The notes under the pieces are model-generated. The model did not search any database and was not told the origin of the DNA. It was given only the letters and a program-made list of their open reading frames with translations. This document shows, one piece after another, positions 1-64,000 of a stretch of DNA of 64,000 nucleotides. The translations under genes were made by a program, and so were the position numbers. The DNA comes from a virus. Numbering within the stretch: position 1 is the stretch's first letter; each line of letters opens with the position of its first letter. Location: IMG/VR virus record IMGVR_UViG_3300045988_163768; one strand, written 5' to 3'.

Positions 1-159
1 GGAATGAATAAAATATGACAATAACTTATTATGATAAGTATGCAATTATCCCAAAAAGATGTAATAAATGTAATAGGCTTTTTCTTTTTGAAGGATATAA
101 TCTTTTCTATAGAGAGCTTGGTAGGGACTCTATAGAAATGATTAAATGTAAAAGATGTA

Positions 160-188
160 TTGACAATAATAAAAAAATATAATATAAT
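160..188 (+). promoter_or_regulatory. sigma-A type promoter TTGACA-17-TATAAT upstream of the DNA polymerase gene
   Basis: TTGACA at 160-165, 17-nt spacer, TATAAT at 183-188; followed by an AT-rich leader and a GGGG Shine-Dalgarno before the ATG at 272. Confidence 0.5.
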
Positions 189-271
189 ATAATATATTTT
201 AATAGTATAAATAATTTTATTTATTTAATTTAATAGAAATAGTATTATACAAATAAGCGGGGTTAATTAAA

Positions 272-3200
272 ATGAACTATACAGGCTCTTTACATAATCA
301 TACCCAAATGTCTAATTTTCGTTTAAGAGATTGTATTATTAAAGAAGAAGATTTAATTAACAGAGCCATTGAATTAGGTCATTCTGTTGTTGCAATAACA
401 GATCATGAGACTATTGCCTCTGCTGTTAAAATCTCTAAAATAAAAGACAAACTTAAAGACAAAATTAAAATTATTATGGGAAATGAAATTTATTTATGCA
501 GAGACGGCTTAAATAAAGATAATTTTATAACTGAGGAAGATAAGTATTATCATTTTGTATTATTAGCAAAAGATAAAATAGGCTTTCAACAAATTTGTGA
601 ATTATCTACGCGAGCATGGTTAAGAAGCTACAAAAGTAGAGGCATGCGTAGAGTTCCAACCTATTATAGAGATATAATAGAAATTATCGGTGCTAATCCA
701 GGTCATGTTGTTGCGAGTACTGCATGTTTGGGTGGATTTCTACCAACTAAATTACTTGAGTATAAGCAATCTAATGATGATAAATTATGGGAAAAAATTC
801 TTAATTGGTGTAAACTAATGTGTCATACCTTTGGCGGAAAAGATTATTTTTATCTTGAGCTACAGCCTTCTGCTTCAGTAGAACAAACTTATGTTAATTC
901 TAAACTTATAGATATATCAAGAGAATTAAATATAGATTATATAATAACTTGTGATACACATTATCTTAAAGCGGAAGATAGAGAAATACATAAAGCTTTC
1001 TTAAAAGCAAAAGAAGGAGAAAGAGAAGTAGATTCTTTTTACGCCACAACTTATTTAATGGATACAGAGGATTTAATCAAACATTTAAGTCTTACTTCTC
1101 AAGAGATAGAAAGAGGCTTTCATAACATCGAAAAAGTGAGAGATTTATGTGAAGACTTTGACATTAAAAAGCCTCTTAAAATTCCTACTTTGCAATGGAA
1201 TGATTATTCTTCTATTGAAGTAACTGAAGAATGGATTGATCGTATACCATTCTTTAAAACTTTTTTAGATTCTGATTATATTGGGGATAAAGTACTAGTA
1301 AAAGCAATAATTCATGGTATATTAACTCACCCTGATTTACAAAATAAAGAAGCTTATAATGAAATAAATAGTAATCTCGAAACTACGTGGTTATCTTCTA
1401 ATGTTAATAAAACGCATTGGTCAGCATATTATCTTAATCTTCAAAAAATTATAGATTTATGTTGGGAAGCGGGTTCCATAGTAGGTCCAGGAAGAGGCTC
1501 AGGGGTTGGTTTTATTTTGTTATATTGTTTAGGTATAACTCAAATTAACCCTTTAAGAGAAGAAACTAAATGTTATGCTTGGCGTTTCTTAAATCCAGAA
1601 AGAGTTTCTGTTCTGGACATAGATTTTGATATAGAGGGCGGACGTCGTCCACAGGTTTTAAATAAATTTAGAGAATTTTACGGTGAAGATAGGGTAGCAA
1701 ATGTTCTAACCTTTAGAACGGAAAAATCAAAAGCAGCTATTCTTACCGCTGCGAGAGGGTTAGGATATGATAATGATATAGCAAGTTATTTGGCATCTTT
1801 GATTCCTTCTGATAGAGGACAGCTTAGAACTTTAAAAGAAGTTTTTTATGGAAATAAGGAAAAAGATTTTAAACCTAATACAATATTTGTTAATGAGATG
1901 ACAAACAATTATCCCGATTTATGGGAAGTAGCTCAAGGAATTGAAGGACTCATATGCGGAACTGGTATTCATGCTGGCGGAGTAATTTTTGTAGATGAGC
2001 CTTTTACTAAATCTACTGCCTTAATGAGAGCACCGGATGGTACAATTACAACACAATTTGATCTCCATGATGCGGAGGAAGTAAGTCTAATAAAATATGA
2101 CGCTTTATCTGTAGAAGCTATGGACAAAATTCACGCTTGTCTAAATCTACTAATTGAGGATAAAAAGATTATTAAAAAACCTACTTTAAGAGAGACATAC
2201 GAAGAAGTTATAGGTGTATATAACATTGAAAGAGATGATTTAAAGATGTGGGAAATGGTGTGGAATCATAAAATCTTATCATTATTTCAGATGGAGCAAC
2301 AAAGCGGAATTCAAGGGATTAAATTAGCTAAGCCAAGATCAGTCAACGATTTAAGTGTACTTAATTCTGTTATTCGTTTAATGGCTCCTGACAAAAATAG
2401 TAAAACCCCTCTTGAAATGTGGGCAATTTATAGAAAAGACATTAATGTGTGGATAAGAGAAATGGAAAGGTATGGTTTATCAAAAGAAGAGATAAAGTGG
2501 CTTTCTAATCACTCAGCAATTACTAATGGAATATGCGAATCTCAAGAAGGATTGATGTCTTTAGTACAAGAGCCAAGACTAGGAGGGAATTCTCTTACTT
2601 TTGCTGACAAGTGTCGTAAAGGTATTGCTAAAAAACAGGGAAAACTCTTTCAAGAATGTGAAGATATTTTTTACGAAAATATTAAAAAAAATAATTGTTC
2701 AGAGACTTTAGCACATTATGTTTGGGATGTTTTACTTAAGGTACAGAGAGGATATTCTTTTAATCGAAGTCACTGTTTAGCGTATTCTTTGGTTGCTTTA
2801 CAAGAAATGAATTTGGCTTATAAATATCCAATTATATACTGGAATACAGCCTGTCTTATTGTAAATAGCGGGTCTATCGAAACATATAAAGAAAAAGATG
2901 ATGAAATTGAATATGAAATAACAGATGAAAGTGAAGAAAAGAAGAAAGAAAAAACAACAGATTATGCTAAAATGGCTCAAGCTTTAGGGGAAATAATTGA
3001 TAGAGGAATTAAGGTTTCCTTAGTTGATATAAATAAATCTGATTATAGTTTTAAACCAGATGCTGAAAATAACGAAATTCTTTTTGGAATGAAAGCATTG
3101 AGTAATGTAGGCACACCAATTATTGAGCAGATTTTTTCTGGTAGACCATATAAAAGTATTAAAGATTTTATGATAAGATGTCCTTTAAATAAATCTGCAA

Positions 3201-4186
3201 TGATTTCTTTAATAAAGAGCGGAGCCTTTGATAAACTAGAATTAGAATGGGCAAAAGAATTAAATGTTGAGCCAAGAGTGCTTGTAATGATATATTATTT
3301 ATCTGTTGTTAGCGAGCCAAAGAAAAGATTAACGCTACAAAACTTTAATGGTTTAATTCAAAAAGACTTAATTCCACCTTCTTTAGATAGTATGAAAAGA
3401 TTATTTTTCTTTAATAAATATCTAAAGACTGAGAAAAAAGTTGGAAAATATTATGTCTTTGATGATGCTTGTGAAAAATTCTACAATCAAAGGTATGATA
3501 TGGAAGATCTTGAAGTAATAAACGGATGCGTTTGTATTTTACAAAACAAATGGGATAAAAAGTATCAAAAAGGCATGGATAGAGCTAGAGACTGGCTTAA
3601 AGAAAATCAACAGACAGTATTAAAAGAATTTAATGAGGCTTTATTTCTTGACTCTTGGAATAAATATGCTAAAGGAAATATCTCAGCGTGGGAAATGGAA
3701 AGCTTATGTTTTTACTATCATCCGCATGAGTTAATAAATATTGATACTTCAAAATATGGAATTTCAGATTTCTCTAAATTACCCGAAGAGCCTGTTGTAG
3801 ATTATTTTTTCAAAAGAAATGGAAAAGAAATTCCTATTTACAAAACTTATAAAATCATTGGTACTGTAATTAGTAAAAATGATGCTCGTTCTTCAATATC
3901 ATTATTAACAACTTCTGGAGTTGTTAATGTAAAATTTACAAAAGATTATTTTGCTATGTTTGGAAGACAAATTTCTGAAAAACAAGAAGATGGAACTAAA
4001 AAAGTTATGGAAAAAGGCTGGTTTCAAAGAGGAACAAAAGTAATGTGTACTGGGTTTAGGCGTGGAGATACATTTCAGACTAAATCGTATAAACACACCC
4101 CTACCCATCAGCTCTACAAAATTATTGACGTTAATGGTTCAGATATGAAACTAGAGCATGTTAGATATGGTATGGAAGGAGAATAG
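272..4186 (+). CDS. dnaE: DNA polymerase III alpha subunit, DnaE-type, with N-terminal PHP domain
   Basis: 1304-aa ORF. PHP motifs (HNHT...ITDHET) at the N-terminus. GSGVGFILLYCLGITQINPL and RFLNPERVSVLDIDFDIE match conserved DnaE palm/finger motifs. No exonuclease domain is visible. Confidence 0.85.
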   Translation: MNYTGSLHNHTQMSNFRLRDCIIKEEDLINRAIELGHSVVAITDHETIASAVKISKIKDKLKDKIKIIMGNEIYLCRDGLNKDNFITEEDKYYHFVLLAKDKIGFQQICELSTRAWLRSYKSRGMRRVPTYYRDIIEIIGANPGHVVASTACLGGFLPTKLLEYKQSNDDKLWEKILNWCKLMCHTFGGKDYFYLELQPSASVEQTYVNSKLIDISRELNIDYIITCDTHYLKAEDREIHKAFLKAKEGEREVDSFYATTYLMDTEDLIKHLSLTSQEIERGFHNIEKVRDLCEDFDIKKPLKIPTLQWNDYSSIEVTEEWIDRIPFFKTFLDSDYIGDKVLVKAIIHGILTHPDLQNKEAYNEINSNLETTWLSSNVNKTHWSAYYLNLQKIIDLCWEAGSIVGPGRGSGVGFILLYCLGITQINPLREETKCYAWRFLNPERVSVLDIDFDIEGGRRPQVLNKFREFYGEDRVANVLTFRTEKSKAAILTAARGLGYDNDIASYLASLIPSDRGQLRTLKEVFYGNKEKDFKPNTIFVNEMTNNYPDLWEVAQGIEGLICGTGIHAGGVIFVDEPFTKSTALMRAPDGTITTQFDLHDAEEVSLIKYDALSVEAMDKIHACLNLLIEDKKIIKKPTLRETYEEVIGVYNIERDDLKMWEMVWNHKILSLFQMEQQSGIQGIKLAKPRSVNDLSVLNSVIRLMAPDKNSKTPLEMWAIYRKDINVWIREMERYGLSKEEIKWLSNHSAITNGICESQEGLMSLVQEPRLGGNSLTFADKCRKGIAKKQGKLFQECEDIFYENIKKNNCSETLAHYVWDVLLKVQRGYSFNRSHCLAYSLVALQEMNLAYKYPIIYWNTACLIVNSGSIETYKEKDDEIEYEITDESEEKKKEKTTDYAKMAQALGEIIDRGIKVSLVDINKSDYSFKPDAENNEILFGMKALSNVGTPIIEQIFSGRPYKSIKDFMIRCPLNKSAMISLIKSGAFDKLELEWAKELNVEPRVLVMIYYLSVVSEPKKRLTLQNFNGLIQKDLIPPSLDSMKRLFFFNKYLKTEKKVGKYYVFDDACEKFYNQRYDMEDLEVINGCVCILQNKWDKKYQKGMDRARDWLKENQQTVLKEFNEALFLDSWNKYAKGNISAWEMESLCFYYHPHELINIDTSKYGISDFSKLPEEPVVDYFFKRNGKEIPIYKTYKIIGTVISKNDARSSISLLTTSGVVNVKFTKDYFAMFGRQISEKQEDGTKKVMEKGWFQRGTKVMCTGFRRGDTFQTKSYKHTPTHQLYKIIDVNGSDMKLEHVRYGMEGE

Positions 4187-4187
4187 A

Positions 4188-4748
4188 ATGTCAAAATATA
4201 AAGTTCTTGCACTGTTCGGAAAGAGCGGTGCAGGAAAAGATACTATAAAAAAACGAATGTGTTGCAATCATTCAGAAATAAAAGAAATTATTAGTTGTAC
4301 TACTAGACCGCCAAGAGAATACGAAAGAGATGGCGTAGATTATTATTTTTTATATCGTGAGGATTTTGACAGACGAATTCGCAATAAAGATATAATAGAT
4401 GCAGTTTATTTTAAAAAATGGGTATATGGCACTTCTATCCAAGAGTTAGATAAAGATAAGATAAATGTAGGTGTTTTTAGTATCGCGGGAATTAGACAAC
4501 TATTGATAGATGAAAGAATAGAGGTACTACCAGTTTTAATAGAAGTGCCAGGAAAAGAAAGATTAAAAAGAGCTTTAAGAAGAGAATATAATCCAGATTG
4601 TAAAGAAATTTGTCGAAGGTTCCTTGCTGATGAAAGAGATTTTTCAGACATTAATTTTGAATATGTAACTTTTTATAATGAATCTGATTATGCCCCTAGT
4701 ATGTTTGACTCTTTTGAGCCTATTGTAGATTTTATGCATGGGCAATAA
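4188..4748 (+). CDS. guanylate-kinase-like nucleoside monophosphate kinase
   Basis: P-loop GKSGAGKDT plus SCTTRPPREYERDGVDYYF, which matches the guanylate kinase signature (TTR..R..E.dG.dY.F). GGAG Shine-Dalgarno before the ATG at 4188; the ORF-track start at 4158 overlaps the polymerase. Confidence 0.65.
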   Translation: MSKYKVLALFGKSGAGKDTIKKRMCCNHSEIKEIISCTTRPPREYERDGVDYYFLYREDFDRRIRNKDIIDAVYFKKWVYGTSIQELDKDKINVGVFSIAGIRQLLIDERIEVLPVLIEVPGKERLKRALRREYNPDCKEICRRFLADERDFSDINFEYVTFYNESDYAPSMFDSFEPIVDFMHGQ

Positions 4749-4821
4749 CTAATAATGTTTAATAAATAAAAATTATGTATATTATAAACCTTAAAATAAT
4801 AATATAATTAGGAGGATAATT

Positions 4822-7167
4822 ATGAAAATTATTAAAAGAAATGGAGAAACTGTTGCATTTGATCAAAATAAAATTATTGATGCAGTGTTATCTGCTTTTA
4901 AAGAAGTAGACGGAGATGTATCAGACTATGCTTATATTAAAGCTGGTAATATAGCAGACTATATACTAGAAACTTGTAAAGAGCGTGAGAAGCAAAACCA
5001 TTCTAATGATGAAAAAAATAACTCTTCTTATTTAACAGTAGAAGAAATTCAAGATTTAGTAGAAAATGGTCTTATGTCAACTAAACGAAAAGATGTTGCT
5101 AGAGCATATATTACATATAGATATAAAAAAAATATAAAAAGAAATCAAATGATGATTGCCAGTAAAATTAACGCGATAGATGTCCAAAATCAAAACGCAA
5201 ATGTGGATGAGCGTTCTTTTGGAGGTCGTATGGGAGAAGCCAGTGATGCTTTAATGAAACAATATGCTTTAGATTATTGCGTTTCAAATCTTTCTAAAAA
5301 AAATCATATTAATAATGAAATTTATATCCATGATTTAGGATCCTACGCTGTAGGTATGCATAATTGTTTAAGTATCCCTTTTGATAAATTACTAGCAGAA
5401 GGTTTTAATACCAGACAAGTAGACATTCGCCCTGCAAGAAGTTTAAGTACAGCTTTTCAATTAGTCGCGGTAATTTTTCAACTTCAATCTTTACAGCAAT
5501 TTGGAGGCGTTTCAGCGACTCATCTTGATTGGACTATGGTGCCATATGTAAGAAAAAGTTTCGTAAAACATTATCTAAATGGCTTATTTTATTGCGAGGA
5601 TGACGGATGGGCAGGTTTTAAAATAGAGGATATGCCTGAAGGTGTTTTTAAAAGACTTCAAAATAATTATAAAACAAAGGCAGAAAAACAGACAGTCGGA
5701 TCTAAAAAAGTAGATTCTCCTCATTGGATGGAAAAACAATCTATTGAAAGCGAATATTTTAAAGAATGTCCTAGAGCATATAGATATGCTTTAGATATGA
5801 CTAAAAAAGAATGTGAACAAGCAGTAGAGGGATTGTATCATAATTTAAATTCTCTCCAAAGTAGAAGTGGGAATCAGTTGCCTTTTACAAGTATTAATTA
5901 TGGAACTTGCACTTTACCAGAGGGAAGAATGATAATAAAAGCCTTATTACAAGGTTCTATTAATGGAGTAGGAAAACTACATAGAACTTCTATTTTTCCA
6001 TGCGGAATTTTTCAATGTATGAAAGGCGTCAATCGAGCTCCTGAAGATCCTAATTATGATTTATATAGACTTGCATTAAAAAGTACTGCCACTCGATTAT
6101 ACCCAAACTACGCAAATGTAGATTGGACTGGTAATGCAGGGTATAATAAAGACGATCCTAGCACTTATTTCTCAACGATGGGATGTAGAACTGCAAATGG
6201 TTGGGATATTAATGGATTAAATCAACTTAAGGATGGAAGAGGTAATATTTGTCCTGTGACAATCATTATGCCTACTTTAGCAATGGAAGTTAAAGAAACT
6301 AGTTTAAAAAATTCAGAGCCTTTTACAGAATATTTAGAAGGATTAGCCATTGATAATTTCTTAACTCTTTTAGATAAAAAAATAGATGAAGCAAAAGATA
6401 TGTTAATTGAACGCTTTGAGTGGATTTGCTCGCAATCTCCAGATTCCGCGAAATTTATGTATGAAAATGGAGTTATTGCAGGATACGTCCCAGAAGAGGG
6501 AATAAGAAGTGCTTTAAAGCATGGGACTCTTGCAATAGGTCAATTAGGCTTAGCGGAGACTTTACAATTATTAATTGGAAAAGATCACACTTCTCCAGAA
6601 GGTATGAAATTAGCAAAAAAGATTGAACAGCTATTTTCAGATAAATGCAATGAATTTAAGTGTAAATATCATCTTAATTTTGGAGTTTATTTTACTCCCG
6701 CAGAAAACTTATGCTATACTGCTATGAACAAATTTAAAGATAAGTATGGAGTAATAGAAAACGTAAGTGACAAAGATTTTTTCACAAATTCAATGCATGT
6801 GCCAGTATGGAAAGAAATGTCTCCTTTTGAAAAAATTGATATTGAATCTCAACTAACGGGGTATTCTTCTGCAGGTTGTATTACCTACGTTGAATTAGAT
6901 GGTGGGATAAAAAATAATCTTGATGCACTTGAAACAATAGTAAATTATGCCATGGATCACGACATTCCTTATTTCGCAGTGAATGTTCCTAACGACACTT
7001 GCTTAGACTGCGGTTTTACTGGAGAATTTGATAATAATTGTCCTATTTGCCATAGCAAAAATTTTCAAAGATTAAGACGTGTAACAGGATATTTAACAGG
7101 AGATTATTCAACTGCATTTAATCCTGGAAAGCAAGCAGAAGTAAAAATGAGAGTTCGTCATCGTTAG
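4822..7167 (+). CDS. nrdD: anaerobic ribonucleoside-triphosphate reductase (class III RNR)
   Basis: 781 aa with an N-terminal ATP-cone (KIIKRNGETVAFDQNKI). C-terminal Zn-ribbon CLDCGF...CPICHS followed by the glycyl-radical motif RRVTGYL. AGGAGG Shine-Dalgarno. Confidence 0.85.
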   Translation: MKIIKRNGETVAFDQNKIIDAVLSAFKEVDGDVSDYAYIKAGNIADYILETCKEREKQNHSNDEKNNSSYLTVEEIQDLVENGLMSTKRKDVARAYITYRYKKNIKRNQMMIASKINAIDVQNQNANVDERSFGGRMGEASDALMKQYALDYCVSNLSKKNHINNEIYIHDLGSYAVGMHNCLSIPFDKLLAEGFNTRQVDIRPARSLSTAFQLVAVIFQLQSLQQFGGVSATHLDWTMVPYVRKSFVKHYLNGLFYCEDDGWAGFKIEDMPEGVFKRLQNNYKTKAEKQTVGSKKVDSPHWMEKQSIESEYFKECPRAYRYALDMTKKECEQAVEGLYHNLNSLQSRSGNQLPFTSINYGTCTLPEGRMIIKALLQGSINGVGKLHRTSIFPCGIFQCMKGVNRAPEDPNYDLYRLALKSTATRLYPNYANVDWTGNAGYNKDDPSTYFSTMGCRTANGWDINGLNQLKDGRGNICPVTIIMPTLAMEVKETSLKNSEPFTEYLEGLAIDNFLTLLDKKIDEAKDMLIERFEWICSQSPDSAKFMYENGVIAGYVPEEGIRSALKHGTLAIGQLGLAETLQLLIGKDHTSPEGMKLAKKIEQLFSDKCNEFKCKYHLNFGVYFTPAENLCYTAMNKFKDKYGVIENVSDKDFFTNSMHVPVWKEMSPFEKIDIESQLTGYSSAGCITYVELDGGIKNNLDALETIVNYAMDHDIPYFAVNVPNDTCLDCGFTGEFDNNCPICHSKNFQRLRRVTGYLTGDYSTAFNPGKQAEVKMRVRHR

Positions 7168-7180
7168 GAGAAAAATAAAT

Positions 7181-7660
7181 ATGAAAATATCTGGAATTAT
7201 AAAAAATGATGTCGTGAATGGAATAGGGGTATGTGTTTCTCTATTTGTTCAAGGATGTCCACATCACTGCAAGGGGTGCTTCAATCCTCAAACTTGGAGC
7301 TTTTCTGGTGGAAAAGAAATAGAAAATCTAACTAAAACAATAATAGAAGCTATTAATGCCAATGGAGTCATGCGAAATTTTTCTATCTTGGGCGGAGAAC
7401 CTCTCTGCCCAGAGAATATTCCATTAGTTAAAAATATTATTCAAGAAGTAAGGAAAAAATATCCAAATATAAAAATTTTTTTATGGACTGGATATACTTT
7501 AAATCAGCTAGATATTAAAAATAATAAAGATTTAAAATATATATTATTAAATATAAACTATTTAATAGATGGACCTTTTATAGAAGAACAGAAAGATTAT
7601 TCTCTCTGGCTAAGAGGCAGCCGCAATCAACGAATATTAAAAAAAGGAATTGACTTTTAA
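7181..7660 (+). CDS. nrdG: anaerobic RNR activating enzyme (radical SAM)
   Basis: CPHHCKGC radical-SAM CxxxCxxC motif, about 159 aa, immediately downstream of nrdD. Confidence 0.8.
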   Translation: MKISGIIKNDVVNGIGVCVSLFVQGCPHHCKGCFNPQTWSFSGGKEIENLTKTIIEAINANGVMRNFSILGGEPLCPENIPLVKNIIQEVRKKYPNIKIFLWTGYTLNQLDIKNNKDLKYILLNINYLIDGPFIEEQKDYSLWLRGSRNQRILKKGIDF

Positions 7661-7695
7661 ATAAAAATATATTATAATAAATAAGGAGTAAAAAA

Positions 7696-8064
7696 ATGGG
7701 AGAAGTTAGTTTAGGAACTTTATACGATATTAACAAAAACCTTATGAAAAAAGAAAAAAAACTTTCTTATCCTGCTTTGACTAATAAATTAAAACAGGTA
7801 ACTAAATTTTTTAAAAATAATAAAATGTATTTTATGCTACTTTGCAATGAAGCAAAGGATTACACTATTTTTAAAATAAACAATCATGCTTCCGCGGAAA
7901 AGGCAGCAGAAGAATTAAAAGAGTGTTTGCTCAATAGAGGGGAAGTTTTAGATATTAGTAAAGTAGACGAAATACAAGAAGCTTTTGAAATTTGGATTAA
8001 AATGAATAATGATGCATATTGCTATTATTTATTTCCATATGATGAAGCTATTATAGAGGTGTAA
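7696..8064 (+). CDS. hypothetical protein
   Basis: 122-aa ORF with a GGAG Shine-Dalgarno; no recognisable motif. Confidence 0.4.
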   Translation: MGEVSLGTLYDINKNLMKKEKKLSYPALTNKLKQVTKFFKNNKMYFMLLCNEAKDYTIFKINNHASAEKAAEELKECLLNRGEVLDISKVDEIQEAFEIWIKMNNDAYCYYLFPYDEAIIEV

Positions 8065-8065
8065 T

Positions 8066-8323
8066 ATGAAAATAATTGGAATATTAAGACCTTTTGATTT
8101 GGAACAAAGCTTTTACGTTTATGAAAATGGTAATAAAATTGATATGGCTTATCCTACAATAGACGAGGTAAATGAAGTTATCTTTGCTTTTGTAGAAAAG
8201 TATAATATTACTCAGGTAGATTTGACTGGACCTAAGCAATATACAAAAGGCATTAGTAAAAAAATTAAAGAAGCAGAATTTTCTAAATATAATAAAAACT
8301 CAATTCAAATTAATTTAATTTAG
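8066..8323 (+). CDS. hypothetical protein
   Basis: 85-aa ORF tightly packed in the operon. Confidence 0.4.
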   Translation: MKIIGILRPFDLEQSFYVYENGNKIDMAYPTIDEVNEVIFAFVEKYNITQVDLTGPKQYTKGISKKIKEAEFSKYNKNSIQINLI

Positions 8324-8334
8324 GGAGAATTATA

Positions 8335-8586
8335 ATGAGATATTTAACAAAAGTAGTAGAAACATATAGATTAAGTAATGAAAGGGAAGTAGAAGATTTT
8401 CTTAAAGAATTAAAAGCCGATCCGCATTTTACGGTAGCTAAATATAGTAGTACCAAAAAAGAAAAAAAATCAAAAGGCGAAATAATTGATGAATGGATTC
8501 GTTTTGAAGTTGTAAAACTTTTTAATAATGAACAAGAGCCAGATAGTGAGATTGATATTGAATATACTAAAAAAGGAGCTTTTTAA
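8335..8586 (+). CDS. hypothetical protein
   Basis: 83-aa ORF with a GGGAG Shine-Dalgarno; its stop overlaps the next start (TAATG). Confidence 0.4.
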   Translation: MRYLTKVVETYRLSNEREVEDFLKELKADPHFTVAKYSSTKKEKKSKGEIIDEWIRFEVVKLFNNEQEPDSEIDIEYTKKGAF

Positions 8587-9029
8587 TGGCAAGTAAAGTA
8601 AAAATAAAACGTTTAAATGATTTAGCAAAAATTCCTACTCGCGGAAGTGAATATGCCGCAGGCTATGATTTATACGCGGCGACCGCGTATGATATAGAAA
8701 TTCCTCCTCATAAAACTGTAAAGATAGGTACGGGACTTGCTATTGAATTAGAGGAAAACACTTTTGGAGCCATTTTCGCGAGAAGCGGATTGGCTACAAA
8801 AAAAGGATTACGTCCAGCTAACTGTGTAGGTGCTTGTGACCCAGATTATCGGGGCGAATATATTGTAGCCGTTCATAATGATTCTGATAAAGCAATGGTA
8901 GTAGAGGCTGGAGAAAGAATAGCACAACTGATTATTATGCCTTTTATTCCAGCTACTTTTGAAGAGACTGACTCTCTCACAGATACCAGCAGAGGGGCAG
9001 GGGGCTTTGGTTCTACCGGTTCCAAATAA
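8586..9029 (+). CDS. dut: dUTP pyrophosphatase
   Basis: dUTPase motifs AAGYDLYA, RSGLATKKGL and DPDYRGEY. Confidence 0.8.
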   Translation: MASKVKIKRLNDLAKIPTRGSEYAAGYDLYAATAYDIEIPPHKTVKIGTGLAIELEENTFGAIFARSGLATKKGLRPANCVGACDPDYRGEYIVAVHNDSDKAMVVEAGERIAQLIIMPFIPATFEETDSLTDTSRGAGGFGSTGSK

Positions 9030-9037
9030 ATATTAAG

Positions 9038-9080
9038 TAGAGTATATAATATATATATTATTATATACTCTATTTTTTTT
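9038..9080 (+). terminator. rho-independent terminator after dut
   Basis: 13-bp stem TAGAGTATATAAT/ATTATATACTCTA followed by T8. Confidence 0.55.
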
Positions 9081-9093
9081 GTTTAAATAAAAT

Positions 9094-9122
9094 TTGACAG
9101 AGTTAGAATAATATGTTATAAT
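9094..9122 (+). promoter_or_regulatory. promoter TTGACA-17-TATAAT for the resolvase gene
   Basis: TTGACA at 9094-9099, TATAAT at 9117-9122. Confidence 0.5.
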
Positions 9123-9150
9123 TTAGATAGAAAAATAAAGGAGATTAAAT

Positions 9151-9645
9151 ATGAACATATTATCAATAGATGCAAGTTCCAAAAGTAGCGGATTTGCTAT
9201 TTTTGAAAATAATAAACTAACTTATCATACTTGTATTACGGCTTCTTCAAAAGATGTTATCGCAAGAATAAAAAAAATGATAGAAGGACTAATTGAAATT
9301 TTAAAGAAATATTCTATAGATAAAATTATTTTGGAGGAAGTTAGACCAGAAAATGGATTGCAAAATATTCAAACTCATCGTGTTTTGATGTGGCTTCAAG
9401 CAGCGATAGCTTTTACTGTACATGATAATTTTCCACAAATAAAAATTGAATATTTATACCCAAGTGAATGGCGTTCTGCATGTGGAATCCGCACAGGAAA
9501 AGGAATCAAAAGAGAAGAATTAAAGCTTGAAGATATTCGATTTGTAGAAGAAAAATTTAATATTAAAGTAAATGATGATGAAGCAGATGCTATAGGAATA
9601 GGTTATGCATATATTCTTTTAAATAATAAGATTATTTGGGAATAA
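9151..9645 (+). CDS. ruvC: RuvC-like Holliday junction resolvase
   Basis: N-terminal LSIDASSKSSGFAIF (catalytic Asp), LEEV, and C-terminal DDEADAIGIGYAY, which matches the RuvC DAADALAIA motif. Confidence 0.7.
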   Translation: MNILSIDASSKSSGFAIFENNKLTYHTCITASSKDVIARIKKMIEGLIEILKKYSIDKIILEEVRPENGLQNIQTHRVLMWLQAAIAFTVHDNFPQIKIEYLYPSEWRSACGIRTGKGIKREELKLEDIRFVEEKFNIKVNDDEADAIGIGYAYILLNNKIIWE

Positions 9646-9677
9646 AAAAATATGGGAGCTAAATAGCTCCCATTATT
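9643..9677. terminator. bidirectional terminator where the + replication module and the - structural module converge
   Basis: GGGAGCTAAATAGCTCCC hairpin at 9654-9671, flanked by an A-run on one side and a T-run on the other. Confidence 0.55.
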
Positions 9678-10221
9678 TATATCTACGACTAAGGTAATCA
9701 GAGATTTCACAGATACATTGATAATTATAATCATGTTCTTCTAAGATGTCCATTAATGTTTCTATATGCTTTATCTCTTGCATGACATCTTCTATCATTT
9801 TATGCACGATCTTTCTATCTTCTACATTTCTTTTCCATTGTAATAGATGTTCTAAAACTTCGCTTTCCCAATCAGCATATTGTTTCATAGATTCTTTCAC
9901 TAAAGAAATAATTTTTTCTTCAGATAAATCTTTATATAAATCCTCGTTTTCTTCCCAACGGTCAATACTTTTTGTTTTTAAGATTGGAAATTTTTTATAT
10001 TTCTCAATATATTTATGTTTTAAAAGCTCAAGAGTTTCAGTCTCTTCTTGTGATTGGTGGTAATGTAAAGCCTTAAATCCAGGTAATTTTAATAAATCAT
10101 ATAAGTCTGTTTCAAATAAATGAAACATTACTCCTTCTAAGTTCTGCTCCATCATCTTAACCATCATGTCCTCATTTGTATTTTCTTCTATTGTTGCTTT
10201 CGGAGATATTGTTTCTGCCAT
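9673..10221 (-). CDS. hypothetical acidic protein
   Basis: 182-aa ORF rich in Glu and Asp; last gene of the minus-strand block. Confidence 0.4.
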   Translation of the reverse strand: MAETISPKATIEENTNEDMMVKMMEQNLEGVMFHLFETDLYDLLKLPGFKALHYHQSQEETETLELLKHKYIEKYKKFPILKTKSIDRWEENEDLYKDLSEEKIISLVKESMKQYADWESEVLEHLLQWKRNVEDRKIVHKMIEDVMQEIKHIETLMDILEEHDYNYQCICEISDYLSRRYK

Positions 10222-10236
10222 AACATAGCCTCCTCA

Positions 10237-10686
10237 TTAACATAATTTAACTACAGTTATATTAGTATTAGAATAAATAGCTCCTACGCCAGTATTTAAT
10301 ACAGTTAGAGTAGTAGTATTATCAATAGAAGCACAAGAAGGTAAAACTTTAATAACAGTTGAAAAAGACATTCCATTAAAGTCTGTTACTGCCGCGGAAT
10401 TAGAACTACTTGTTGCTCCTTCTACATTAACTCCGTTCTTTTGTAATTGCATAGTAACAGTTCCCGCAGTTCCAGACTCTGCAGCGATAGCGTCTACACT
10501 GATTAGATAAACTCCTGGTTTCTTTAACTGAATTGAAGAAGAACCAGCAATGTAATTGATAGAACATCCATTTAAAATATTAATATTAGTAAATGGTAGA
10601 AGTTGTCCTGTTGTTAAAGTCTCATTTGCAGTAGATACAGCATTTAATACGCTTTTTTGATATGCTTTGTTTATTGTATATCCCAT
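10237..10686 (-). CDS. small TNF/C1q-like beta-sandwich protein, reminiscent of the BclA/ExsF C-terminal domain
   Basis: 149 aa, rich in Thr/Ser/Asn/Val. GVYLISVDAIAA...NTNITVVKLC resembles the GIYQISYTLTIS...TIVRL pattern of exosporium BclA/BxpB jelly-roll domains. AGGAAA Shine-Dalgarno. Confidence 0.3.
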   Translation of the reverse strand: MGYTINKAYQKSVLNAVSTANETLTTGQLLPFTNINILNGCSINYIAGSSSIQLKKPGVYLISVDAIAAESGTAGTVTMQLQKNGVNVEGATSSSNSAAVTDFNGMSFSTVIKVLPSCASIDNTTTLTVLNTGVGAIYSNTNITVVKLC

Positions 10687-10705
10687 ATTTTATATTTCCT
10701 TTCTT

Positions 10706-10724
10706 GGGCGGAGAATCTCCGCCC
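10706..10724. promoter_or_regulatory. GC-rich stem-loop between two minus-strand genes
   Basis: GGGCGGAGAATCTCCGCCC perfect hairpin; no clear U-run on either strand. Confidence 0.35.
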
Positions 10725-10738
10725 GTATTCTATTAAGA

Positions 10739-11497
10739 TTAGTTACAGCCGCATCCGTTATATCCATTATAAATTCTGTTTCCTAATAAGGAAGCTTCAT
10801 ATGGAGAGCAAGTAATATAAGCTGGTTGTGGATAAGGTCTTAAAGTTCCAATCAAATTAGCACTTTGAGCCTGTTGACTTAATTGAAAATTTGCGGTCAT
10901 AAGATCTCTATCTCTATCTGCTAATTTATCTCTTAAATCTTGCATTGTATTAGCATTGATTAACGCTCTTGTAGTATTTCCATCTTCACGAATTGCATTT
11001 ACAATATCGCAAGTATTACGAGAGTTTTCATAGCGAACCGCGTCTATGTTGCGATTCGTTTCACAGCAGCATTGCTGATCCGCAAATTTTGCATCATTAA
11101 TTGCAGATTGGATTCCTGCAAAACCTAAACTCATATTACTATTGACTCCGCCAAAACCTTGACAAAGCTCTCTACCAACAGTATTAAAACCATTTAACAT
11201 AGTTGTATTTTGAGCGTAGAATCCATCACAAAGTCCATTAGATAATCCTTGTAATTGTCTTTGAACGTCGCTGTTGTTAAATCCTTCAAATAAATCTGCT
11301 CTTGTTAAAGCTCCTTGAACTGCGGCACTGTCTACTCCACTTCTATTACCAAAGAAGCCATTTCCGCCCCAAGCTAACAAGAAAAATAAGAAGAACACCC
11401 AAATCCAAGTGCCATTTCCGCCGAATCCAGTGCAATCTCCATCTTTTGCTAAAGCCATAGCATCAGCGATACTTAATCCATCATTCATCATTCCCAT
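10739..11497 (-). CDS. Cys-rich membrane-anchored protein
   Basis: 252 aa. N-terminal TM segment WIWVFFLFFLLAW. About 14 Cys including a CCC motif and a C-terminal CGCN, plus Gly/Asn/Gln-rich stretches. Confidence 0.4.
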   Translation of the reverse strand: MGMMNDGLSIADAMALAKDGDCTGFGGNGTWIWVFFLFFLLAWGGNGFFGNRSGVDSAAVQGALTRADLFEGFNNSDVQRQLQGLSNGLCDGFYAQNTTMLNGFNTVGRELCQGFGGVNSNMSLGFAGIQSAINDAKFADQQCCCETNRNIDAVRYENSRNTCDIVNAIREDGNTTRALINANTMQDLRDKLADRDRDLMTANFQLSQQAQSANLIGTLRPYPQPAYITCSPYEASLLGNRIYNGYNGCGCN

Positions 11498-11551
11498 AAT
11501 AAATCTCCTTTTTTATAATTTATAATTTGTTTTCCATAAAAGCCTTGTACG

Positions 11552-11749
11552 CTAAAATCTAAATTGTTGCTGAAACATTTTCCATGCTTCATCAAAATTA
11601 ATTCCTCTTTGCTGGCATAAATTTTTTGCAATTTGCTCTATCTCTTCTGGTGTTTTTCCAGATACCATTTGTTCTGCTCTATTAAAAAGAGGATGATTTG
11701 CAAACTGCTTTTTTAGTTGTTCCAGATTGTTGCTGTTTAATTGAGTCAT
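11552..11749 (-). CDS. small hypothetical protein
   Basis: 65-aa ORF that overlaps the upstream gene by 68 nt; the true start may be the internal Met at about 11668. Confidence 0.2.
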   Translation of the reverse strand: MTQLNSNNLEQLKKQFANHPLFNRAEQMVSGKTPEEIEQIAKNLCQQRGINFDEAWKMFQQQFRF

Positions 11750-12191
11750 TATCTACATTCCTTTCTAATGTTTCCTTTTTAACCATTTCTTCTCTAATTG
11801 ATGAGATGGCTTTTTCAAATTCAGTTTTAGTGACATAACTTTCTATTGGTGCTACATTTTCTACAAGAGAGTAAGTGTTTAAAGTAGCAGTTCCATCAAG
11901 ATTTATCTGTTTAGTATAAATCTTTTTATTTCCTATGTCAGTAAAAATAAACAACGAACCATCTAAATCAATCTGTGCGGCACGGGCTTCCTCCATGGAT
12001 ACTACTGGTCTACCTTTTAAAAAACTTTGATTTTGAGAAACCATAGTATTATACGGAGTATTCATCTGTTGTTGTTGCTCTAATTGTGCCAGGCGTTGAT
12101 ATTGTTGATTATAAGGGTATTGGTAATAAGGACTGTTTTGCAGTTGTTGTAAATTTTGATACATTTTACTTTTCACTCCTTTCCCTTGCAA
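11682..12191 (-). CDS. hypothetical protein with a Gln/Tyr-rich N-terminus
   Basis: 169 aa. N-terminal QQ/YQ low-complexity region, then a globular part. Confidence 0.35.
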   Translation of the reverse strand: MQGKGVKSKMYQNLQQLQNSPYYQYPYNQQYQRLAQLEQQQQMNTPYNTMVSQNQSFLKGRPVVSMEEARAAQIDLDGSLFIFTDIGNKKIYTKQINLDGTATLNTYSLVENVAPIESYVTKTEFEKAISSIREEMVKKETLERNVDNDSIKQQQSGTTKKAVCKSSSF

Positions 12192-12320
12192 TGGTATATG
12201 AAAAATGACTGGTAATAAATTTTATACTTTGCTCGAAATTTTCATTAAAATTTATTTAAAAAGTAAATTTGGCTCCTAAAGTAAGAAAATAAAAAGCACG
12301 TATAAAATTCTGTATAAAAC

Positions 12321-12361
12321 AAAAAAATAGCCAAGAATAACAATAAATATTATTCTTGGCT
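12321..12361 (-). terminator. rho-independent terminator ending the long late operon
   Basis: 11-bp stem AGCCAAGAATA/TATTCTTGGCT; on the minus strand it is followed by a U7 run (plus-strand A-run 12321-12327). Confidence 0.55.
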
Positions 12362-12370
12362 AGCATTTTA

Positions 12371-12934
12371 CTATCTTGAAAGGCATAATTGTCTTAATCT
12401 ATAAGCTTTATTATTTTTTCCTTCTACCACTTGAAAATCTAAATTTTTGCTACCATCGGATTCTATAATTACTTTTAATTCTGCTGTACGAACATCAGAA
12501 ACTGTTAAAGTATTTTTATCATTTTCCCAAGTTAGATTATATTGAAAAATAGTCATAGCATGGGTAATGGGATCTACAATAGTATAGGATAATTGAATTA
12601 TCTTATTTTCATAATCTACCATATTTACAGGAATCTGTTTTACTTCCATAGGATGACCATTATACTCAGAAAAAATATAAAGACAATTTGCTAATTTTTT
12701 CGCGGCTGGGGTAATGGTCAATCTAATGACAGTACCATCTGAGATCTCATAATTAAGATTTCCGCTACTTGTCCATTCTTTTTCAGCCTTTAAAAAATCT
12801 TCTAAATTATCCAATCCTTGAGTACCTTGATACTGGTCGAATAACTTTACATTTATTGTATCTACTTTAAATTTAAAATCTTTAAAAGTGCCATCTTTTT
12901 GTTTAACTTTAAATGAACTGCTTGTTTCCGCCAT
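12371..12934 (-). CDS. hypothetical virion/tail-associated protein
   Basis: 187-aa ORF at the distal end of the tail gene block. Confidence 0.35.
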   Translation of the reverse strand: MAETSSSFKVKQKDGTFKDFKFKVDTINVKLFDQYQGTQGLDNLEDFLKAEKEWTSSGNLNYEISDGTVIRLTITPAAKKLANCLYIFSEYNGHPMEVKQIPVNMVDYENKIIQLSYTIVDPITHAMTIFQYNLTWENDKNTLTVSDVRTAELKVIIESDGSKNLDFQVVEGKNNKAYRLRQLCLSR

Positions 12935-12948
12935 CTAACACACTCCTT

Positions 12949-13239
12949 TCATTTATTACAAATAAAATCTACAATAGTATATTCATCAACATCCTGCTTA
13001 AATTTTAAAGAAGTAATTTTATTATCATAATCACTCTCCAAAATACCAGTTTTACCTATTTCAAAGATATGACCATTTATTTCTATCTCGTTTCTTACAT
13101 TTGTTTGAATACCTACTTTTTTTAAATAACTTAAATTTCTATAGTTAGTCATAGTTCTAATTAATTCTATAATTTCTTGGTCTTTGGTAAAAGGTCCTCG
13201 TATCTGACCAAAGAATTTATTAACACTTGTATCACTCAT
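12949..13239 (-). CDS. hypothetical protein
   Basis: 96-aa ORF. Confidence 0.35.
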   Translation of the reverse strand: MSDTSVNKFFGQIRGPFTKDQEIIELIRTMTNYRNLSYLKKVGIQTNVRNEIEINGHIFEIGKTGILESDYDNKITSLKFKQDVDEYTIVDFICNK

Positions 13240-13251
13240 ATTTTAACTCCT

Positions 13252-14844
13252 TTAGTCTATTACAAACCAGATACCACCTTCAGGTAAATCATTTATCTTT
13301 GATTCTATATCTGCATCATTCTCTTTACCTACTACAATAGGAATATTAATTAAAGCAGAACCCGCGATGTAATACCATTCATTACTATCATAATCGAATC
13401 CATAATAGTCTTTTATTGTTTCATCAAACTCTATAACTGCAACTTTTCCTTTATCTGCATCTGAAAAACCATTTGGATATAAACGTTTTAAAGCCGCAGC
13501 AATCTGTTGTGTAGTTGCACTACTTGTCAATCCTAAGTCTGAGATTTTTATACGCGGACCTACTAATAATCCACCCTTATCTTTTACTGAACCTAAATCT
13601 AACCATCCTTGAATTCCATTATAAGTAACTGCTTGTCCAGATGAAATTAAACTTTGTCTGCGGGCGGGATCGCTATAAAGAATTAACAAATGATAATTTT
13701 CTTCATTTACCGCTATTCTCATAATATAATTTAATGGATTTCCAATTTCACTAGAAGTTCCATCATTATAAGTTACAGCGATTTTCTGAGTGCCATTTCC
13801 CTCTTGAGTTCCAGTGTTTACCGTTACATTAGAAATCCATTTTAATTTAGTAGATAAAACTACATCTGAAGCACCGCCTGTATAGCTAAGAGTGACAGTT
13901 CCATTTTCCGCTATTGAAATTCCATTAACAAATTGTAAAAATTTACCATAGTCATCATCATGTGTATAATTAATAGTAATCTTGCCTGTTACTCCATCTA
14001 TATAGATATCTTCAATCATATTATAATCTCCTAAGTAAATAGGAGTTAATTCACCATTCGCATTAGCATCATAATTATAATAATCATATACTAGAACTTT
14101 TCTACTATTGGCGATATCATCTGCTTTTTTACTTAAGTTTTCATATTGGACTGAATCATCAGCAACCATTACTCTTAAGTTTTTTAAAGAGTCTCCTTTT
14201 ATTCCTTTTGGAATTTTAATATCCCATTCTTCATAAAAAGGATGAGACTTATCATCAGCTCTTTCAACTAAATTATTATTAGTAAAATTAGCTGTGTCAT
14301 TACTTCTATTATAATATGGACTAACTGAATTAGCTTTAAAGTCAACTACTAAATAAGGAAATTTAAAACCAATATATGCAGTAGTATCTTCTCCATTTGC
14401 ATTTCTAACAGAGCAGTATCCCCATTGAATTTCATCATTATATTGGTCTTCTCCATCTACTTTACCTGGTAATAAATCTTTTCCGCTTAAGGTATAAGAG
14501 CCTTCACCTTTTCTATATTCAAAGCCTTCTTCAATTTGTTTATCTTTTATTATATCTAAAGTAGTAACTTCTAGCATCGGAGCTCTTCCCGCAGGTCCGA
14601 CAATAGCACCTATATAAATAGCTCCCGCAGTTTTCGTATCAGTATAATTTAATCCTCTTCTAAAAACCTTTCCATTATCAGGATCATTTTTGTTCTCAGT
14701 ATTGATTAAAACATATTCCCCAAAAGTAACTTCACTAAAGAGCGGACCTTGTTTAAAATCATTTTTCATTGCCTCGATAGACAAATAGCTCTTTACAATG
14801 ATAAAAGAGACTCCTGGTTTACCTCCATAAAAACTTCCTAACAT
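13252..14844 (-). CDS. putative tail fiber / receptor-binding protein
   Basis: 530-aa beta-rich ORF with composition typical of fibers (G/T/N/Y-rich), located in the distal tail block. Confidence 0.35.
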   Translation of the reverse strand: MLGSFYGGKPGVSFIIVKSYLSIEAMKNDFKQGPLFSEVTFGEYVLINTENKNDPDNGKVFRRGLNYTDTKTAGAIYIGAIVGPAGRAPMLEVTTLDIIKDKQIEEGFEYRKGEGSYTLSGKDLLPGKVDGEDQYNDEIQWGYCSVRNANGEDTTAYIGFKFPYLVVDFKANSVSPYYNRSNDTANFTNNNLVERADDKSHPFYEEWDIKIPKGIKGDSLKNLRVMVADDSVQYENLSKKADDIANSRKVLVYDYYNYDANANGELTPIYLGDYNMIEDIYIDGVTGKITINYTHDDDYGKFLQFVNGISIAENGTVTLSYTGGASDVVLSTKLKWISNVTVNTGTQEGNGTQKIAVTYNDGTSSEIGNPLNYIMRIAVNEENYHLLILYSDPARRQSLISSGQAVTYNGIQGWLDLGSVKDKGGLLVGPRIKISDLGLTSSATTQQIAAALKRLYPNGFSDADKGKVAVIEFDETIKDYYGFDYDSNEWYYIAGSALINIPIVVGKENDADIESKINDLPEGGIWFVID

Positions 14845-14854
14845 TCTAACCTCC

Positions 14855-15595
14855 TTAATACTGGAAATCCATTATGAAATAATCAGTTCCATCTAAATAA
14901 AAATCAGATTTTTTTAAAACAAAACCAATAGATTGAATCTTCATCCCATTATTTAATTCATATATTCCAGTTCTACCTATTCTAATTTGTTCCCTATTGA
15001 TACACATAATCAATCCAGGCGGCCCTTGTACGCCGATTTTAGCTAGCTCTTCTAAATCAGAATAATTAAGATTAGAAGATAAATCTTCAATTATATTATG
15101 AATAGCATAAAAATCATTAACTTCAATATTCATAACTCTTCCAACTACATCCTCTTTCTCTTGATTAGCTTCTTTTAAATCTATTGAAGTTCTATCTAAA
15201 CCAAAAACAATTTGATTATATGTTGAATTAGGAGAAATAATTACTTCGAAAGTTACTTTATTATTTTTTTCTCCCTCTACTAGCTTCGCCGCAACAAAAG
15301 ACTCTATAGTCTGAGTTTCTTTGTTTGAAACATCACTATTCTTTAAAATTAAGTCAAAACTTTGTTCTCCAGAAGTTTTCTTATAAACAGTAAACTTTAA
15401 ATAATAGCTAGTTTGATTATCTAAAACATTACTACCTTCTAATAAAAGTCCTTTGTTTTCAAAAACAAAAGAGTCATCTTCTTCCCCATTGCTGCTTTTA
15501 AAGTGGCTTTTTACGCTTACAATTTCACCTTGTTTGGTAATTTTGTATCTATCTATAGGTAATTGAGTTCTACGAAATTGACCTATTTGATACAT
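14855..15595 (-). CDS. hypothetical baseplate/tail protein
   Basis: 246-aa ORF with a GGAG Shine-Dalgarno. Confidence 0.35.
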   Translation of the reverse strand: MYQIGQFRRTQLPIDRYKITKQGEIVSVKSHFKSSNGEEDDSFVFENKGLLLEGSNVLDNQTSYYLKFTVYKKTSGEQSFDLILKNSDVSNKETQTIESFVAAKLVEGEKNNKVTFEVIISPNSTYNQIVFGLDRTSIDLKEANQEKEDVVGRVMNIEVNDFYAIHNIIEDLSSNLNYSDLEELAKIGVQGPPGLIMCINREQIRIGRTGIYELNNGMKIQSIGFVLKKSDFYLDGTDYFIMDFQY

Positions 15596-15616
15596 AAGTT
15601 TTCTCCTTTCTTATTA

Positions 15617-17644
15617 TTAAAATCTTTCTAAAGCTCTTGTGCAAGATATCGACATTGTACTAGATATGTCTAATGGAAGAGAAATACTTTTTATCATATA
15701 GTCTCCGTAGATTCCACTTAGACTATCTCTTACTGTAATTCTAACATTAGGCTCTAAATAATAAATTGGTAATGCATCTATTGTAATACTTTCATTATAA
15801 CTAGTATATTGATATAGAAGTTCTCGAATCATATTATACGCGGAATTAGATTTCCCTCCTGCGACAATCATATTAAAAATTCTATCTTCCAACTGTACAT
15901 AATCTTGTCCTTTGTTATCACATTCTATTCTTAACTTTTCAACATTTTTATCAGCTAAATTTAATAATACTAAGTCGGGAATCTCTGGTTCAAAAATACA
16001 GTTTATCTTATCGTCATTAATAACTTTAGTTCTTCTTCCTATATTAGATACACTAAGTTCAGAAATTGACGCTGAAGAATCTATGAAATCTAAAAAATAG
16101 TCTATATCACTTGGCGTTTTTAGGTTTTCATCATAAAATTTCCCGTTCTCAATATCATAGAGCTTAGGCCACTCATTCAATAGTTCAGTATAATAATAAT
16201 TAGAATCTGAACCCAAAGGCTCTCCATTAACACCAGATAAATATAACTCAGTCCGCCAATCAGAAGTAGTAATGGAAGTTAATTGATTTTCTATAGCAAT
16301 ATATTTTTCATCTCCATTTTCTGAAGTAGTCCACTTATATATTATGCCTGAATCTTTAGCCATGTAAAAAACATCTGCTTTACCTTCTTTTGGAAAATCA
16401 GAAAAAGTAGGAAAAGTAATAGGGCATTTAGCCTTTTTAATTTTATCATCTGGATCTTCATAGAAAAAACATTTATAAGTATTTCCAACTTTAGGCTTAG
16501 AATCAATAGCTAAATGATAACGAATAGGCATTGTATTTCCATTCTCATTTTCTTTCATACCCCATACTATAAAATCATTTTTTATCATTCCATATTGCGG
16601 GTTATTGGAATAAGAAGTAACTGAACAGCCATCATCAAAAGTATAAACAGACTTACCTTTACTCATATCAATTAAATAATTATCATTTGACATACTATTT
16701 AATTCAACTTTTGCTTGAGAATTGTTTAAATAATTTTTAATTTCTTGAAAAATAAAATTTCCTTCTACATCATAAAAATATTCATAATTCCCTAAAGTGT
16801 CTTTAATAGAGTCCAAAATATCACATACAGTACTTCCGGCATCTCCAATTAATTCTCCTGGATAAACAAAATCCGCGTATACATATCCTATATCTTCTCC
16901 ATATTCATATATCTTATATTCTTGGACATCTTCTTTTGTAAGCTCATCTGCGTTAGTAGTAGGCAAATATTGAATAGTATTATTTTTCATTTTTTTTATT
17001 AAGTAGAAAGGAGAACTTCCTGTCCACTTCATAACTTTCTTAATGCGGGAATCAATATCGCTAATAATAATTTTACTTAATTGTTCTCCGCCAAAATGAT
17101 TAACTACTTCTTGAATAATCTGATAAATTGTTGGATTACTTATTACTATATTGCCATTTTCATCAGTTGTCTCATATTCGTGAAAAGTTGTAGAAGCAGA
17201 AATAGTACCTCCACACTCTCCATTAAGTAAACACATTTTATCTTTCATCTGTAATGATATAGTTACGTCACTAGTAGAATGTGAAATAGATGAATTGATA
17301 TTAACGAAAACGCCTTGTGGAAACCAGATTATTTTGTACTCTTGATATTTTTTTGTAGTATTTAAAATTCCTATTTCTAATTGAATCTTTTTATTTATAG
17401 AAATAAGATTATTTATATTAGTTAAGTCATTTTCAAAAGGACTTGCAACCATAGTTAAATTGCAAGTCCTTCTAATATTTGATTCCCCTTCTAAATTTAA
17501 GCTACCACTTATAGCTTTTCCTTGTATTTCTCTTATTGAATTTTCATAAAAATCTAATAGTACAATTTTTACAAATTGTTCTTTTATTCTTAATTTATCA
17601 ATTTCTCTTAAAAAAGAAGAGTCTTTTAAATAAGGATATCTCAT
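15617..17644 (-). CDS. putative baseplate protein
   Basis: 675-aa ORF; ATGA start/stop overlap with the upstream 906-aa gene suggests translational coupling. Confidence 0.4.
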   Translation of the reverse strand: MRYPYLKDSSFLREIDKLRIKEQFVKIVLLDFYENSIREIQGKAISGSLNLEGESNIRRTCNLTMVASPFENDLTNINNLISINKKIQLEIGILNTTKKYQEYKIIWFPQGVFVNINSSISHSTSDVTISLQMKDKMCLLNGECGGTISASTTFHEYETTDENGNIVISNPTIYQIIQEVVNHFGGEQLSKIIISDIDSRIKKVMKWTGSSPFYLIKKMKNNTIQYLPTTNADELTKEDVQEYKIYEYGEDIGYVYADFVYPGELIGDAGSTVCDILDSIKDTLGNYEYFYDVEGNFIFQEIKNYLNNSQAKVELNSMSNDNYLIDMSKGKSVYTFDDGCSVTSYSNNPQYGMIKNDFIVWGMKENENGNTMPIRYHLAIDSKPKVGNTYKCFFYEDPDDKIKKAKCPITFPTFSDFPKEGKADVFYMAKDSGIIYKWTTSENGDEKYIAIENQLTSITTSDWRTELYLSGVNGEPLGSDSNYYYTELLNEWPKLYDIENGKFYDENLKTPSDIDYFLDFIDSSASISELSVSNIGRRTKVINDDKINCIFEPEIPDLVLLNLADKNVEKLRIECDNKGQDYVQLEDRIFNMIVAGGKSNSAYNMIRELLYQYTSYNESITIDALPIYYLEPNVRITVRDSLSGIYGDYMIKSISLPLDISSTMSISCTRALERF

Positions 17645-20361
17645 GTTACTGAATACTCTCCTTTCTCTACTTCACAAAAATAATCTATTAATGCATCTAT
17701 TGGACAAAGAACATCTCCGTTATCATTAAATACATACCATTTGTCTCTAAAATAAATGAATCTATTATTGATTAACTGTCTCAATAGCAATATATACTTT
17801 TGAGTTACTGAATCTTTAACTATTCCTTTATTTGATGACAAAAATAACATTGGATTTTCATATTTATCACTATGTATCCCATAATTTTTTATTCTATAGA
17901 CCCCATTTGGAATAGGATTTTTTATCTCATTAAAATTGTTTGCTTCAATGCCAGTTTCTATATATTGATTATCCAAATCCATAACTTCTAAATTCTCTCC
18001 AGTAAATTCAGTTAAGTGAAATCCACCAAAATAAAAACCTTGAATAATCGCATCATCACTATATAGCTGTAAAACTCCAGTCTCTCCAATTACGTGTCTA
18101 AATAAACTTTCATCTTCTGAATCTTGTACATAAATAACAACTCCTGGATTAGCTTCTACATTAATTCCATTTATAGAAACTAATTTTTGATAATATGTTT
18201 TAGTATCTTCAAAATATTTTGAGTAAACTTTGTTTATTAAAAGATCTTTTATACCAAAAGTACCAAATAATTGACCAATCTTTTGAGTATAATAAACTCT
18301 ATCAACTTTTCTACGAGTATCTTCTTCTTTTGTATAAACGTAAACATAATCAATAGTAACATTACAATCAACAGGAAAAACTAATGAAGTTATATTAATA
18401 CCATCATCTCTTAGTTCATAAAAACCGCGTTCTTTTACTATGATATTTTTTCCATTAATCGTCACTATATATCCTTGAACTAGATTATTTGATTTTTCAT
18501 TTGGTAATGCAGGGCGGGGATTACTCCCATCTACAATTAAATAAGGCTTTGAATTAAATTCAACTTTCAAATAGCTTAAATATTGAGGAACATTTACTAC
18601 ACCTGTTTTACTAAATTCTGCATATTTTTCTGAAATTACAGAAAAAATATTAGTATTCTTTCTAAATTCTCCATATAGTTGACCAATTTTAGAAAAAGTA
18701 CCTTCTATATATGATACTGTTTCTCCACTTAGTTGAATATTATATTTATTATAATTGACCAAATTGCTTTCATCTATTTCATATGCGTTCGCGGAAAATG
18801 AATATAACATTCTACCTAATGTTTGATTAGGGGTTAAAGTAACATCCATTAACTTAACTAATATATTTCCTTCTGTTGTTGACCTAAAAAGTTTAACAGA
18901 ATCTTCATATAAAAAATCCAATACCTTATCTCGAAACTTCTTCTCATATATAAAATCTCTATAATCAGAAATATTCTGTTCACTGTTATATTCTTTATAA
19001 AGATTTTTACTTTCACCATAAATTTCATCTTTGCTAGTAAATAATTCTTGTTCATCGCAAAAGCTAGTTATCAATCCAGTGATAGGAAACTGACGATAAT
19101 TCATATTGCCATTTCTTCTAATATATGGAAATTGAGAGCCTATGGTGTCCGTCTTAGTTTCTGAAATAGTATGTTGGAAAGAAGAAATCTGATTATCAAA
19201 TTTTAATTTTAAATGTTTTCCGTTCGCACTTAAATAACTATCTTCAAGATTTAACATGATTGGACTATCAATTTGAATTATCGGACCTCGATCTCCACGC
19301 CCATTTGTTTTCTGAGCACAATACTTATACCAAATGCCGCTCTCAACAGTGTAATCGTACCAAGTTAAATCCAGTTTTTCACTCGCAACAATACTAATTG
19401 TATATATATCTTCCCAAACTTGAAAATTACTGCTACTGGAGGTTCTTCTGATTGTAACGTTTCCAAAAAAAGTTTCATCTTTTGTACTTAATATATGAAT
19501 TTTAACTCGCCCTTCATCAAGATCATCTAATGCGGTTATAGTAGCATTTAACCTATCTATTCCATAACTAATAATAATGAAATTATACGATTGCGTAGAA
19601 GTATAATAATTATTTGTAGTGTAAGTAATATCTACTCTATACTGAGTCCCTTCTTCTAGTTGATAATTTAAAGTATAATTAATTTCATTAGGACTATATG
19701 GATTAGAATACAAAATCCCACTATCTATAACAGGCTTTGCTCCCTCTGTCTCACTATTATAAATTTGAATTTGATAGGTTTTTAAAAATTCTTTTTCAAG
19801 AGTAGAATTAGCAGAATAATACATTGAACCTACTATTGATGTAACTTGATTTGTAAAAATAATTTCTTGGTCTAATCCATTCTCGAATCCTACAATAGAT
19901 AATTGTGGCTTCTCTATACCTTTAATAACACAAACCGTAGACCATTCAGAAAAATAACTTTCATTACTTGATAACCAACTAGCTATTTTATTGGTATCGC
20001 TTGGAAAACTAGTAGCATTTATACTAGTAAAACGAATTTGAACTTTATAAAATTGATTAACTCCAAACCCCCTATTTCCTGCTAAATCTGAGGGATTTAT
20101 TTCTACATAATATTTATCATCAGCATTTCTTTCTGAATCAATCAAAATATTAGATACTTTTATGCCCGCGGGGTAAGTGACGGAATCTAATACAGATGCG
20201 TTAGTACTTTGATTACTTACGATAATCTGTGCGTTCATTACTTCTTTTATATCATTATATCTTGACAATGAAAAATAAACTCTACAAGTTTGAGTTCGTA
20301 CAAAGGCTGGCATAAATGTATCTATAATTGGGGGATATAAATTATTTCCTATGCTTGCCAT
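17641..20361 (-). CDS. putative baseplate / tail structural protein
   Basis: 906-aa ORF in the tail block. Confidence 0.4.
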   Translation of the reverse strand: MASIGNNLYPPIIDTFMPAFVRTQTCRVYFSLSRYNDIKEVMNAQIIVSNQSTNASVLDSVTYPAGIKVSNILIDSERNADDKYYVEINPSDLAGNRGFGVNQFYKVQIRFTSINATSFPSDTNKIASWLSSNESYFSEWSTVCVIKGIEKPQLSIVGFENGLDQEIIFTNQVTSIVGSMYYSANSTLEKEFLKTYQIQIYNSETEGAKPVIDSGILYSNPYSPNEINYTLNYQLEEGTQYRVDITYTTNNYYTSTQSYNFIIISYGIDRLNATITALDDLDEGRVKIHILSTKDETFFGNVTIRRTSSSSNFQVWEDIYTISIVASEKLDLTWYDYTVESGIWYKYCAQKTNGRGDRGPIIQIDSPIMLNLEDSYLSANGKHLKLKFDNQISSFQHTISETKTDTIGSQFPYIRRNGNMNYRQFPITGLITSFCDEQELFTSKDEIYGESKNLYKEYNSEQNISDYRDFIYEKKFRDKVLDFLYEDSVKLFRSTTEGNILVKLMDVTLTPNQTLGRMLYSFSANAYEIDESNLVNYNKYNIQLSGETVSYIEGTFSKIGQLYGEFRKNTNIFSVISEKYAEFSKTGVVNVPQYLSYLKVEFNSKPYLIVDGSNPRPALPNEKSNNLVQGYIVTINGKNIIVKERGFYELRDDGINITSLVFPVDCNVTIDYVYVYTKEEDTRRKVDRVYYTQKIGQLFGTFGIKDLLINKVYSKYFEDTKTYYQKLVSINGINVEANPGVVIYVQDSEDESLFRHVIGETGVLQLYSDDAIIQGFYFGGFHLTEFTGENLEVMDLDNQYIETGIEANNFNEIKNPIPNGVYRIKNYGIHSDKYENPMLFLSSNKGIVKDSVTQKYILLLRQLINNRFIYFRDKWYVFNDNGDVLCPIDALIDYFCEVEKGEYSVT

Positions 20362-20393
20362 ATTATTTTCTCCTTTTTTCTCTTTAATTTAAT

Positions 20394-20876
20394 TCAATTA
20401 TCTAAATCAGAAGGCGGCTGGTTTGGTAAATCTTTAACTTCATCCATCAATTTTTCAATAAAAGAATTGCCGCCTTCTTCTACATATCTTTCAAATCTTC
20501 TTTGCATACAATCTAAGCTATAATCATCTATCCACTTTTTTTTATAACAAAAATAATGATGATCTTTAGTTAAATCAGCTTTTATATCATCTTTATCAGA
20601 AGAAATTAACATTTCTAATTGTTTATGAATTGCTTTTAATTGTTCATTAGTTTGTTTCTGTTGTTTGTCTAAAGCCCGCATTTTATCAGCTCCATAAACC
20701 AATCTCTCTTCTAATACTTCTTTTTCTTTATCTCTCTGCGTCTCTTTACTAAAAGCCTTTTTTAATCGTTCAGTTGCCCAATCATAAAAAGAAATAACTC
20801 CTTTTATAGCCAAAGCAAAAGTGATTAAAAAAGCCGCAATTTCTGATAAAGAATATTTTGCTAATAGCTCTATCAC
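20394..20876 (-). CDS. membrane-anchored coiled-coil protein
   Basis: 160 aa. N-terminal TM (IAAFLITFALAIKGVI), then coiled coil, then a Cys/His-containing tail. Confidence 0.35.
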   Translation of the reverse strand: MIELLAKYSLSEIAAFLITFALAIKGVISFYDWATERLKKAFSKETQRDKEKEVLEERLVYGADKMRALDKQQKQTNEQLKAIHKQLEMLISSDKDDIKADLTKDHHYFCYKKKWIDDYSLDCMQRRFERYVEEGGNSFIEKLMDEVKDLPNQPPSDLDN

Positions 20877-20974
20877 AAAACTTGCCCTCCTATTTTGTCT
20901 TTCTTCACAATATTTTAAAAAAAGAAAAAAGTAATTAAATAGTTCTACCCATATAGAGCTACTAAAAACCTATA

Positions 20975-22375
20975 TTAGCCACCTATCGCAAAAATAGGTC
21001 TAACACCATAAGTGTTAGTGGCATTATCTCTACTCGCATCTCCATATTGAGAAATTAAGCAAAACTTAGTTTCGCTTGATACATCTCTCAACCAATAATC
21101 ACTATTGATATTTAGTAAACCTGAATTGAAACGAAATAAATTTAATTGTCTACTGTCAGAGGTTTGTTTATTATTGTTATGGGTATAAACATAGCAGCCA
21201 TATACCATCACTTCATTCATCAGATCTAATGTAGCGATAGTCCAAGTTCCTTCAGCCATAATTCTACGAGATAGTATTCTTGATTTAAAAGTATCTGGTA
21301 AATTTGATGTAACAGTATTTAATATATTTGTTTTCATTCCAGAACCTATATATCCACCATTAGTAGTAAGGGAAGAATTCATTTGTCCAGTAGCTAAACA
21401 ACTATCTGGAACAATAGCAAGATGATGAACTTTTGTTTTATCAACCTCTGGAAAGCCTTTATTTATCCAATAATCAAAATCCGCTATCCTATAATTGACT
21501 CCATTAACAGTCCAATAATCGCCTAAATATAAATTTTTAAAAGTCCCATCATTAATCGCAGAAGCTTGTTCTGGAGTAATAGTATCCCCTAAGAACTTTC
21601 CTCTGTATACTGAATTATGAGCTGCAGCTCCAGTACGAAAAACATCAACTATAGAAGATAGAGGTATTTGCTCTCCTTCAACAGTTATAGTAACATCTCC
21701 TGAATATACAGCATTACCATACCAATCAAGAGTGTGAATATTTTTTCTTTGATCCTCAGAACTACCTGTGCCACCGCCTACAATATGGGCATACTTATTT
21801 TCAATATCTTCTACATTATATTTTCCTTGTACGTGCTGATATGAAGCATGAGAAATAGTTCCAAGTCCTTCTACATGAGAACTAGTACCTCTTGCTTCTC
21901 CGCCAAAACCCTCACAATGAGACATATTTGCTTTAGCTATTGTATTATATCCTTCTGCATGAGAATACATTCCTAAAGCTTGAGTATTACCGCCTTCAGC
22001 ATGTGCTGCATAAGTTGTTTTACCAGTTGATGTGTCTTTAAAACCCGCAGTAGTACCATTACCTTCAGCATGGCAAAAATTACCTACTGCATAGGTTGCT
22101 TTTCCTTCTGCAAAAGAATCTTCTCCAACTGCTCTATTATTTGATCCAATAGTCAAGCTTCTCGCCCCAACAGGAACTTCTCCTTGATAATTACGTAATC
22201 TGGCAGATTTTAAACTTGCTTTAAGTTCATTCGCAATCTTCATATCTTCTAAATAATCACCTAAATTAGTTCCATCTGGTAAATCTACATTAGAAGCCTC
22301 TACACCAATAGGAATTTCTTCACCATAACTAGCACCATCATCTAAAGATATTTTTGCTAATTTAATTTTATCCAT
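20975..22375 (-). CDS. tail fiber protein with tandem SHAEG-type repeats
   Basis: 466 aa. About 7 tandem 11-13-aa repeats of the form xSHAEGxxTxAxG (residues about 88-190). Confidence 0.5.
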   Translation of the reverse strand: MDKIKLAKISLDDGASYGEEIPIGVEASNVDLPDGTNLGDYLEDMKIANELKASLKSARLRNYQGEVPVGARSLTIGSNNRAVGEDSFAEGKATYAVGNFCHAEGNGTTAGFKDTSTGKTTYAAHAEGGNTQALGMYSHAEGYNTIAKANMSHCEGFGGEARGTSSHVEGLGTISHASYQHVQGKYNVEDIENKYAHIVGGGTGSSEDQRKNIHTLDWYGNAVYSGDVTITVEGEQIPLSSIVDVFRTGAAAHNSVYRGKFLGDTITPEQASAINDGTFKNLYLGDYWTVNGVNYRIADFDYWINKGFPEVDKTKVHHLAIVPDSCLATGQMNSSLTTNGGYIGSGMKTNILNTVTSNLPDTFKSRILSRRIMAEGTWTIATLDLMNEVMVYGCYVYTHNNNKQTSDSRQLNLFRFNSGLLNINSDYWLRDVSSETKFCLISQYGDASRDNATNTYGVRPIFAIGG

Positions 22376-22378
22376 ACT

Positions 22379-22403
22379 AAAAATAGGCGGGATGAACCCG
22401 CCT
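22379..22403 (-). terminator. terminator-like hairpin between the holin-like gene and the tail fiber gene
   Basis: AGGCGGGATGAACCCGCCT stem-loop with a downstream U-run on the minus strand. Confidence 0.35.
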
Positions 22404-22413
22404 CTCCCCTTTC

Positions 22414-22797
22414 TTATTTATTTTTCTTTATTAAACTTTCTATTACTGTAGTAACATAAGTATCCAAATTACCGTAACTAGCTTCAATCGCGGATTGGAC
22501 ATCAGTATTCATTAATTCAATAGCACGTTGTTTTGCACTTTGAAGAGCTTTAGACTGAGCTTCCGCAGTAAACTTATCTTCTTTCTTTAAATTATCTACG
22601 TATGTCTGTTGAACATAATTAACTGAATCTAAAATAATATTTAGTCCTTTCTTTAGAGCATCCGCAGTTTCATTTTGAACATTTTTGTTAATCAGTTCTT
22701 CAAGATAAGTTTTTAATAAGAATGTTAAAACTGATGTTGCTACTGGAACAACAACCATAATAACTAATTTTAAAAATACCATTAATACATCTACCAT
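22414..22797 (-). CDS. holin-like small membrane protein (single N-terminal TM, charged helical C-terminus)
   Basis: 127 aa. LMVFLKLVIMVVVPVATSVLTFLL TM segment followed by a Lys/Glu-rich helix; the architecture resembles LL-H-type holins. Confidence 0.3.
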   Translation of the reverse strand: MVDVLMVFLKLVIMVVVPVATSVLTFLLKTYLEELINKNVQNETADALKKGLNIILDSVNYVQQTYVDNLKKEDKFTAEAQSKALQSAKQRAIELMNTDVQSAIEASYGNLDTYVTTVIESLIKKNK

Positions 22798-22798
22798 A

Positions 22799-23095
22799 TT
22801 AATTCTCCTTTTCTTCTAAATCTTCTTTGCTATTATCGTTTTCTATAGGAATTTGAAGAGTTATTTTTTCAGATTCTTCTTTTTTTTGCTGCATATTATT
22901 TTGATATTGAGAATAACATTTATAATATGCAAGTTGAATTTCTTCAAATATATCTTTTATAACAAAATATTTTGCACTAATTGGCAAATTTGTTGAATTA
23001 ATTTCATTACATAAATTACTATGCATCTTTATAATTAAATCTTGTTCCATAAGTTTTCTCCTTCTTATATTGTTTGTTACTTCAATCCTGTGCAA
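22799..23095 (-). CDS. hypothetical protein
   Basis: 98-aa ORF that overlaps the end of the giant upstream gene. Confidence 0.3.
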   Translation of the reverse strand: MHRIEVTNNIRRRKLMEQDLIIKMHSNLCNEINSTNLPISAKYFVIKDIFEEIQLAYYKCYSQYQNNMQQKKEESEKITLQIPIENDNSKEDLEEKEN

Positions 23096-26000
23096 ATACC
23101 TTTAACAAATGTAAGTGTTTGTGTTTTTTTAGTTAAATTAACTGTAACTTTTTTAGTTTTCTCGTCAAATTCAGCGTTATCTACAGATATTTCAGTAATA
23201 CAACTTACACTACCATCTACTCCTGTTCCACTTCTTCCGTCTTCTCCTTCTAATTCAATACCTCCTTCAAAACGTACATTACCCATCACCACGCGGTTAG
23301 CTTCTATTCCAACATGTAAATAGCCTCCGCTTTTAGTATCTACGTTTAAAGCTTTTAATATTGTTACCCTATCTGCAATTAAATCTTGTATCCAAGTTTT
23401 AACATTATCATCGAATTTCTCCTTGGCAACTGAGGTATTATTAAGATGTGCTCCATTAATACCGCTTCCAACAATTTTTCCTGCTACTGAACCTCCTGTT
23501 GCAGAAATGTTTGAAAAACTTGCTTCATTAGTAAACTTAGCAACTCCATCAGCAGTAATACTCCAATTCTTTCCAGTTATAGCTCCAGTATTATCTAAAG
23601 TTAAGTTGCCTCCTTTTAAGAATTCCTTACCAAGAGTCCATCCTCCAACGCTTCCACTCGTTGCGTTTAAAACTCCATTCTGATCAACTGTAAAGACGCT
23701 ATTAAAATTTATACCTGTCGTTGGACTTAAAGTCATTTTCTCTCCATCATCTTTTCCAGTTAAGCTAGAATCGTTAATCGTCCATCCTCCAATGCTTCCG
23801 CTCGTTGCAGTTAGTTTTCCTTTGTTATTAACTGTAAACTTACCTTGACCTAGTCCAATTCCTGAAGGACCTAGATAAAATCCCTCGTTCTTTTCTTCAT
23901 TATAAGATGTCTTTTTATATCTAATACTACTTTCAGTTATCCTCAGAGGAGGATTTCCTTGGTCACTACCTCCAATATATCCTTCCTTCATGTAAACAGT
24001 GCCGTCTGTGTCAACTTGAAAACTACTAACTGTTTTTGCCTCATCTTTTACCCATGTATCATGTCGATTACCAAGAGCAAATCCATCCGTTCCTAGATAA
24101 AAACCATCACTACTACTATCTTTTGATGTTTTTTTACTATATAAAGCACTTTTTCCTTCACTTGTACCTTCTCCCTTTCCTATTGTAATAGGAGAAGTAC
24201 CGCTACCAAGTATTCCTTTAGCAGCTTTTATCTTACCGTTAAAATCTACAGTAAAATAATCGCCAGCTTTTATTACTATAGATGTACCATCAGCCTTTTC
24301 GCTTAAGGAGTTAAAAGAAACTTTATTATTGTCAGAAGTTAATGCTGTATTACCGATTTTCCATCCAGCAATACTTCCTCCACCTTTTGCTGTTAAATAA
24401 CCACTGCTATTAACACTGAAATTACCTGTACCAAAGTTGATTTTTGGCGTAGTTAAATCAATTAACATACCGCCTTTTTGTTCTCCTGAATCATTATAAT
24501 TTCCAGATTTTATCTCAGCTTTTCCCTCAGATGGATTTAAAATAATTTGTCCGCCATTATTAACACCAAAAACAGCTTTACCCGTTTCAGCGTCTAAAAA
24601 TATATTTCTTTGACCTTTATTATATCCGAATAATCCTATCTCAATATTATTCTGATTAGCTTCTTGTACTTTTCCCATAACAATACCTGTAAAAGCATTG
24701 TTATTATCTTTTACTCCTGCTCCAACTTGCGGAGATAGAATAAATCCGCCATCGCTATTTACATTAACACTATTACCATCCCAATCATTTATAGCCGCAT
24801 TATTAAATCTATTTAAGTATAAATGTACTGGTATATAAATATTCGCAATAATTTTACTTTCATTAGTTTCATCTTTTATTGTACATACTATACCATTATT
24901 TACACATTGTCCATCATAATCATCAACAGGCTTATAGCTACGCTGATTTATTGGAATGTTTGTTGGACTAATATCTATTAAATGTAAAGAAGATTTTTCT
25001 TCCCAACAAGTTAAATCATTAATTCCAGAACTTTGGTGATATTCTAAAATGCTTCCTTTTCTATCCCATGTATAATTAGTTTTTGAATTGATACTAATAT
25101 CCACATAACCATTAGCTTCTTGCATACGTTTCTTAACTTCTAAAGTAAAAGGAGTAGCATTATCATATTTAGGTTTCCTTCCATCCGCATTATAAATAAC
25201 ATATCTAAAACCAGTATAATCTTTTAAATTAACTTTATAGTTGTCATCATAAATTTCCGCAACTATAATTGGCATAGTAGCATAATAAGTTATTCCATCG
25301 TATTTTACTGTAGCTTTTATAATATTAGCAACTCCAGAGTGATCATCCCAAGGTAAAGGCTTCCCATTTGTAGAAATTAATGAAACATTTCCATTCTGAG
25401 GATTAATTTGTATGAAAGAATAATCTGTACCGCTAGAATTCCCATAATCAAGTCCATATTTATTTTTTAATACGCTCCAAACTACTGTCGTATTACCTGA
25501 CGTAGTACTTCCGCTAAAAACTATTTCTCCATCTTTCCATATTTCAATTTTAAAATTAGACGCATTATCTTTCTTATTAAAATTAAAACTATAGTTAGCA
25601 CCGCTTTTAGTAAGGATTGGATATACTGGAATAGGCTCTCCATCTTTAACATTTGGAACTATCTTGCACACAATGTCAGTTCCATTTGTTCCAGGTTCTC
25701 CTTCTTTAACAAAAGTAAAGTTAGTCTCCGCAATTAGATTCATCTCTTTATATTCTACTGCTAATTGAATATTATTTCTAACCTTATTAACAGAATACTT
25801 ATCTTCAATACCATATGTTAATGTTGTAATATTATTATATGTTGTTGTATTATTGATTAAATCTTCATCTTTGACATTATTATAATCAGATGAAATCTTT
25901 AACATAGTGTTTTTAGAAGGAACAATCCATTTAATTTTGCAATGTTTAGCCACTTCATCATCAATAGGTTGACCTAAATTATTATAAATAGTAAAAGTTA

Positions 26001-27831
26001 AAGCTTGCAAAGTAATAGGTTTCTCTAATGATTTAGAAGCTGGACTAATTCCATTTTCATTATATTTAAAAGTTTGGATACCATTATTAATAACTAAAGT
26101 ATATAAACCTTCTGTGCTTAAAGAATTAGTTAAAGTGATTGATGCTGATCCTAGGAAGGTTTTACTTCCATTTCTAATATAATATACCGCACATTTATAA
26201 GTTTTATTTCGTGTAATAGAACGCACATCTATATGAATGATCTTATCTTTTTCTACTCTTGTTATTGTATTATATTTCTCTATAACAGCATTATATCTGT
26301 CTAATTCATCCTTTACAACTTCGTAATATTTTGTACCATCACTAATAGCTTTTTCTAAATCTTTTTTATTCTTAACTGCGTTATTATATTCTTCATTTTC
26401 CGCGGTCGTCTCTTCAAGATTACTAAAACCGCCTATGCTATCAACAGTAATCCAAGAGAATTCATAATTACTCGTATCTTTTATTTGTTCTCCATTCATT
26501 AAACAAGTTAAAGTAGGATAACCAACATCATAATAAAACTGCTCTCCTAAATCAGATACTAATGAAAATTGATAATTAGAATTATAATTTTTAATCACAA
26601 TCTGTTTTTCTAAAGCACTCTCATCGTAAATAACAACGCATTTATATTTAGTCTCTTTTGCAATTACATCTTCAAAACAAACTTTATATTCAGAATCAAG
26701 AGCAACATATTCTACTATCGCGGCTTCTCCATTTTCTTCATTTGCATCTTGAATAATATTATACTTATTTAGACATCTCCAACCCTGACCGCCATACTTA
26801 TGATAACCTAAACTTTTTGATGTAATATTAATATCTTCCACAAACCAATAGAAAGGAAGTTTTTGAGAATTATTATCTATAACTTTACCTTTAACTCTAA
26901 CTTGTGCTTGTAGCTTTTTATAATCATTTTTATTTGCATTTTTATTGAAAAAATTACCTTGCGGAGTTATGATACTTAAACTACAACCATTAATATCCTC
27001 CTCGCTAAGTTTTGCAACTCCATAAAATTGCAAATCTTCTATAAAAATATCATCAATATAATTCTCCTTGCTATTCGGGAAATTATAACAAAATAATTTA
27101 ATTTCTTTTATAGATTTGAAATTTATTCCATCTATATCAAAAATACCATATTGTTTGGTTGAGTAAACCAATTTATAAGGATTACCTGTCATTTTATCCA
27201 CATCTATAACATAATTTCTCGTTATAATTTTATTAGTCGCATTATCTAAAAAATCTAACGCAAAGATAATACCATAGTTACCTCTACTCTGTTGTTCTGG
27301 CGGCAGTAGTGTCCTTACTTTCATGCTGCAAACTAAATTTGCAGATTGTTTTATATATTCTTCCGCAGATGCACTATCTACTTTTATTAAATTCTTATTT
27401 GGAAAATCTCTACTATATAAGATTTTCTCTTGTTCGCCTTTTGAATATGAACTTAATCCAAAAACAGTAGATGAAGAAATACAGTTATTACCAATAGGTT
27501 CATAACTTTCCTCTCCTTCTGAAGTAGCTATATAGTTAATACCTAGTTTTTTTGTTGTACCTAAAATAGTCTTATCTTTTTTCATATCGTTACCAGGAAT
27601 TAGTATATAGACATTAGAACCATCTGTATAAGTGGTATCAGAATTTCCTGAGTATGCATAAAAAATGCTATCTTGATACTTTACTTTGTATTTACCAATA
27701 GTAGCATCTATACACGAAAGAATCGTTGCTTGAATTGTCTTATCATAACTAGCTTGATTTACTGCTTTCTTTACGATAATATCAATAGCTTTGCAAATAT
27801 TGCTTTCTATGTTATTGCTCAACTTATACAC
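23077..27831 (-). CDS. giant tail-tip / host-adhesion protein (Dit-Tal-like position, immediately after the tape-measure gene)
   Basis: 1584 aa, beta-rich. The C-terminal third carries three roughly 100-aa repeat modules with a recurring SG(S)IGGW(K/T)I..(S/T)L motif. Confidence 0.5.
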   Translation of the reverse strand: MYKLSNNIESNICKAIDIIVKKAVNQASYDKTIQATILSCIDATIGKYKVKYQDSIFYAYSGNSDTTYTDGSNVYILIPGNDMKKDKTILGTTKKLGINYIATSEGEESYEPIGNNCISSSTVFGLSSYSKGEQEKILYSRDFPNKNLIKVDSASAEEYIKQSANLVCSMKVRTLLPPEQQSRGNYGIIFALDFLDNATNKIITRNYVIDVDKMTGNPYKLVYSTKQYGIFDIDGINFKSIKEIKLFCYNFPNSKENYIDDIFIEDLQFYGVAKLSEEDINGCSLSIITPQGNFFNKNANKNDYKKLQAQVRVKGKVIDNNSQKLPFYWFVEDINITSKSLGYHKYGGQGWRCLNKYNIIQDANEENGEAAIVEYVALDSEYKVCFEDVIAKETKYKCVVIYDESALEKQIVIKNYNSNYQFSLVSDLGEQFYYDVGYPTLTCLMNGEQIKDTSNYEFSWITVDSIGGFSNLEETTAENEEYNNAVKNKKDLEKAISDGTKYYEVVKDELDRYNAVIEKYNTITRVEKDKIIHIDVRSITRNKTYKCAVYYIRNGSKTFLGSASITLTNSLSTEGLYTLVINNGIQTFKYNENGISPASKSLEKPITLQALTFTIYNNLGQPIDDEVAKHCKIKWIVPSKNTMLKISSDYNNVKDEDLINNTTTYNNITTLTYGIEDKYSVNKVRNNIQLAVEYKEMNLIAETNFTFVKEGEPGTNGTDIVCKIVPNVKDGEPIPVYPILTKSGANYSFNFNKKDNASNFKIEIWKDGEIVFSGSTTSGNTTVVWSVLKNKYGLDYGNSSGTDYSFIQINPQNGNVSLISTNGKPLPWDDHSGVANIIKATVKYDGITYYATMPIIVAEIYDDNYKVNLKDYTGFRYVIYNADGRKPKYDNATPFTLEVKKRMQEANGYVDISINSKTNYTWDRKGSILEYHQSSGINDLTCWEEKSSLHLIDISPTNIPINQRSYKPVDDYDGQCVNNGIVCTIKDETNESKIIANIYIPVHLYLNRFNNAAINDWDGNSVNVNSDGGFILSPQVGAGVKDNNNAFTGIVMGKVQEANQNNIEIGLFGYNKGQRNIFLDAETGKAVFGVNNGGQIILNPSEGKAEIKSGNYNDSGEQKGGMLIDLTTPKINFGTGNFSVNSSGYLTAKGGGSIAGWKIGNTALTSDNNKVSFNSLSEKADGTSIVIKAGDYFTVDFNGKIKAAKGILGSGTSPITIGKGEGTSEGKSALYSKKTSKDSSSDGFYLGTDGFALGNRHDTWVKDEAKTVSSFQVDTDGTVYMKEGYIGGSDQGNPPLRITESSIRYKKTSYNEEKNEGFYLGPSGIGLGQGKFTVNNKGKLTATSGSIGGWTINDSSLTGKDDGEKMTLSPTTGINFNSVFTVDQNGVLNATSGSVGGWTLGKEFLKGGNLTLDNTGAITGKNWSITADGVAKFTNEASFSNISATGGSVAGKIVGSGINGAHLNNTSVAKEKFDDNVKTWIQDLIADRVTILKALNVDTKSGGYLHVGIEANRVVMGNVRFEGGIELEGEDGRSGTGVDGSVSCITEISVDNAEFDEKTKKVTVNLTKKTQTLTFVKGICTGLK

Positions 27832-27890
27832 TCCTTTTCTCTCTTTATATAAAATATAATTTTTTATTAAAGATTTTTAAATAAAAATGT

Positions 27891-27925
27891 CCAAAAAAAA
27901 ATAAGAGAGGTATAAAGCCTCTCTT
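27891..27925 (-). terminator. attenuator/terminator hairpin after the tape-measure gene
   Basis: AAGAGAGG...CCTCTCTT stem followed on the minus strand by a U-run. Confidence 0.4.
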
Positions 27926-27927
27926 AT

Positions 27928-30900
27928 TTAACGTTTAGTATCATATGCGTGTTGACTTGCATAATTTACTAAATTTTTAAATGCCTTTTCAATTTCTCCA
28001 GAATTTTGAACATTCGGGAAAGAAGCTTCTATTTGGACTTTCTGGTCAATAGTCAAATCTTGAGATGCGGAAAAGCCGCTCAAAGAAGTAGTAGTCTGAG
28101 CTAGTAGCCCAATCAGTCTATCCATCATAGATGCATTAATTGTATCTAAAACACTGTCTAAACTTCTAACAACATTCATAGCAGATAAGAAATTTTTAGT
28201 ATCTTCTTTATTCAAAACTAATTCTTTTTGATGAAGAATACCAACTTTTCCCTCATTTCCGTTCCATGCTCCAGTGTATCCGCCAGTATCAAATTTCTTG
28301 ATATCATCTTTCGTAAGCCACCCGAATGGACCATCATTACTCTGAACATGAATAGGCTTTTTAGCTCCCTTTTCAATCTGAGTAATCGTACCAGGTTTAT
28401 TCTGTCCAGCTCCTCTATTTCCTGAAGGTTCAGCTCCTTCAGACGTATAATAATATCTTTTTCCTTTTAGTAATTTAACCTTATCTCCAATTTTAAATTT
28501 CTTACTACCTTCGTCCATGTCAACTGCACTTGCTGGAGTATCAGAAGGATCCGCTTTGACATCAACGATTGTATTCTTTCCTTCACCTTTATTACTTTTG
28601 TTATTCTTTTTATTATCTCCGCTTTTGCCATTTTCAGCAGCCTCTTTATCTGCTGCTTCTCTCGCTTCCTTATCCTTCTGTTGCTTTAATTTATTAGCTT
28701 CTGTAACCGCAGAAATAGCAGCTGCCGCAACACCTCTATAAGCTTCTTCTAACTGTTTTACTTCTTGAAGTACATCTTGAACAGCTTCTAATTGAGCCTT
28801 GTATTTTTCAAGTAACTTATCATTTTCCTCAAGAAGCTCTTTAGCTTTTTGGATATTCATATCATATCCTTCAGCAATCTTGTTGAAATCTACCCCTGAA
28901 CGTTCGCTTGTCTCACTCAAGTTATTTCTATAAGTAAGTAAAGCTTCATCTAGCTGTTTAAAGGCATTTTCACAAGTTGGAATAAAACCGCCTTCTCCCG
29001 CAAATTTATCAGTCATTTGCTGAACGCCTGAATTCCATTGCGGAATCATGCTCTCCATTAAGATTCTCTTTTCCTCATCTGACATTGCTTGGAAGTTAGC
29101 TACATCGGTATTATACTTTTTAGCTAATTCTTGGAAAGTTGTATCCTGAAGATTCTGCTTAACTTGCTCATTTTGTTCAACTAAGTTATTTATTATTTCG
29201 CCATATTGTTCTGCTAATAATTTTTTCTTTTCTTCTCTTTCTTCATCTGCAAGGGTAGTATCTGAATACAGTTCTAATAATTTCTGTTGGAATTCAGAAT
29301 AAGTGCTATAGATTTCATCTAAATTACTCTTATACTTGTCTTTATCCAAATTATAGAGAGAATTTTGAGCTTCTAATAGCTCTTGCTGTGCTTGAGCTAT
29401 ACTGTCTTCATCAGAAACATATTGATAACTATAATTTCCTTGAGAATCACGTCTCAATCTCATTTTTGACTTATTTTTTTGAGCATCTTGCAAAGCAATT
29501 TCTTTTAAAGCTATTTCGTATAGTGCATTAGCACGATCTACGTCATATTGAGTCAATTTTTCCTTAGCTTTAAGCATTTCAATTTGCTCATTCATCAGGT
29601 TATTCAATTTCTTTTGAGCAGATAAACTACTTGTATTATCAATAGAATCTAAATACTTATTTTGAAGTTTTTGAATTTCAAAAGAAGAATTGATACTATC
29701 CAAATACATATCTGCATTTTTGTTAATTAAATCCCATTGATCTTTAACATGATCTAATCCGCTTCCATTGGTTAGTCTCTTGTTAATATCTTCAAAGATT
29801 TTATTTATAGTATTTTTGTATTCTTCAATAACTTCCTCAATAGAACTCTTAACTTTTGAGTTTAAATCAGTAACCGCTTTTTCATAATTAGCTTTATATT
29901 CTTTCCAAGCTTTGGAATCTTTTTCTTCGTTATCCATTCTCTGTTTCCAGAATTCTACCTGTTTTCTTGCAAAGTCCAAATTATCATTATTATTTTTTCT
30001 TTGCATCTCATAATATTTAGCTAATTGAGAATAAGCTTTATCGCCATAAATTAAACCAATTACATCTTTATCATGGTCAATTAAATCAGATATAAATTCA
30101 TATTGTTCTGATTGTTCGTCTAGTTTTTCTTGAGCTTTATCTATTGCACTTAAATAAGTCTCTTCAATATCCTTTGATATTTGTGCATAATTTTCTAACG
30201 CGGTTTCCGCATTTTTTTCATACTTCTCTAAATCTTCATAAGCTTTAGCAAGGTTATCTCCATAAATAGTTGATTTTCCGCCAGCTTCCATAATTTCAAT
30301 TTCACTTTTAGTTTTATTAAGCTGATCTGTTAAAGCTTGAATCTCGCCTGTACCATCTGGCTTTACATATGAACTAAAATTAGATAGTAAAGCGTTAGCT
30401 TGACCCGCGAAGTCATCATCTTTTATGCCATCAATAACTTTCTTTTTAAAAGCATTAAAATCTCTCTCTGCTTGAGCTGTATCAAGAGCTAAGTCAACTT
30501 TTAAAGTAAACTTCTTAATTCTTACTTCTGTAGCTTTATCTTCTATTTCTTGCTGTTGTTTTTCTATCTCTTTTTCATCTGCATTTAACTCTTCATATTT
30601 GCTAAGAATCTTTTTAAATTTCTCATAATCCTTTTTTGCAGCTTCAACTGTTTGCTTATATTTCTTTTGCTCTTCTTTGGACATGCCATTATATTTAGTA
30701 ATCATTTTATTGACATTATCCATTTTAGTTTGCATAATTTTAAAATAATTAGTTATGTCTCCATCTGCGTTAAAAGTGACTCCTTCTGCTTTAAGTGCAG
30801 ATTTATACGTACTAGACCTAATTTTAGCTACCTCTATTTTTGTAGCATACGCTTCTTTTTGCTTTTCTAATAAATCTAACTGTTCTTGAAGATTTTTAGT

Positions 30901-33900
30901 TAGTTCTTTACCAGCAAGCTTTTCTTGTTTTTTCTGTAAAGCATCTAAGTCTTTTGTGATATCTTTTATTTGAAGATCTATGTCGTGATATACTTCAGCC
31001 TCATCTTGCAATAAATCCATCGTATCTGCTTGTGCATCTGATGAAGAGCCTTTTCCTCCACTACCACCTTTTCCACCTTTACCACTTTTATCTTTTTCAA
31101 AAGGTGTTGAACCACCTAAACCAGATTTTGCACTATCGAGGGCTTTTTTGGTTGAACCAGCATTTTCATACAAAGTTGCTTGTAATGCTCTCATTCTAGA
31201 AATGCTTTGTTCATAAGTGGAAATATCTAGCTCAAGATCACTTATCCACTCATCTATTTCTGGTAAAGAAGCAGAAGATTCAACCGGATCGACTCCTTTA
31301 AAATCTCCCTTATTTGTGGTAGCTGTAAAGTTCGAACCTCCTGTTCCTCCACCTCCAACATTCACTTTCGAAACATCAGTTTTGATTCCTTTAGGCATAT
31401 TTTTAATTTGGTTAGCCACTTTACTTGCCTGTTCGCCTACCGCAGAAACCGAAGTAACCATATTAGAAGAATTTTCCTTAGCTGACGTTGCTGCATCAGA
31501 TAAAGATTGTGCTAAGTTATGAGCTGCATCATCTGAAACATTCGCAGTAATACGATTATATTCATCCATATTACCTGACATCGCGGCAGCTACTGCTTTA
31601 TTAGCATCAGTTTCTTCTAAACCTAACTTCATTAAATAATTAGTTAGTTGTTGACGCCCATTAGAAATTTCCTCTATTTGTTCTTTAGTTAATTTTACTC
31701 CACCTTCAGCAACAGACTTAGCCATCGCTAATTCGGCTTCAGCAGATTCTTTTTTTGCAGTCAATAGTTGAATCTCATTTTCTATTCTAGCGTTAGTAGA
31801 TTCTACATCGCCATCAAGGATACTTTCTTGATTACCTAATGCATCTTTAACAACATCTTCTTGAAGTTGAATTTGTCCATCTGCCATTACCTGGGCACCA
31901 TCTAGTATCTCAGGGAAAACTTCTGCTAATTTTTTAGCATCTTCAGATGCAACGATATATCCCTCTCCAATCATCATCGCAGCTTCTCTAATTTTATCAG
32001 ATTCACTTAGAACAGAATCACCAATGCTTAAGATTTCTTCAACCCCAGCTAAATCAATTTTTAATTCCCAATCAGTATCCTCTATTTCTTTCTTTGTATC
32101 TGAAACAGCGTTTTGATATTCATTATATTTTTCTGTAACTGCTTCTAATTCAACTTGAGCATTACTAAGCTCATCTAGTTGTTCTTTGCTAAGAGAACCT
32201 TCTTTCTCTCTTATATCCTCTAGCTGATTGATATGCATAGTTAATTCAGTTTTTCTCTGTGCATATCCTTCTAATATTTTTTTATTAGAATCTAATTCCG
32301 CTTCTAATTTTTGTTTTTCTAACTCGATAACTTCAGTATAATAATTAGAATCTGCTTCTCTTAAATCTTCTAGGTATTCTATTTGTCCAAGAACACCTCT
32401 AGTAGCAGCTTCTTCAAACTCTTGAGCCGCACTTACATTTTTATTATAGATGCCTGCGGTTTCCTCTAACATCTGATTAAAAGTCTCTAAAGTAGCCTTT
32501 CCTTCTTTGGTTTTACTTAATTTATCTAAGCTACCTTCACTAGCCAACTGAGAAGAAATATCTCCAATTACAGATTTTTTATCTAATTCTTCTTGATACT
32601 CTTCTTGTTTTTTCGTTAGTTCTTCAATTTCTTTTTTCTCTGTGTTAGCTGCAATAGATGCTCCATCTTTAATATCATCATATTTAGCATCAATCTCATC
32701 AAGACTCTTTAATAAAGTTTCTAAAGAAAGTCCTGTTTGAGTAGAGTATTCTTTTAAAGATTCAAAAGCATTACTACCTATAACATTTCGTAGCTTTTTG
32801 CCATCATCCGCTAATAATACATCAATTCCGCCTTCTTTTTCTATCTCCGCTTTCATTTTATCAAAAGCTTCTTTATTTTCACTTAAAGCTTCACCGAAAG
32901 CTTGCTTAGTAGCGAAACCTAATGTATCTGTCTTTCTATAATACTGTTCGACAATATTATAGTAATAGTCAACATATTCTGAACCAGCTTCTTCTAACAA
33001 AGGAATCTGTTTTAAAGCGTTATTATACGCGTCTGTTAAACTTTTAGAAACTTCACCAGAAGAATTTTCCCATTTCTTATTTACTGCTGATAGAGTATGC
33101 TCTAAGTTATTTACATAAGCACTTAAAGCTTCTCTCTGATCATAATTGATTCCAGTATTCTTTTTCGCTAGTAATTCTCTAATTTCAGAAATAGAGTATT
33201 CTACTTCAGCTTTATATTCCTTATAAGCTTTCTCATCGCCTAGTTGAAACTTAGCAACAGAGTCATCAAGAAGTATATCTTGAACTTTCCTTCCATTTCC
33301 AATATCTACTCCAGATACCTCTGCTAATTGGCTTCTATCTACTGACGCGTCTACCGATGCTGCGTCAAGTTCTTTACCATATGCGTCTTTTTTTGCGGCT
33401 TGTTCTGCGGCTTCTACTGTTTTCTTTTCCTCAGCTTTTGCAACTTTCTTTCTTAGCTCAAGCTGTGTTGCTAATGCCGCGTTTTGAGCTTCTAAGGTTC
33501 TTAATTCTTCCTTTTGTGCAAGAGTAAGTTCATCTGGAGAAATTTGATACAGTTCTTTTAATCTTTCTTGCGTCGTTTCTAATTTAGAATTTAATTCGTC
33601 TACTTCCTGTTGAGCCTTCTCATATTCTTCAAATTGACTCTCTAAAGCTTCTTTTGCTTCTTTTGCACTTACAGTCATTTTGTCTATAGCGAATACTACT
33701 ATCCCAATCGCTGCTGCCGCCGCCGCAGCCCAACCAATCCAAGAGGCTGAAAATAATGCTAAAAATGCTTCCCCCGCAGTTAAAGAAGAGCCAGCTAGAG
33801 CTGGAATTGCAGTTTGAGCCAAAGTTATAAGACCTGCTTGAAGTCCTTGAATCCCATTTATAAGAAGCGGTAAAGTAGAAAGCAAAATAGTAAAGGATTG

Positions 33901-36456
33901 TCCTAATTTCTCTGTTGTAGATAAAGATTCATCTGAAAAAACATCCCATACTCCTTTTAAACCAGCTATAGAAGAACCTATTTCTCCAATAGAACCCGCG
34001 ATGTCTAAAGCTGATTGAATAACCGCAGTATTTCTTACATCATCTATAAAGCTTTTCCATGCAGAGCGAGACTCATCTAACTTTTCTTTTACTTTTTCCC
34101 CTGTCCCTGCAGCGACATCTTGTGCAGTTTTCATAACCTTCTGTGCATCACTTGCCGCTTGACTAGCATAATCTTTACTTGCTTCTGTTACCTCTTTGAA
34201 AGCTTTGCTTAATTCTGGGTAAGTCGCAATTAATTCTCCTACCGATTTTTCAGCATTTCCTGTGAGTTCACTATACTCTTTTAATTTCTTATTAAAATTT
34301 TCATAAGCACTTGCGACTTCTGGACTTGAAGAAACTATTTTTTTTACTTCATCATTATAATTTTTTACAGCGGTAGTTAAAGCTTCATAAGATTTAATTG
34401 CCTCTTCTTGCTTTGAATTATCTTTAGAAGCTTGTCTTTGATTAAAAGTAGCTAAAGTCAAAGCCCCAGCATAATTAGAGGCTTCTTTATTCAAACTTTT
34501 ATATTGTTTCTGAGTCTCATCTACTTGCTTCTTAATTTTGTCATATGTATCTGTATTTTTTGCTCCTTCGCCCTTCCCTCTAAGGCTATCTAAGTCTAAT
34601 TCTTCATTAGTTAAAGCCTTATAAAGATTTTTTGCAGCTTCCTCATTCTCTTCTAACTGTTTCTTTTGATTTTGCAAAGCATTTATTTGTTCAATAAAAC
34701 CGTTAGCAATGTTCTGTTGTTCAGTAGTAGCAACAGATCCTAAATCCACAATCTCTTGCTTCATATTTACTAATTCTTTAGTATCTTCGTCTAATGCAGA
34801 TAATCCTTTATACTGTTGTAGAATCTCTAACTGAGCATTAAGTTGTTCAGCATTAGATTTTACATTTTTAAAATTAGCTATAGTTGTAGAAATACCACCA
34901 GCGATTTGTTTACTAAATACTCTTACACCTAAAGATCCTAACTCAGCAAGAACAGTCTTACCACCGCCGATATTATCAACCAATGTTGCAATTTTATCTA
35001 CAACAAAAGTAATTCCATCAACAACTTCATTAATAGCTTCTGGCTTTAATAAAGAGTCATATAAATCCTCGAAAGTAGTTCTCATTCTTTGGATATGAGC
35101 TTCTGTTCTTTCAGAATAAATATCTTGTTGCTCTTCAAGAGTTCCCAATGCATTTTTAGAAGTGTCTAAAGCATCAGTGTACATATCCCAGTTATCAAAT
35201 AAAGCAATTAAGTTATTATACTGTCTCTTACCCGCGATTGCAACTGCTGCCGCTTGTCTTTGTTCGTCTGTCCAAGTACTCCACTTACCTGCTACTTCTT
35301 CAATAACATTTCCCATCTCTTTTAGATGACCATTCTCATCTAAGATGTCAATGCCCATTGTTTTCATCTTTCCAGAAACTTCACCAAGAGAAACTCCAAA
35401 TTCATCAACACCATCAACAGCTAGATCACCCATACGAGCATAAATTGTTTTTAAAGCTGTACCTACTGATTCTGGTGCTTGGCGGGTAACAGAAATAATA
35501 GTCGCAATCTGAGCATTTAACTGATCAAAGTCAACACCCATAGAACTTGCTGCGGAAGCCACTTTAGAAATAGCCATAGAAGATTCAGCCAAGTCTGACG
35601 CAGTTGTAGCTGCTACAGCCGCTAACTTATCTACATATTTTTCATAAACGTCCATTCCTTCAGCCGCAGCTTCATTAGCTACTTTATAACCATTCCAAAC
35701 CGCAGTTAAATATTCCGCAGCCTGTTCTGAGCTAATCTGAGATACATTCGCGGTTTTCTGAGTAATCTCAGCTTTAGCAAGAGCATTTTCATCTGTATCA
35801 CCCTGTTGATAGTAAATTAAAGCTCCTTCAGTTATATCTCTCGTACTTGCAGATAGTTCCTGGGCGGTTTGACTTGCAGATTCCGCGAAATCACGCATCT
35901 CTTCCGCAGATTTGCCAGTTACGACTCTAATATTATTTAATGAAGTATCTAATTTCTCAACATAATTAACTGCTTGTTGTACATTATTAGTTAATGCGTT
36001 CATAGCTCCAGACGCAATATTCCATTTAATAGTATTAGACAAAGTTGTAGCCATATTTTCTAAGAAGCTATGAGTTTGTTTTAACTGCATATTAGTAGTT
36101 AAAACCTGAGTTGTCATATTTTTAAATGCAGTTTGTCCTGCCGAACCCGCACTATTAAAATCATTATAAATTTTGTTTATATCTAAATTTTTTAATTCGT
36201 TATTAAATTTAGAAACATTTAATGTTCCTAAATTTGCGTTAAAAGCTTTATCTAACGCTTTTTGAACTTGACTAGCAGATTCTTTTATCTGGGTTAATCT
36301 GCTATTGGCTTCGCTTAAATCCATACCTTTATTTAAACTCATCAAATCACTAGAAGTCATCTTTTGAATTTCTTCTAATGACTTCTTAATGGTTGATAAA
36401 CCGCTTTGGTCTGTATTAAAGCCAACTGTAAAATCAATACGATTTGTAGCCGCCAT
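27928..36456 (-). CDS. tail tape measure protein
   Basis: 2842 aa with long coiled coils, a hydrophobic central segment (WIGWAAAAAAAIGIVVFAI) and Gly-rich segments. Positioned between the chaperone-like gene and the tail-tip gene. Confidence 0.8.
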   Translation of the reverse strand: MAATNRIDFTVGFNTDQSGLSTIKKSLEEIQKMTSSDLMSLNKGMDLSEANSRLTQIKESASQVQKALDKAFNANLGTLNVSKFNNELKNLDINKIYNDFNSAGSAGQTAFKNMTTQVLTTNMQLKQTHSFLENMATTLSNTIKWNIASGAMNALTNNVQQAVNYVEKLDTSLNNIRVVTGKSAEEMRDFAESASQTAQELSASTRDITEGALIYYQQGDTDENALAKAEITQKTANVSQISSEQAAEYLTAVWNGYKVANEAAAEGMDVYEKYVDKLAAVAATTASDLAESSMAISKVASAASSMGVDFDQLNAQIATIISVTRQAPESVGTALKTIYARMGDLAVDGVDEFGVSLGEVSGKMKTMGIDILDENGHLKEMGNVIEEVAGKWSTWTDEQRQAAAVAIAGKRQYNNLIALFDNWDMYTDALDTSKNALGTLEEQQDIYSERTEAHIQRMRTTFEDLYDSLLKPEAINEVVDGITFVVDKIATLVDNIGGGKTVLAELGSLGVRVFSKQIAGGISTTIANFKNVKSNAEQLNAQLEILQQYKGLSALDEDTKELVNMKQEIVDLGSVATTEQQNIANGFIEQINALQNQKKQLEENEEAAKNLYKALTNEELDLDSLRGKGEGAKNTDTYDKIKKQVDETQKQYKSLNKEASNYAGALTLATFNQRQASKDNSKQEEAIKSYEALTTAVKNYNDEVKKIVSSSPEVASAYENFNKKLKEYSELTGNAEKSVGELIATYPELSKAFKEVTEASKDYASQAASDAQKVMKTAQDVAAGTGEKVKEKLDESRSAWKSFIDDVRNTAVIQSALDIAGSIGEIGSSIAGLKGVWDVFSDESLSTTEKLGQSFTILLSTLPLLINGIQGLQAGLITLAQTAIPALAGSSLTAGEAFLALFSASWIGWAAAAAAAIGIVVFAIDKMTVSAKEAKEALESQFEEYEKAQQEVDELNSKLETTQERLKELYQISPDELTLAQKEELRTLEAQNAALATQLELRKKVAKAEEKKTVEAAEQAAKKDAYGKELDAASVDASVDRSQLAEVSGVDIGNGRKVQDILLDDSVAKFQLGDEKAYKEYKAEVEYSISEIRELLAKKNTGINYDQREALSAYVNNLEHTLSAVNKKWENSSGEVSKSLTDAYNNALKQIPLLEEAGSEYVDYYYNIVEQYYRKTDTLGFATKQAFGEALSENKEAFDKMKAEIEKEGGIDVLLADDGKKLRNVIGSNAFESLKEYSTQTGLSLETLLKSLDEIDAKYDDIKDGASIAANTEKKEIEELTKKQEEYQEELDKKSVIGDISSQLASEGSLDKLSKTKEGKATLETFNQMLEETAGIYNKNVSAAQEFEEAATRGVLGQIEYLEDLREADSNYYTEVIELEKQKLEAELDSNKKILEGYAQRKTELTMHINQLEDIREKEGSLSKEQLDELSNAQVELEAVTEKYNEYQNAVSDTKKEIEDTDWELKIDLAGVEEILSIGDSVLSESDKIREAAMMIGEGYIVASEDAKKLAEVFPEILDGAQVMADGQIQLQEDVVKDALGNQESILDGDVESTNARIENEIQLLTAKKESAEAELAMAKSVAEGGVKLTKEQIEEISNGRQQLTNYLMKLGLEETDANKAVAAAMSGNMDEYNRITANVSDDAAHNLAQSLSDAATSAKENSSNMVTSVSAVGEQASKVANQIKNMPKGIKTDVSKVNVGGGGTGGSNFTATTNKGDFKGVDPVESSASLPEIDEWISDLELDISTYEQSISRMRALQATLYENAGSTKKALDSAKSGLGGSTPFEKDKSGKGGKGGSGGKGSSSDAQADTMDLLQDEAEVYHDIDLQIKDITKDLDALQKKQEKLAGKELTKNLQEQLDLLEKQKEAYATKIEVAKIRSSTYKSALKAEGVTFNADGDITNYFKIMQTKMDNVNKMITKYNGMSKEEQKKYKQTVEAAKKDYEKFKKILSKYEELNADEKEIEKQQQEIEDKATEVRIKKFTLKVDLALDTAQAERDFNAFKKKVIDGIKDDDFAGQANALLSNFSSYVKPDGTGEIQALTDQLNKTKSEIEIMEAGGKSTIYGDNLAKAYEDLEKYEKNAETALENYAQISKDIEETYLSAIDKAQEKLDEQSEQYEFISDLIDHDKDVIGLIYGDKAYSQLAKYYEMQRKNNNDNLDFARKQVEFWKQRMDNEEKDSKAWKEYKANYEKAVTDLNSKVKSSIEEVIEEYKNTINKIFEDINKRLTNGSGLDHVKDQWDLINKNADMYLDSINSSFEIQKLQNKYLDSIDNTSSLSAQKKLNNLMNEQIEMLKAKEKLTQYDVDRANALYEIALKEIALQDAQKNKSKMRLRRDSQGNYSYQYVSDEDSIAQAQQELLEAQNSLYNLDKDKYKSNLDEIYSTYSEFQQKLLELYSDTTLADEEREEKKKLLAEQYGEIINNLVEQNEQVKQNLQDTTFQELAKKYNTDVANFQAMSDEEKRILMESMIPQWNSGVQQMTDKFAGEGGFIPTCENAFKQLDEALLTYRNNLSETSERSGVDFNKIAEGYDMNIQKAKELLEENDKLLEKYKAQLEAVQDVLQEVKQLEEAYRGVAAAAISAVTEANKLKQQKDKEAREAADKEAAENGKSGDNKKNNKSNKGEGKNTIVDVKADPSDTPASAVDMDEGSKKFKIGDKVKLLKGKRYYYTSEGAEPSGNRGAGQNKPGTITQIEKGAKKPIHVQSNDGPFGWLTKDDIKKFDTGGYTGAWNGNEGKVGILHQKELVLNKEDTKNFLSAMNVVRSLDSVLDTINASMMDRLIGLLAQTTTSLSGFSASQDLTIDQKVQIEASFPNVQNSGEIEKAFKNLVNYASQHAYDTKR

Positions 36457-36540
36457 ATCCTTTTACCTCCTAAAATTACGCATAAAAAAAATACCTTTAC
36501 TACCATAATATGATAATAAAGGCATTTTTATTAATTTATC

Positions 36541-37074
36541 TTACCCAATTGGACGATTTCCATTAGCCGCTTTCGCAAATTCAATTACCTCTTGATATTT
36601 TTCTTTATCAAAAGAATCAACTATATCTTTAGCAACTTTTGCGTTTTTAGGTAAATCATTTATAATACTTTGAATAACGGCTCCCGCGGTATTGGTATAA
36701 TTTAAAGTATTAAGCATTATTTCATCCATAAAAGTGAATAAAGCATTATATTCTTCTTCAGGAATAACTTCAATCATTTTATCAATAAAACCATTGCTCT
36801 CTAAAGTATCATAAATTTTCATTTCATTCTCTTTTTGTTTTTCTGTAAAACTTAAATTAGTATACATATAAACTAAATGCAAATGAAAATACATATCTAA
36901 TTTTAAAGCATTATAAATACCATTTTCTTCTGCTTTTTGTAAAGTAATCATAACTAAATCATATTTATCTTCAATAGGTAAATATTGTTTAACTTCTATT
37001 TCTGTATTATTAAAATTAAAAGTTTTAATTTCATCTTTAGTTTTTAATTTTAAATTTGCATAACTTACTTTCAT
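36541..37074 (-). CDS. putative tail assembly chaperone
   Basis: 177-aa acidic ORF immediately upstream of the tape-measure gene. The call rests on position only; no slippery site was found. Confidence 0.35.
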   Translation of the reverse strand: MKVSYANLKLKTKDEIKTFNFNNTEIEVKQYLPIEDKYDLVMITLQKAEENGIYNALKLDMYFHLHLVYMYTNLSFTEKQKENEMKIYDTLESNGFIDKMIEVIPEEEYNALFTFMDEIMLNTLNYTNTAGAVIQSIINDLPKNAKVAKDIVDSFDKEKYQEVIEFAKAANGNRPIG

Positions 37075-37136
37075 TTTATTTATTTCTCCTTTTGTCTCAT
37101 CTTATAAGAATATTATACTATAAAATTTTTCTTTTG

Positions 37137-38318
37137 TCAAGTTAATTTTTTTGCTCTGTTTAAAGCTCTTTTTCCACCCATCTGGTATGCATCTATTATT
37201 GCTTCTTTTATACTCTTATCAACTTGATCTTCTAATGATTCTAAAAGTTTATTTCTTGTCTGTTTGTTCTCTTTAAATTCTTTTTTCTTCTTTAATAATT
37301 CTTCTTCACTATAATTTTCATCTTCTACAATACTTTTTGCTAAATCTGCTAATTGTTGCAGCCTTAATGCTGAAGCACCAGCAGATTTAATTCCATATTC
37401 AATTTCTCCTATCTCTAAATCTCCTTCTAACGCCCCAGATAAACTATCTATTTTTAAAACTTCGTCAATAAAGTCCTTTACAAAAAGTTCTAATTGTAAC
37501 AGAATATCGCTTTCAGTTATTTCAAAGCTAGGCTCTTGTCTATTTGCCAAAACAATAGAAGCGTAAGTTTCATTAATATCACCTTCTGAAGATATAAAAG
37601 CCTGATGCCAAGTTTTTAATGGATTTTGCCATAATATAATATAATGACCACCTGTTACTTTTTTACTTTTTCTAAACCTAAACATAACTTCATCATATGT
37701 TTGATTTAAGTTATTAAGATTGAAATTAAAATCATTCCCTATTTCTAACTGCTGAATAGCTTTACTTTCTAACATATTTTCTATTTGTTTTTGAGTTGCC
37801 TTATATCTAGCTGTAAATCCAGACTTTGAAGCATCTCCAAATTTTAATATATCTTCATTCAGTATTTCATATAAAACAGGTGCTTGATTTTTATATCTAT
37901 ATACATAAACCATTGTTACTTTTTGACCTAAAAATTCATTTAAAGCTTTTTGAAACTTAAAACTACTTTCATAAAGTTGTTTAGGAATATCTCCAGCTAA
38001 AAGTCTATTCTTTTCTGCTCTTGCATGCACATATTCATCCATTAATTCATATTCTAACACTGCTTTTTTTCTACCTGGAACTTTTACTTTATTAGAATAT
38101 TGATGTCTAAATTCTTTTAGTTTTTTAATCCTATCTTCTATATCTTTAACTCCATCTTTTAATTCGTCTAATTTACTTAAATAGATTTGAGCTTCCTCTC
38201 TCATTTTTTTTAAATTGCCTTTAACAACTTCTTTAACAGGTTCATCCATAGCATCTAGAACAGTATCTTCCATTTTATCAATATCTTTCTCATTAACATC
38301 CATTTTAGTTTTTGCCAT
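37137..38318 (-). CDS. hypothetical coiled-coil protein
   Basis: 393-aa Lys/Glu-rich ORF between the major tail gene and the chaperone-like gene. Confidence 0.35.
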   Translation of the reverse strand: MAKTKMDVNEKDIDKMEDTVLDAMDEPVKEVVKGNLKKMREEAQIYLSKLDELKDGVKDIEDRIKKLKEFRHQYSNKVKVPGRKKAVLEYELMDEYVHARAEKNRLLAGDIPKQLYESSFKFQKALNEFLGQKVTMVYVYRYKNQAPVLYEILNEDILKFGDASKSGFTARYKATQKQIENMLESKAIQQLEIGNDFNFNLNNLNQTYDEVMFRFRKSKKVTGGHYIILWQNPLKTWHQAFISSEGDINETYASIVLANRQEPSFEITESDILLQLELFVKDFIDEVLKIDSLSGALEGDLEIGEIEYGIKSAGASALRLQQLADLAKSIVEDENYSEEELLKKKKEFKENKQTRNKLLESLEDQVDKSIKEAIIDAYQMGGKRALNRAKKLT

Positions 38319-38337
38319 ATTATACTTCCTCCATAAA

Positions 38338-38370
38338 TAAAAAAAAATAGGAGAGTTATTAAACTCTCCT
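38338..38370 (-). terminator. attenuator hairpin after the major tail protein gene
   Basis: AGGAGAGTT-ATT-AACTCTCCT stem-loop followed by U10 on the minus strand. Confidence 0.45.
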
Positions 38371-38379
38371 ATTTAATTA

Positions 38380-39324
38380 TCAACCTTTTTGATGGTTTGT
38401 ATGACCAGTATCTTCAGCATCATCTACTGCGTCCGTACCAATAATTTGAATTGCACAAAGAACTTTCTTTGTTCTATCAAACATTGTATATCCTGGGAAA
38501 GCATCCATCGTAAAAGTAAATGTAGATGGATCTCCAGTAGCCGCCATAGTGAATGTAAAGTTAGACTGAATTTTTACATTCGGAATAACTAATTCAGCAG
38601 GCATATCTACTCCAGTATCCTGACGTCTAAATAATGTACTAGCCTCTACATAGTAGTAACCAGCAAAGTTTTCAGCATCAATAGTGATGGTCTGAGCACC
38701 TGCAGATTTAATAATGTAATAATCAATTCTTACTACCTGACCTTCAACCGCACCTGTAAATTTAATCTGACAAGTTTTACCGTTTGATACTTCAATAGCA
38801 TTTTCTATAGTAGTAGATTTTACATTTACCGTTGCGGTTGCTGCTTCAAATGTACCTGCTCCTAAGAATTTAATACCTGAGCCAGAACCATCTAAAACAG
38901 TACCAAATACAGGAACATCTGTTGTATTACAGATTGTTGTTGTTTCATCATCAAAAGCTTCATAAGTGATTTCACAAACACCTTCTGCTCCCGCGATTAC
39001 ATCAGTTGTCATATGAACATGGACTAAATTCTTACTATCAGCTTTAATTAAGCCTGCTCCAGAAAGTACAGCAAAACCAATAGGTGATAATAGGGCATCT
39101 TCAACTGTAAAAGTTAAAGTCTTTTCACCTTCCCACGCGATCAGTCTAGTGTTTCCTTTTCCACCCTGTGCATAGACTGTGGTTGCAGCACCTTCTAAGG
39201 TAGAAGTTTTTGCTGTATCTATATAAAGTACAGGCTGACCTTTGACGAATTTAGTATTACCAATAGTGACATTTGCTTTCGCTTTAAACACTACATCACA
39301 AATCTCTCTAACGCCAAACTTCAT
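38380..39324 (-). CDS. major tail protein (tube)
   Basis: 314-aa beta-rich ORF followed by a strong attenuator. Positioned between the head-tail connector genes and the chaperone/tape-measure genes. Confidence 0.5.
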   Translation of the reverse strand: MKFGVREICDVVFKAKANVTIGNTKFVKGQPVLYIDTAKTSTLEGAATTVYAQGGKGNTRLIAWEGEKTLTFTVEDALLSPIGFAVLSGAGLIKADSKNLVHVHMTTDVIAGAEGVCEITYEAFDDETTTICNTTDVPVFGTVLDGSGSGIKFLGAGTFEAATATVNVKSTTIENAIEVSNGKTCQIKFTGAVEGQVVRIDYYIIKSAGAQTITIDAENFAGYYYVEASTLFRRQDTGVDMPAELVIPNVKIQSNFTFTMAATGDPSTFTFTMDAFPGYTMFDRTKKVLCAIQIIGTDAVDDAEDTGHTNHQKG

Positions 39325-39408
39325 AACGCATTATCCTCCTTATATAAAATTCTTAATTTATCTTTTAAAAATAACTTTTTTAAGTTATCTTTATACATAA
39401 AAGTAATA

Positions 39409-40152
39409 TTATGGATGGATATTTTTCATCCAATTTTCTACTTCATCCAAATCTTTAGCTCCAGCTAATTTAGCCTTAAGGTATGTATCATGGCTTTGCT
39501 TTAGTTCAAACCGCTGGAACTCGTCAAATAATTGATAAACAGTATATTGCATTAAAGAATTTATATCTTTATTTTCTCCAACAGCTAAGATAGAAATATA
39601 TCTTTCTAAAATAGAAATTTTTTGAGAATCACCTTTTAAAGATGCAACTTTAGCTCGACCTTTTTTCAGCTTTTCCGCGATTTTTCTAGCTGCGTCATTA
39701 CCAGGATTATATGAAGATACATCATCTTTGTTTTTATCTAAACAAAAGACAGAGATTAGAATACTTTTAAATGCTTCATAATTTTTATTATTGATAAAAT
39801 ATTCTTTTCCATCTTTTTTTAGAACAATTTGTTCCATAAACATATCTAATGATAAACTATATTCTGGGAATAATAACATTAGCACTAATAGAGCACAGTT
39901 TTTATTCTGTCGGGCAATAACATTTTTGCTTTTCATTATTGACATTAATATTTCAAAATTAGTTTTATTTCTTAAATTAACTTTGTCCTCTTTACTTAAA
40001 TTATCTTTTGAAAAATTTAGAAATTCGCATCCCATAAAAAAAGTTTCTTCTCCAATATAAGCAATTTCTTTAATAATAGGTTGATGTACAGTGAGTTGAG
40101 CTTCTGTAAAAGCAATATCATTACCAGACAATAAAAGTAAATCATTATTCAT
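39409..40152 (-). CDS. hypothetical head-tail joining protein
   Basis: 247-aa ORF; position only. Confidence 0.3.
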   Translation of the reverse strand: MNNDLLLLSGNDIAFTEAQLTVHQPIIKEIAYIGEETFFMGCEFLNFSKDNLSKEDKVNLRNKTNFEILMSIMKSKNVIARQNKNCALLVLMLLFPEYSLSLDMFMEQIVLKKDGKEYFINNKNYEAFKSILISVFCLDKNKDDVSSYNPGNDAARKIAEKLKKGRAKVASLKGDSQKISILERYISILAVGENKDINSLMQYTVYQLFDEFQRFELKQSHDTYLKAKLAGAKDLDEVENWMKNIHP

Positions 40153-40736
40153 TATTCTTCCTCAGAAGGAATCTTATCATCACTGCCATGAATTGCTTTA
40201 TAAGTTAAACTATATCCGCTTAAGTCTTCATCTAAAAGCAATTCATTACATCTTACCAACTGCAATTCTCCAATTCCTGTTAATTTTGTATTATTCAAAA
40301 GCCCATCTATATAACCGCAAATTTTAAGCGGTCTCACTCTATAGTTTCCTATATCCCAATAATCAGTATGACATAATACGTCAAAATTAATCGTACAATC
40401 TCTAAATTCTGGATTTGTTCTATTGGGTGTAAAATTATCATAAGAAACAATTATATAAGATTTAATTTCTTCATGTTCAGGAAGTCTAAGCTTAGGTTTT
40501 AATTTAACATAACCCTGCTCAATCATTTTTCCAAGAGTCATTTCAGTTAATCTTTTTTTATACTGTTCATCTTCTTTATTATCTAAACAATCTTTAGTGT
40601 TTATTACCAAAAGTCTTTTTAGATCATCACTATAAGGTTTACTTTCAACAAAAAGCTTTTTTAATATTCTTTCAGTATCTTTTTCACAAGAGAGAAAAGA
40701 TGATTGAATATTCGTTACGGCTAAATTTCTTTTCAT
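40152..40736 (-). CDS. hypothetical head-tail joining protein
   Basis: 194-aa ORF that overlaps the next gene by 1 nt. Confidence 0.3.
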   Translation of the reverse strand: MKRNLAVTNIQSSFLSCEKDTERILKKLFVESKPYSDDLKRLLVINTKDCLDNKEDEQYKKRLTEMTLGKMIEQGYVKLKPKLRLPEHEEIKSYIIVSYDNFTPNRTNPEFRDCTINFDVLCHTDYWDIGNYRVRPLKICGYIDGLLNNTKLTGIGELQLVRCNELLLDEDLSGYSLTYKAIHGSDDKIPSEEE

Positions 40737-40763
40737 ATTACTCCTTTTATCTCCATTTATATT

Positions 40764-41723
40764 TTACAAAGAATTGATTTTTACTTTTAAAGTTAAAACT
40801 TTTCCTTGATCTTTTTCACTGTAAGCCAAAATAAATTCTCCACTTTTTCCAGTTACTACTTCTACAATAGCAGAATTATCTTTTATTTCTATAATTTTTG
40901 CTTTATTATTATTTATACTCCAAGTGCCTTCTTTAAAATCTCCTTTTAAAGAATATTCCTTTATATCATATGGATATACTTCAACATCTCCGGCTATATC
41001 AGATTCTGTTGTTGAATCTTCTTTTTTTTCTTTTTCTCTCTCTTCATAATAATCTTGAAGCGGATTCTCATAATATTCTTTTACAGTAACTTTAATAATA
41101 CCTTCCCCATAAAAGATATTCGTGTCTTGGACTTCCCAAGTTTGTCCTTCTATCTTCAATAACTTAAATCTATGAAAAAAATCTAAAGTTTCCTTATTCT
41201 TAGTAATATAAAAAACTAAGGTATTATTTAAGTCATTCCAAACTGTATTATTCTTTTTATTCCATTGAATAGTAGTTTCTACAGGGCCTCTAATATAAAT
41301 CCAATATTTCTTCCCGTTTAATTCAGCTTGAGCCTCGCACTTTCTAATCTCCGCTCTAAAATAAGCAACTTCTTCTAAAAAAGGTAAATAAATAATCCAT
41401 TTAGTATTAGTCTCTTTCCAAGAGATAATGTCTCCAGACTTTATCCCCAACTCCTCTTCTGCTTCAGAAGTTTTCCCTAGTCTACTTTTATTTAAACATA
41501 CATCTCTATAAGGTATAGAAAGTATTTTATTATCATAATCTGGATTTAATTTATTTGGGTTAATTAAGCACTTAAACTCTCGTCCATCTTCAAGAATCGC
41601 GGTTTGACCTTGATAAGAATACATAGCTTTTTTTAATGACCTGAGCTTATCATTAATAAGCCTTTGTTCCTTACTTCCGCCATAATAATTAAGTCTAGTT
41701 TTTAAATTATCTAATCCATTCAT
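40764..41723 (-). CDS. hypothetical structural protein
   Basis: 319-aa ORF. Confidence 0.3.
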   Translation of the reverse strand: MNGLDNLKTRLNYYGGSKEQRLINDKLRSLKKAMYSYQGQTAILEDGREFKCLINPNKLNPDYDNKILSIPYRDVCLNKSRLGKTSEAEEELGIKSGDIISWKETNTKWIIYLPFLEEVAYFRAEIRKCEAQAELNGKKYWIYIRGPVETTIQWNKKNNTVWNDLNNTLVFYITKNKETLDFFHRFKLLKIEGQTWEVQDTNIFYGEGIIKVTVKEYYENPLQDYYEEREKEKKEDSTTESDIAGDVEVYPYDIKEYSLKGDFKEGTWSINNNKAKIIEIKDNSAIVEVVTGKSGEFILAYSEKDQGKVLTLKVKINSL

Positions 41724-42025
41724 ATCTTTATATTATTTATCAATCCTAAACATTCAAAGATAGTTCTTCTATAAAGAAAAAAGTCTTTATCTTCTGATAG
41801 TAGGAATAGTCCTTCTAATTTACACAAGAGCGGAAACAGAACTTCATGCTGGTCAAATAACAATCTATCCATTCCCGCCAGCTCCTCAATAATAGTAGTT
41901 AATGGTTTTTGCCAATCTGATTTTTCTTCTCTACTTGGCAATAACTTATAGATTTGATTTGTAATTCTATTTAGATTTTTATCAATAGCGGATTTATCTA
42001 TTTCCGCACCATACTTAAGTATCAT
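41720..42025 (-). CDS. hypothetical connector protein
   Basis: 101-aa ORF with an ATGA overlap. Confidence 0.3.
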   Translation of the reverse strand: MILKYGAEIDKSAIDKNLNRITNQIYKLLPSREEKSDWQKPLTTIIEELAGMDRLLFDQHEVLFPLLCKLEGLFLLSEDKDFFLYRRTIFECLGLINNIKI

Positions 42026-42584
42026 GACGCTCCTCCTCTATTGGTTCCATAATAATATTGAAGGTTGAACGCACAATGCCTTTTTTATCAACTTTTCTTC
42101 TTTTATACAATCTCTGTAAATGAAATCCTTCTCTTTCATAATCTTTCTTAATTGCTAATAATTTATGCATATGATTTGCCTGAGAAGTAAATTTAAAATC
42201 TGAACCGCTATATTTAAGTCTAGTATTTTCAATCGAAGCTAACTGATATCCTATCCACTCTACAACCATGTAAACCGCAAGAATGTTAATTTCCTCTTGA
42301 GTTAAAAAACTATTAAAAAAACCACCTGAATAAATAAAAGCTTTAACTTCTATATTGTTACTTTCAACGCCTTTATAAGTAGATTCATCTACAAAAGAAT
42401 CTTCTTCATAGTCATAAAGATTAACTCGCGGAAATTCAAATTTATACATTGCGGAAAGCAAGAGATCTTGCAACATACGAAACGTCTCTAATTCAGTTAA
42501 TTCTAAGTACATATCGTCTGTTACCTTAGTTGATAAAAAACAATCATAAACTTTAGAAAAAGGAGTTTTATTAATATTATTCAT
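42015..42584 (-). CDS. hypothetical connector protein
   Basis: 189-aa ORF. Confidence 0.3.
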   Translation of the reverse strand: MNNINKTPFSKVYDCFLSTKVTDDMYLELTELETFRMLQDLLLSAMYKFEFPRVNLYDYEEDSFVDESTYKGVESNNIEVKAFIYSGGFFNSFLTQEEINILAVYMVVEWIGYQLASIENTRLKYSGSDFKFTSQANHMHKLLAIKKDYEREGFHLQRLYKRRKVDKKGIVRSTFNIIMEPIEEERHDT

Positions 42585-42603
42585 AATTGCCTCCCTTTAT
42601 GTT

Positions 42604-43236
42604 TTATTTTGTAACTGTTACTTTGTATTTTGGCGGAGCTGTTCTTCTTCCTGTCGCAGTTGAAGTTGAAGAAACTGGGGTAGTTCTTCTAGCTTTTTCT
42701 TTAGGAATTTCATTTTCATCTGTTTCTTTATTAATTTCAATAGCCTTATTTACATTAAAACCAGTCTTCTCAAAAATAGCTTCTCTCTTACTAATATCAT
42801 TAATTTTTAACTTAACTGCCAACTCTTTAACTAAATCAATAACACCAATAGGAGCAAAGTCTAAGCAATCCATAAGCTGATCTAATGAACCTGTTAAAAG
42901 TAATTTTTTAATATCTTCTTCTGAATAAAAATATTCTGGCTCGACTTCTGGAAGTAATTCTTCTAAAGCCTCTTTGTTTTTAATGATTAAACAGTCTTTT
43001 AAAATAACTATTCCGCCTGGTAAATAAGATAGCTTTCTCAACTCATCCATAGTAACTTCTTTTTCTTCTCTTGGCTGAAAATTACGATGTAAATTTCCTA
43101 AGTCAGGAATTGTATAACCAACAGTTCCATTATCTCTATTTATAACTTTGATTAAAGTATCTTTCTCTAACATATTTTCTCCTTTTATCTCTAAATATAT
43201 ATAAAAATATTGGGGAAGATATATTATCTTCCCCAT
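42604..43236 (-). CDS. hypothetical protein downstream of the capsid gene
   Basis: 210-aa ORF. Confidence 0.3.
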   Translation of the reverse strand: MGKIIYLPQYFYIYLEIKGENMLEKDTLIKVINRDNGTVGYTIPDLGNLHRNFQPREEKEVTMDELRKLSYLPGGIVILKDCLIIKNKEALEELLPEVEPEYFYSEEDIKKLLLTGSLDQLMDCLDFAPIGVIDLVKELAVKLKINDISKREAIFEKTGFNVNKAIEINKETDENEIPKEKARRTTPVSSTSTATGRRTAPPKYKVTVTK

Positions 43237-43242
43237 ATTAAA

Positions 43243-44271
43243 TTATTGAGTCAAACTAGTGTTTCTATATACGCAAATATTATTAGTGATAATTGCAGCA
43301 ACACCCATTTTCTTGTAAACCTGAATTTCTCTTGACATATCAGCATTTTCAATTTCTCTAACGATAGTCTGTCCTTCAAGAGCAACTTTTACAGGTTTAT
43401 CATTTCCGCCAGTAGGAATAATCCATGCATAAGATGGGTCGATAACTTTTTTACTATTAGTTTCATCTTCATAAGACTGAGGTAAAACAATTACTCTATG
43501 TCCTTTATAGCTTGCTAAATAACCGTTATTCCATTTTTGGTCTTTCATAGCGTCTGAAATCCAACCCTCAGCAGGTACCATAGTAGCCGCGAATTCATAT
43601 GTACAATAAATGGTAGCTTGTCCATAAGAGTCTGCTACAGCTAATAATTTATCCATTTCAGCTTCTACAAAAGAGCCTTGAGTAGTCTTGTTATTAGCTT
43701 GTAAATTAGTTACGGCACCTTTCAAAGCTCTTTCAATTTCAAGATAAAGGCTTTCATCCAAACCTTCCATAATAATATCAAGAACATCCGCGAAATCTAT
43801 ACGTTTATCTAAGAATTCTTCAAATCCAATTTGAGCAGCTCCACCAAAAGCACTTGTAGGAACTTCATAAGATTTACCATCCAGTTTGAATACTTCATAA
43901 ATACCTGCTAATCCAACTTTTGTAATAAATTGCTTTGCACGTCTCTTTGAAGCAACTGTAATTCTCTGAGTAAATACAGGTTTGTCTCCCTGACTAAATG
44001 TTTTAATTTCAGCGAATTGACCATATTGCTCTAATACTTTTTTTGGAAGAACATCATCAATAGTCTCTTCCATAAGAGCAAAAATTGTATTCTTATTTTC
44101 GCGATAAAGTGCGTATGTTCCCGCGATTTCTCTTAATTCGTTTCTTAATGTATCGTTTAAATCTGCATAGCTAAATTTTTCATTACCGAAAGAATAAGCA
44201 ACCTGAGAAGAAGGATTAGCTTTTGCTACGGTTTTAGCTAATGTAAATAAATCTTTTCTACTTAAAGCCAT
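43243..44271 (-). CDS. major capsid protein
   Basis: 342 aa. The call rests on position (after the scaffold gene) and size. AGGAGG Shine-Dalgarno. Confidence 0.5.
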   Translation of the reverse strand: MALSRKDLFTLAKTVAKANPSSQVAYSFGNEKFSYADLNDTLRNELREIAGTYALYRENKNTIFALMEETIDDVLPKKVLEQYGQFAEIKTFSQGDKPVFTQRITVASKRRAKQFITKVGLAGIYEVFKLDGKSYEVPTSAFGGAAQIGFEEFLDKRIDFADVLDIIMEGLDESLYLEIERALKGAVTNLQANNKTTQGSFVEAEMDKLLAVADSYGQATIYCTYEFAATMVPAEGWISDAMKDQKWNNGYLASYKGHRVIVLPQSYEDETNSKKVIDPSYAWIIPTGGNDKPVKVALEGQTIVREIENADMSREIQVYKKMGVAAIITNNICVYRNTSLTQ

Positions 44272-44286
44272 CTCTTATAATCCTCC

Positions 44287-44868
44287 TTATTTAACTCTCA
44301 TTACCTTAACAGCTGGTTGTCCATCTGCCATAGTATAAATTTTTACTACTTGCCATAGCATGCTTTCTGTTGAAGCTTCTGCTGTTTCATCTTTTACTAA
44401 GAAGCCTGTTGTGTCAACTTTTAAAAAGTCTCCTACTTCAAGAGCAATACCAGCATACTCTGCTTTTCCGCTTGTATTTGCAGCACCAACAGCATTAGTA
44501 GTATAAATATCTCCAACATTTGTTTTAATTACACGCGGAACCATCTGACCTTTAAACGGACCTAAGCCATCGTGAGTAATATCATCGCTTCCCGCAGTAT
44601 AATTATCTTTAATCATAGCAAAGTCTTTATAAGACTCTCTCCACTTATCATCGTATAATTTTACTTCGTTGAACACCATCATCCATTCACCTTTGCCAGT
44701 AAAATTAACTTCTCCATTAGCATAGTCATATTTTACATACTGACCATTTTCAAGAATACTAATATCAGATTTTGCTGGTAATTGTGCGTAAATCTGAGAA
44801 GTTCTTTGAGCTGACAAATGATTAGGTTCAACTTGACCAAAACCAACTCTTTTAATTGTTGTAGCCAT
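44287..44868 (-). CDS. hypothetical head protein (decoration?)
   Basis: 193-aa ORF between the scaffold and capsid genes. Confidence 0.3.
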   Translation of the reverse strand: MATTIKRVGFGQVEPNHLSAQRTSQIYAQLPAKSDISILENGQYVKYDYANGEVNFTGKGEWMMVFNEVKLYDDKWRESYKDFAMIKDNYTAGSDDITHDGLGPFKGQMVPRVIKTNVGDIYTTNAVGAANTSGKAEYAGIALEVGDFLKVDTTGFLVKDETAEASTESMLWQVVKIYTMADGQPAVKVMRVK

Positions 44869-44881
44869 CTATATATCCTCC

Positions 44882-46312
44882 TTAATCATTTCTACTGTTT
44901 CGAGTATTTTTTAAAGCATTTATCCACGCTGGGATAGAGCTATCCTGTTCTTCTAGGCTAAAAGTTGTAACAGGATTATCTTTTTCATTTTTTGAGGTAT
45001 TTTCTAAATCAAAATTAACTTTCTTTCTAACACAAATTACAGATAACTTTGCTTCAATATCATCTAAAGAATATTTAGCTTTATTTGTAACTACATCTTT
45101 CTTATCCTCATCTGAAAGCATATAAAAACTGTTAATTAAAGCATCTTTTTTCTCATTTTCAATTTGATTTTTAAAAGCTACTAATGATTGAAAATCCTCT
45201 TCTAATGCAGAGTATTTACTTTGTAAATTTTGATATTGAGCTTCTAATAAAGTATATTTATCATTCTTCTTCTTTTCTTCTTCATCATCATCATCAGAAG
45301 ATGCTTTATTATCGTCTTTTTTATCTTCCTTTGAAGTAGAATCTTCTGTATTAGTTTTTTCTTCTTTAACAGTTTTATCCTCTTCTTTTTTTACAAAGTT
45401 TTTCTTCTTATCTTCATCATTTTCTTCTGTCTTTGTGGTTTCATCATTTTTAGGCTGATCTTTTTTAGCTTCCTCTTTTTCTTTTTTATCTTTATCAGAA
45501 GCTACAAAATCAGTTTGATTTAATCCCTCTGTAGAATTTTGATTTTCTGCGGAAAAGTTTTGTTCTTTTTTGTCCTTTTCATCAGAAACTTTTTTATTAT
45601 CTTTTTCTAAAGCCATTTGTCCTCCTTCTAATGCATCCTTTAATTCATGCATCATAGTATATAAAGTTTTTTTAAAATTATCATCTACTTTAGTGAACGA
45701 TGTACTTACATATGGAGCTGTTATGTTCGAACCCTCAAAACAAGGTTCAACTTTGTCTCCTAAAATGCATAATTTTGAAAATATTGCGTCATTTATAATA
45801 AAAAAGTCTATACCTGTTTTATAATTTTTTGACCATTCTCCTTTTAAAGAATCTTCATCTAATTCCATAGAATGTGGTTTTCCATGCTCAACAACAGCTT
45901 GAGCCTCTTCAAACTGCCCTGTCCACAAAAACCCAGTAGTCATTAAATATTCTCTAATAATAGAATTTCCAAAATCGTCTGTATCCTCAAATTTTTGAAA
46001 CCAAATTTTAGCATTAGGAGCTACAAATCCATAAGGCTTTGTAAGACAATTAAAATGTATTCCATTTTCATCAATTACCACTTGATCCCCATGATCGCCA
46101 AAATCTTTTACATCTTGTTTAAAATAACCTACAATAGGACATCCAGGTAATGAATTAGCCATCTCTGTAGCTACTTCTTTACTTATATAGCTATGATTTC
46201 TATTTTCTCCCAAATACAAAACTTTAATTTCACATTCTGAAATTAAAGGATTATATGGGGAAACGTTTATAAATTCTGGACTATCTATTGTAGCTATACT
46301 CATTCTTGACAT
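44882..46312 (-). CDS. scaffolding protein
   Basis: 476 aa. Globular N-terminus, then a long Lys/Glu/Asp low-complexity region, then a C-terminal coiled coil. Confidence 0.45.
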   Translation of the reverse strand: MSRMSIATIDSPEFINVSPYNPLISECEIKVLYLGENRNHSYISKEVATEMANSLPGCPIVGYFKQDVKDFGDHGDQVVIDENGIHFNCLTKPYGFVAPNAKIWFQKFEDTDDFGNSIIREYLMTTGFLWTGQFEEAQAVVEHGKPHSMELDEDSLKGEWSKNYKTGIDFFIINDAIFSKLCILGDKVEPCFEGSNITAPYVSTSFTKVDDNFKKTLYTMMHELKDALEGGQMALEKDNKKVSDEKDKKEQNFSAENQNSTEGLNQTDFVASDKDKKEKEEAKKDQPKNDETTKTEENDEDKKKNFVKKEEDKTVKEEKTNTEDSTSKEDKKDDNKASSDDDDEEEKKKNDKYTLLEAQYQNLQSKYSALEEDFQSLVAFKNQIENEKKDALINSFYMLSDEDKKDVVTNKAKYSLDDIEAKLSVICVRKKVNFDLENTSKNEKDNPVTTFSLEEQDSSIPAWINALKNTRNSRND

Positions 46313-46331
46313 TTAGCTACCTCCAATTTAA

Positions 46332-47924
46332 TCAACCTTGAGATTCTATATTTTTCATAGTTTTTTCACTTTTCTCATCATCAGCTTTTTCTTTTCTGCC
46401 CGCTTTCTTTTCTTCTCCATCTTCCGCGGGTTTTGCTTGGTTTAATGCCTCTACATTCATAGTGCTAGACATTAAAGGCGGAATAAATAGATTTACTAAA
46501 TCTAAAACATCATTTTCAAAATAAGCATTAGCTAAAATTGAACTTTGAGATTGACCTAGAGCTATTTGCGGTAACATCTTAGAATAACCTAATTGAGTCT
46601 GTTCTTTATATAATTTAGCCATCTCTTTATAATTATAAATTGTTGTAGTTAAAATCTGTGCTTTATAGTATACTTTTTTTGGATTCTTATTAAAAGGCTT
46701 TAATAATGTATTTAAAAACCCTTCAAATTGAATTAATAAATTATACATGGAAGCTTCGTCATTCAAAATAGATTTTTCTAAGGCAATATTTCCATCTGTA
46801 TTAAATTGCATCTGAGAGACTCCAGCTTCGTTATAAACTGCACGCTCAACCTTTTCCAATTCATCAACAGTAGTAGTGGAACTCTTATCAGCCATATCCG
46901 CAACTTCGACATCAGCAAAAGTAGTTAAAACATCTATTCCAATCGCCTTTCCTAACATTTTCACAGCGTTATTATGTAACTGTTGAGCTTCTTCTACATC
47001 AAAAACCAAATCTCCATTTTTATCAACAGGCATTTTCTGAATGATAATTTTTAATAGTTTTTGTTGCATTTTTTTTCTATCTAGCTCTTGTGCGGCGTCT
47101 AGATCTATAATTGCAGGAATGACTGAAATGAAAGCTGGAAAATCATCTCCATTCAAGTTAAATTTTATTACGTTATCAATGTTTAATAGATACCACCCAG
47201 ATGTATCTCCAGCAAAATCAGCTTTTAATTTTCCTTCTTTGTAAAGAATATAAGCTTTCTTAAATTCCGCAGGAAACAGATTTAGCATTTTCATCTTTTG
47301 AGTTGTATCTCTAAATGCTTCATCAAAAAATCTCATATTAAACTCTACCGCAGGACGTCCATTAACACTAAATCTTGAACGGCAATATTTGGGCGGCAAT
47401 TCTTGTATTACCATTCGATCTTTTTGGGGGATCAAATATCCATAATAACAGCCATTCTTAATAACTTTTAATGCAACTTCCCCAAAAAAACGTTTAGCCT
47501 CAAAGTTATCTAAATACATTAAAGCTTTATTAAATCCATCTAATACTTTTTCTGGCTTTAAATTATCTGAATTAATATAAGGAGTAATTAACCAATCATA
47601 TCTATATAAATATGCCATATATCTACAAAGTCTATTATAAATACCACTAGTTTTATAAAAGAAATTAGATATATCTCTCATAGTTTCATAGTCTCCATTA
47701 TTAATAGCTCGTAAAACTTCTTTTTTATCAGCTAACCTAGGATTAATTTTTTTTAGCTCTCCTAAGTTTACAATAGCATCATCTAAAGTTTTTATTCCAA
47801 CTTTGATTTTAGAAAAGTCTACTGCATTAAAAGATTGAGTATATATATCTTCTGCGGAGTCATTAATACTCATTTGGAACCCCTTCTTCTTTATTTCTGC
47901 TACTCTATTTATCAAGATATACAC
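46332..47924 (-). CDS. portal protein
   Basis: 530 aa; located between the terminase and scaffold genes. Confidence 0.55.
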   Translation of the reverse strand: MYILINRVAEIKKKGFQMSINDSAEDIYTQSFNAVDFSKIKVGIKTLDDAIVNLGELKKINPRLADKKEVLRAINNGDYETMRDISNFFYKTSGIYNRLCRYMAYLYRYDWLITPYINSDNLKPEKVLDGFNKALMYLDNFEAKRFFGEVALKVIKNGCYYGYLIPQKDRMVIQELPPKYCRSRFSVNGRPAVEFNMRFFDEAFRDTTQKMKMLNLFPAEFKKAYILYKEGKLKADFAGDTSGWYLLNIDNVIKFNLNGDDFPAFISVIPAIIDLDAAQELDRKKMQQKLLKIIIQKMPVDKNGDLVFDVEEAQQLHNNAVKMLGKAIGIDVLTTFADVEVADMADKSSTTTVDELEKVERAVYNEAGVSQMQFNTDGNIALEKSILNDEASMYNLLIQFEGFLNTLLKPFNKNPKKVYYKAQILTTTIYNYKEMAKLYKEQTQLGYSKMLPQIALGQSQSSILANAYFENDVLDLVNLFIPPLMSSTMNVEALNQAKPAEDGEEKKAGRKEKADDEKSEKTMKNIESQG

Positions 47925-47989
47925 CTTAACCTTTCTAAGTATAGTATAACATAAAATACAATTTTATCTAATTTATTAAAATAAAAATT

Positions 47990-48346
47990 TTAATATCCCG
48001 CGGCAGTCATAATATAATCATAATCAAGTCTACCTTCATCCCAATAAGGAATGATTACAAGAGGAATATTGTGCTTAGCACAATATTCTCTCTTCTTCAT
48101 ATCATTATATTGCTGCTTCCGCAATCCAGAGATTCCGCCAAATTTACTCTTTGGCTCATAATGTTGGATTCCCTGAAACTCTATTAAAAAATCTAATTCG
48201 TTATTATCGTCTAAAATCGCAAAATCAAATCTGAGGGGTCGACCACTAGAACTTACAAGGTCAGAGAAAATATACTCTTCTTTAAAATTCAAACCTGACT
48301 CTTGAAGAATTTCTTCAATTTTTATTTCACCTCTACTTGCTCGCAT
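47990..48346 (-). CDS. DUF559 / Vsr-like PD-(D/E)xK endonuclease-domain protein (free-standing)
   Basis: 118 aa. LRFDFAIL...FLIEFQGIQHY...D..KR.YC..HNIPLVIIP matches the R(F/Y)DF...IE.DG..H...D..R...L...G..v.R pattern of DUF559. Confidence 0.45.
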   Translation of the reverse strand: MRASRGEIKIEEILQESGLNFKEEYIFSDLVSSSGRPLRFDFAILDDNNELDFLIEFQGIQHYEPKSKFGGISGLRKQQYNDMKKREYCAKHNIPLVIIPYWDEGRLDYDYIMTAAGY

Positions 48347-48419
48347 AGCAACTCTCCCTTCTTTTTCATAGTACTTTAAAAATATTTCTTCTTTTTTATA
48401 AACATTTGTCCATTTTGTT

Positions 48420-49829
48420 TTAGCTAAAGAACATAAAATCTGATATATTTCTACTTCGTTTCTTTTTCTTATGGTCTTCTTCCTGCTTTATATAATATAA
48501 TCCATATATAAAAGCAGAAAATTTATCTTTCTTTATACCTCTTGAAGATTGTTTTAAAATAATATTAACTCCTTCATTTTCTTCAACTAGATTTAGCATT
48601 TGTTCTCTTAAAATTGTTGTTAAAACAAAAGGTTTTAGATATTCGTTTCTTTTATCCGCATCCATATTCTGACCAACTTTTGATGACATTAGTTTAGCTT
48701 TAGCTTCAGACTCATCTTTCAAAAATTTAATTTTTCCGCTAGACATTTGAGTCTGAGTGTATGAATAGGCTTCAGTGTTAATTGGTGCGTTTGCTTTAAT
48801 TAAATATAAAGCATTATCTTCCACATCTCCGCCTTTAATTTTTCTGTAAGGAGCAATAGCATCCTCTGATGTTCCTCCCTCAACTCCAAATGGCGGAAGA
48901 GTATCTCCTGTTTCTGGGTCAATCTGCGCCCTTGTCATGAAGTCGATGAGCCCGATACCCAAGCCATTCGCATCAATAGAGATAATTTTAGCTTTATATT
49001 TATAAAATAATTTTTTTAAATTAATTGCTTGAGTCTCAAAATGTTCTGCTTCATAAGTATAGATATTAACCAAACTTTTTAAAGCCGTTCCTTGCGGTTG
49101 AGGGGTAACTTTGAATATGCAAGCTTCAGTTGTGCAGCCTATACGTCCGACGTCTACCCCTATAACATAATAAGCTGATTTACTACTTCTTCCGCTATAT
49201 TCGTATTCTGGTTGGGATAACACTCTATACCTATCAAACTTTTCAGAAGAATAAAATGCATTTTCTGCATCTCCGCTCCATTTAGAACGATATTCCCTAT
49301 CAAAAGAATCTTCTTTAAATGTACCTTGTAATTTGAGCTGATCTACAAAATCTTCATCTAAAAGCCCTTCCGCAACAGGCGTTTCATACGTTCCACCCAT
49401 AACCATAACTTTATCAGGCTCAATCATAGACTGAACCAAAAGTTCCGTCAGTTTGTCATACGCGAATGAATTCTTCCACCCAGCTGTTGTAATATATATT
49501 TGACTCTTGTTAATTATTTCTTCTTTATGTCTAGTTCCATCTGGTAATAATCTATCAACGTTTGTTGTAGGAATTATTATTTCATTTAATATATCTCCAT
49601 CTATAAGAACACATTCTTCCATTAAACCACCCGTTCTACGCTGGCCTCTAGAAGATTGTTTAGCGGCTAATATATCAATAGAAGAACCATTTTTAAAGAT
49701 ATAATTAACATCATCTTTTGATTTTTTAGAAGCTCCCCTTGACCAATCTAGCTCATTATTAAGTGCGGGGATAAGCTTACATATTTCTTCAATTTTCGCT
49801 ATGGTGATACTGGCAGCCTGCTCTTTCAG
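48420..49829 (-). CDS. terL: terminase large subunit, exon 2 (nuclease domain)
   Basis: The ORF-track Met is at 49622, but the open frame continues upstream to about 49829 (LKEQAAS...RGQRRTGGLMEECVLIDGD...). The upper boundary is the approximate 3' splice site. Confidence 0.55.
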   Translation of the reverse strand: MKEQAASITIAKIEEICKLIPALNNELDWSRGASKKSKDDVNYIFKNGSSIDILAAKQSSRGQRRTGGLMEECVLIDGDILNEIIIPTTNVDRLLPDGTRHKEEIINKSQIYITTAGWKNSFAYDKLTELLVQSMIEPDKVMVMGGTYETPVAEGLLDEDFVDQLKLQGTFKEDSFDREYRSKWSGDAENAFYSSEKFDRYRVLSQPEYEYSGRSSKSAYYVIGVDVGRIGCTTEACIFKVTPQPQGTALKSLVNIYTYEAEHFETQAINLKKLFYKYKAKIISIDANGLGIGLIDFMTRAQIDPETGDTLPPFGVEGGTSEDAIAPYRKIKGGDVEDNALYLIKANAPINTEAYSYTQTQMSSGKIKFLKDESEAKAKLMSSKVGQNMDADKRNEYLKPFVLTTILREQMLNLVEENEGVNIILKQSSRGIKKDKFSAFIYGLYYIKQEEDHKKKKRSRNISDFMFFS

Positions 49830-50800
49830 TTATATTATCCTAAAGGCTTTTTATCCTTTAGTTCTTATACTTCTTTTTCGTATAAGCTTAGCATATCTTT
49901 TCACCCTCGTTTTACGTTAGGTTTGACTATTGGTGAGATAGTCTCAAGCATTCCTATATAATGCTGTGTTGCGGACTCGTGGATGGATTATATCTTTTCA
50001 CCATCTATGCGTTGCCCCTGACTATAGTTCCTATAGCCTTCGGTTCGGATTAGCATCTCAGCCTCCCCGCTTAATTCCGCAATAATCATATATTAAATTT
50101 CTTTAATATACGGCAAAAATTTTTTATTTTATTTTATGATACTTACTTCCATTTTGGATAAAATCTAAATAACTAGCATATTTTCTTTCCAAATAAATAC
50201 TTGAATCTTTATAAATCCAATTTAAAAAATTTAAAACATCTTCATAAGCTCCAAAAACATATCTTTTAGCTCCATTTTCTCTATGAACATCGAAAATTTT
50301 ATTTTCTTTATTTATATTTTCAATAGATTTCAAAAAACCTTTTATAAAATTTTCAGTTCCGATTATACCTATTTGAAAACAACTTTCTGTATTTGTAAAC
50401 CATCCATCGCCATCAAAATACCCTCTTATAAAATGTCTAATTAAATGTTTTGGTACTTGTTTTTCATTTGGAAAATCAAGAATTAATGATTTTTTAGGAA
50501 CGCACCCTTTATCTATTAAATCCTGTTTACATTGAGCATTCCTAAAACTCATTCTATAAGATTTTGTTCTTTCTCTATAGCTAATTTTATTAGTTATATT
50601 CATAAAATCTCTAAATTTTTCTATATGTTTTAAATCTTTTTTTGCTAGTCCTAGTTCTATTTTATCTTCTTTAGAACCAACACTTCCATCCGCATATAAA
50701 AAGCCTAACCAATAAGCTTTTTCTTCAGTATCAATTTTATTAAAATTAGTTAGGACGTTTTTTGCACTCATTTTTAATGCTCCTCCTTTACTTATAATTA
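49830..50800 (-). mobile_element. group I intron interrupting terL, carrying a LAGLIDADG homing endonuclease ORF
   Basis: A terL N-terminal piece and a C-terminal piece are separated by about 1 kb. That gap holds a double-LAGLIDADG ORF plus about 320 nt of structured, GC-richer non-coding sequence (49830-50123). Boundaries are approximate. Confidence 0.6.
50124..50771 (-). CDS. LAGLIDADG homing endonuclease (double motif)
   Basis: WLGFLYADGSV and RGYFDGDGWF are two LAGLIDADG motifs; 215 aa. Confidence 0.8.
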   Translation of the reverse strand: MSAKNVLTNFNKIDTEEKAYWLGFLYADGSVGSKEDKIELGLAKKDLKHIEKFRDFMNITNKISYRERTKSYRMSFRNAQCKQDLIDKGCVPKKSLILDFPNEKQVPKHLIRHFIRGYFDGDGWFTNTESCFQIGIIGTENFIKGFLKSIENINKENKIFDVHRENGAKRYVFGAYEDVLNFLNWIYKDSSIYLERKYASYLDFIQNGSKYHKIK

Positions 50801-51142
50801 TATTTTACCACCAGTAGTAACAAACAAATGTGAATTAGGATAGAGAATACACCTTAACATAAGAATCATCATAGATAAGAATGATTTACTATACGCACGT
50901 GGAAAAGTAGCATACACATACCTATGCCGCATCGTAATCCTTAAAAATATTCTCTGATAAAAAAAGAATTTAAAAGTACTCTCAGGACCTTTCATAAAGT
51001 CTACCAAAAGGTCTGGATATTCTCTATAATAAGCGATTAGATTTCTTAAATGAGGAAGTTGAGCTTTTAGTCTTTCTTCTGACATGCCCTGTTTCTTAAG
51101 GGTTCTAGATTCAGATAAATCTAATAGACCTTTTAAACTCAT
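50798..51142 (-). CDS. terL: terminase large subunit, exon 1 (N-terminal ATPase part with Walker A)
   Basis: FKFFFYQRIFL...ATFPRAYSKSFLSMMILML matches the terminase Walker-A variant (PRG.GKS). This ORF's stop lies inside the intron. Confidence 0.5.
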   Translation of the reverse strand: MSLKGLLDLSESRTLKKQGMSEERLKAQLPHLRNLIAYYREYPDLLVDFMKGPESTFKFFFYQRIFLRITMRHRYVYATFPRAYSKSFLSMMILMLRCILYPNSHLFVTTGGKI

Positions 51143-52338
51143 ATAAAGTCTTCATCCTCTCCTATATAAATTTTTTCATCTTCTTCTTTTTCTTTTGCAA
51201 TATTTTCAAAATAAGCTTGATAATCTCTATCTTTTATTTCTATCTGATTATAGCCTTTTTCTTTAGCTTCTTCTCTATCTTTCTTCATTGCATCAGCATT
51301 TTCTCTCTGCTTAATATAATTTTCTATCTGTTGAGCAAGAGACTTATCATCATAGATTAATGATCTTGTATACTCTTTTAAATCCATGATAACTTTATCA
51401 ACTATATCATTTGGTGCATCTATTTTCATCCTTGGAATCTGACCGCCATTTTTTTCACAATAGGCAACCATCTCTCCAATACAATCTACAAAATCACTTT
51501 TTACTTCTTTATTTTGTGCGGCTGTGAATTTCGCAGATTTACGTAATGAATCATATACTCTGGATAACTTCTGATAGCCATCCATGTCACCGCAATCGAT
51601 CGCCTGATTCATCTTTAAATAAGTTTTACAAATAAGAATTAAAGTTCCTGTAGTATCTGAGTCTTGAATATCAAAAGAACTAGTCATCTCTTCATATTTT
51701 TTCTCTAGTTCAACCCATTCATTTGGTTTATACAAACGTCCCCATTTCATAGCTAAGTAAATCTTATCTTCTTGAGTTAATTCCGCGGCGGGATCAATTA
51801 ATTCATCCTCGCTTATAAAATTATTTTCATCATAAAAATTGTCAGTTCCAATCTCATTCTTAGGAGCTTTTACCGCCAATTCCGCGTTTTGAGTGGGGGT
51901 AGAAACCATCGTTTTGTATTCAGCTTCAGAAATTTCACCTTTTTCAAGCTGTTGCTTCATACTTTCTTCAAACTTTTTCTGTTGTTCAAGATCCTTTTGA
52001 GTCTTTTCTTCTTTTTCTTGAGCAATCTTTTCTGTATCTGCCCAACTATAATCTTTCCACTGCTTTAGCCGCATTTTAGAAAGATATTTTCCAAATACTG
52101 ACATCCCATTCATTTTATAAGGGTCTTTTGCATAGGCTTTATCCCTTAAAATATTCCATTCTTCTGGAACATATGGAACATCCATCTTTTCTAATGCCCA
52201 TAGGAAAGTATTAGGTTCAAAATTATTTATATGCATAGTTAAACATTTTTTACATAATTCTGTTTTTTTACCATTTTTATATGTATAAAAATTTATTTCA
52301 TCCATTGACTTTCCGCATTTGTTGCAAGTATAATTCAT
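51139..52338 (-). CDS. zinc-ribbon protein; possible terminase small subunit or DNA-binding packaging protein
   Basis: 399 aa with N-terminal CNKCGK...CKKC. Its stop overlaps the terL exon 1 start (ATGA). Confidence 0.3.
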   Translation of the reverse strand: MNYTCNKCGKSMDEINFYTYKNGKKTELCKKCLTMHINNFEPNTFLWALEKMDVPYVPEEWNILRDKAYAKDPYKMNGMSVFGKYLSKMRLKQWKDYSWADTEKIAQEKEEKTQKDLEQQKKFEESMKQQLEKGEISEAEYKTMVSTPTQNAELAVKAPKNEIGTDNFYDENNFISEDELIDPAAELTQEDKIYLAMKWGRLYKPNEWVELEKKYEEMTSSFDIQDSDTTGTLILICKTYLKMNQAIDCGDMDGYQKLSRVYDSLRKSAKFTAAQNKEVKSDFVDCIGEMVAYCEKNGGQIPRMKIDAPNDIVDKVIMDLKEYTRSLIYDDKSLAQQIENYIKQRENADAMKKDREEAKEKGYNQIEIKDRDYQAYFENIAKEKEEDEKIYIGEDEDFI

Positions 52339-52350
52339 TATTAGCCTCCT

Positions 52351-53514
52351 TTATTTATTTTTCTTATTTCGACAACATTTACATATACTGTAAAAATGAT
52401 CTTTACTTGTCTTATTCTTTGAAAAAAATTTATTATGAGCTAATTTGATTTCCCCACAACGGGAACATTTTTTCCATTTTCCTTTTTTCTGAGTTGTGTA
52501 ATACCAAATTAAATAGTCTTCCTGAGCTTGCTCTGACAATAGCTTAGGTATTTTATTCCGCCATAAAGATGATATATATTCCACTGAATGTTTTACATTG
52601 TGTTTTTGATTCAACAGACTCTGAATTTCAAGATTTTGTTTTCCGTCTATTTTATAAATCAAGAGGTCATAATACATTGGATAACTATCTCTTAGAGTCT
52701 TCTCTATTAATGTATCTAAATCCTCCATTAAAAAATATGAATCACTGTAGAATTTTCCCCATGCATCTTCTTTTAGGCGGGAATAGTTACATAATAATGC
52801 AGATATGTGCTTAGGATTAAAAAAAGAAACTAAGCTATTATCTTCAATTTCATCATTTCCGCTAATAGAAACATTTTCATCAAAATCAATTTTGCTAAAA
52901 CTTTTAATTGCGTTCATACAATAAATTGGCGGCTTGTATGCACTTCTAATTACATATTGATCTTGTCTCATAGCAATAAGTTGCTTTTTTAATAAAAATT
53001 TCTTTTTACCAACTGCTTTTTTCTCAGCTTTTTCGACTTCCGCAATCGCGTCTACAAGTTGCTTTAACTCAGGGATTTCCGCAATATCCTGTTGAGTTAT
53101 TTGAAATTTAGGTGTAAAAATAATATTCTTATCATTGGCGATCATATTATAAATGCCATCTTCGCCATTCTCTAAGCGACCAACTAATCCTTCAAAAGAA
53201 GTTTCTCTTTTATTAACTGTGACCATATGATTATCAGTTAATATTTGCTTCTGTTTCCGCTCTTGTTTATCCATAGCAAAAATAATGTAATCTGATAATA
53301 TTTCTAAATATTTAGGTGTTAATTGCTCAGAAGGAGTCTTATCTATAATTTTTTTAACTAATTCATTCCGCTCTTCAGGAGTTTCTAAAGAATAATCTAG
53401 TTTAATAGTAGTTTGCATATTTTCTTCTTCGATTTGTTTTTCTGTTATTTTTTTTTCTTCTTCTAAAACATTATTCTCCTCAAAAGCCTTATCTTCTAAT
53501 GTTATTGGTGTCAT
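52351..53514 (-). CDS. hypothetical protein with a C-terminal zinc ribbon; first gene of the late operon
   Basis: 387 aa with C-terminal CSRCGE...CKCC. Confidence 0.35.
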   Translation of the reverse strand: MTPITLEDKAFEENNVLEEEKKITEKQIEEENMQTTIKLDYSLETPEERNELVKKIIDKTPSEQLTPKYLEILSDYIIFAMDKQERKQKQILTDNHMVTVNKRETSFEGLVGRLENGEDGIYNMIANDKNIIFTPKFQITQQDIAEIPELKQLVDAIAEVEKAEKKAVGKKKFLLKKQLIAMRQDQYVIRSAYKPPIYCMNAIKSFSKIDFDENVSISGNDEIEDNSLVSFFNPKHISALLCNYSRLKEDAWGKFYSDSYFLMEDLDTLIEKTLRDSYPMYYDLLIYKIDGKQNLEIQSLLNQKHNVKHSVEYISSLWRNKIPKLLSEQAQEDYLIWYYTTQKKGKWKKCSRCGEIKLAHNKFFSKNKTSKDHFYSICKCCRNKKNK

Positions 53515-53541
53515 AATTTCTCCTTTCTAGTTTACAATTAT

Positions 53542-53571
53542 ATTATACCACAAAAAAATTTTTTTGTCAAA
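53542..53571 (-). promoter_or_regulatory. late-operon promoter TTGACA-18-TATAAT (minus strand)
   Basis: Minus-strand TATAAT corresponds to plus-strand ATTATA at 53542-53547, and minus-strand TTGACA to plus-strand TGTCAA at 53566-53571. Confidence 0.5.
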
Positions 53572-53591
53572 TTTGATTAAAGCACTTTAAT

Positions 53592-53621
53592 TGGATTTTT
53601 TAAAAAATTTTTGTTATAATT
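53592..53621 (+). promoter_or_regulatory. divergent promoter for the SLOG/PARG operon
   Basis: TTGGAT, then an 18-nt spacer, then TATAAT at about 53616-53621. Confidence 0.4.
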
Positions 53622-53651
53622 ATTTTATAAATAAAACAAGAGGAAAAAGAA

Positions 53652-53999
53652 ATGAAAATTAGTATTCTTGGAAGTCGCGGTTTCGCAGATAATCGCCTAG
53701 TCTCCGCAACTATGGAAGATTTTATCCGCGAAACGCAATGTTATTTATTTACTGTTGTTTGCGGGAATACGGAGAAGAAGCTCTCGGAGTCTATTGGAAA
53801 AATATGGGCAGAAAATAATGGTGCTCCTATTGAATATGTATTTGATCGCAACATAGATAAATTAATTCAGAAAATGGTAGAAAATATTGATTTTGGTATA
53901 TTTTTTTATGACGGAAAAGATGCAATAATTAGAAAAATTATTATGAAAATGAAAATGAATGGAAAGCATGGTAAAGTAATTAAAATAGGAGGAAAATAA
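53652..53999 (+). CDS. DUF2493/SLOG-like Rossmann-fold nucleotide-binding protein (tentative)
   Basis: 115 aa. MKISILGSRGF...VVCGNTE...IWAENNGAPIEYVF...FFYDGKDAIIRKI...KHGKVIKI follows the DUF2493/YpsA-like pattern. Confidence 0.4.
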   Translation: MKISILGSRGFADNRLVSATMEDFIRETQCYLFTVVCGNTEKKLSESIGKIWAENNGAPIEYVFDRNIDKLIQKMVENIDFGIFFYDGKDAIIRKIIMKMKMNGKHGKVIKIGGK

Positions 54000-54000
54000 T

Positions 54001-54189
54001 ATGAATAATGAAGCAAAAAAGACAGTTGCAGGTTTGGTTCCGCGTGAAGCTTTTAGATTAGAAGTAATTAATAGTAGAAGAAATGAGATTATGGATGCTA
54101 TAGAAAGATATGCTAAAGCGGAAATGGTAATTCCAATCGCTTGGATTCAAGAATTAAAATATTATGAACAAGCAAATGCGATGTTCTAA
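54001..54189 (+). CDS. hypothetical small protein
   Basis: 62-aa ORF with an AGGAGG Shine-Dalgarno. Confidence 0.35.
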   Translation: MNNEAKKTVAGLVPREAFRLEVINSRRNEIMDAIERYAKAEMVIPIAWIQELKYYEQANAMF

Positions 54190-54209
54190 TAAAACGAGGA
54201 TGTTAATAG

Positions 54210-54962
54210 ATGAATAAAAAAGAAAGAGCTATTCAAGCCATAAATCATTTTTATAAAATGGAAAAAGAATATTCAGATAAAATCGCATGGTGTAACGCAA
54301 GAACTAAATATTATAGTGGTTTTGTGCCAGGTTCTATTGCAAATAAAATGAAGAAAATAAATGAAAAAAATCTTAATTATGAAATATGGGAAACTGATAC
54401 TGTTAATGCTATTAAAAAAGCTGTATCTGAATTTCCTGATAGTAAGATTGCCGCACTTAATTTTGCATCTTTTAAATATCCTGGCGGAGGCTTTTTAAAA
54501 GGAAGTAGTACTCAAGAAGGAAGCTTATGTCATAAGTCTATTCTTTATAATATTTTGTGGCGGCAAAGAGAAGATTTTTATGGAGAAAATAAAAACTTAA
54601 TAAATCGCGGTTTGTATTGGAATAGAGCGATTTATAGTCCAAACATTCTTTTTGAAGATTTTTATAATTGTGATATTATTACTTGTGCAGCCCCGAATAA
54701 AAAAGAAGCTAAGCGTAATGGGATAACAGATGAAGAAAATACTAAGGCTTTAAAAGAAAGAATCTCTTTTATTTTAGACATTGCGGCGAAAAATAAAATT
54801 GATGTTCTAATCTTAGGAGCTTTTGGATGCGGAGCTTTTGGTCAAGATCCTAATGAAGTTAAAAAGATATTTATGAAATTATCTAATAATTATATTTTTA
54901 AAAAAATAATTTTTGCTATCCCTAATGGATCTAATTTAGACGCTTTTCGGAGCCTTGTTTGA
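54210..54962 (+). CDS. bacterial-type poly(ADP-ribose) glycohydrolase-like macrodomain protein (DUF2263/TIGR02452-like)
   Basis: ALNFASFKYPGGGFLKGSSTQEGSLC matches the PARG signature LNFAS..PGGGF...(7)..QEE.LC, with QEG in place of QEE. LGAFGCGAFGQDP matches the downstream conserved motif. Confidence 0.65.
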   Translation: MNKKERAIQAINHFYKMEKEYSDKIAWCNARTKYYSGFVPGSIANKMKKINEKNLNYEIWETDTVNAIKKAVSEFPDSKIAALNFASFKYPGGGFLKGSSTQEGSLCHKSILYNILWRQREDFYGENKNLINRGLYWNRAIYSPNILFEDFYNCDIITCAAPNKKEAKRNGITDEENTKALKERISFILDIAAKNKIDVLILGAFGCGAFGQDPNEVKKIFMKLSNNYIFKKIIFAIPNGSNLDAFRSLV

Positions 54963-55478
54963 TATCGCGGGTAGTTTTTAAAGAGAAAATGAGAAATATT
55001 TTTATTTTTTTAAAATCCTCTTTATTTTATTTTATTTTAATTTGTTTAAAAAAATTTTTTGGAGAGATTTTTAATTCTCGTTTTTTGATTTTATTTTTAG
55101 ACTTTTAGATTTGAAAAAATTTTTGGAGAGAGAATTGTGGAGAACACTATCTTTTTATAAAAGTAAAAAATTTTAATCCTTTAATATACCCCGGCATTAT
55201 GTTTAAGTATGGTCTGTAGTTTGAGCATCTCTTTTGAGCAAGAAGCAACAAGACACCGCCTAACAAATAATTTTTCAAATCATTTTCCAAAGAGGATATG
55301 CTTTTTGTTCAGAAGAGTTTTGAACACATTATTTTAAGCAAAGAGGAGAAAGAGTTAAACTAATAAAATAAATTCTTTAAATAACTAAAATAAAGCAAGA
55401 AGATTAGAATTTTTATTGGCTATTGGTAGCTTGCCATCTATCGTCGGAGCGTACACTTTCGCAACGCTCCGAGAAGCC

Positions 55479-55750
55479 TGTCAATAGGCAAAATGCACAA
55501 ATTTTTGGCTAAATTTTTGTAAAAAATGCACAAAGATATTTTCCTAAAATGAACTTGTCAATAGGTAAAATTGTACAAAAATACGTGGAAAATTTTGTGC
55601 ATTATGTCTATTGACAAACCCTGTCAATAGTAAAAGTGTACAAAAATATATTCTCATTTTTGTGTAAAATGTCAATAGACAAAAAATGTCAATAGGCAAT
55701 CTGCACAAAGTTTTAAAGGAAAAATTGTGTAAAATGTCTATTGACAGAAT
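55479..55750. repeat. cluster of about 7 direct and inverted ~23-bp iteron-like repeats TGTCAATAG-N5/6-TG(C/T)ACAAA
   Basis: Copies at about 55479, 55557, 55592 (inverted), 55621, 55665, 55687 and 55724 (inverted); additional copies at 59426, 62806 and 62875. Confidence 0.7.
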
Positions 55751-55770
55751 GAGCTAAAGGTGCTATAATG
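55742..55770 (+). promoter_or_regulatory. promoter TTGACA-17-TGcTATAAT firing into an AT-rich ORF-free tract
   Basis: TTGACA at 55742-55747 (inside the last repeat) and an extended -10 TGCTATAAT ending at 55770. Confidence 0.5.
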
Positions 55771-55789
55771 AGAGGTTAAGCTTAAGACA

Positions 55790-56160
55790 AAAGAAAGATA
55801 ATAATAATAATAATAATAATACAATATTATAACAATACAATACATAAATATAATTAACAATAACATTATCTTATATTATTGTTAATCTTATCAATTATAA
55901 CTATATATAAAGAAGAAATATAATGATAATAATGTTAACATTGGTACTGTAATATCTTATAATAATTATAATAAGATAGTATAATAATAATAATAATAAG
56001 CTTATAAAATAATACTAAATAAAATAGTATGATAATATTTATATTATATTTTATTTTACTATTTATAAAAAAGATATAAATATATATATTTAAAACTAAC
56101 TATTAATCTTAATAACATGAGTAAATATGCATTAAAATAAATAAAAATACTGTAAATAAA
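55790..56160. repeat. extremely AT-rich (>90%) ORF-free tract with (AAT)n microsatellites
   Basis: (ATA/AAT)7 at 55801-55822 and again at 55981-56000; only a handful of G/C in about 370 nt. Confidence 0.6.
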
Positions 56161-56163
56161 GCT

Positions 56164-56192
56164 TGACAATGGTATAATAAGGTAGTATAATA
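56164..56192 (+). promoter_or_regulatory. promoter TTGACA-17-TATAAT
   Basis: TTGACA at 56164-56169, TATAAT at 56187-56192, then a GAGAGG Shine-Dalgarno. Confidence 0.5.
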
Positions 56193-56216
56193 ATACTTGA
56201 AAAGAGAGGTGATAAG

Positions 56217-56495
56217 ATGATAACAATTCAATGCACTTTGTTTAGTGTAACAAATAAGTACAGACCAATAAGTACTTTATTAGAAATTGAGAGTATCAAA
56301 TATTATAACACTCATAAGCAAGAGGTACAGCAAAGGGCTATCGACAAGATAGTAATACAACGTAAAACAGAACGTTGGTGTTTAAAAAGAGACGGATATA
56401 CTAGAATGAAAGTTAGAGTATACGACAAAAAGAAGATTGAAGAAGAAGAAAAAAGAAGATACGAAAAGATTAAGAAAGAAAGAGGTTGGAGTTAG
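56217..56495 (+). CDS. hypothetical small basic protein
   Basis: 92 aa with a Lys/Glu/Arg-rich C-terminus. Confidence 0.35.
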   Translation: MITIQCTLFSVTNKYRPISTLLEIESIKYYNTHKQEVQQRAIDKIVIQRKTERWCLKRDGYTRMKVRVYDKKKIEEEEKRRYEKIKKERGWS

Positions 56496-56500
56496 ACATA

Positions 56501-56764
56501 ATGAAAAAGGTGATTTTAGGATTAATAGTAAGTGCAACTTTAAGTAGTATTTGCGGTTTTGGTAGCTTTACTAAGTATACAAGAGAAGCTAAAGTGATTA
56601 GCTCTTTTAATAATGAAGTGGTTGTTATGGATAGCTACGGGCATGTATGGAGTTTCTACGGGGACGGTTTTAAAGCAAGAGATAAAGTTAAATTATACAT
56701 GGATTCTTTAGGGACTGATAGTGTGACAGATGATATTATTACAGATGCAGAGATAATAGGATAG
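56501..56764 (+). CDS. small secreted protein / possible lipoprotein
   Basis: MKKVILGLIVSATLSSICG signal-peptide-like N-terminus; the ORF-track start at 56486 is probably too early. Confidence 0.35.
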   Translation: MKKVILGLIVSATLSSICGFGSFTKYTREAKVISSFNNEVVVMDSYGHVWSFYGDGFKARDKVKLYMDSLGTDSVTDDIITDAEIIG

Positions 56765-56776
56765 CGGAAAAGCGGG

Positions 56777-56815
56777 AAAAGGGCGGAATAGGTTCAGCCC
56801 TTTTCTTTGCTTATT
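56777..56815 (+). terminator. rho-independent terminator
   Basis: AAAAGGGC...GCCCTTTT stem followed by a T-rich run. Confidence 0.5.
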
Positions 56816-57197
56816 TAGATAAAGTATCTTTTTTGAATTTTATTAAAAAATTTGATATAATAATAATGTAAAGAAAATAAAATATTTAAAAAGGAGATAG
56901 GAAAGAACCGATGAAAAAAAGTCAATCTTAATGAATTGGCGGCTTTACAACTGGTATTTGAATTTATTTCAGTGCCGGAATTACTAACAGCCGCTATGAA
57001 TGACTTTTCTAAAGGTACTAGCATAAAAGATAAAGAAAACGCTGATTTATGCTATAAGGCTTTAGAATCATTCCTTAAATAAAAAAGGGACTCCCGAACT
57101 TGACAGTTCTGGAGTCGGTTCACCTACAATCTCCTTAAGTTCAGGTTTTTTCAGTGGAAATCCGCATAAAAAAATCTTTAGAAATTTTCCTAAAATG

Positions 57198-57226
57198 CTT
57201 GACAAAAGCAAGGAAATATAGTATCA
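57198..57226 (+). promoter_or_regulatory. early promoter unit TTGACA-17-TATCAT plus conserved leader
   Basis: TTGACA at 57198-57203, followed by the conserved leader ATCAAATGAAAGAGAGG. Confidence 0.5.
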
Positions 57227-57259
57227 TAGTATTATCAAATGAAAGAGAGGTAAAGAAAT

Positions 57260-57379
57260 ATGACAATGTTACTGACAACTCGAAAAGCATTTGAAACTGT
57301 AAAAAAATACTTAAAAGATAATCAATACATTTTTTCAGTAGAAAAAAATACAAACGGTTATCTGGTAAAAATTTCTTAA
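57260..57379 (+). CDS. hypothetical 39-aa early peptide
   Basis: Not in the ORF track because it is under 60 aa. Consensus promoter and GAGAGG Shine-Dalgarno 9 nt upstream; MTMLLTTRKAFETVKKYLKDNQYIFSVEKNTNGYLVKIS. Confidence 0.35.
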   Translation: MTMLLTTRKAFETVKKYLKDNQYIFSVEKNTNGYLVKIS

Positions 57380-57393
57380 TGGAGGGCTTAAAT

Positions 57394-57540
57394 ATGTTAG
57401 ATTTAGGATTATTTTTAGGAAGTAAAAAATTGATGTTGGTAGACACTGAGACAGGCGAGATTTACGCTGAAACAATAGAAGAAATTAACGCTTTTTTGAA
57501 AGAGCATGAAAATAACTATTTATTAAGATTACTGAGATAA
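57394..57540 (+). CDS. hypothetical 48-aa early peptide
   Basis: GGAGGG Shine-Dalgarno 7 nt upstream; MLDLGLFLGSKKLMLVDTETGEIYAETIEEINAFLKEHENNYLLRLLR. Confidence 0.35.
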   Translation: MLDLGLFLGSKKLMLVDTETGEIYAETIEEINAFLKEHENNYLLRLLR

Positions 57541-57602
57541 AAACAAGATGGAGTTATGGGGAAAAAAGGAAGATAAAAAATCTTCCTTTTTTTAAAAAAG
57601 GC

Positions 57603-57631
57603 TTGACAAAATAAAAAATATCTGCTATACT
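57603..57631 (+). promoter_or_regulatory. early promoter unit TTGACA-17-TATACT
   Basis: TTGACA at 57603-57608, plus a conserved leader. Confidence 0.45.
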
Positions 57632-57667
57632 TAATATATCAAATGAAAGAGAAAGAGGTTGATAAAA

Positions 57668-57829
57668 ATGAAAAAAACAGATAAAGAAATTTTATTACAG
57701 ATTTTTAAAAAAGCCGACATAGAGATTTGCTATGAGGAAAAGGATTATTTTGAAGCTGAGCTTTCTTCTTATGGTGAAAACATTGGCTTTCAATTTGATG
57801 CTGACGGCAAACTTCAAAAACTTCTTTAA
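57668..57829 (+). CDS. hypothetical 53-aa early protein
   Basis: AGAGG Shine-Dalgarno; MKKTDKEILLQIFKKADIEICYEEKDYFEAELSSYGENIGFQFDADGKLQKLL. Confidence 0.35.
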   Translation: MKKTDKEILLQIFKKADIEICYEEKDYFEAELSSYGENIGFQFDADGKLQKLL

Positions 57830-57847
57830 AACTAATTTAAAATAGGT

Positions 57848-57876
57848 CTTGACAAAAGCCAAGACCTATAGTATAA
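57848..57876 (+). promoter_or_regulatory. early promoter unit with its -35 embedded in a perfect hairpin
   Basis: AGGTCTTGACAAAAGCCAAGACCT at 57843-57866 contains TTGACA; TATAAT at 57871-57876. Confidence 0.5.
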
Positions 57877-57909
57877 TAAATATATCAAATGAAAGAGAGG
57901 AAAACAAAA

Positions 57910-58164
57910 ATGAAAATCAACTTTGATAAAAAAACAGTAGGAACTTGCATCGAGAAATTGACAGTAGGAAGTACTTTTTTTAGTAAAAGAACTGGTACTG
58001 ATGAAATTGGATTATACATGGTTATTGATAAAAGTAGTGGTCTTTTCTTAGACAAACATCAAGGGAAGGTCATGGCAGTTAACCTTGCTACTGGACAGAT
58101 TAGAACCTTTAAAGCATCTCAGAAAGTAGAACCGATTAAAGCTGAAGTTATTCTTCCAAAATAA
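57910..58164 (+). CDS. hypothetical 84-aa early protein
   Basis: The ORF-track start at 57889 lies inside the conserved leader; the ATG at 57910 is the more plausible start. Confidence 0.4.
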   Translation: MKINFDKKTVGTCIEKLTVGSTFFSKRTGTDEIGLYMVIDKSSGLFLDKHQGKVMAVNLATGQIRTFKASQKVEPIKAEVILPK

Positions 58165-58186
58165 AATAAAAAAATAAAATAGGTCT

Positions 58187-58215
58187 TGACAAAAGTCAAG
58201 ACCTATAGTATAATA
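58187..58215 (+). promoter_or_regulatory. early promoter unit, a near-identical copy of the 57848 unit
   Basis: AGGTCTTGACAAAAGTCAAGACCT 10-bp-stem hairpin at 58181-58204; TATAAT at 58210-58215. Confidence 0.5.
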
Positions 58216-58241
58216 AATATATCAAATGAAAGAGAGGAAAA

Positions 58242-58529
58242 ATGGAGTTTTCAAGAGATGAAATAATTGAAATTAAAAAGTATTATCTCAGACGAATGAA
58301 TTCATTCATCAGAAAATACATTAGTGAAGACGTAATAACTAATGTTTGGCTTCCCCTGTTTAAAGATGGATGGAATGATGATATTCTAACAAAGTGTGTA
58401 AGCGATGATGATTCTTGGTGTAATTGTATTAACGCTTATCGCAAATGTTTTGAAATTGAAGGAATTGATTTTTTTAAAAAAGGGGTTGACAAAAAGTCGG
58501 AAATATGGTATAATAAATGTATCAAATGA
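58242..58529 (+). CDS. hypothetical early protein, paralog A
   Basis: 95 aa; SEDVITNVWLPLFKDGWNDDILTKCVSDDDSWCNCINAYRKCFEIEGI. Confidence 0.45.
   Translation: MEFSRDEIIEIKKYYLRRMNSFIRKYISEDVITNVWLPLFKDGWNDDILTKCVSDDDSWCNCINAYRKCFEIEGIDFFKKGVDKKSEIWYNKCIK
58485..58513 (+). promoter_or_regulatory. early promoter unit AAAAAGGGGTTGACA-17-TATAAT
   Basis: TTGACA at 58485-58490, TATAAT at 58508-58513. Confidence 0.5.
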
Positions 58530-58546
58530 AAGAGAGGTAAATAAAA

Positions 58547-58779
58547 TGAGCGTATCAAGAAAAGAGATAGTTAGAATTAGAAAGAATCTTCTTAGACAGA
58601 TGGATGTTTTTATCAGAGAAAATATTAGCGAAGACATTGTCATTGACGTTTGGTTTACTTGTGGGTTAGAAGATGGGTGGGATGAGAGAATCTTGACGCA
58701 GTACGCAAATGATGATGACGCATGGAATGATTGTATTAATGCTTGCAGAAGATGTTGTAAAATTGAAGGAATTTTATAA
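58547..58779 (+). CDS. hypothetical early protein, paralog B of the 58242 gene
   Basis: 77 aa; SEDIVIDVWFTCGLEDGWDERILTQYANDDDAWNDCINACRRCCKIEGI, roughly 45% identical to paralog A. Confidence 0.45.
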
Positions 58780-58786
58780 AAAGGGG

Positions 58787-58815
58787 TTGACAAAATCAGC
58801 TTCTTGTGATATAAT
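58787..58815 (+). promoter_or_regulatory. early promoter unit
   Basis: GGGGTTGACA at 58787-58792, TATAAT at 58810-58815. Confidence 0.5.
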
Positions 58816-58847
58816 AAAGACAGTTAAAGAAAGAGAGGAAAACAATA

Positions 58848-59000
58848 ATGACAAGGACAGAGATGATGGATAAAATGATTCAAGTAAAAGGATTTGAAAA
58901 TGACACAGTAATTATATTCTGTAAAATAGCAGAGAATCAAAACATTTCAAAAGAAATAGTAAAAATTGCTTATGAAGCAATAATGAAACGAAAAAAATAA
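58848..59000 (+). CDS. hypothetical 50-aa early protein
   Basis: GAGAGG Shine-Dalgarno; MTRTEMMDKMIQVKGFENDTVIIFCKIAENQNISKEIVKIAYEAIMKRKK. Confidence 0.35.
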   Translation: MTRTEMMDKMIQVKGFENDTVIIFCKIAENQNISKEIVKIAYEAIMKRKK

Positions 59001-59066
59001 GAAATCACGTGAATTTAATAATAAATAATGAAAATAACTAGTCATAAGCAGAAAAAATTTTTATAA

Positions 59067-59100
59067 CAAAAGTCTAAGTAAATTAGACTTTTGTTTTTTG
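59067..59100 (+). terminator. rho-independent terminator
   Basis: CAAAAGTCTAA...TTAGACTTTTG stem followed by T6. Confidence 0.55.
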
Positions 59101-59163
59101 TGCAAAATGCTGAATTTTATTTTTGTGCAAAATGACGAAAATAAAAAATTTTTTAAAAAGGGG

Positions 59164-59259
59164 TTGACAAGTCGCGGAAAATGTGTTATAATAGCCGGCT
59201 CGCGAGCAGTCAATGCGAGCCGAGCCTTCCATTATAACATAGTTGAGACATTTTGTCAA
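59164..59259. promoter_or_regulatory. convergent promoter pair 1: + strand TTGACA-17-TGtTATAAT and - strand TTGACA-17-TGtTATAAT bracketing a GC hairpin
   Basis: Plus-strand -35 at 59164-59169 and -10 at 59187-59192. GC hairpin GGCTCGC...GCGAGCC at 59197-59221. Minus-strand -10 at 59231-59236 (ATTATA) and -35 at 59254-59259 (TGTCAA). Confidence 0.5.
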
Positions 59260-59328
59260 GAGAAAAAATGCACAAATTTTTCAAAATTTTTATCCCAAAA
59301 TTTGTGCATTTTTTTTTGAAAAAAACTC

Positions 59329-59432
59329 TTGACAAGGTGGCTCGAGTATGTTATAATGAAAGAGGGCAAAGTCCGTTCGGGGTCGGGGCACCCCGAAATT
59401 TTATTATACCACATCTAGCACCTTTTTGTCAA
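59329..59432. promoter_or_regulatory. convergent promoter pair 2 bracketing the hairpin TTCGGGGTCGGGGCACCCCGAA
   Basis: Plus-strand TTGACA at 59329-59334 and TATAAT at 59352-59357. Hairpin at 59376-59397. Minus-strand -10 ATTATA at 59403-59408 and -35 TGTCAA at 59427-59432 (spacer 18). Confidence 0.5.
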
Positions 59433-59737
59433 TAGGCAATTTGCACAAAAAATAAATTAAAAAAATCCCATTTTTTGACATGGTATACAAAATGCACAAA
59501 ATTTAATAAAATAATACCAAAATTTTCTACACCTTGTGCAAAGTGACGAAATTTTAATAAAAAATCATACCTTTTTTGACACGCAGAAACACAATATGTG
59601 ATATTTAAGGTAGCAAAATGCACAAGAATCCGCCTAAATCCGCATTATTTTTCTACATTTGTATATTTTGACAAAAATACTATGATTTTTATATAAAATT
59701 TCATCACTTTTGCACAATAAAAAATAAATTTGACTTT

Positions 59738-59766
59738 TTCGCTAAGATGTAGTAATATATACTTGT
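59738..59766 (+). promoter_or_regulatory. promoter TTGACT-17-TAATAT upstream of the HAD hydrolase gene
   Basis: Promoter TTGACTTTTTCGCTAAGATGTAGTAATAT, followed by an 85-nt leader with GC hairpins. Confidence 0.4.
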
Positions 59767-59870
59767 CAAAGGACATTAAACTTAAATCAGAAATAAAGCA
59801 AAGCTTACATAATGAGCGGTCGGTCGCAAGGCACTTGCGATAATCAAAAAAGAAAGGATTGATAATTATT

Positions 59871-60344
59871 ATGATGGATAATACAATTAAAGAAATGATG
59901 AGCACAAAGGGAACTATTTATTTTGACATGGACGGCACACTTGCTAACTTCTACGGCGTGGAAAACTGGTTAGCATATTTGGAAAAAGAAGACACTACAC
60001 CATACAAAGTAGCAAAACCACTTTTTAATTTTTCAGTTTTCGCAAGAGTGCTTCACAAGTTACAAGCTAATGGCTATAGAATTGGTATTGTAAGCTGGTT
60101 AAGTAAAAGCGGGTCAGCTTCTTATAATACGGCGGTAACAAGTGTAAAACTTGCATGGCTTGAAAAACACTTACCTAGTATTAAATGGGATGAAATCAAA
60201 ATTGTAAACTATGGTACACCAAAAAGTACTGTCGTTGATTGCAAGGGGTGGCTTTTTGATGATGAAGAAAAAAATCGAATCGAGTGGGGAAAAGGTGCTT
60301 TTGATGTAAATAATATTATGGAAATCTTAAAAAGTTTTTTATAG
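59871..60344 (+). CDS. HAD-superfamily hydrolase (5'-nucleotidase-like)
   Basis: The FDMDGTL DxDGT motif I is present near the N-terminus; about 158 aa. Confidence 0.55.
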   Translation: MMDNTIKEMMSTKGTIYFDMDGTLANFYGVENWLAYLEKEDTTPYKVAKPLFNFSVFARVLHKLQANGYRIGIVSWLSKSGSASYNTAVTSVKLAWLEKHLPSIKWDEIKIVNYGTPKSTVVDCKGWLFDDEEKNRIEWGKGAFDVNNIMEILKSFL

Positions 60345-60361
60345 AAAGTAGGTGATAGAAT

Positions 60362-60541
60362 ATGATGGATAAAGCAATCAGAAGTGGTAAAGAACATAGA
60401 AAAGAATACCGCAGAGCAAAAGCAAAGTCAATGTCATGCAGAAATCATGGTTCATGCACTCATTGTTTAAACAATAGGTTGCATAAATATAAAATTAAAG
60501 AGTTGTCTACGAACCAACAGTTAAAAGATTTTAAAAAATAA
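60362..60541 (+). CDS. hypothetical 59-aa basic Cys/His protein (possible zinc binder)
   Basis: Not in the ORF track because it is under 60 aa; GGTGA Shine-Dalgarno; ...KSMSCRNHGSCTHCLNNRLHKYKIKEL... Confidence 0.3.
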   Translation: MMDKAIRSGKEHRKEYRRAKAKSMSCRNHGSCTHCLNNRLHKYKIKELSTNQQLKDFKK

Positions 60542-60551
60542 ACGAAAGTGC

Positions 60552-60580
60552 TTGACTTTTAAGCTAAGATGCGATATAAT
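60552..60580 (+). promoter_or_regulatory. promoter TTGACT-17-TATAAT inside a 64-bp perfect direct repeat (copy 1)
   Basis: Repeat at 60542-60605, identical to 61333-61396. Confidence 0.5.
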
Positions 60581-60635
60581 ACCATTGTAACAAGTTAATA
60601 GTAAAAAAAATAAATGAAAGTTGAGGAAATCAAAA

Positions 60636-61346
60636 ATGAGTAGAAGAAAAGAGTTTTTCATGGTATTGGATACAGAAACTGCGAATAGTGTAAATGAACC
60701 AATCCCTTATGATATTGGCTATGCTATTACAGATAGACACGGTAACATTGTCACCGAAAGAAGCTTTGTAGTCGCTGAGACATTTATTGACTTGAAAGAA
60801 GCTATGAATAGTGCCTACTACGCTGAAAAAATTCCGAAATACTGGGATGATTTAAAAAGCGGAAAAAGAACCATGAAAAGCATTTTCAATATTAGAAAAC
60901 AGATGTTTGCAGATATGAGAGAATATAATGTGAAAAAAGTTGGTGCTTACAATATGAATTTTGATAGAAAAGCATTAAACAATGCTATTAGATACCATAG
61001 CAAAAGTTTTATTCGCTGGTTTTTCCCTTATGGTACAGAATATTTTTGTATTTGGAACATGGCTTGTCAGATGATTTTAAGTACAAACACCTATATCAAA
61101 TTTGCTGAGAAAAACGGATTTGAGTCTGAAAAAGGCAATCTTTTAACTAATGCTGAGGTATGCTATAAATATATTAAAAAGAATATTGATTTTGTAGAAT
61201 CTCATACAGGCTTAGAAGATGTAAAAATTGAAATCGAAATTCTAAAAAAATGTTTTGACCAGCATAAAAAAATGGATAGAAGCATTAAGCCGTCATGTTG
61301 GAGACTTCCGCAGAAAAAAAGAAAAGAATTACACGAAAGTGCTTGA
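60636..61346 (+). CDS. DEDDh (DnaQ-like) 3'-5' exonuclease
   Basis: MVLDTETAN is an Exo I D-x-E motif, and HTGLEDVKIE is an Exo III H-x4-D motif. The ORF-track start at 60621 lies upstream of the ATG at 60636. Confidence 0.5.
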   Translation: MSRRKEFFMVLDTETANSVNEPIPYDIGYAITDRHGNIVTERSFVVAETFIDLKEAMNSAYYAEKIPKYWDDLKSGKRTMKSIFNIRKQMFADMREYNVKKVGAYNMNFDRKALNNAIRYHSKSFIRWFFPYGTEYFCIWNMACQMILSTNTYIKFAEKNGFESEKGNLLTNAEVCYKYIKKNIDFVESHTGLEDVKIEIEILKKCFDQHKKMDRSIKPSCWRLPQKKRKELHESA

Positions 61347-61371
61347 CTTTTAAGCTAAGATGCGATATAAT
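61343..61371 (+). promoter_or_regulatory. promoter inside the 64-bp direct repeat (copy 2)
   Basis: Identical to the 60552 unit. Confidence 0.5.
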
Positions 61372-61419
61372 ACCATTGTAACAAGTTAATAGTAAATTTT
61401 AAAAAGGATGTGATATAAC

Positions 61420-61794
61420 ATGGCTAAAACAACAGTGACCGCAGATGCAATCGAAAAGCTTGCTATTAAGCTGATGAAAGAATTTGAAGCGGACGGAGAA
61501 CCGGTAACTAAAGAGGAAGCTCTTGAAATGGCGGAAATGGAAATTAAGGCTAAAGGCATTAAGAACTATGTTCAGAGTACACCAGAGAAAAAAAGCACGA
61601 AAAAACGTGAGGTAAAATTGGACGCGGAAAAAGTCAAAATCATTGAAATTTTGGCAAGTCACTTGAAAGAAGTTGAGGAAATGAACTTTGAAAGTGTGAC
61701 AATCGCAAATCCGCAAAAAGAAATTACTTTCAAAATTGGCGGTGCGGAATATTCAATTTCGTTAATCAAACATAGACCACAAAAGAAAAAATAA
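61420..61794 (+). CDS. hypothetical Lys/Glu-rich protein
   Basis: 124-aa ORF with a GGATG-type Shine-Dalgarno. Confidence 0.4.
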   Translation: MAKTTVTADAIEKLAIKLMKEFEADGEPVTKEEALEMAEMEIKAKGIKNYVQSTPEKKSTKKREVKLDAEKVKIIEILASHLKEVEEMNFESVTIANPQKEITFKIGGAEYSISLIKHRPQKKK

Positions 61795-61802
61795 AAAAAT
61801 GC

Positions 61803-61831
61803 TTGACAATAGCAAAGAAAAGTAGTATAAT
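61803..61831 (+). promoter_or_regulatory. promoter TTGACA-17-TATAAT
   Basis: Promoter GCTTGACAATAGCAAAGAAAAGTAGTATAAT. Confidence 0.5.
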
Positions 61832-61948
61832 AACATTGTAGCAAATCAATAAATAAAATATTTTCAGCGGTTCGGATGGTCAGCAAAATCGACCACCGAC
61901 CGCAAGCCACCAAAAAAATTTTAAAAGAAAGAAAAGGGGAATTTGATT

Positions 61949-62356
61949 ATGACAAACACAAACAAAATGACAAAAAAAGACTTTTTTAAACTGCTGGCAG
62001 GTATCGTAGAAAAAACAGAAGATTTTGACAAGAAAACAGAAACACTTGACTTTATCAATCACGAGATTGAACTGTTAAATAAGAAATCTTCAGCACCAGG
62101 CAAAAAGAAAACAGCTCACATTAAAGAAAATGAGGAGCTTATGGAACTTATTGGAATTGCCTTAGAGCTGTTTGGTAAACCTGTCACGATAACTACAATG
62201 ATTAAAGAGAACGCCGAAATGAGTAAGCTTTCTTCTCAGAAGTTGTCTGCACTGTTGAAAAAAATGATTGAAGCCGGCAAAGTGGTCAGGACAGTTGAAA
62301 AAAGAGTTCCTTACTTTTCTCTTGCAAAAGAAGAAGAAACTGAGAAAGAAGAGTAA
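61949..62356 (+). CDS. hypothetical protein, paralog of the partial gene at 63619
   Basis: 135 aa. The HEIELLNKKSS...LELFGKPVTITTMIKEN...VVRTVEKRVPYFSLAKEE block is shared with the paralog. Confidence 0.45.
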   Translation: MTNTNKMTKKDFFKLLAGIVEKTEDFDKKTETLDFINHEIELLNKKSSAPGKKKTAHIKENEELMELIGIALELFGKPVTITTMIKENAEMSKLSSQKLSALLKKMIEAGKVVRTVEKRVPYFSLAKEEETEKEE

Positions 62357-62386
62357 AACTAAAAAGTAACTTATAAACCTTGTCAA

Positions 62387-62421
62387 GAGGGCGGATTACA
62401 CAAAATCCGTCCTCCTTTTTT
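62387..62421 (+). terminator. rho-independent terminator
   Basis: GAGGGCGGATT...AATCCGTCCTC stem followed by T6. Confidence 0.5.
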
Positions 62422-62644
62422 GTGCATTTTTTTTCTACTTTTTGCACAAAAAATCCGCTGCTGGAGGGATGTTTTTTATTTAAAAATACCAGAGAACAAA
62501 AAAGTCAATGCACATAAATTACAAAAATAGCCAAAAAATTTTTATAATTTTGGTATTGTTGCACAAAGAGTCCCAGTCTATAATTTTGTGAAAATGTAAC
62601 AAAAATAAGGCTCAAAAAATTTTTTATTTTGTTTATTTTGCCTA

Positions 62645-62738
62645 TTGACAAGCACCCGAAAGTGTGGTATAATAGCGGGTCGCCTTGGATCAAGGCGACC
62701 GAAATATCCATTATACCATACGCTGACGATTTTGTCAA
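62645..62738. promoter_or_regulatory. convergent promoter pair 3 bracketing the hairpin GGTCGCCTT-GGATC-AAGGCGACC
   Basis: Plus-strand TTGACA at 62645-62650 and TGGTATAAT ending at 62673. Hairpin at 62678-62700. Minus-strand -10 ATTATACCA starting at 62710 and -35 TGTCAA at 62733-62738. Confidence 0.5.
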
Positions 62739-63004
62739 GAGAAAAAATGCACAAAAATAAAAAACTTTTTATCCCAAAATTCTCCGTTTTGCACAAAAAT
62801 CTCTGTCAATAGGTAAAATGAACAAAATTTTATATCAAAATCCGCCAATTTTCTCTATTATGCACAATGCTAAACCTGTCAATAGTCAAAATAGACAAAA
62901 TATTTTATTATATTTTGTGTAAAATGCCATTGACTTTTATTTTTTCTTTTGATATAATGTATACATAAAATAAATAAGAAATAAGAAATAGGAAGGTGGT
63001 ACTT

Positions 63005-63280
63005 ATGTTAGAAAAAATTTTAGACCGCTTAGAAGCGGATTTAGAAAAAGGTGGTTTTTGGAATAGTGATAGTTATAGCTATAATTATAGCTATAATGCT
63101 ATTAATGATTTATTAGAATCCTATCAAAAAGAAGGATGGGAGTTTGAATTTGATATTGATTTTATTGAATATCTTAATCCAAAACAACCAAATATTGTAA
63201 GCTTTTCTCTTGCCTGGATTGAAGAAGGTAAGCTTATGACTCAAGTAGTTTTGTGGGAACAAGAAAAAATAAAAAAGTAA
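63005..63280 (+). CDS. hypothetical protein
   Basis: 91 aa from the ATG at 63005 (AGGAAGGTGG Shine-Dalgarno); the ORF-track GTG start is at 62996. Confidence 0.4.
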   Translation: MLEKILDRLEADLEKGGFWNSDSYSYNYSYNAINDLLESYQKEGWEFEFDIDFIEYLNPKQPNIVSFSLAWIEEGKLMTQVVLWEQEKIKK

Positions 63281-63309
63281 TTGACAAAAGCAAAAAAGTA
63301 TGCTATAAT
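63281..63309 (+). promoter_or_regulatory. promoter unit TTGACA-17-TATAAT plus leader ATCAAAAGAAAGAAAGAGG
   Basis: Near-identical to the unit at 63563-63591. Confidence 0.5.
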
Positions 63310-63342
63310 AAATATATCAAAAGAAAGAAAGAGGTATTGACT

Positions 63343-63531
63343 ATGAGAACAATGAATTACACAAAAGGTTTTGCAAGCATGAGAAAAGCTGATTTTATCA
63401 AACTCTGGAATACAGACTTTGTGTTCAGAAATTTTGCAAAGAATAAAGGTATTAACGTTATCCAGAATAATGTTATCTTTTTCAATGCTGATGGCTCTGT
63501 TAAGTCTATTGCTGGTGCTTACATTAAGTAA
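63343..63531 (+). CDS. hypothetical 62-aa protein
   Basis: ATG at 63343 after the conserved Shine-Dalgarno; the ORF-track start at 63253 overlaps the promoter. Confidence 0.35.
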   Translation: MRTMNYTKGFASMRKADFIKLWNTDFVFRNFAKNKGINVIQNNVIFFNADGSVKSIAGAYIK

Positions 63532-63562
63532 GCACCAGAAAAGAAAAAAAATAAAAAAGTAA

Positions 63563-63591
63563 TTGACAAAAACAAAAAAGTATGCTATAAT
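63563..63591 (+). promoter_or_regulatory. promoter unit, a copy of the 63281 unit
   Basis: Promoter AATTGACAAAAACAAAAAAGTATGCTATAAT. Confidence 0.5.
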
Positions 63592-63618
63592 AAATATATC
63601 AAAAGAAAGAAAGAGGTA

Positions 63619-64000
63619 ATGAATATGATGAAAGACAAAATGACAAAAAAAGATTGGTTTGAAACCATTAGAGCTTTTCTGGAAGAAAGTGACTTTGAAC
63701 TAAAAGAAGAAGCACTTAACTTTCTCAGCCATGAAATCGAGCTGTTGAATAAAAAATCTTCCAGCGGTAAAAAAACCAAAAATCAGAAAGAAAATGAGGA
63801 AATTAAAAAACTCATTCTTGTGGCTCTGGAGTTATTTGGTAAACCTGTTACAGTTACAACCATGATTAAAGAAAACTCTGAGATGAACAAACTTTCTCCT
63901 CAGAAGTTATCGGTTCTTCTTAAACAGCTTGTCGAATCCGAAGAAGTGGTTAGAACTGTTGAAAAAAGAGTTCCTTACTTCTCTCTTGCAAAAGAAGAAG
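63619..64000 (+). CDS. hypothetical protein, partial (runs off the window end), paralog of the 61949 gene
   Basis: MNMMKDKMTKKDWFETIRAFLEE...SHEIELLNKKSS...LELFGKPVTVTTMIKENSEMNKLSPQKLSVLLKQL...VVRTVEKRVPYFSLAKEE. Confidence 0.4.
   Translation, partial: MNMMKDKMTKKDWFETIRAFLEESDFELKEEALNFLSHEIELLNKKSSSGKKTKNQKENEEIKKLILVALELFGKPVTVTTMIKENSEMNKLSPQKLSVLLKQLVESEEVVRTVEKRVPYFSLAKEE

Follow-up and report, generated by a model that had tools for sequence, protein, structure and literature searches.

Bacterial-type PARG proteins, represented by the structures from Thermomonospora curvata (TcPARG, 3SIG) and Deinococcus radiodurans (DrPARG, 5ZDA-5ZDG), share an N-terminal helical extension, a macrodomain core, a GGG-X7-Q-E loop, an LNFAS segment and a GAFGCG loop. 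The signature of the family is GGG-X6-8-QEE, with two consecutive glutamates (PMC8120803). The known substrates are PAR, 2'-OH-ADPr RNA and phosphate-linked ADPr ends, and not base-linked DNA adducts. In the E112A mutant of DrPARG hydrolysis is undetectable, while the binding of ADP-ribose is unaffected (Kd 2.02 vs. 1.78 μM; PMC6445106). Since residues 100-110 of DrPARG read GGGFLGGAQAQ, E112 is the second glutamate of the signature. The entry 3sij in the PDB is titled as the E115A mutant of T. curvata PARG, and the catalytic-glutamate mutants of SCO0909 and DRB0099 lose the ability to reverse RNA-ADPr (PMC11833690).

In phages, two proteins have been demonstrated experimentally to act against host ADP-ribosylation systems. 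AdfN is a NADAR protein that counteracts DarTG1 (PMC11825919), and AdfM is a DarG2-like macrodomain that counteracts DarTG2 (PMC13309987). Viral gene neighborhoods that combine SLOG with Macro, NADAR or Nudix domains have been predicted computationally by Iyer, Burroughs, Anantharaman and Aravind, who proposed a counter-signaling function against ADPr-derived immunity (Iyer et al., 2022; PMC9503650); the word PARG occurs nowhere in their paper. In the SLOG protein YpsA (DUF1273), the nucleotide-binding GxD/E motif follows strand 2 and consists of G53 and E55 (PMC6459960).

The locus described here lies at positions 53652-54962 of the window, the 64,000-nucleotide stretch of phage DNA that was analyzed, and pairs a SLOG-fold protein with a PARG-type macrodomain. 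The macrodomain carries a glycine where TcPARG has E115 and DrPARG has E112, and it is encoded in a phage small-gene operon, whereas the cellular genes belong to an RNA-ligase/Pnk-type repair operon. Like AdfN and AdfM, it is a phage-encoded protein with an ADP-ribose-removing fold, apparently captured from cells, and a candidate reverser of host ADP-ribosylation. Unlike them, it belongs to the PARG-type branch, and while AdfN and AdfM need catalysis, the allele in the window lacks the catalytic residue. The arrangement also resembles the configuration of Iyer et al. (2022), in that a standalone SLOG protein with kinship to the YpsA-like clade is found beside a macro-superfamily protein in an early-looking region of a large phage. 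Here, however, it occurs in one phage species, the macro partner belongs to the PARG type and has lost its catalytic glutamate, and the SLOG nucleotide-binding motif is degenerate. The initial annotation regarded such a pairing as uncharacterized in phage, which has to be narrowed, as SLOG/Macro neighborhoods had already been predicted (PMC9503650) and AdfN and AdfM demonstrated; it holds insofar as no experimental study of a phage PARG-type protein was found in the literature searched.

Organization of the locus and its phage

Three closely packed ORFs of 115, 62, and 250 aa occupy the plus strand at 53652-53999, 54001-54189, and 54210-54962, exactly where the initial annotation placed them. 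The gaps between them are 1 nt and 20 nt, respectively, in agreement with its description of a compact, co-directional unit at the beginning of the small-gene (early-type) region. This tight operon is kept throughout the phage species, and all three genes are under purifying selection among natural variants (dN/dS of 0.10-0.26 for the PARG gene, pN/pS of 0.16 and 0.12 for the 115-aa and 62-aa genes). A ribosome-binding site, GAGGA (53640..53644, plus strand), is located 7 nt ahead of the ATG at 53652. Further upstream, a candidate operon promoter was read by eye at 53591..53620 on the plus strand, comprising TTGGAT, an 18-nt spacer and the extended -10 element TGTTATAAT; the automated scan missed it because its -35 element matches at 3 of 6 positions only. 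On the minus strand, a perfect sigma-70-type promoter (TTGACA-17-TATAAT with TG, 53542..53570) points away from the operon and precedes a sigma-factor-like gene (52351-53514; phrog_5767, E 1.5e-51). The divergent partner, labeled the late promoter in the initial annotation, is therefore not simply that. The operon is probably expressed early, judging from its position and from promoter elements that resemble the consensus. Between 53400 and 57000 there is no match to Rfam, and no intrinsic terminator is predicted 3' of the operon.

None of the three operon proteins matches PHROGs or PADLOC, and the 62-aa protein has no match in Pfam or NCBIfam either. Its homologues form 17 clusters, none of them below 73% identity, and 119 contigs carry the exact sequence. 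The ORF is a real gene, a species-restricted ORFan confined to this phage group. Joint acquisition of this gene with the PARG gene was rejected, as it is absent from other PARG loci.

The phage is large (about 135-140 kb), common in the human gut, and has structural genes of the Firmicutes-phage type; no close DNA relatives of the window were found in the phage collection. A crAss-like identity, prompted by giant ORFs, was rejected because the portal and prohead protease match proteins of Bacillus and Lactococcus siphophages; the YonG_N domain encoded by a neighboring gene also speaks against it.

The 250-aa protein and its QEG signature

The 250-aa protein is clearly a bacterial-type PARG macrodomain by both sequence and fold, and the assignment is far beyond chance. 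It matches TIGR02452 (E 1.2e-50, 172.5 bits, cutoff 50) and Pfam PF10021 (E 3.4e-23, 83.1 bits, cutoff 23.5), and a phmmer search against solved structures retrieves DrPARG (3e-20) and TcPARG (1.5e-18). The AF2 model (pLDDT 91.9) is a macrodomain that also has the helical extension of PARG-type proteins at its N terminus. Foldseek places it closest to TcPARG (3sih, TM 0.86) and DrPARG (TM about 0.77) in the PDB, with E-values of 1e-16 to 1e-17, and TM-scores to ligand-bound and mutant entries range from 0.76 to 0.86. All these results concur with the PARG/DUF2263 identification made from the sequence, and the macrodomain fold on which it depended is present in the predicted structure. According to Pfam and Foldseek, the fold is PARG-type and neither DarG2-type nor NADAR. 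The protein thus differs from the anti-DarT hydrolases, which are of NADAR or DarG2 type with intact catalytic residues and take base-linked ADPr off DNA, and PADLOC does not recognize it.

The translation contains both strings quoted in the initial annotation, LNFASFKYPGGGFLKGSSTQEGSLC and GAFGCGAFG. The latter forms a glycine-rich loop (residues 203-211; 54816..54842, plus strand) that is conserved in the family and intact here, with G203, A204, G206, C207, G208, and F210 as invariant alignment columns. Overall, the protein keeps 27 of 27 invariant columns and matches 50 of the 52 positions conserved at 90% or more, departing at T101 and G104 only. The residues of the ADP-ribose-binding pocket are among those conserved, and binding is therefore predicted.

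The signature loop (residues 92-104; 54483..54521, plus strand) reads GGG-X7-QEG and so departs from the PARG signature with both glutamates. The codons from 54513 are CAA GAA GGA, in which GGA at 54519-54521 takes the place of the GAA for the catalytic glutamate, and in the alignment under the QEE of DrPARG the first glutamate (E103) is kept while Gly104 occupies the second position. Codons and alignment thus bear out the substitution of QEG for QEE reported earlier. When the query was compared with its 120 best homologues, 119 of the 121 sequences had QEE, as did 78 of the 80 viral PARG loci, and all 52 distant homologues have the catalytic glutamate. The further claim that the protein cleaves ADP-ribose linkages is not upheld, as the protein lacks the very residue that DrPARG needs for activity, to judge from its E112A mutant. 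The Gly104 protein is probably no hydrolase, because the equivalent E112A mutant of DrPARG and the other catalytic-glutamate mutants are inactive, an analogy drawn from alanine mutants of two distant homologues (27-30% identity) to a protein in which the replacement is glycine. By the same analogy it probably binds ADP-ribose without cleaving it.

Gly104 does not originate from a sequencing error, as four sources together yield at least 36 contigs with the exact protein. Among the 15 cluster members listed of 106, about 50 contigs have a QEG allele and about 36 a QEE allele. The two forms come closest to each other in P0200 (QEE) and the window protein, which are only 4 residue changes apart. 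Nucleotide 311G is completely linked to 315C in 4 of 4 Gly alleles, with A and T at these positions in 3 of 3 Glu alleles, while the variants flanking 311/315 are shuffled among alleles. The glycine variant is thus a frequent polymorphism that arose once and has recombined onto several backgrounds, with QEE in sister genomes.

Distribution of the SLOG and PARG genes

The 115-aa protein shows a clear five-stranded, parallel-sheet Rossmannoid fold of the SLOG type, and its nearest viral structural matches carry DUF2493 or YspA SLOG annotation. Its score against PF10686 (20.3 bits, E 4.9e-4) falls below the threshold of 28.2, and a sequence search against the PDB returned only noise (E about 1). 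Homologues were collected by a word-indexed search (5 matches) and then by an exhaustive one; within the family, 6 of 54 members match PF10686 (best 3e-14), and P0126 and P0128 are fusions of YAcAr with a domain of this family. The protein is a divergent, minimal DUF2493/YAcAr-type SLOG domain, and the SLOG/DUF2493-like identification proposed earlier is sound, with a clear fold and remote sequence links, albeit with a Pfam score below cutoff. It shares the five-stranded Rossmannoid fold with DUF2493/YAcAr (PF10686) and YpsA, to which family members and the YAcAr fusions provide remote links. It differs from them in its minimal length, its sub-threshold Pfam score, and the erosion of the GGxxGAD/GxD and SxGT-type motifs. 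CGNTE replaces CGGxD, so that the acidic residue is kept and a glycine becomes asparagine; the GxD/E motif is absent here and present in only 14 of the 54 family members. The family has invariant motifs of its own, W52, G57-A-P, and G-K-H-G (residues 104-107).

The pairing of the SLOG and PARG proteins proposed earlier is, to judge from their distribution, not a conserved module. In three related lineages (L006/L007, L094, and L095) the 115-aa gene accompanies the sigma-like and YonG_N-like genes without a PARG gene in the flank examined, which spans about 2.2 kb downstream for L006 and about 4 kb to either side for L094 and L095. In L094, a DprA/YpsA-like SLOG gene lies directly upstream of the 115-aa homologue. 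A locus scan with a subset alignment of the family added only two new lineages. Conversely, an HMM of the 115-aa family matches just two of 80 viral PARG loci, both from this species, and 78 lack the gene. The recurrent neighbors of phage PARG genes are instead DUF2828/DUF7788, RNA ligase, metallophosphoesterase, an isochorismatase-family protein, DUF5662, and Sir2. SLOG and PARG genes of these two families are thus paired in this phage species only, and no SLOG-Macro linkage between them recurs across lineages.

Function of the operon and its significance

On balance, the locus is best explained, with somewhat better than even confidence, as an accessory operon that combines a resident SLOG gene with a binding-only PARG-type protein. 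It was probably put together from unrelated parts rather than through co-evolution of SLOG and PARG. The 115-aa gene would be the resident, as it occupies the same place opposite the sigma-like and YonG_N-like genes throughout a wider phage group; its relatives in other lineages adjoin a canonical SLOG domain or form a fusion with one. The PARG gene would be accessory, found at this position in this species only, and its family occurs widely among large phages and other mobile elements. Canonical QEE members hydrolyze ADP-ribose O-glycosidic and phosphate-linked adducts, and the phage QEE forms most plausibly act early in infection, either stripping ADP-ribosylation inflicted by the host or processing derivatives of ADP-ribose. 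The Gly104 protein, with its binding scaffold kept and the residue for hydrolysis lost, most likely holds ADP-ribose or ADP-ribosylated ends uncleaved, and may have some role in counter-defense.

Whether natural selection favors the Gly104 allele as a non-catalytic ADP-ribose binder is a separate matter. Such a protein could be a substrate trap or sponge for an ADPr-derived immune signal, or a shield or mark on ADP-ribosylated targets, and we regard its selection for this purpose as unlikely. The conserved binding scaffold, the micromolar affinity left in DrPARG E112A, and the frequency and single origin of the allele are consistent with it, and a phage NADAR counter-defense that needs no enzymatic activity has been mentioned (PMC11825919). 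The dN/dS among Gly alleles is 0.10-0.23, as low as among Glu alleles, which together with the intact Gly alleles on several backgrounds fits a still-useful protein better than a decaying null; due to recombination, however, most of this divergence may have built up on QEE backgrounds. Frameshifted or truncated versions do exist on the Gly background (P0198, P0199, P0204, and P0005, the last with a 5-nt deletion), and micromolar affinity is weak for a sponge. Broken alleles make up about 18% of the contigs with Gly and about 14% of those with Glu, rough figures because 15 of the 106 cluster members are covered, and decay peculiar to the Gly allele is thus unsupported. The same E-to-G change arose independently in L049, an unrelated contig of jumbo-phage size. 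Two such events can still be chance, since glycine is among only seven single-step neighbors of GAA, and no relatives of the L049 lineage, against which fixation of QEG could be judged, were found in the viral and metagenome collections. The coexistence of QEE and QEG in one species is what a neutral polymorphism of a dispensable gene predicts, and a tolerated null of such a gene is slightly more likely than a selected binding-only variant. The stronger version, a selected dead reader or sponge that coexists with active QEE forms through balancing or host-dependent selection, with convergent loss in L049, is distinctly doubtful.

The 115-aa SLOG protein might instead act alone in host takeover, as a YpsA-like division inhibitor or a protein-binding early factor, and have nothing to do with ADP-ribose. 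This seems rather improbable, as it is 11% identical to YpsA and, as noted in the literature, even YoqJ does not preserve the residues with which YpsA inhibits division.

In a two-component counter-defense against ADP-ribose-derived signals or adducts, the SLOG protein would sense or cut N-glycosidic bonds, leaving the ribose-linked moiety to the macrodomain. Both folds are confirmed, the operon is tight and conserved throughout the species, and viral SLOG and Macro/NADAR domains co-occur above chance, in shared neighborhoods and as fusions (Iyer et al., 2022; PMC9503650). The model is nevertheless quite unlikely. Three related lineages keep the SLOG gene without PARG in the flank examined and nearly all viral PARG loci are unpaired; the macrodomain lacks its catalytic glutamate and the SLOG protein its GxD/E signature. 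Moreover, no ADP-ribosyltransferase or sirtuin partner, or other NAD/ADPr gene, is found among the 33 larger ORFs of the window.

Macrodomains of other classes, such as the MacroD-type enzymes, hydrolyze their substrates without this glutamate. That the Gly104 protein likewise remains an active hydrolase, through E103 or substrate-assisted catalysis and possibly with altered specificity (e.g., for mono-ADPr on nucleic acids or small ADPr esters), is very unlikely, for although purifying selection goes on and E103 and the other conserved residues bar T101 are kept, mutation of the catalytic glutamate abolished PAR and RNA-ADPr activity in all PARG-type enzymes with data found, and none of the 52 distant homologues lacks it.

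The preferred reading, an accessory operon of unrelated parts with a PARG-type protein that binds but does not cleave, carries a caution for annotation: a strong family match does not here amount to enzyme activity, nor operon adjacency to a functional pair. PARG-type macrodomains are common in large phages, with 260 loci in IMG/VR. Should the QEE forms undo ADP-ribosylation placed by the host on RNA or DNA ends, a third class of hydrolases, after NADAR (AdfN) and the DarG2-type macrodomain (AdfM), would join the phage counter-defenses known against ADP-ribosylating immunity. A single abundant gut-phage species offers a natural experiment, in which an otherwise intact protein occurs with and without the catalytic glutamate, and comparison of the two forms would separate catalysis from mere binding.

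The operon and its surroundings

The window (GC ~30%) comes from a large phage genome. A long minus-strand block at ~10.2-53.5 kb holds genes with matches to terminase, portal, prohead-protease and tail families, together with two giant minus-strand ORFs of 1584 aa (23077-27831) and 2842 aa (27928-36456). Genes for DNA polymerase, NrdD, guanylate kinase and dUTPase lie in a plus-strand arm on the left. The giant ORFs first prompted a crAss-like identity, which proved wrong. The portal and protease genes resemble counterparts in large siphophages of Bacillus and Lactococcus, and the near relatives of the window are 134-141 kb contigs from human gut metagenomes; a search of an annotated phage collection gave no close DNA relative. 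A 215-aa minus-strand ORF between the terminase-like and YonG_N-like genes (50124-50771) probably encodes a LAGLIDADG homing endonuclease: its counterpart on the related contig L005 shows a faint LAGLIDADG_3 match, and a batch scan of the window's ORFs returned one match to this family at 1.7e-8 (which ORF of the batch is not given).

The structural block begins with a sigma-factor-like gene (52351-53514, minus strand; phrog_5767, E 1.5e-51), whose C-terminus weakly matches the endonuclease VII family (phrog_1035, E 5.9e-4). In front of it stands a perfect extended sigma-70 consensus promoter (TTGACA-17-TATAAT with an upstream TG; 53570-53542, minus strand). The gene may act as the on-switch for the late genes. 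Pointing away from this gene are three plus-strand ORFs of 115, 62 and 250 aa at 53652-54962, separated by gaps of 1 and 20 nt. A GAGGA ribosome-binding site lies ahead of this operon, and a candidate promoter was located by eye at 53591-53620 (plus strand; TTGGAT, an 18-nt spacer and TGTTATAAT), which the automated promoter scan missed because its -35 element is weak. All three genes are under purifying selection across natural variants (dN/dS 0.10-0.26 for the 250-aa gene; pN/pS 0.16 and 0.12 for the 115-aa and 62-aa genes).

Directly 3' of the 250-aa gene is an ORF-free stretch of 1.25 kb (54963-56216), ~96% conserved among relatives and with no Rfam match. It contains a GC-rich hairpin (near 55447-55475), at least eight copies of TGTCAATAG / CTATTGACA spaced roughly 65 nt apart (55479-55749), and plus-strand sigma-70-type sites, two of them perfect (55741-55769 and 56163-56191) and one matching at 11 of 12 positions (55935-55963). 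The arrangement resembles an array of operators or iterons combined with early promoters.

The SLOG-like protein and its pairing with PARG

The initial annotation assigned the 115-aa protein to the DUF2493/SLOG group. Its own match to PF10686 is sub-threshold, and the sequence link runs through its family. An exhaustive HMMER search gathered 67 representatives of a family of ~110-aa proteins; 6 of the 54 aligned members match PF10686 and no other family is matched. The only recurrent partner of these proteins is another SLOG domain, either fused, as in the homologues P0126 and P0128 (226-227 aa), where a canonical YAcAr domain precedes the 115-aa-family domain, or adjacent, as on contig L094, where a DprA/YpsA-like SLOG gene (3555-4004) lies immediately upstream of the family member (4052-4330). 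Both arrangements suggest that the family descends from the second, degenerated member of a SLOG tandem. The presumed nucleotide-binding signature of the YpsA clade, GxD/E (PMC6459960), is degenerate in the window protein (CGNTE) and kept in only 14 of 54 relatives, and the family invariants lie elsewhere (W52, G57-A-P, D80 and G-K-H-G at 104-107). Ligand binding is therefore possible, though not implied. An independent, YpsA-like part in host takeover is a reasonable, though less likely, alternative for this gene.

The three-gene layout is constant within the phage species. In three more distant phage lineages (L006/L007, L094 and L095), in which a 115-aa homologue (41-51% identical) and the sigma-like and YonG_N-like genes are syntenic with the window, no PARG-like gene was found within ~2.2 kb downstream of the homologue (L006) or ~4 kb on each side (L094, L095). 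Conversely, an HMM of the 115-aa family, run over 80 viral PARG loci (27 groups at 85% identity), matched two loci of the same species only, plus one marginally (E 0.008, without Pfam support). The 62-aa gene is an ORFan of the window's phage group. Since SLOG lineages occur without PARG and other PARG loci without SLOG, we conclude from gene content that the SLOG gene appears to be a conserved resident of the early position and the PARG gene an accessory one, found there in this species only among the flanks examined. The pairing proposed by the initial annotation is thus confined to one species, and the cooperative SLOG-PARG mechanism built upon it is quite improbable.

Recurrent neighbours of phage PARG genes (viral loci L014-L091) are DUF2828/DUF7788, RNA ligase PF09414, metallophosphoesterase, isochorismatase-family, DUF5662 and Sir2-family (sirtuin) genes, which hints at contexts of RNA repair and NAD metabolism over SLOG and recalls the D. 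radiodurans operon of RNA ligase, PARG and Pnk (PMC11833690). The homologue P0039, on a contig of 230 kb, adjoins RNA-polymerase-like genes. Among the homologues examined on cellular contigs, the nearest (P0012) lies in a run of small genes including RadC and YodL. A PARG-like gene (47% identical; 6001-6825) on the bacterial contig L096 (ERZ28615267 scaffold_1, 967,568 bp) belongs to a long run of small co-directional genes with RadC and YodL among them, a neighbourhood that looks like a prophage or conjugative-element region.

The PARG-type protein and its missing glutamate

Sequence and predicted structure place the 250-aa protein unambiguously in the bacterial-type PARG family, in agreement with the initial annotation. 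It matches PF10021 (E 3.4e-23) and, at 172.5 bits, TIGR02452 (cutoff 50), phmmer recovers the solved PARGs of D. radiodurans (3e-20) and T. curvata (1.5e-18), and the predicted model (pLDDT 91.9) superposes on these macrodomain structures at TM 0.76-0.86. Canonical members strip ADP-ribose from PAR chains, RNA 2'-OH groups and phosphorylated nucleic-acid ends (PMC11833690, PMC6445106). Given this activity and the position at the head of a small-gene region, the simplest reading is that a phage PARG would counter ADP-ribosylation by the host, or molecules derived from ADPr, consistent with what Iyer et al. 2022 (PMC9503650) proposed in general terms and in line with the demonstrated phage hydrolases AdfN (NADAR; PMC11825919) and AdfM (DarG2-type macrodomain; PMC13309987).

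The PARG signature is GGG-X6-8-QEE, in which the two consecutive glutamates are key residues (PMC8120803). The window protein reads GGG-FLKGSST-QEG. Residues 100-110 of the D. radiodurans enzyme (DrPARG) are GGGFLGGAQAQ (PMC6445106), so that its second glutamate is E112; in the alignment the glycine of the window protein (Gly104) falls exactly at this catalytic site, as had been remarked from the sequence. The DrPARG E112A mutant has undetectable PAR hydrolase activity and unchanged affinity for ADP-ribose (Kd 2.02 vs 1.78 uM; PMC6445106), and mutants of the "main catalytic glutamate" of SCO0909 and DRB0099 lose the reversal of 2'-OH RNA ADP-ribosylation (PMC11833690). PDB entry 3sij is titled as the E115A mutant of T. 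curvata PARG. Glutamate occupies the Gly104 position in 119 of 121 sequences (the query and its 120 best homologues), in 52 of 52 distant homologues and in 78 of the 80 viral PARG loci. The window protein agrees with the consensus at 50 of the 52 positions that are highly conserved; besides Gly104 it departs only by a conservative A101T, which is also seen in QEE relatives. Our reading is of an intact ADP-ribose pocket from which the catalytic residue has gone, and by analogy with the mutants the window allele probably binds ADP-ribose but does not cleave; a still-active Gly104 enzyme is very unlikely.

The glycine allele in the phage population

The identical Gly104 protein is present on 36 contigs from four sources (NCBI, JGI, ENA and Logan), which rules out QEG as an error. 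QEG occurs on ~50 contigs and QEE on ~36 (15 members listed of a 106-member cluster); the QEE allele P0200 is only 4 residues away from the window protein, and haplotypes differing at 8-13 residues also carry intact QEG proteins. Nucleotide 311 (G vs A) is fully linked with the synonymous site 315 (C vs T) in 7 of 7 sequenced alleles and the flanking variants are reshuffled, a pattern that indicates a single origin of the Gly allele followed by recombination. There is no sign in these sequences of relaxed constraint on Gly alleles, whose dN/dS (0.10-0.23) is similar to that of Glu alleles (0.15-0.21), a test that recombination weakens.

Frameshifted or truncated versions occur on the Gly background (P0198, P0199, P0204 and P0005, the last of which duplicates 14 N-terminal residues and has lost 5 nt, as at L005 5001-5744, where GCTAT is deleted) and on the Glu background (P0196 and L013, in which 4001-4752 is frameshifted near residue 70). 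Unless these are assembly errors in A/T-rich runs, they suggest that the PARG gene is often dispensable or inactivated in nature. An unrelated, intact viral PARG (45% identical; 3974-4756 of L049, IMGVR_UViG_3300001525_000584, 217,629 bp) has acquired QEG independently, with GGA in its glycine loop where GGG is expected; viral and metagenome collections yielded no relatives of it for a test of fixation. For the Gly allele, a null version tolerated in a dispensable accessory gene has a slight edge in probability over a variant selected for binding only.

Neither the folds and families nor the general idea is new. Contrary to the initial annotation, which held the pairing to be uncharacterised in phage, a computational study of 2022 had described viral SLOG/Macro neighbourhoods (PMC9503650), and phage ADP-ribosylhydrolase counter-defences were demonstrated experimentally in 2025-2026 (PMC11825919, PMC13309987); its claim stands as far as experiment goes, the literature searched containing no experimental study of a phage PARG-type protein. 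The distinctive feature of this locus is the frequent loss, apparently of single origin, of the catalytic glutamate from an otherwise intact protein in an abundant gut phage. The value of the Gly/Glu polymorphism is as a natural experiment; it does not amount to a new type of system.

What the first reader, a model, noticed from the sequence alone, without database searches (positions are those of the whole stretch)
55479..55750. Iteron-like array of a ~23-bp repeat with satellite copies in the other regulatory hubs
The repeat is TGTCAATAG-N5/6-TG(C/T)ACAAA. Seven or more copies in both orientations are packed into about 270 bp. Further full copies lie at about 59426, 62806 and 62875. Isolated ATGCACAAA / TTTGTGCAT half-sites are dense at 59099-59140, 59268-59310 (a palindrome with a 26-bp spacer), 59440-59620, 62400-62450 and 62740-62800. 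The TTGACA embedded in each repeat doubles as a -35 hexamer for several promoters. The repeat therefore looks like the operator/iteron for one dimeric DNA-binding protein, either an early-gene repressor or anti-repressor target or a replication initiator. That protein's gene is not evident in this window. The co-occurring motif TTTTTATCCCAAAAT at 59286 and 62765 is a second conserved box.
Basis: seen in the sequence. Interest (0 to 1): 0.7.

Follow-up and report, generated by a model that had tools for sequence, protein, structure and literature searches.

The report
Tandem host-type operator array in phage
The repeat array is real and is best read as four tandem binding sites for a transcription factor placed in front of a strong early promoter of an uncultured ~135-kb gut phage. 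The same palindromic site, in the same position relative to promoters, also occurs between genes in more than a hundred Clostridia genomes, so the phage appears to copy a host promoter type whose regulator is still unknown.

Summary
The 23-bp unit TGTCAATAG-N6-TGYACAAA gives 11 hits against 0.05 expected, all in three non-coding hubs. The unit has two parts: an A box containing a sigma-A -35 hexamer, and a B half-site (T-R-Y-ACAAA). The symmetric element is B-N14-B'. The array holds four of these, 78, 65 and 65 bp apart, each flanked by A boxes; only the last A box has a -10.

Across 54 related phage loci, B ends exactly 32-33 or 42-44 nt before a -10 hexamer. B/B' spacers are 14 or 24-25 bp.

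The palindrome is not private to the phage. It lies in intergenic DNA of at least 120 bacterial loci, mostly Clostridia, with the same 32/43-nt phasing but weak -35 boxes.

Best reading: a tandem operator cluster for a dimeric transcription factor sitting in class-I-activator position. That factor is probably host-encoded and remains unidentified. The iteron/origin reading is not supported. The direction of regulation and the purpose of the fourfold array are inferred, not shown. Three phage winged-helix paralogues next to the hubs are weak alternative binders.

The parts
55444..55472 (.). GC-rich inverted repeat (tcggagcgt / acgctccga) directly left of the first A-B unit. No T-run follows it.
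   Evidence: Read. A GC hairpin next to an A-B unit recurs in L016, L017 and L013.
55479..55501 (+). A+B unit 1 (TGTCAATAG gcaaaa TGCACAAA)
   Evidence: 0 mismatches
55494..55523 (.). Operator 1: B-N14-B', with a degenerate B' (TTTTGTAA). An extra half-site ATGCACAAA lies at 55526-55534.
55556..55579 (+). A+B unit with a 7-nt spacer
55572..55601 (.). Operator 2: TGTACAAA-N14-TTTGTGCA
   Evidence: 0 mismatches
55594..55616 (-). A+B unit
55622..55644 (+). A+B unit
55637..55666 (.). Operator 3: TGTACAAA-N14-TTTGTGTA
55659..55681 (.). Variant unit: B' followed by the quasi-palindromic A box in the other orientation (TGTCAATAGACA)
   Evidence: The same arrangement occurs in L013.
55687..55709 (+). 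A+B unit
55702..55731 (.). Operator 4: TGCACAAA-N14-ATTGTGTA. Its centre lies about -59.5 from the inferred start site of P55741.
   Evidence: The distance from the end of B' to the -10 is 32 nt.
55724..55746 (-). A+B unit whose TTGACA is the -35 of P55741
55741..55769 (+). Promoter P55741: TTGACA-17-TATAAT with a TG extension. It is the only -10 in the array.
   Evidence: 12/12
55790..56100 (.). Almost pure A+T low-complexity stretch with (AAT)n runs and AT palindromes. P55741 transcribes it. Repeat number varies between strains.
59097..59129 (+). Two direct TTTGTGCAAAATG half-sites upstream of P59164
59164..59259 (.). Face-to-face perfect promoters (59164-59192 + and 59259-59231 -) around the GC inverted repeat 59196-59222
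59254..59276 (+). A+B unit (TGTCAAGAG variant). It supplies the -35 and upstream box of the leftward promoter.
   Evidence: B to -10 is 32 nt.
59269..59308 (.). Operator of the N24 class between divergent promoters P59259(-) and P59329(+). It contains the ATCCCAAAA box (59287-59301).
59329..59432 (.). Second face-to-face promoter pair (59329-59357 + and 59432-59403 -) around terminator-like hairpin 59376-59397
59427..59449 (+). A+B unit serving leftward promoter P59432
   Evidence: B to -10 is 33 nt.
62397..62426 (.). Operator (N14) overlapping the terminator of the winged-helix gene
62628..62755 (.). Unit 62628-62650(-) feeding P62645(+), GC hairpin 62677-62700, leftward P62738, and unit 62733-62755(+)
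62766..62780 (+). Second copy of the TTTTTATCCCAAAAT box
   Evidence: The ATCCCRAAA box next to B is conserved in L013, L003, L016 and L017.
62804..62826 (+). A+B unit
62877..62958 (.). A+B unit 62877-62899, operator 62892-62921, and promoter P62930-62958 for gene 63005-63280
61949..62356 (+). 135-aa winged-helix protein, a weak candidate binder. A paralogue starts at 63625 and runs off the window; a third lies just beyond the window.

Best explanation
The array is a cluster of four tandem operators for a dimeric transcription factor that works with host sigma-A RNA polymerase.

Anatomy. Each operator is the inverted repeat T-R-Y-ACAAA / N14 / TTTGT-R-Y-A. Each is flanked on both sides by an extended -35 box (TGYCTATTGACA). 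One 60-bp unit is therefore the upstream core of a divergent promoter pair.

Geometry. In functional copies the half-site ends 32-33 nt, or one helical turn more, before the -10 hexamer. This puts the palindrome centre near -60 or -70, the position of a class I activator that contacts RNA polymerase.

The array itself. Only the rightmost unit has a -10 (P55741, reading into the early region). The other units bind the factor without starting transcription.

Origin of the binder. The same palindrome, the same 23-bp 'half-site + -35' grammar and the same phasing occur in intergenic regions of many Clostridia genomes, there with weak -35 boxes. The factor is therefore most probably a conserved host regulator. 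The phage promoters are up-versions of a host factor-dependent promoter class.

Shown: the repeat anatomy, the phasing, the conservation, and the occurrence in host genomes.

Inferred: that a protein dimer binds; that it is host-encoded; that it activates weak promoters and modulates the consensus ones; and that the fourfold array serves as a cooperative high-occupancy site, or a sink, that couples P55741 and the early program to the state of that factor.
For: 1. Enrichment and confinement to non-coding hubs.

2. Spacing between inverted half-sites is quantised: N14 occurs 12 times, N24/25 8 times, and other spacings (N50, N63) once each.

3. Distance from the end of B to the -10 was measured over 387 unique B contexts from 54 phage-family loci. 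It gives 75 at 32 nt, 35 at 33 nt and 50 at 42-44 nt, against about 2 per bin. The upstream control is flat apart from small peaks at 55 nt (19) and 67 nt (10); the first fits the -10 of the divergent partner promoter.

4. In relative L013, gene-proximal promoters without a -35 carry B at exactly 32 nt.

5. The 65-bp-period architecture is kept in L016 (63% sigma identity), where the surrounding DNA no longer aligns.

6. In 8 unique strain variants the array has no indels. A boxes are variable at 2/66 columns. The B cores are invariant: all 8 variable B columns fall at the R/Y positions. Spacers vary at 17/130 columns. The flanks carry indels.

7. A genome-collection scan found at least 120 loci. 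73 of the 80 titles shown are Clostridia, including isolates R. albus 8, R. bromii ATCC 27255 and A. neopropionicum.

8. Only 1 of those 120 loci is a contig of this phage family.

9. Host sites are intergenic. 30 of 128 lie in an open frame of at least 150 aa, against 487 of 600 for random 32-mers from the same loci.

10. Host sites show the same peaks, at 32 nt (13) and 42-43 nt (16). They read TTTGTGCA-N6-C(T/A)ATTG(C/T)A-N17-TATAAT.

11. Neighbouring host genes are diverse chromosomal genes: transporters, glycoside hydrolases, sigma factors and MarR regulators.

12. Viral contigs outside this phage family also carry the palindrome, mostly in intergenic positions.
Against: No binding protein is identified and nothing was tested biochemically.

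In this window every promoter linked to B already has a consensus -35 and -10 and would not need an activator. The sign of regulation is therefore open.

The host of this phage is not known. Its 30% GC is below that of most of the bacterial loci that carry the site.

Regulon size and true taxonomic spread are therefore not measured.

Strong conservation of the A box in copies without a -10 is not explained by a factor that reads only B.

An AT-rich stretch right after the array would also suit an origin.
Confidence: 0.6

Rival explanations
1. The binder is phage-encoded, for example the three winged-helix paralogues interleaved with the hubs, acting as an early-promoter repressor or timer. The bacterial sites then belong to a related host regulator or to other mobile elements.
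For: Winged-helix genes at 61949, 63625 and just beyond the window flank hubs C and D. The AF2 model has a winged helix (pLDDT 74.5 overall, about 85 in the domain) with ArsR/MarR/HxlR-like Foldseek matches. In L013 a cluster of three operators lies upstream of the homologue. The motif differs in the L007 group, which uses TTTACAT boxes, as expected if the binder evolves with the phage.
Against: The recognition helix (SNQKLSALLK) is conserved in L007, L008 and L011, which lack TTTGTGCA enrichment, and it differs in L016, which has the array. There is thus no covariation with B. Homologues are found almost only on phage contigs. Meanwhile 119 of the 120 bacterial loci with the palindrome carry no homologue of this protein. 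Foldseek E-values are weak (0.03-0.15).
Confidence: 0.22
2. No separate factor is involved. The 23-bp unit is only a promoter upstream element plus -35, read by RNA polymerase itself (alpha C-terminal domain plus sigma region 4). The array would then be a decayed tandem duplication of a divergent-promoter cassette or an RNA polymerase docking site.
For: B keeps a fixed distance to the -10. A is a -35 hexamer. Early-gene cassettes in this region are clearly duplicated and reshuffled.
Against: B is not A/T-tract-like. The B-to-B' spacing is fixed at 14 or 24-25 bp even where no -10 exists. Array length and box sequences are invariant across 8 strain variants while spacers and flanks change. That argues for function, and for a bridging dimer rather than two independent polymerases.
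Confidence: 0.1
3. A replication origin: iterons bound by an initiator, activated by transcription from P55741 into the adjacent AT-rich unwinding region.
For: There are four regularly spaced repeats, a strong promoter, and then about 310 bp of nearly pure A+T with palindromes. The gene-orientation and GC-skew switch lies nearby at about 53.5 kb.
Against: The same half-site is phased to -10 hexamers at dozens of promoters in phages and bacteria and occurs in more than 100 bacterial intergenic regions. The units are inverted pairs. No initiator-like gene is adjacent. The tandem array is specific to this lineage, whereas the operator is family-wide. The skew switch coincides with the change of gene strand.
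Confidence: 0.06
4. A structural element: DNA cruciform or RNA hairpin formed by the inverted repeats.
For: The 60-bp units are palindromic.
Against: Strain variants change the R/Y positions of B and B' independently and create C-A or A-C mismatches. Unit 2, for example, reads TGCACAAA...TTTGTACA in L001 and TATACAAA...TTTGTACA in L006. Loops of 14-25 nt with AT-rich 8-bp stems are weak. No Rfam family matched.
Confidence: 0.02

Closest known systems
Central control region of Bacillus phage phi29 (promoters A2c, A2b, A3 with protein p4 sites and host Spo0A '0A boxes')
   Same: A phage non-coding hub with closely spaced divergent promoters. An upstream-bound regulator recruits RNA polymerase to a promoter lacking a -35 and acts differently at strong early promoters. 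Binding sites for a host regulator are placed at fixed positions next to phage promoters, so that phage development follows host state (PMC2731898). Relative L013 shows the pairing of a strong promoter with a -35-less promoter around the operator.
   Different: No p4-like protein was identified. The motif is unrelated. The host factor is unknown and is not Spo0A (TGTCGAA). In this window all operator-linked promoters have consensus -35 boxes. The fourfold tandem array of promoter-less units has no phi29 counterpart.
Class I activator sites of the CRP type (palindrome centred near -61.5 or -71.5, also serving divergent promoters); comparison from established knowledge
   Same: Palindromic dimer site upstream of the -35. 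Allowed positions differ by one helical turn (B to -10 is 32-33 or 42-44 nt, giving centres near -60 and -70). One site can serve two divergent promoters. Host versions have weak -35 boxes.
   Different: Half-site centres are 22 or 32-33 bp apart, against about 11 bp for CRP. The sequence is unrelated. No CRP/FNR-family protein is implicated.
Origin iterons of lambdoid phages and iteron plasmids
   Same: Several regularly spaced copies of a roughly 20-bp site next to an AT-rich region and a promoter.
   Different: The units are inverted pairs, not one-way repeats. They are phased to promoters, widely present in bacterial intergenic DNA, and have no adjacent initiator gene.
Transcription-factor titration (decoy) site clusters, e.g. 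the E. coli datA locus for DnaA; comparison from established knowledge, function only
   Same: A cluster of high-quality sites with no transcriptional output of its own. On a replicating phage genome such a cluster could soak up a factor.
   Different: Purely an analogy. Nothing here measures titration, and the last unit does drive a promoter.

Membership tests
Transcription-factor operator in class-I-activator-like position | Inverted half-sites with fixed spacing | tested here: met
   N14 occurs 12 times and N24/25 8 times; other spacings (N50, N63) occur once each. There are 6 N14 operators in the window against 0.03 expected.
Transcription-factor operator in class-I-activator-like position | Fixed helical phase relative to the core promoter | tested here: met
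   B to -10 is 32-33 nt (110 cases) or 42-44 nt (50 cases) out of 387 contexts, against a background of about 2 per bin. The same peaks appear in bacterial loci.
Transcription-factor operator in class-I-activator-like position | Sites lie in intergenic regulatory DNA and their core bases are under constraint | tested here: met
   All window copies lie in non-coding hubs. 30 of 128 host sites fall in open frames against 487 of 600 controls. The ACAAA cores are invariant in 8 strain variants.
Transcription-factor operator in class-I-activator-like position | A cognate protein that binds the site | not testable with these tools
   Candidates only. The winged-helix paralogues show no covariation. 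The p92a family is phage-only with no known domain.
Host-regulator boxes carried on a phage genome (as Spo0A boxes on phi29) | The same motif occurs in regulatory regions of bacterial chromosomes | tested here: met
   At least 120 genome loci, mostly Clostridia and including isolates. 119 of 120 have no homologue of this phage's early proteins. Neighbouring genes are chromosomal metabolic and transport genes.
Host-regulator boxes carried on a phage genome (as Spo0A boxes on phi29) | The bacteria carrying the motif include the phage's own host | not tested
   The host is unknown. The closest cultured relatives infect Enterococcus at only 38% sigma identity.
phi29 p4-type early/late switch | A strong promoter and a -35-less promoter diverge from a shared upstream site | tested here: inconclusive
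   Seen in relative L013 at four modules. In this window the B-linked promoters all have consensus -35 boxes.
phi29 p4-type early/late switch | A p4-like small regulator gene | not tested
   No dedicated search was done. Pfam and PHROG scans of the early-region proteins gave no regulator family.
Replication-origin iterons | Direct repeats in one orientation bound by an initiator encoded nearby | tested here: not met
   The units are inverted pairs. The neighbours are a PARG-like gene and a 92-aa protein of unknown function.
Replication-origin iterons | Adjacent AT-rich unwinding region | tested here: met
   55790-56100 is almost pure A+T.
Replication-origin iterons | Sites restricted to origins rather than phased with promoters | tested here: not met
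Partition centromere (parS/parC) | Adjacent ParA/ParB or ParM/ParR genes | tested here: inconclusive
   None appeared among the window proteins scanned. Only about half of the genome is in the window.

The most novel reading that the evidence does not exclude
The palindrome TGCACAAA-N14-TTTGTGCA, with its fixed 32/43-nt phasing to the -10, defines the regulon of an uncharacterised and widely conserved activator of gut Clostridia (Oscillospiraceae, Ruminococcaceae, Lachnospiraceae and relatives). A large family of ~100-195-kb gut phages, and other phages, have copied this promoter grammar for their early hubs. The fourfold promoter-less array acts as a sensor or sponge for that host factor. It would tie the phage early program to host physiology, or drain the factor from host promoters as the phage genome replicates.
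Probability: 0.3. Interest if true: 0.75.

Novelty: new variant of a known kind. Interest (0 to 1): 0.55.

Why it matters
Phages that carry binding sites for host regulators, as phi29 does with Spo0A, can read the state of their host. Very few such cases are known, and none for the abundant uncultured phages of gut Clostridia.

This work gives an exact, testable DNA site, its geometry relative to promoters, and a list of bacterial and phage loci that carry it. That makes two open points directly testable. First, which regulator of gut Clostridia uses this site and what it controls. Second, whether a widespread gut phage family uses it to time, gate or sabotage transcription.

If the binder turns out to be a phage protein, the result is a more ordinary early-promoter control system.

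Tried and rejected
1. DNA similarity to known phages. Megablast found none and blastn found only trivial promoter-like matches. The phage is uncultured; the nearest cultured relatives are Enterococcus phages at 38% sigma identity.

2. Rfam and tRNA scans of the region found nothing above chance.

3. Winged-helix protein as the binder. The fold is a winged helix, but its recognition helix does not co-vary with the B box. It is kept only as a weak rival.

4. p92a, the first gene after the array. Its presence correlates only partly with B boxes. The family is phage-only and has no known domain.

5. Other small window proteins scanned for DNA-binding domains. None were found; the hits were kinase, radical SAM, dUTPase and RuvC families.

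6. Literature search for the motif gave only primer-type coincidences.

7. Hairpin or cruciform reading. Rejected because strain substitutions are not compensatory.

8. B as the -35 of an alternative sigma, or the 23-mer as a single-subunit polymerase promoter. Rejected: the spacings do not fit, no -10 partner is conserved, and N24/25 variants and promoter-less arrays exist.

9. Array as the boundary of a terminal repeat. One 9.9-kb contig spans exactly from the AT-rich stretch to the next low-complexity region, and three contigs end in the latter. But ten other contigs run straight through the array and the AT-rich stretch. Inconclusive, and not used.

10. A recurrent regulator gene next to the bacterial sites was sought, to name the factor. 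The neighbours are too diverse: a few ECF-type sigma, MarR and TetR genes and some antitoxin-like genes.

Full report
**What the window is.** The window has no close DNA match among 50,697 phage records. It encodes:
- a DnaE-type polymerase and an anaerobic ribonucleotide reductase;
- a 2,842-aa tape-measure protein and a long block of minus-strand structural genes;
- a phage sigma factor at 52351-53514.

From 53.6 kb onward there is a plus-strand region of very small genes. Each has its own strong host-type promoter. There are 16 perfect TTGACA-17-TATAAT promoters in 10.5 kb.

Identical proteins occur on contigs of 134-141 kb in many human-gut and other metagenomes. The nearest cultured relatives are ~140-kb Enterococcus phages at 38% sigma identity.

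**Checking the observation.** The 23-bp repeat is real and far above chance, with 11 hits against 0.05 expected. Every hit lies in one of three non-coding hubs: 55.48-55.75, 59.1-59.6 and 62.4-62.95 kb. The half-site TTTGTGCA occurs 18 times against 2.7 expected, 15 of them in the hubs. A fourth hub lies just past the window end, at about 64.1-64.3 kb in the same phage (locus L019), and none follows in the next 8 kb.

**Anatomy.** The unit is composite.
- The 'A box' TGTCAATAG, read on the other strand, is CTATTGACA, an extended -35 hexamer.
- The 'B box' is T-R-Y-ACAAA.
- The two boxes are not related to each other by symmetry. The symmetric element is B-N14-B'.

The array has four such elements, starting at 55494, 55572, 55637 and 55702. 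Each is flanked by A boxes, giving 60-bp palindromic units A-B-N14-B'-A' at a 65-bp period (78 bp for the first). Only the last A box is followed by a -10: P55741, a 12/12 promoter with a TG extension. At the other seven A boxes the -10 position falls inside the neighbouring unit and is not promoter-like. P55741 reads into about 310 bp of almost pure A+T (55790-56100) before the next promoter and the first gene (56217).

**Evidence that the site belongs to transcription.** I fetched relatives through the sigma factor and through an exact-pattern scan. Two regularities emerged.
- *Spacing of inverted pairs.* B-B' pairs have quantised spacers: 14 bp twelve times and 24-25 bp eight times; other spacings (N50, N63) occur once each.
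- *Distance to the -10.* Over 387 unique B contexts from 54 family loci, the end of B lies 32 nt before a -10-like hexamer in 75 cases, 33 nt in 35 cases, and 42-44 nt in 50 cases. Background is about 2 per bin. The control on the other side of the box is flat apart from small peaks at 55 nt (19) and 67 nt (10); the first fits the -10 of the divergent partner promoter.

They place the palindrome centre near -60 or -70, as for a class I activator.

In the window, the promoters with B at this distance are P55741, P59259(-), P59432(-), P62738(-), P62645, P59329 (43 nt) and P62930 (31 nt). In the distant relative L013 (47% sigma identity), the same box at exactly 32 nt precedes gene-proximal promoters that have a -10 but no -35. 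The partner promoter on the other side is a consensus promoter reading into the upstream terminator. This is the arrangement known from the phi29 A2b/A3 region (PMC2731898).

**Conservation.** L016 (63% sigma identity) keeps a 65-bp-period array although the surrounding DNA no longer aligns. L017 and L013 have clusters of operators. Arrays of three or more operators at 65 bp occur only in the window's own lineage.

Within that lineage, thirteen copies gave eight unique sequences.
- There are no indels in the array, although the flanks and the AT-rich stretch have them.
- A boxes vary at 2 of 66 columns.
- Spacers vary at 17 of 130 columns.
- All 8 variable B columns fall on the two R/Y positions. 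The T..ACAAA cores never change.
- Changes in B and B' are independent and break potential base pairs, which argues against a hairpin or cruciform role.

**The site is not private to the phage.** Of the 80 titles shown, 73 are Clostridia. The families are Oscillospiraceae, Ruminococcaceae, Acutalibacteraceae, Lachnospiraceae and Eubacteriales. They include the isolates Ruminococcus albus 8, R. bromii ATCC 27255 and Anaerotignum neopropionicum.
- Only one of the 120 loci is a contig of this phage family.
- The sites avoid coding sequence. 30 of 128 lie in an open frame of at least 150 aa, against 487 of 600 for random 32-mers from the same loci.
- Neighbouring genes are ordinary chromosomal genes of many kinds: MalK-type ATPases, solute-binding proteins, sugar transporters, GH5 and GH94 enzymes, ECF-type sigma factors, and MarR and TetR regulators.
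- The bacterial sites show the same phasing to -10 hexamers, with peaks at 32 nt and 42-43 nt.
- The 32-nt class reads TTTGTGCA-N6-C(T/A)ATTG(C/T)A-N17-TATAAT. That is the phage's 23-bp B+A unit in the same register, but with a weak -35 (TTGCAA or TTGTAA).
- Viral contigs outside this phage family also carry the palindrome, mostly between genes.

**Interpretation.** The 23-bp repeat is the upstream half of a promoter class used in Clostridia: factor half-site plus -35. The phage versions carry a consensus -35. The array is four such divergent-promoter cores in tandem, stripped of their -10s except at the right end.

I therefore read the array as a tandem operator cluster for a dimeric factor that contacts sigma-A RNA polymerase, most probably a conserved host regulator. 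The sign of regulation at the phage's consensus promoters is not established. By analogy with phi29 p4, the same contact could activate weak promoters and hold or repress strong ones. The purpose of four promoter-less units is also not established. It could be cooperative high occupancy upstream of P55741, or a sink for the factor on a replicating genome.

**Who binds.** The factor is not identified.
- The 135-aa protein at 61949-62356 has two paralogues interleaved with hubs C and D. It models as two helices plus a winged helix with generic ArsR/MarR/HxlR-like matches.
- Its recognition helix is conserved in relatives that lack B boxes and differs in L016, which has them. It could instead read the A-box palindrome (TGTCAATTGACA in L013), which is conserved family-wide, but this is conjecture.
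- The first gene after the array (p92a) is phage-only and has no known domain.
- No recurrent regulator gene flanks the bacterial sites.
- The held literature has no mention of the motif.

**Rivals.** An origin with iterons fits only the adjacency of an AT-rich stretch. It is contradicted by the promoter phasing, the inverted arrangement, the bacterial intergenic occurrences and the lack of an initiator gene. A polymerase-only element does not explain the fixed B-B' spacing in units that have no -10. It also does not explain the strict conservation of the array.

**Verdict.** This is a new variant of a known kind of arrangement, with an unidentified and apparently widespread Clostridial regulator behind it.

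Noticed in passing
window 59164-59259, 59329-59432, 62645-62738: Three pairs of perfect 12/12 promoters face each other across only about 40-50 bp that hold a GC-rich hairpin. Leftward consensus promoters firing into a GC hairpin or terminator recur in relatives L007, L009, L011 and L013. They look like early-gene cassettes that lost their gene (an RBS-like GAAAGAGGG remains at 59360). The role of the conserved leftward 'dead-end' promoters is unexplained.
   Followed up: partly
window 55790-56100: About 310 bp of almost pure A+T with two (AAT)n runs and AT palindromes, transcribed from P55741. It has no ORF, and repeat number and indels vary between strains. Its function is unknown: a leader, an unwinding element or a spacer.
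   Followed up: partly
L019 13134-14328 (about 65.1-66.3 kb in window coordinates, just beyond the window): A 1.2-kb non-coding stretch, strongly C/T-rich on one strand, followed by (ATT)n, a direct repeat of about 45 bp and palindromes. It sits where the plus-strand early genes meet minus-strand genes. Three contigs end here. One 9.9-kb contig spans exactly from the AT-rich stretch at 56073 to this point. This may be a genome end or the boundary of a ~10-kb terminal repeat, or simply hard to assemble. Ten other contigs cross the 55.8-kb side without a break.
   Followed up: partly
L018 8500-9800 (Enterococcus phage VRE9_2, PP680568.1, record 131.2-132.6 kb): The equivalent non-coding region of the cultured relative is packed with other palindromes. 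Two are TGTAAGCGCTTACA, identical to the ideal CcpA cre site. Two are TTGTGAAAnATTTCACAA-like sites resembling the Rex box. The comparison with cre and Rex is from memory. It suggests that carrying host-regulator sites in this hub is a family habit.
   Followed up: no
window 61949-62356, 63625-64000, and L019 12738-13133: Three paralogous 131-135-aa proteins, each with two N-terminal helices, a winged helix and an acidic tail. They are interleaved with the motif hubs and are present in one or two copies in most relatives.
   Followed up: yes
window 48420-51142 (minus strand): The gene that looks like the large terminase subunit appears split (50798-51142 and 48420-49622). The 215-aa ORF between the pieces (50124-50771) carries LAGLIDADG-like motifs, seen by eye. 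A 118-aa ORF follows at 47990-48346. It may be an intron or intein with a homing endonuclease.
   Followed up: no
L007 1100-1400 and 3950-4250: A sub-group of relatives (L007) keeps the hub layout: terminator, leftward consensus promoter, boxes, rightward promoter. It uses TTTACAT/ATGTAAA boxes in place of TTTGTGCA.
   Followed up: partly
window 59287-59301, 62766-62780; L013, L003, L016, L017: The second box ATCCCRAAA (TTYGGGAT on the other strand) sits 3-4 nt from one B half-site, always in the N24/25 operators and in some N14 ones. It is not seen in the spacers of the bacterial sites. It may be a site for a second, phage-specific factor.
   Followed up: partly
window 53542-53570 (minus strand): The phage sigma-factor gene is itself preceded by a perfect host-type promoter without A/B boxes. 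It is presumably made early by host polymerase.
   Followed up: no
window 54210-54962 and 53652-53999: Just left of the array lie a microbial-type PARG/macro-domain protein and a SLOG-like protein. The PARG gene is missing in one strain variant (L266) while the array is unchanged.
   Followed up: no

Follow-up and report, generated by a model that had tools for sequence, protein, structure and literature searches.

Probable sigmaA-dependent early arm of an SPbeta-like gut siphophage with an array of portable regulatory cassettes

The right-hand end of the window (the whole 64,000-nt stretch of viral DNA that was analysed) is probably the sigmaA-dependent early arm of an SPbeta-like siphophage of about 136 kb, in which portable regulatory cassettes form a hyperplastic array. 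The region had previously been described as an array of more than 15 near-identical cassettes, each consisting of a strong promoter plus a leader and driving one tiny open reading frame (ORF). That observation was partly confirmed: the promoters are real, but the description was overstated.

Judged by its genes and their arrangement, the window appears to belong to a distant relative of SPbeta that is common in gut metagenomes. The phage encodes a YorL-type polymerase with 37% identity to its SPbeta counterpart, and a YonG_N domain. The related complete contigs are 135-141 kb in length, the genome has about 30% GC, and the SPbeta layout is matched, with late genes on the left and early genes on the right. 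The array lies beside the start of the divergently oriented late/structural operon, and its strand is headed by a PARG/TIGR02452 protein and a SLOG-like protein.

The perfect promoter sequence TTGACA-N16-18-TATAAT occurs 18 times in the whole window, compared with 0.16 expected from shuffles, and 15 of these 18 sites fall within 55.7-63.6 kb. All 16 promoters listed in the first-pass annotation have a sigma-70/sigmaA-type site, but the one given at 59738 is a weak match (TTGACT-17-TAATAT, 9/12) at 59730 on the plus strand. On the same strand, the match is 12/12 at 56163, 57849, 58186, 58486, 58787, 59164, 59329, 61803, 62645, 63281 and 63563, and 11/12 at 57199, 57603, 60552 and 61343. Additional to that list are 55741 (12/12) and 62930 (11/12) on the plus strand, and three perfect minus-strand sites (59259, 59432 and 62738). 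The same architecture is present in L012, L017 and other relatives; relative L021 has 24 coding-strand sites of at least 11/12 in 11 kb, 21 of them perfect. The natural reading is that host RNA polymerase would transcribe the array before any phage factor is made, and the promoter sequences suggest early timing and high strength.

Three repeat families (D1, D3 and D8) correspond to cassettes. D1 is a 77-nt class I promoter-plus-leader cassette with eight copies, which start at 57190, 57594, 57840, 58177, 58477, 58778, 63272 and 63554; D8 is a second cassette type, common to 60533, 61324 and 61784. Thus, there are eight plus three near-identical cassettes, not more than 15. The units, with the ORFs that each is predicted to drive, are:

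56163-56812, +: promoter 56163 (12/12) with its own leader; ORFs A and B; terminator 56770-56812
57190-57266, +: class I, promoter 57199 (11/12), common purine-rich leader; ORFs D and E
57594-57670, +: class I, promoter 57603 (11/12); ORF F
57840-57916, +: class I, promoter 57849 (12/12); ORF G
58177-58253, +: class I, promoter 58186 (12/12), 12-bp stem-loop over the -35 box; ORF H
58477-58553, +: class I, promoter 58486 (12/12), GGGG box; ORF I
58778-58854, +: class I, promoter 58787 (12/12), GGGG box, variant leader; ORF J
59730-60541, +: weak promoter 59730, a degenerate second-type cassette with a 104-nt leader; ORFs K and L
60533-61346, +: second type, promoter 60552 (11/12); ORF M
61324-61794, +: second type, promoter 61343 (11/12), 96% identical to the 60533 copy; ORF N
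61784-62414, +: promoter 61803 (12/12), 117-nt leader with a GC-rich hairpin; ORF O; terminator 62387-62414
63264-63348, +: class I distal variant (D3), promoter 63281 (12/12); ORF Q
63546-63630, +: class I distal variant (D3), promoter 63563 (12/12); ORF R

A class I cassette comprises, in about 77 nt, an A-rich upstream tract, a TTGACA-17-TATAAT promoter whose -35 box often lies under a stem-loop or GGGG box, and a purine-rich leader of 18-29 nt ending in GAGAGG, 6-9 nt before the ATG; the distance from the -10 box to the ATG is 25-36 nt. Conservation is highest in the leader, which follows the -10 box: ATATATCAAATGAAAGAGAGG occurs four times (at most two mismatches), the distal variant ATCAAAAGAAAGAAAGAGG twice, and the form AAAAAGGGGTTGACAA three times. 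The almost invariant leader reported previously is thus partly confirmed: only eight units share the 77-nt cassette. Known designs of this kind are the early promoters of T5, such as PN25, and the polypurine 5' mRNA stabiliser of SP82; the likeness, which is one of design only, lies in the consensus promoter, the A/T-rich start region and the purine-rich GAGAGG-type leader. A stable stem-loop is present in only three of the eight class I cassettes of the window, e.g. at 57840, where the -35 box and the spacer lie under a 10-bp stem-loop (-14 kcal/mol, z -5.5). In relatives, a stem-loop, typically GGGGTTGAC...GTCAACCCC, lies over the -35 box in 46 of 234 perfect promoters compared with 23 in shuffles, an enrichment of only two-fold. 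A class I cassette would provide its downstream ORF with strong transcription and translation by the host machinery alone, and the stem-loop, where present, may act as a terminator and probably attenuates read-through from the upstream unit.

Comparison of four independent assemblies revealed that genes have been inserted, deleted and replaced, and all breakpoints fall within cassettes. The 57594-57670 cassette is the breakpoint for the presence or absence of a 79-aa gene unrelated to gene F: strains L013 and L014 have both genes, the window has F only, and L010 has the 79-aa gene only. In L014, genes G and H are deleted with a single cassette at the junction, the right-hand side of which is the 58477-58553 cassette. 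At 63264-63346, L013 and L010 have one or two extra genes, flanked by a duplicated 83-nt cassette. The single genes G, M and Q each lie between a pair of cassettes of 96-98.5% identity; the 57840 cassette and the next one (58177) are 98.5% identical over 67 nt. Between strains, it is at the cassettes that genes are gained, lost and replaced. As viable insertions and deletions must be intergenic, and intergenic DNA here is almost all cassette, the location of breakpoints in cassettes is partly forced; the duplicated flanks are a stronger argument for recombination than the breakpoint positions. As direct repeats that are nearly identical, the cassettes probably serve as sites of homologous recombination that deletes, duplicates, inserts and swaps single-gene units, with the result that ORFans turn over fast around a conserved core (nucleotidase K, DEDDh exonuclease M, protein N, and the winged-helix paralogues O and R). 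Alternatively, the leader could be conserved because expression is under selection or because it contains an unrecognised operator. In one 135-kb contig, the assembly breaks at the 58177-58253 cassette.

The closest known system is that of the promoter-early stem-loop (PeSL) elements, the mobile regulatory cassettes of T4-type phages (Arbiol et al. 2010, PMC2839356; Comeau et al. 2014, PMC4122927). Both are repeated motifs of about 80-100 nt in which an AT-rich upstream tract leads to a consensus early promoter for the host sigma factor, overlapped or flanked by a stem-loop (often polyG followed by polyC), and then to a Shine-Dalgarno sequence and a start codon; both cluster ahead of ORFans within a hyperplastic region, and both bound insertions, deletions and replacements between close relatives. 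They differ in that PeSLs belong to T4-type myoviruses, whereas the array belongs to an SPbeta-like siphophage with Gram-positive-type signals, has a stem-loop in only some cassettes, and is most conserved in the leader downstream of the -10 box. The two are analogous; there is no evidence of common descent. The comparative footprint of cassette recombination fits the model of a "mobile regulatory cassette", in a different phage lineage.

The ORFs had been thought to number one per promoter, each of 39-135 aa; the actual lengths are 39-236 aa, a pair of ORFs is driven by each of three promoters, and promoters 59164, 59329 and 62645 drive none. The ORFs are:

A, 56217-56495, +: 92 aa; homologues hold the equivalent position in relatives
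B, 56501-56764, +: 87 aa, hydrophobic N-terminus
D, 57260-57379, +: 39 aa
E, 57394-57540, +: 48 aa
F, 57668-57829, +: 53 aa
G, 57910-58164, +: 84 aa; phrog_7431 and relatives
H, 58242-58529, +: 95 aa
I, 58546-58779, +: 77 aa, paralogue of H
J, 58848-59000, +: 50 aa
K, 59871-60344, +: 157 aa, NT5C-like 5'-deoxynucleotidase; kept in most related loci
L, 60362-60541, +: 59 aa, Cys/His-rich
M, 60636-61346, +: 236 aa, DEDDh 3'-5' exonuclease
N, 61420-61794, +: 124 aa
O, 61949-62356, +: 135 aa; three helices, then a winged helix-turn-helix
P, 63005-63280, +: 91 aa; driven by promoter 62930
Q, 63343-63531, +: 62 aa
R, 63625 to beyond 64000, +: 131 aa, winged-helix paralogue of O

The four ORFs of fewer than 60 aa that had been reported as missing from the ORF track (D, E, F and L) are all present, and gene calls on independent ENA contigs include them. 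Between strains, synonymous and non-synonymous changes number 14 and 4 in A, 13 and 6 in B, 9 and 1 in E, 4 and 0 in F, and 11 and 8 in L; D is invariant and therefore gives no information on selection. Over the array ORFs, there are 124 synonymous compared with 48 non-synonymous codon changes. The array ORFs are thus real genes, and the ORFans among them are under purifying selection. In ORF M, the residues D12, E14, D110, H190 and D195 are invariant, and its AF2 model (pLDDT 85.7) has structural matches to the DnaQ, RNase T and Orn folds. Searches of Pfam, PHROGs and NCBIfam with the array ORFs were essentially empty, and tblastn against 50,697 phage records gave no homologue of any ORF in a cultured phage, including SPO1 and T5; the only matches were to unannotated "Bacteriophage sp." contigs from human faeces. 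The gene content is mixed: ORFans, the nucleotidase, the exonuclease and winged-helix regulators, the last three being conserved across relatives.

The region had also been likened to the host-takeover modules of SPO1 and T5. In the strict form of this reading, the small proteins would act early as toxins against the host, blocking its transcription, replication, division or defence, and the layout would serve only fast, hard expression. SPO1 genes 37-60, as outlined in PMC6873191, span about 12 kb; they are early genes, for the most part small, and the cluster is rich in strong sigmaA promoters and strong ribosome-binding sites. The array has these hallmarks, i.e., dense consensus promoters, strong ribosome-binding sites and small, mostly orphan genes, which are nevertheless under purifying selection, and the PARG/TIGR02452 and SLOG-like proteins on the same strand could be counter-defence enzymes. 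However, there is no homology to SPO1 proteins or to any characterised takeover or anti-defence protein, so that "host takeover" remains an analogy; the genes that are conserved are the enzymes and regulators, the small ORFs are dispensable between strains, and non-coding promoter/hairpin elements, which the array also holds, are left unexplained. The strict reading is therefore doubtful, although a takeover role is compatible with the cassette-array interpretation and the two are not mutually exclusive.

The phage is SPbeta-like, and in SPbeta a repeated element (SPBRE), the conserved promoter TAGACAAAnACAAATAATATGTATATAAT upstream of yorE, yorZ and yosX, is bound by the master repressor MrpR (PMC10516654). 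By analogy, one repressor could bind every promoter copy of the array and silence the lytic genes in the lysogen. In both phages, the rightward arm has intergenic copies of a conserved element that includes a promoter, and here box-bearing promoters and non-coding hubs carry an operator-like conserved motif (TTTRTGCA/TGTCAATAG). Such a regulon is nevertheless unlikely. The promoters have no SPBRE-like sequence, SPbeta has about ten copies and only three sites of at least 11/12 in 44 kb, and no homologue of MrpR, YonR, AimR, YopP or YopQ was found within 71 kb (about half of the genome). The only features common to class I spacers are TTGACAAAA and TG-extended -10 boxes, and the 29-nt -10-plus-leader sequence also occurs in unrelated elements of 45-48% GC, which argues for a signal to the host machinery rather than a phage-specific operator.

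In addition to the cassettes, the array holds three non-coding hubs, within which lie three face-to-face promoter elements (E1-E3) without ORFs:

Hub 1, 55438-55770: GC hairpin, three tandem 65-bp blocks (inverted TGTCAATAG-N6-TGyACAAA units) and box-bearing promoter 55741 (12/12)
Hub 2, 59001-59729: bidirectional terminator 59065-59095, TGCACAAA boxes, E1, E2 and further boxes
Hub 3, 62415-63004: TGCACAAA/TGTCAATAG boxes, E3 and box-bearing promoter 62930 (11/12)
E1: perfect promoters 59164 (+) and 59259 (-) flanking a 38-nt, 68% GC hairpin, 59193-59230
E2: perfect promoters 59329 (+) and 59432 (-) flanking a 45-nt centre, hairpin 59376-59397
E3: perfect promoters 62645 (+) and 62738 (-) flanking a 36-nt centre, 62674-62709, with a 10-bp GC stem and 3' flank CGAAATATCC

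In promoters of a second class, the -35 box is preceded by a TTTRTGCA box at a distance of about 10 nt; 55741 reads into an ORF-free tract of about 88% AT (55790-56160). The TGCACAAA and TGTCAATAG boxes are confined to the hubs and conserved in relatives. These promoters do not seem to be simple gene promoters; in the hubs they form face-to-face pairs around a structurally conserved GC hairpin, at operon boundaries. As a working hypothesis, the hubs may be regulated boundary nodes, in which the sense promoter would feed the next operon, the head-on promoter would oppose read-through or yield antisense RNA, and the boxes would be candidate operators for the adjacent winged-helix proteins. Against this model, relative L017 carries O homologues without exact TGCACAAA, and the O gene has its own promoter in L100 and L055.

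Perfect face-to-face pairs occur in more than 119 viral contigs, where fewer than one is expected, and about one third belong to a GC-hairpin family that includes E3. In this family, the hairpin carries compensatory base changes: 90.8% of cells are paired and double-sided changes number 52 compared with 19 in shuffles, none of 500 shuffles reaching 52. E1 has its central 26 nt inverted in strain L013 and 13 nt deleted in L014. The elements stand at operon boundaries, near winged-helix genes and TTTGTGCA boxes, with three to four copies per genome; an O-family gene is present in the same fetched stretch at 26 of 37 element loci, usually within about 1 kb. No Rfam family matches them, and they are a previously undescribed, widespread non-coding family. 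A reading as CRISPR repeats was rejected.

Two strong convergent promoters, near enough to interfere, also form the pR/pL lysis-lysogeny switch of coliphage 186/P2 (PMC3675496). There, as putatively here, a small DNA-binding protein has repeated operators. In E1-E3, 36-45 nt separate the -10 boxes, which would place the start sites roughly 22-31 nt from each other, whereas those of phage 186 are 62 bp apart; moreover, the overlap here forms a covarying GC hairpin, regulatory genes are absent from the DNA immediately downstream, and there are several copies per genome.

The elements also resemble the promoter-dependent replication origins of T4, T7 and ColE1, with a GC-rich core in a 30% GC genome, very AT-rich flanks, repeated boxes, and linkage to the exonuclease and nucleotidase genes. 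Convergent transcripts could form stable R-loops in the GC-rich centre that prime bidirectional leading-strand synthesis, the TGCACAAA repeats being iterons for the winged-helix proteins. An origin is nevertheless improbable, given the copy number, the position at operon boundaries, and the O-family proteins, whose small size and winged-helix fold are typical of transcription factors. Finally, weak matches are plentiful in such AT-rich DNA (105 compared with 70 expected in a generic scan), but a chance or assembly-artefact origin of the promoters is refuted by the perfect sites, which are about 100-fold above expectation and specific to strand and region, and by recurrence of the array in independent assemblies from different samples and collections.

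Of the terminators proposed earlier, those at 56777, 59067 and 62387 coincide with significant folds (56770-56812, 59065-59095 and 62387-62414), but that at 57100-57153 has no significant fold (z -0.9). Two others, not proposed before, also fold significantly: 57561-57593, and 59262-59316, which is built from two boxes and lies between E1 and E2.

The promoter array at the right-hand end of the window, which had been reported in the first-pass annotation, is real and far above chance, and its details had been overstated. The two strands of the whole window together contain 18 perfect TTGACA-N16-18-TATAAT sites, compared with 0.16 (maximum 3) in block shuffles, and 15 of these 18 fall within 55.7-63.6 kb. 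Both a generic scan and our own scan revealed a promoter-like site at every position that had been listed, the one placed at 59738 being actually a weak 9/12 site at 59730; absent from that list were promoters at 55741 and 62930 (+) and three perfect minus-strand promoters at 59259, 59432 and 62738. Near-identical promoter-plus-leader cassettes do exist, but they are fewer than the more than 15 claimed: there are eight copies of a 77-nt unit (D1, the first cassette type) and three of a second type (D8), the leader of which differs from that of D1 and is longer. In the first type, 25-36 nt separate the end of the -10 box from the ATG. The box AAAAAGGGGTTGACAA is present in three copies. The layout had been described as one promoter for each ORF of 39-135 aa; ORF lengths in fact span 39-236 aa, three promoters precede two ORFs each (A+B, D+E and K+L), and three have no ORF. 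Significantly folding terminators are found at 56770-56812, 57561-57593, 59065-59095, 59262-59316 and 62387-62414; a further one, suggested for 57100-57153, folds no better than shuffles.

Four ORFs of less than 60 aa, which had been noted as missing from the ORF track, are called as genes on independent contigs. Across the whole array, the codon changes between strains are 124 synonymous versus 48 non-synonymous; for the tiny ORFs the ratio is 9:1 (57394-57540) and 4:0 (57668-57829), and the 39-aa ORF is identical between strains and therefore carries no information on selection. A small ORF at 56911-57082, behind a weak promoter at 56833, is interrupted by a run of seven A (56914-56920); another strain assembly, L010, has six A at the matching run and an intact 56-aa ORF, and homologues also occur in distant relatives. 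The interruption would stem from a sequencing error at the homopolymer, from a new frameshift or from slippage-prone phase variation. ORF H (58242-58529) has no stop before the next cassette and reads through the promoter at 58486, the promoter/leader DNA of which encodes its tail of 18 aa; its tandem paralogue, ORF I (58546-58779), ends normally.

Four independent assemblies of the same phage, 96-99.9% identical, differ in gene content at the cassettes only. The region 57594-57617 is the site of an unrelated 79-aa gene with its own promoter: L013 and L014 have this gene together with F, the window has F alone, and L010 has the 79-aa gene alone, with breakpoints that fall within the -35/spacer of one cassette and within the -10/leader of the following one. 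In L014, G and H are missing and the leaders of the cassettes at 57849 and 58486 are joined as one. An insertion at 63264-63346 adds one gene in L013 and two in L010, and in both a duplicated 83-nt cassette lies on either side of the inserted DNA. Within the window, the most similar pairs of cassettes bracket single genes, and one 135-kb assembly is broken exactly at a cassette repeat of such a pair.

Most similar cassette pairs in the window
57838-57904 and 58175-58241, cassettes of 98.5% identity
60533-60605 and 61324-61396, cassettes of 96% identity
63264-63346 and 63546-63628, cassettes of 96% identity

Judged from these alignments, the strain differences are the footprint that would be expected of homologous recombination between direct repeats. 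A circle with one cassette and one gene would enter the array by Campbell-type insertion, which is the model put forward for the promoter-early stem-loop (PeSL) cassettes of T4-type phages (PMC2839356, PMC4122927). The best-supported interpretation of the region is that of an early, host-polymerase-driven hyperplastic region of portable promoter/leader cassettes, which would double as sites of recombination. In a related contig (L055, 5330-5570), three tandem promoter cassettes with leaders have no ORF between them and may be "empty" remnants of gene loss.

The array is similar to PeSLs in that the repeated motif has an AT-rich upstream tract and a consensus early promoter for the host sigma factor, in that a Shine-Dalgarno sequence and a start codon lie at its 3′ end, before ORFans in a hyperplastic region, and in that insertions, deletions and replacements among close relatives are bounded by cassettes. 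A stem-loop over the -35 box is found in some copies only (three of the eight window cassettes). Stable stem-loops in the window are those at 57849, 58186 and 58787, with the sequence ATAGGTCTTGAC-AAAA-GTCAAGACCTAT. The stem in relatives is GGGGTTGAC...GTCAACCCC, and therefore the "GGGG box" that had been noted upstream of several promoters is its 5′ half; at 58486 and 59164 this half is present and the pairing half is missing. Among relatives, a stem-loop is found at 46 of 234 perfect promoters, compared with 23 in shuffles.

A difference lies in the carrier. PeSLs are carried by T4-type myoviruses, whereas the proteins encoded in the window (about 30% GC) point to a distant SPbeta-like siphophage: a YorL-type DNA polymerase of 1304 aa with 37% identity to SPbeta YorL across 97-99% of its length, NrdD, portal, terminase, a tape-measure protein of 2842 aa, and a YonG_N-domain protein. 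The genes lie on the + strand in 1-10 kb, on the - strand in 10-53.5 kb and on the + strand from 53.6 kb to the end, and the layout is that around yonO/yonP and yonR of SPbeta, with leftward late genes, a divergent non-coding region and a long rightward arm, of which the promoter array is the beginning. Because the phage is not T4-like, the cassettes are analogous to PeSLs without belonging to their family, and the array is best described, by analogy, as the PeSL principle varied in an SPbeta-like gut phage. A 387-aa protein (52351-53570, -) matches the PHROG "sigma factor" family (phrog_5767, 1.5e-51); its gene is the first behind the perfect minus-strand promoter at 53570, and it may be made early and turn on the leftward late operon. 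The first genes of the + arm encode a SLOG/YspA-like protein (53652-53999; weak Pfam match) and a microbial PARG/TIGR02452 macro-type protein (54210-54962; 1e-50), an ADP-ribose-processing pair that could have a counter-defence function.

By megablast, a nucleotide-level relative of the region was absent from 50,697 deposited phage records. Contigs of the same phage, 134-141 kb in length, recur in many ENA, JGI, NCBI and Logan assemblies, and one protein cluster is found on 132 contigs. The sources of related contigs are MAGs with a gut Clostridia label and gut samples of humans, mice and ruminants. Cassette-mediated shuffling, described in T4-type coliphages, would also work in a very common uncultured SPbeta-like gut phage. 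Its occurrence there, with signals of the Gram-positive type, suggests a general, convergent route by which large phages could trial new small genes without upsetting their own regulation.

Clustered small, apparently early genes with strong sigmaA promoters and ribosome-binding sites are also reminiscent of SPO1's host-takeover module, the comparison drawn in the first-pass annotation. The analogy is fair for the layout but unsupported for the proteins: with 15 array ORFs as queries, tblastn of 50,697 phage records found only unannotated "Bacteriophage sp." contigs from human faeces, and no homologue of SPO1 gp37-gp60 or from any other cultured phage. ORFs A, B, D, E, F, H-J, L, N, P and Q have no family in PHROGs, Pfam or NCBIfam, and a search of the ORFans against PDB sequences was, likewise, essentially empty; ORF G is assigned to several PHROGs of unknown function. 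Predictions can be made for three gene types. K is a predicted NT5C-like deoxynucleotidase. More than 4300 metagenomic proteins make up the family of M, in which the DxE, D and Hx4D motifs are invariant, and the AF2 model of M (pLDDT 85.7) matches the folds of DnaQ, RNase T, oligoribonuclease and TREX1; motifs and predicted fold identify M as a probable DEDDh 3′-5′ exonuclease. In O (61949-62356) and its paralogue R, a winged helix-turn-helix comes after three helices (model pLDDT 78); Foldseek matches are ArsR/SmtB, PadR, MarR, HxlR and Z-alpha domains, and relatives are named "HxlR family" or "DUF4364" in their sources. The 117-nt leader of O contains a GC-rich hairpin (61866-61905; fold z -3.1), which has the initial sequence CAGCGGT in common with the hairpin that follows the fourth box-bearing promoter, at 13668 of L009, a contig that continues beyond the end of the window.

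Only K, M, N, A, C and the O family are present in most related loci; the remaining small ORFs are not. The array thus comprises a conserved core interleaved with variable ORFans. The cassettes mark K, M, N, O/R and A as core, and F, G, H, Q and the strain-specific genes of 79, 107 and 69 aa as recent, dispensable cargo, i.e., a defined shortlist for anti-defence and host-interference screens.

The exact 29-nt sequence that comprises the -10 box and leader was found in eight GTDB contigs and eight IMG/VR contigs. Those of 27-37% GC have equally dense promoter arrays, e.g. L021, with 24 coding-strand sites of at least 11/12, including 21 perfect ones, in 11 kb. Four contigs of 45-48% GC (L001, L003, L004 and L005; Lachnospiraceae MAGs) have only the -10 box and leader in common: their promoter is inside a different palindrome, TATTACGCAATATGTA-TTGACA-TATTGCGTAATA, and the elements are otherwise unrelated. 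A leader common to such unrelated contigs argues for tuning to the host machinery, rather than for a phage-specific regulator. In SPbeta, a conserved and repeated promoter, SPBRE, is bound by the repressor MrpR (PMC10516654). With the SPBRE sequence read from the SPbeta genome as the query, there was no match with four or fewer mismatches at the array promoters, and no homologue of MrpR (YopR), YonR, AimR, YopP or YopQ was found at E <=0.01 in the window plus L009 (71 kb); SPbeta has only three promoter sites of at least 11/12 in 44 kb. Being identical in unrelated elements of gut Clostridia, the 29-nt sequence is a candidate portable high-expression signal, which would be of use in these poorly tractable hosts.

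Motifs of another kind are concentrated in the non-coding parts of the array.

Non-coding hubs of the array
55438-55770, hub 1, ORF-free and motif-rich
59001-59729, hub 2, ORF-free and motif-rich
62415-63004, hub 3, ORF-free and motif-rich

The hubs hold 15 of the 18 copies of TGCACAAA in the window (2.5 being expected in the whole window) and all 12 exact copies of TGTCAATAG. On the opposite strand the composite unit reads TTTTGTGCA-N6-CTATTGACA, which places a box upstream of a -35 hexamer, at a distance of about 10 nt. The promoters at 55741, 62645 and 62930, together with all three on the minus strand, bear the box and constitute a second class, and in relatives the same box is upstream of the equivalent promoters. 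As a working model, the TTTGTGCA/TGTCAATAG units of the hubs are putative operators for the winged-helix proteins O and R. At 55556-55746 there are three tandem 65-bp blocks, in each of which two TGTCAATAG-N6-TGyACAAA units are paired in inverted orientation, and the last unit provides the -35 box of the promoter at 55741; the arrangement looks like a triple operator.

The part of the array that is furthest from anything described is a set of elements in which perfect promoters face each other across a hairpin of 58-68% GC, their -10 boxes being 36-45 nt apart.

Face-to-face promoter/hairpin elements
59164 (+) and 59259 (-), promoters of element E1
59329 (+) and 59432 (-), promoters of element E2
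62645 (+) and 62738 (-), promoters of element E3

A pattern scan found perfect face-to-face pairs in at least 119 IMG/VR contigs, where fewer than one would be expected by chance, as estimated from base composition; the matches listed include several unrelated families, and about one-third are in the family of E1 and E3. The centre of this family is 36-39 nt long and consists of nGGCCGG, an 8-bp stem, a loop of 9-11 nt, the other side of the stem and CGAAATTTCC; boxes are present at both sides, and the contigs are of 28-48% GC and up to 197 kb. Among 30 distinct family copies, the stem is paired in 90.8% of cells versus 68.9% in shuffles, and there are 52 double-sided changes versus 19 (0 of 500 shuffles reach 52). 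The covariation score is 0.54, compared with 0.08 or less when partners are shifted by 1-3 columns. Therefore, the structure of the hairpin is under selection. The elements come after terminators, at operon boundaries, in a fixed polarity relative to the direction of the flanking genes, and in 26 of 37 loci the fetched stretch also includes an O-family gene, usually no more than about 1 kb away. Between strains, the centre of E1 (59193-59230) has its central 26 nt exactly inverted in L013 (6504-6541) and has 13 nt deleted in L014 (7328-7352), with the same flanking promoters in all three; such inversion and shortening is as expected of a quasi-palindrome.

How such a boundary node might act can be proposed: the sense promoter would supply the next operon with a transcript capped by a 5′-hairpin, the head-on promoter would counter read-through or yield an antisense RNA, and the boxes would be operators for winged-helix proteins. 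We tentatively consider it possible, if slightly short of probable, that E1-E3, the TTTRTGCA boxes and the O-family neighbours together make up an undescribed class of phage regulatory module, widespread at early-operon boundaries (contigs of 28-48% GC, up to 197 kb), that is either a short RNA pair (5′-hairpin-capped sense plus antisense) or an insulator or switch based on RNA polymerase. With clear covariation and no described counterpart, the family may be a new transcriptional control element. The elements could instead, with low probability, be origins of replication. DnaA boxes were among the readings set aside; TTATCCCAA lies downstream of both E1 and E3 and departs from the consensus at two positions. 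The hairpin has no RNA-strand preference (seven G.U-type and four A.C-type pairs among 211 Watson-Crick pairs), and Rfam gave only chance-level miRNA matches (E 0.09 or weaker) in the array plus 8 kb beyond the window. A single-strand hairpin promoter of the Frpo/sso type was rejected, as spacer complementarity is 7.66 of 17 versus 7.57 +/- 0.38 with shuffled partners. A CRISPR-repeat mimic was dismissed with 0 matches in 241 million metagenome records to exact tandem-array patterns of two hairpins, that of E3 and the commonest of the family.

Tracts of unusual composition bracket the array. Downstream of the perfect promoter at 55741, about 370 nt (55790-56160) are ORF-free, about 88% AT and contain (AAT)n runs, and there is a mirror-image (ATT)n tract immediately beyond the array, at a distance of about 10 kb (L009 15335-15400); their similarity is of low complexity only, and they were rejected as inverted repeats around the array. 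After the last array gene, about 1.1-1.9 kb past the window end (L009 14446-15300), there are about 850 nt of CT-rich, ORF-free sequence, followed by palindromes and AT-rich repeats and then by a minus-strand GIY-YIG gene.
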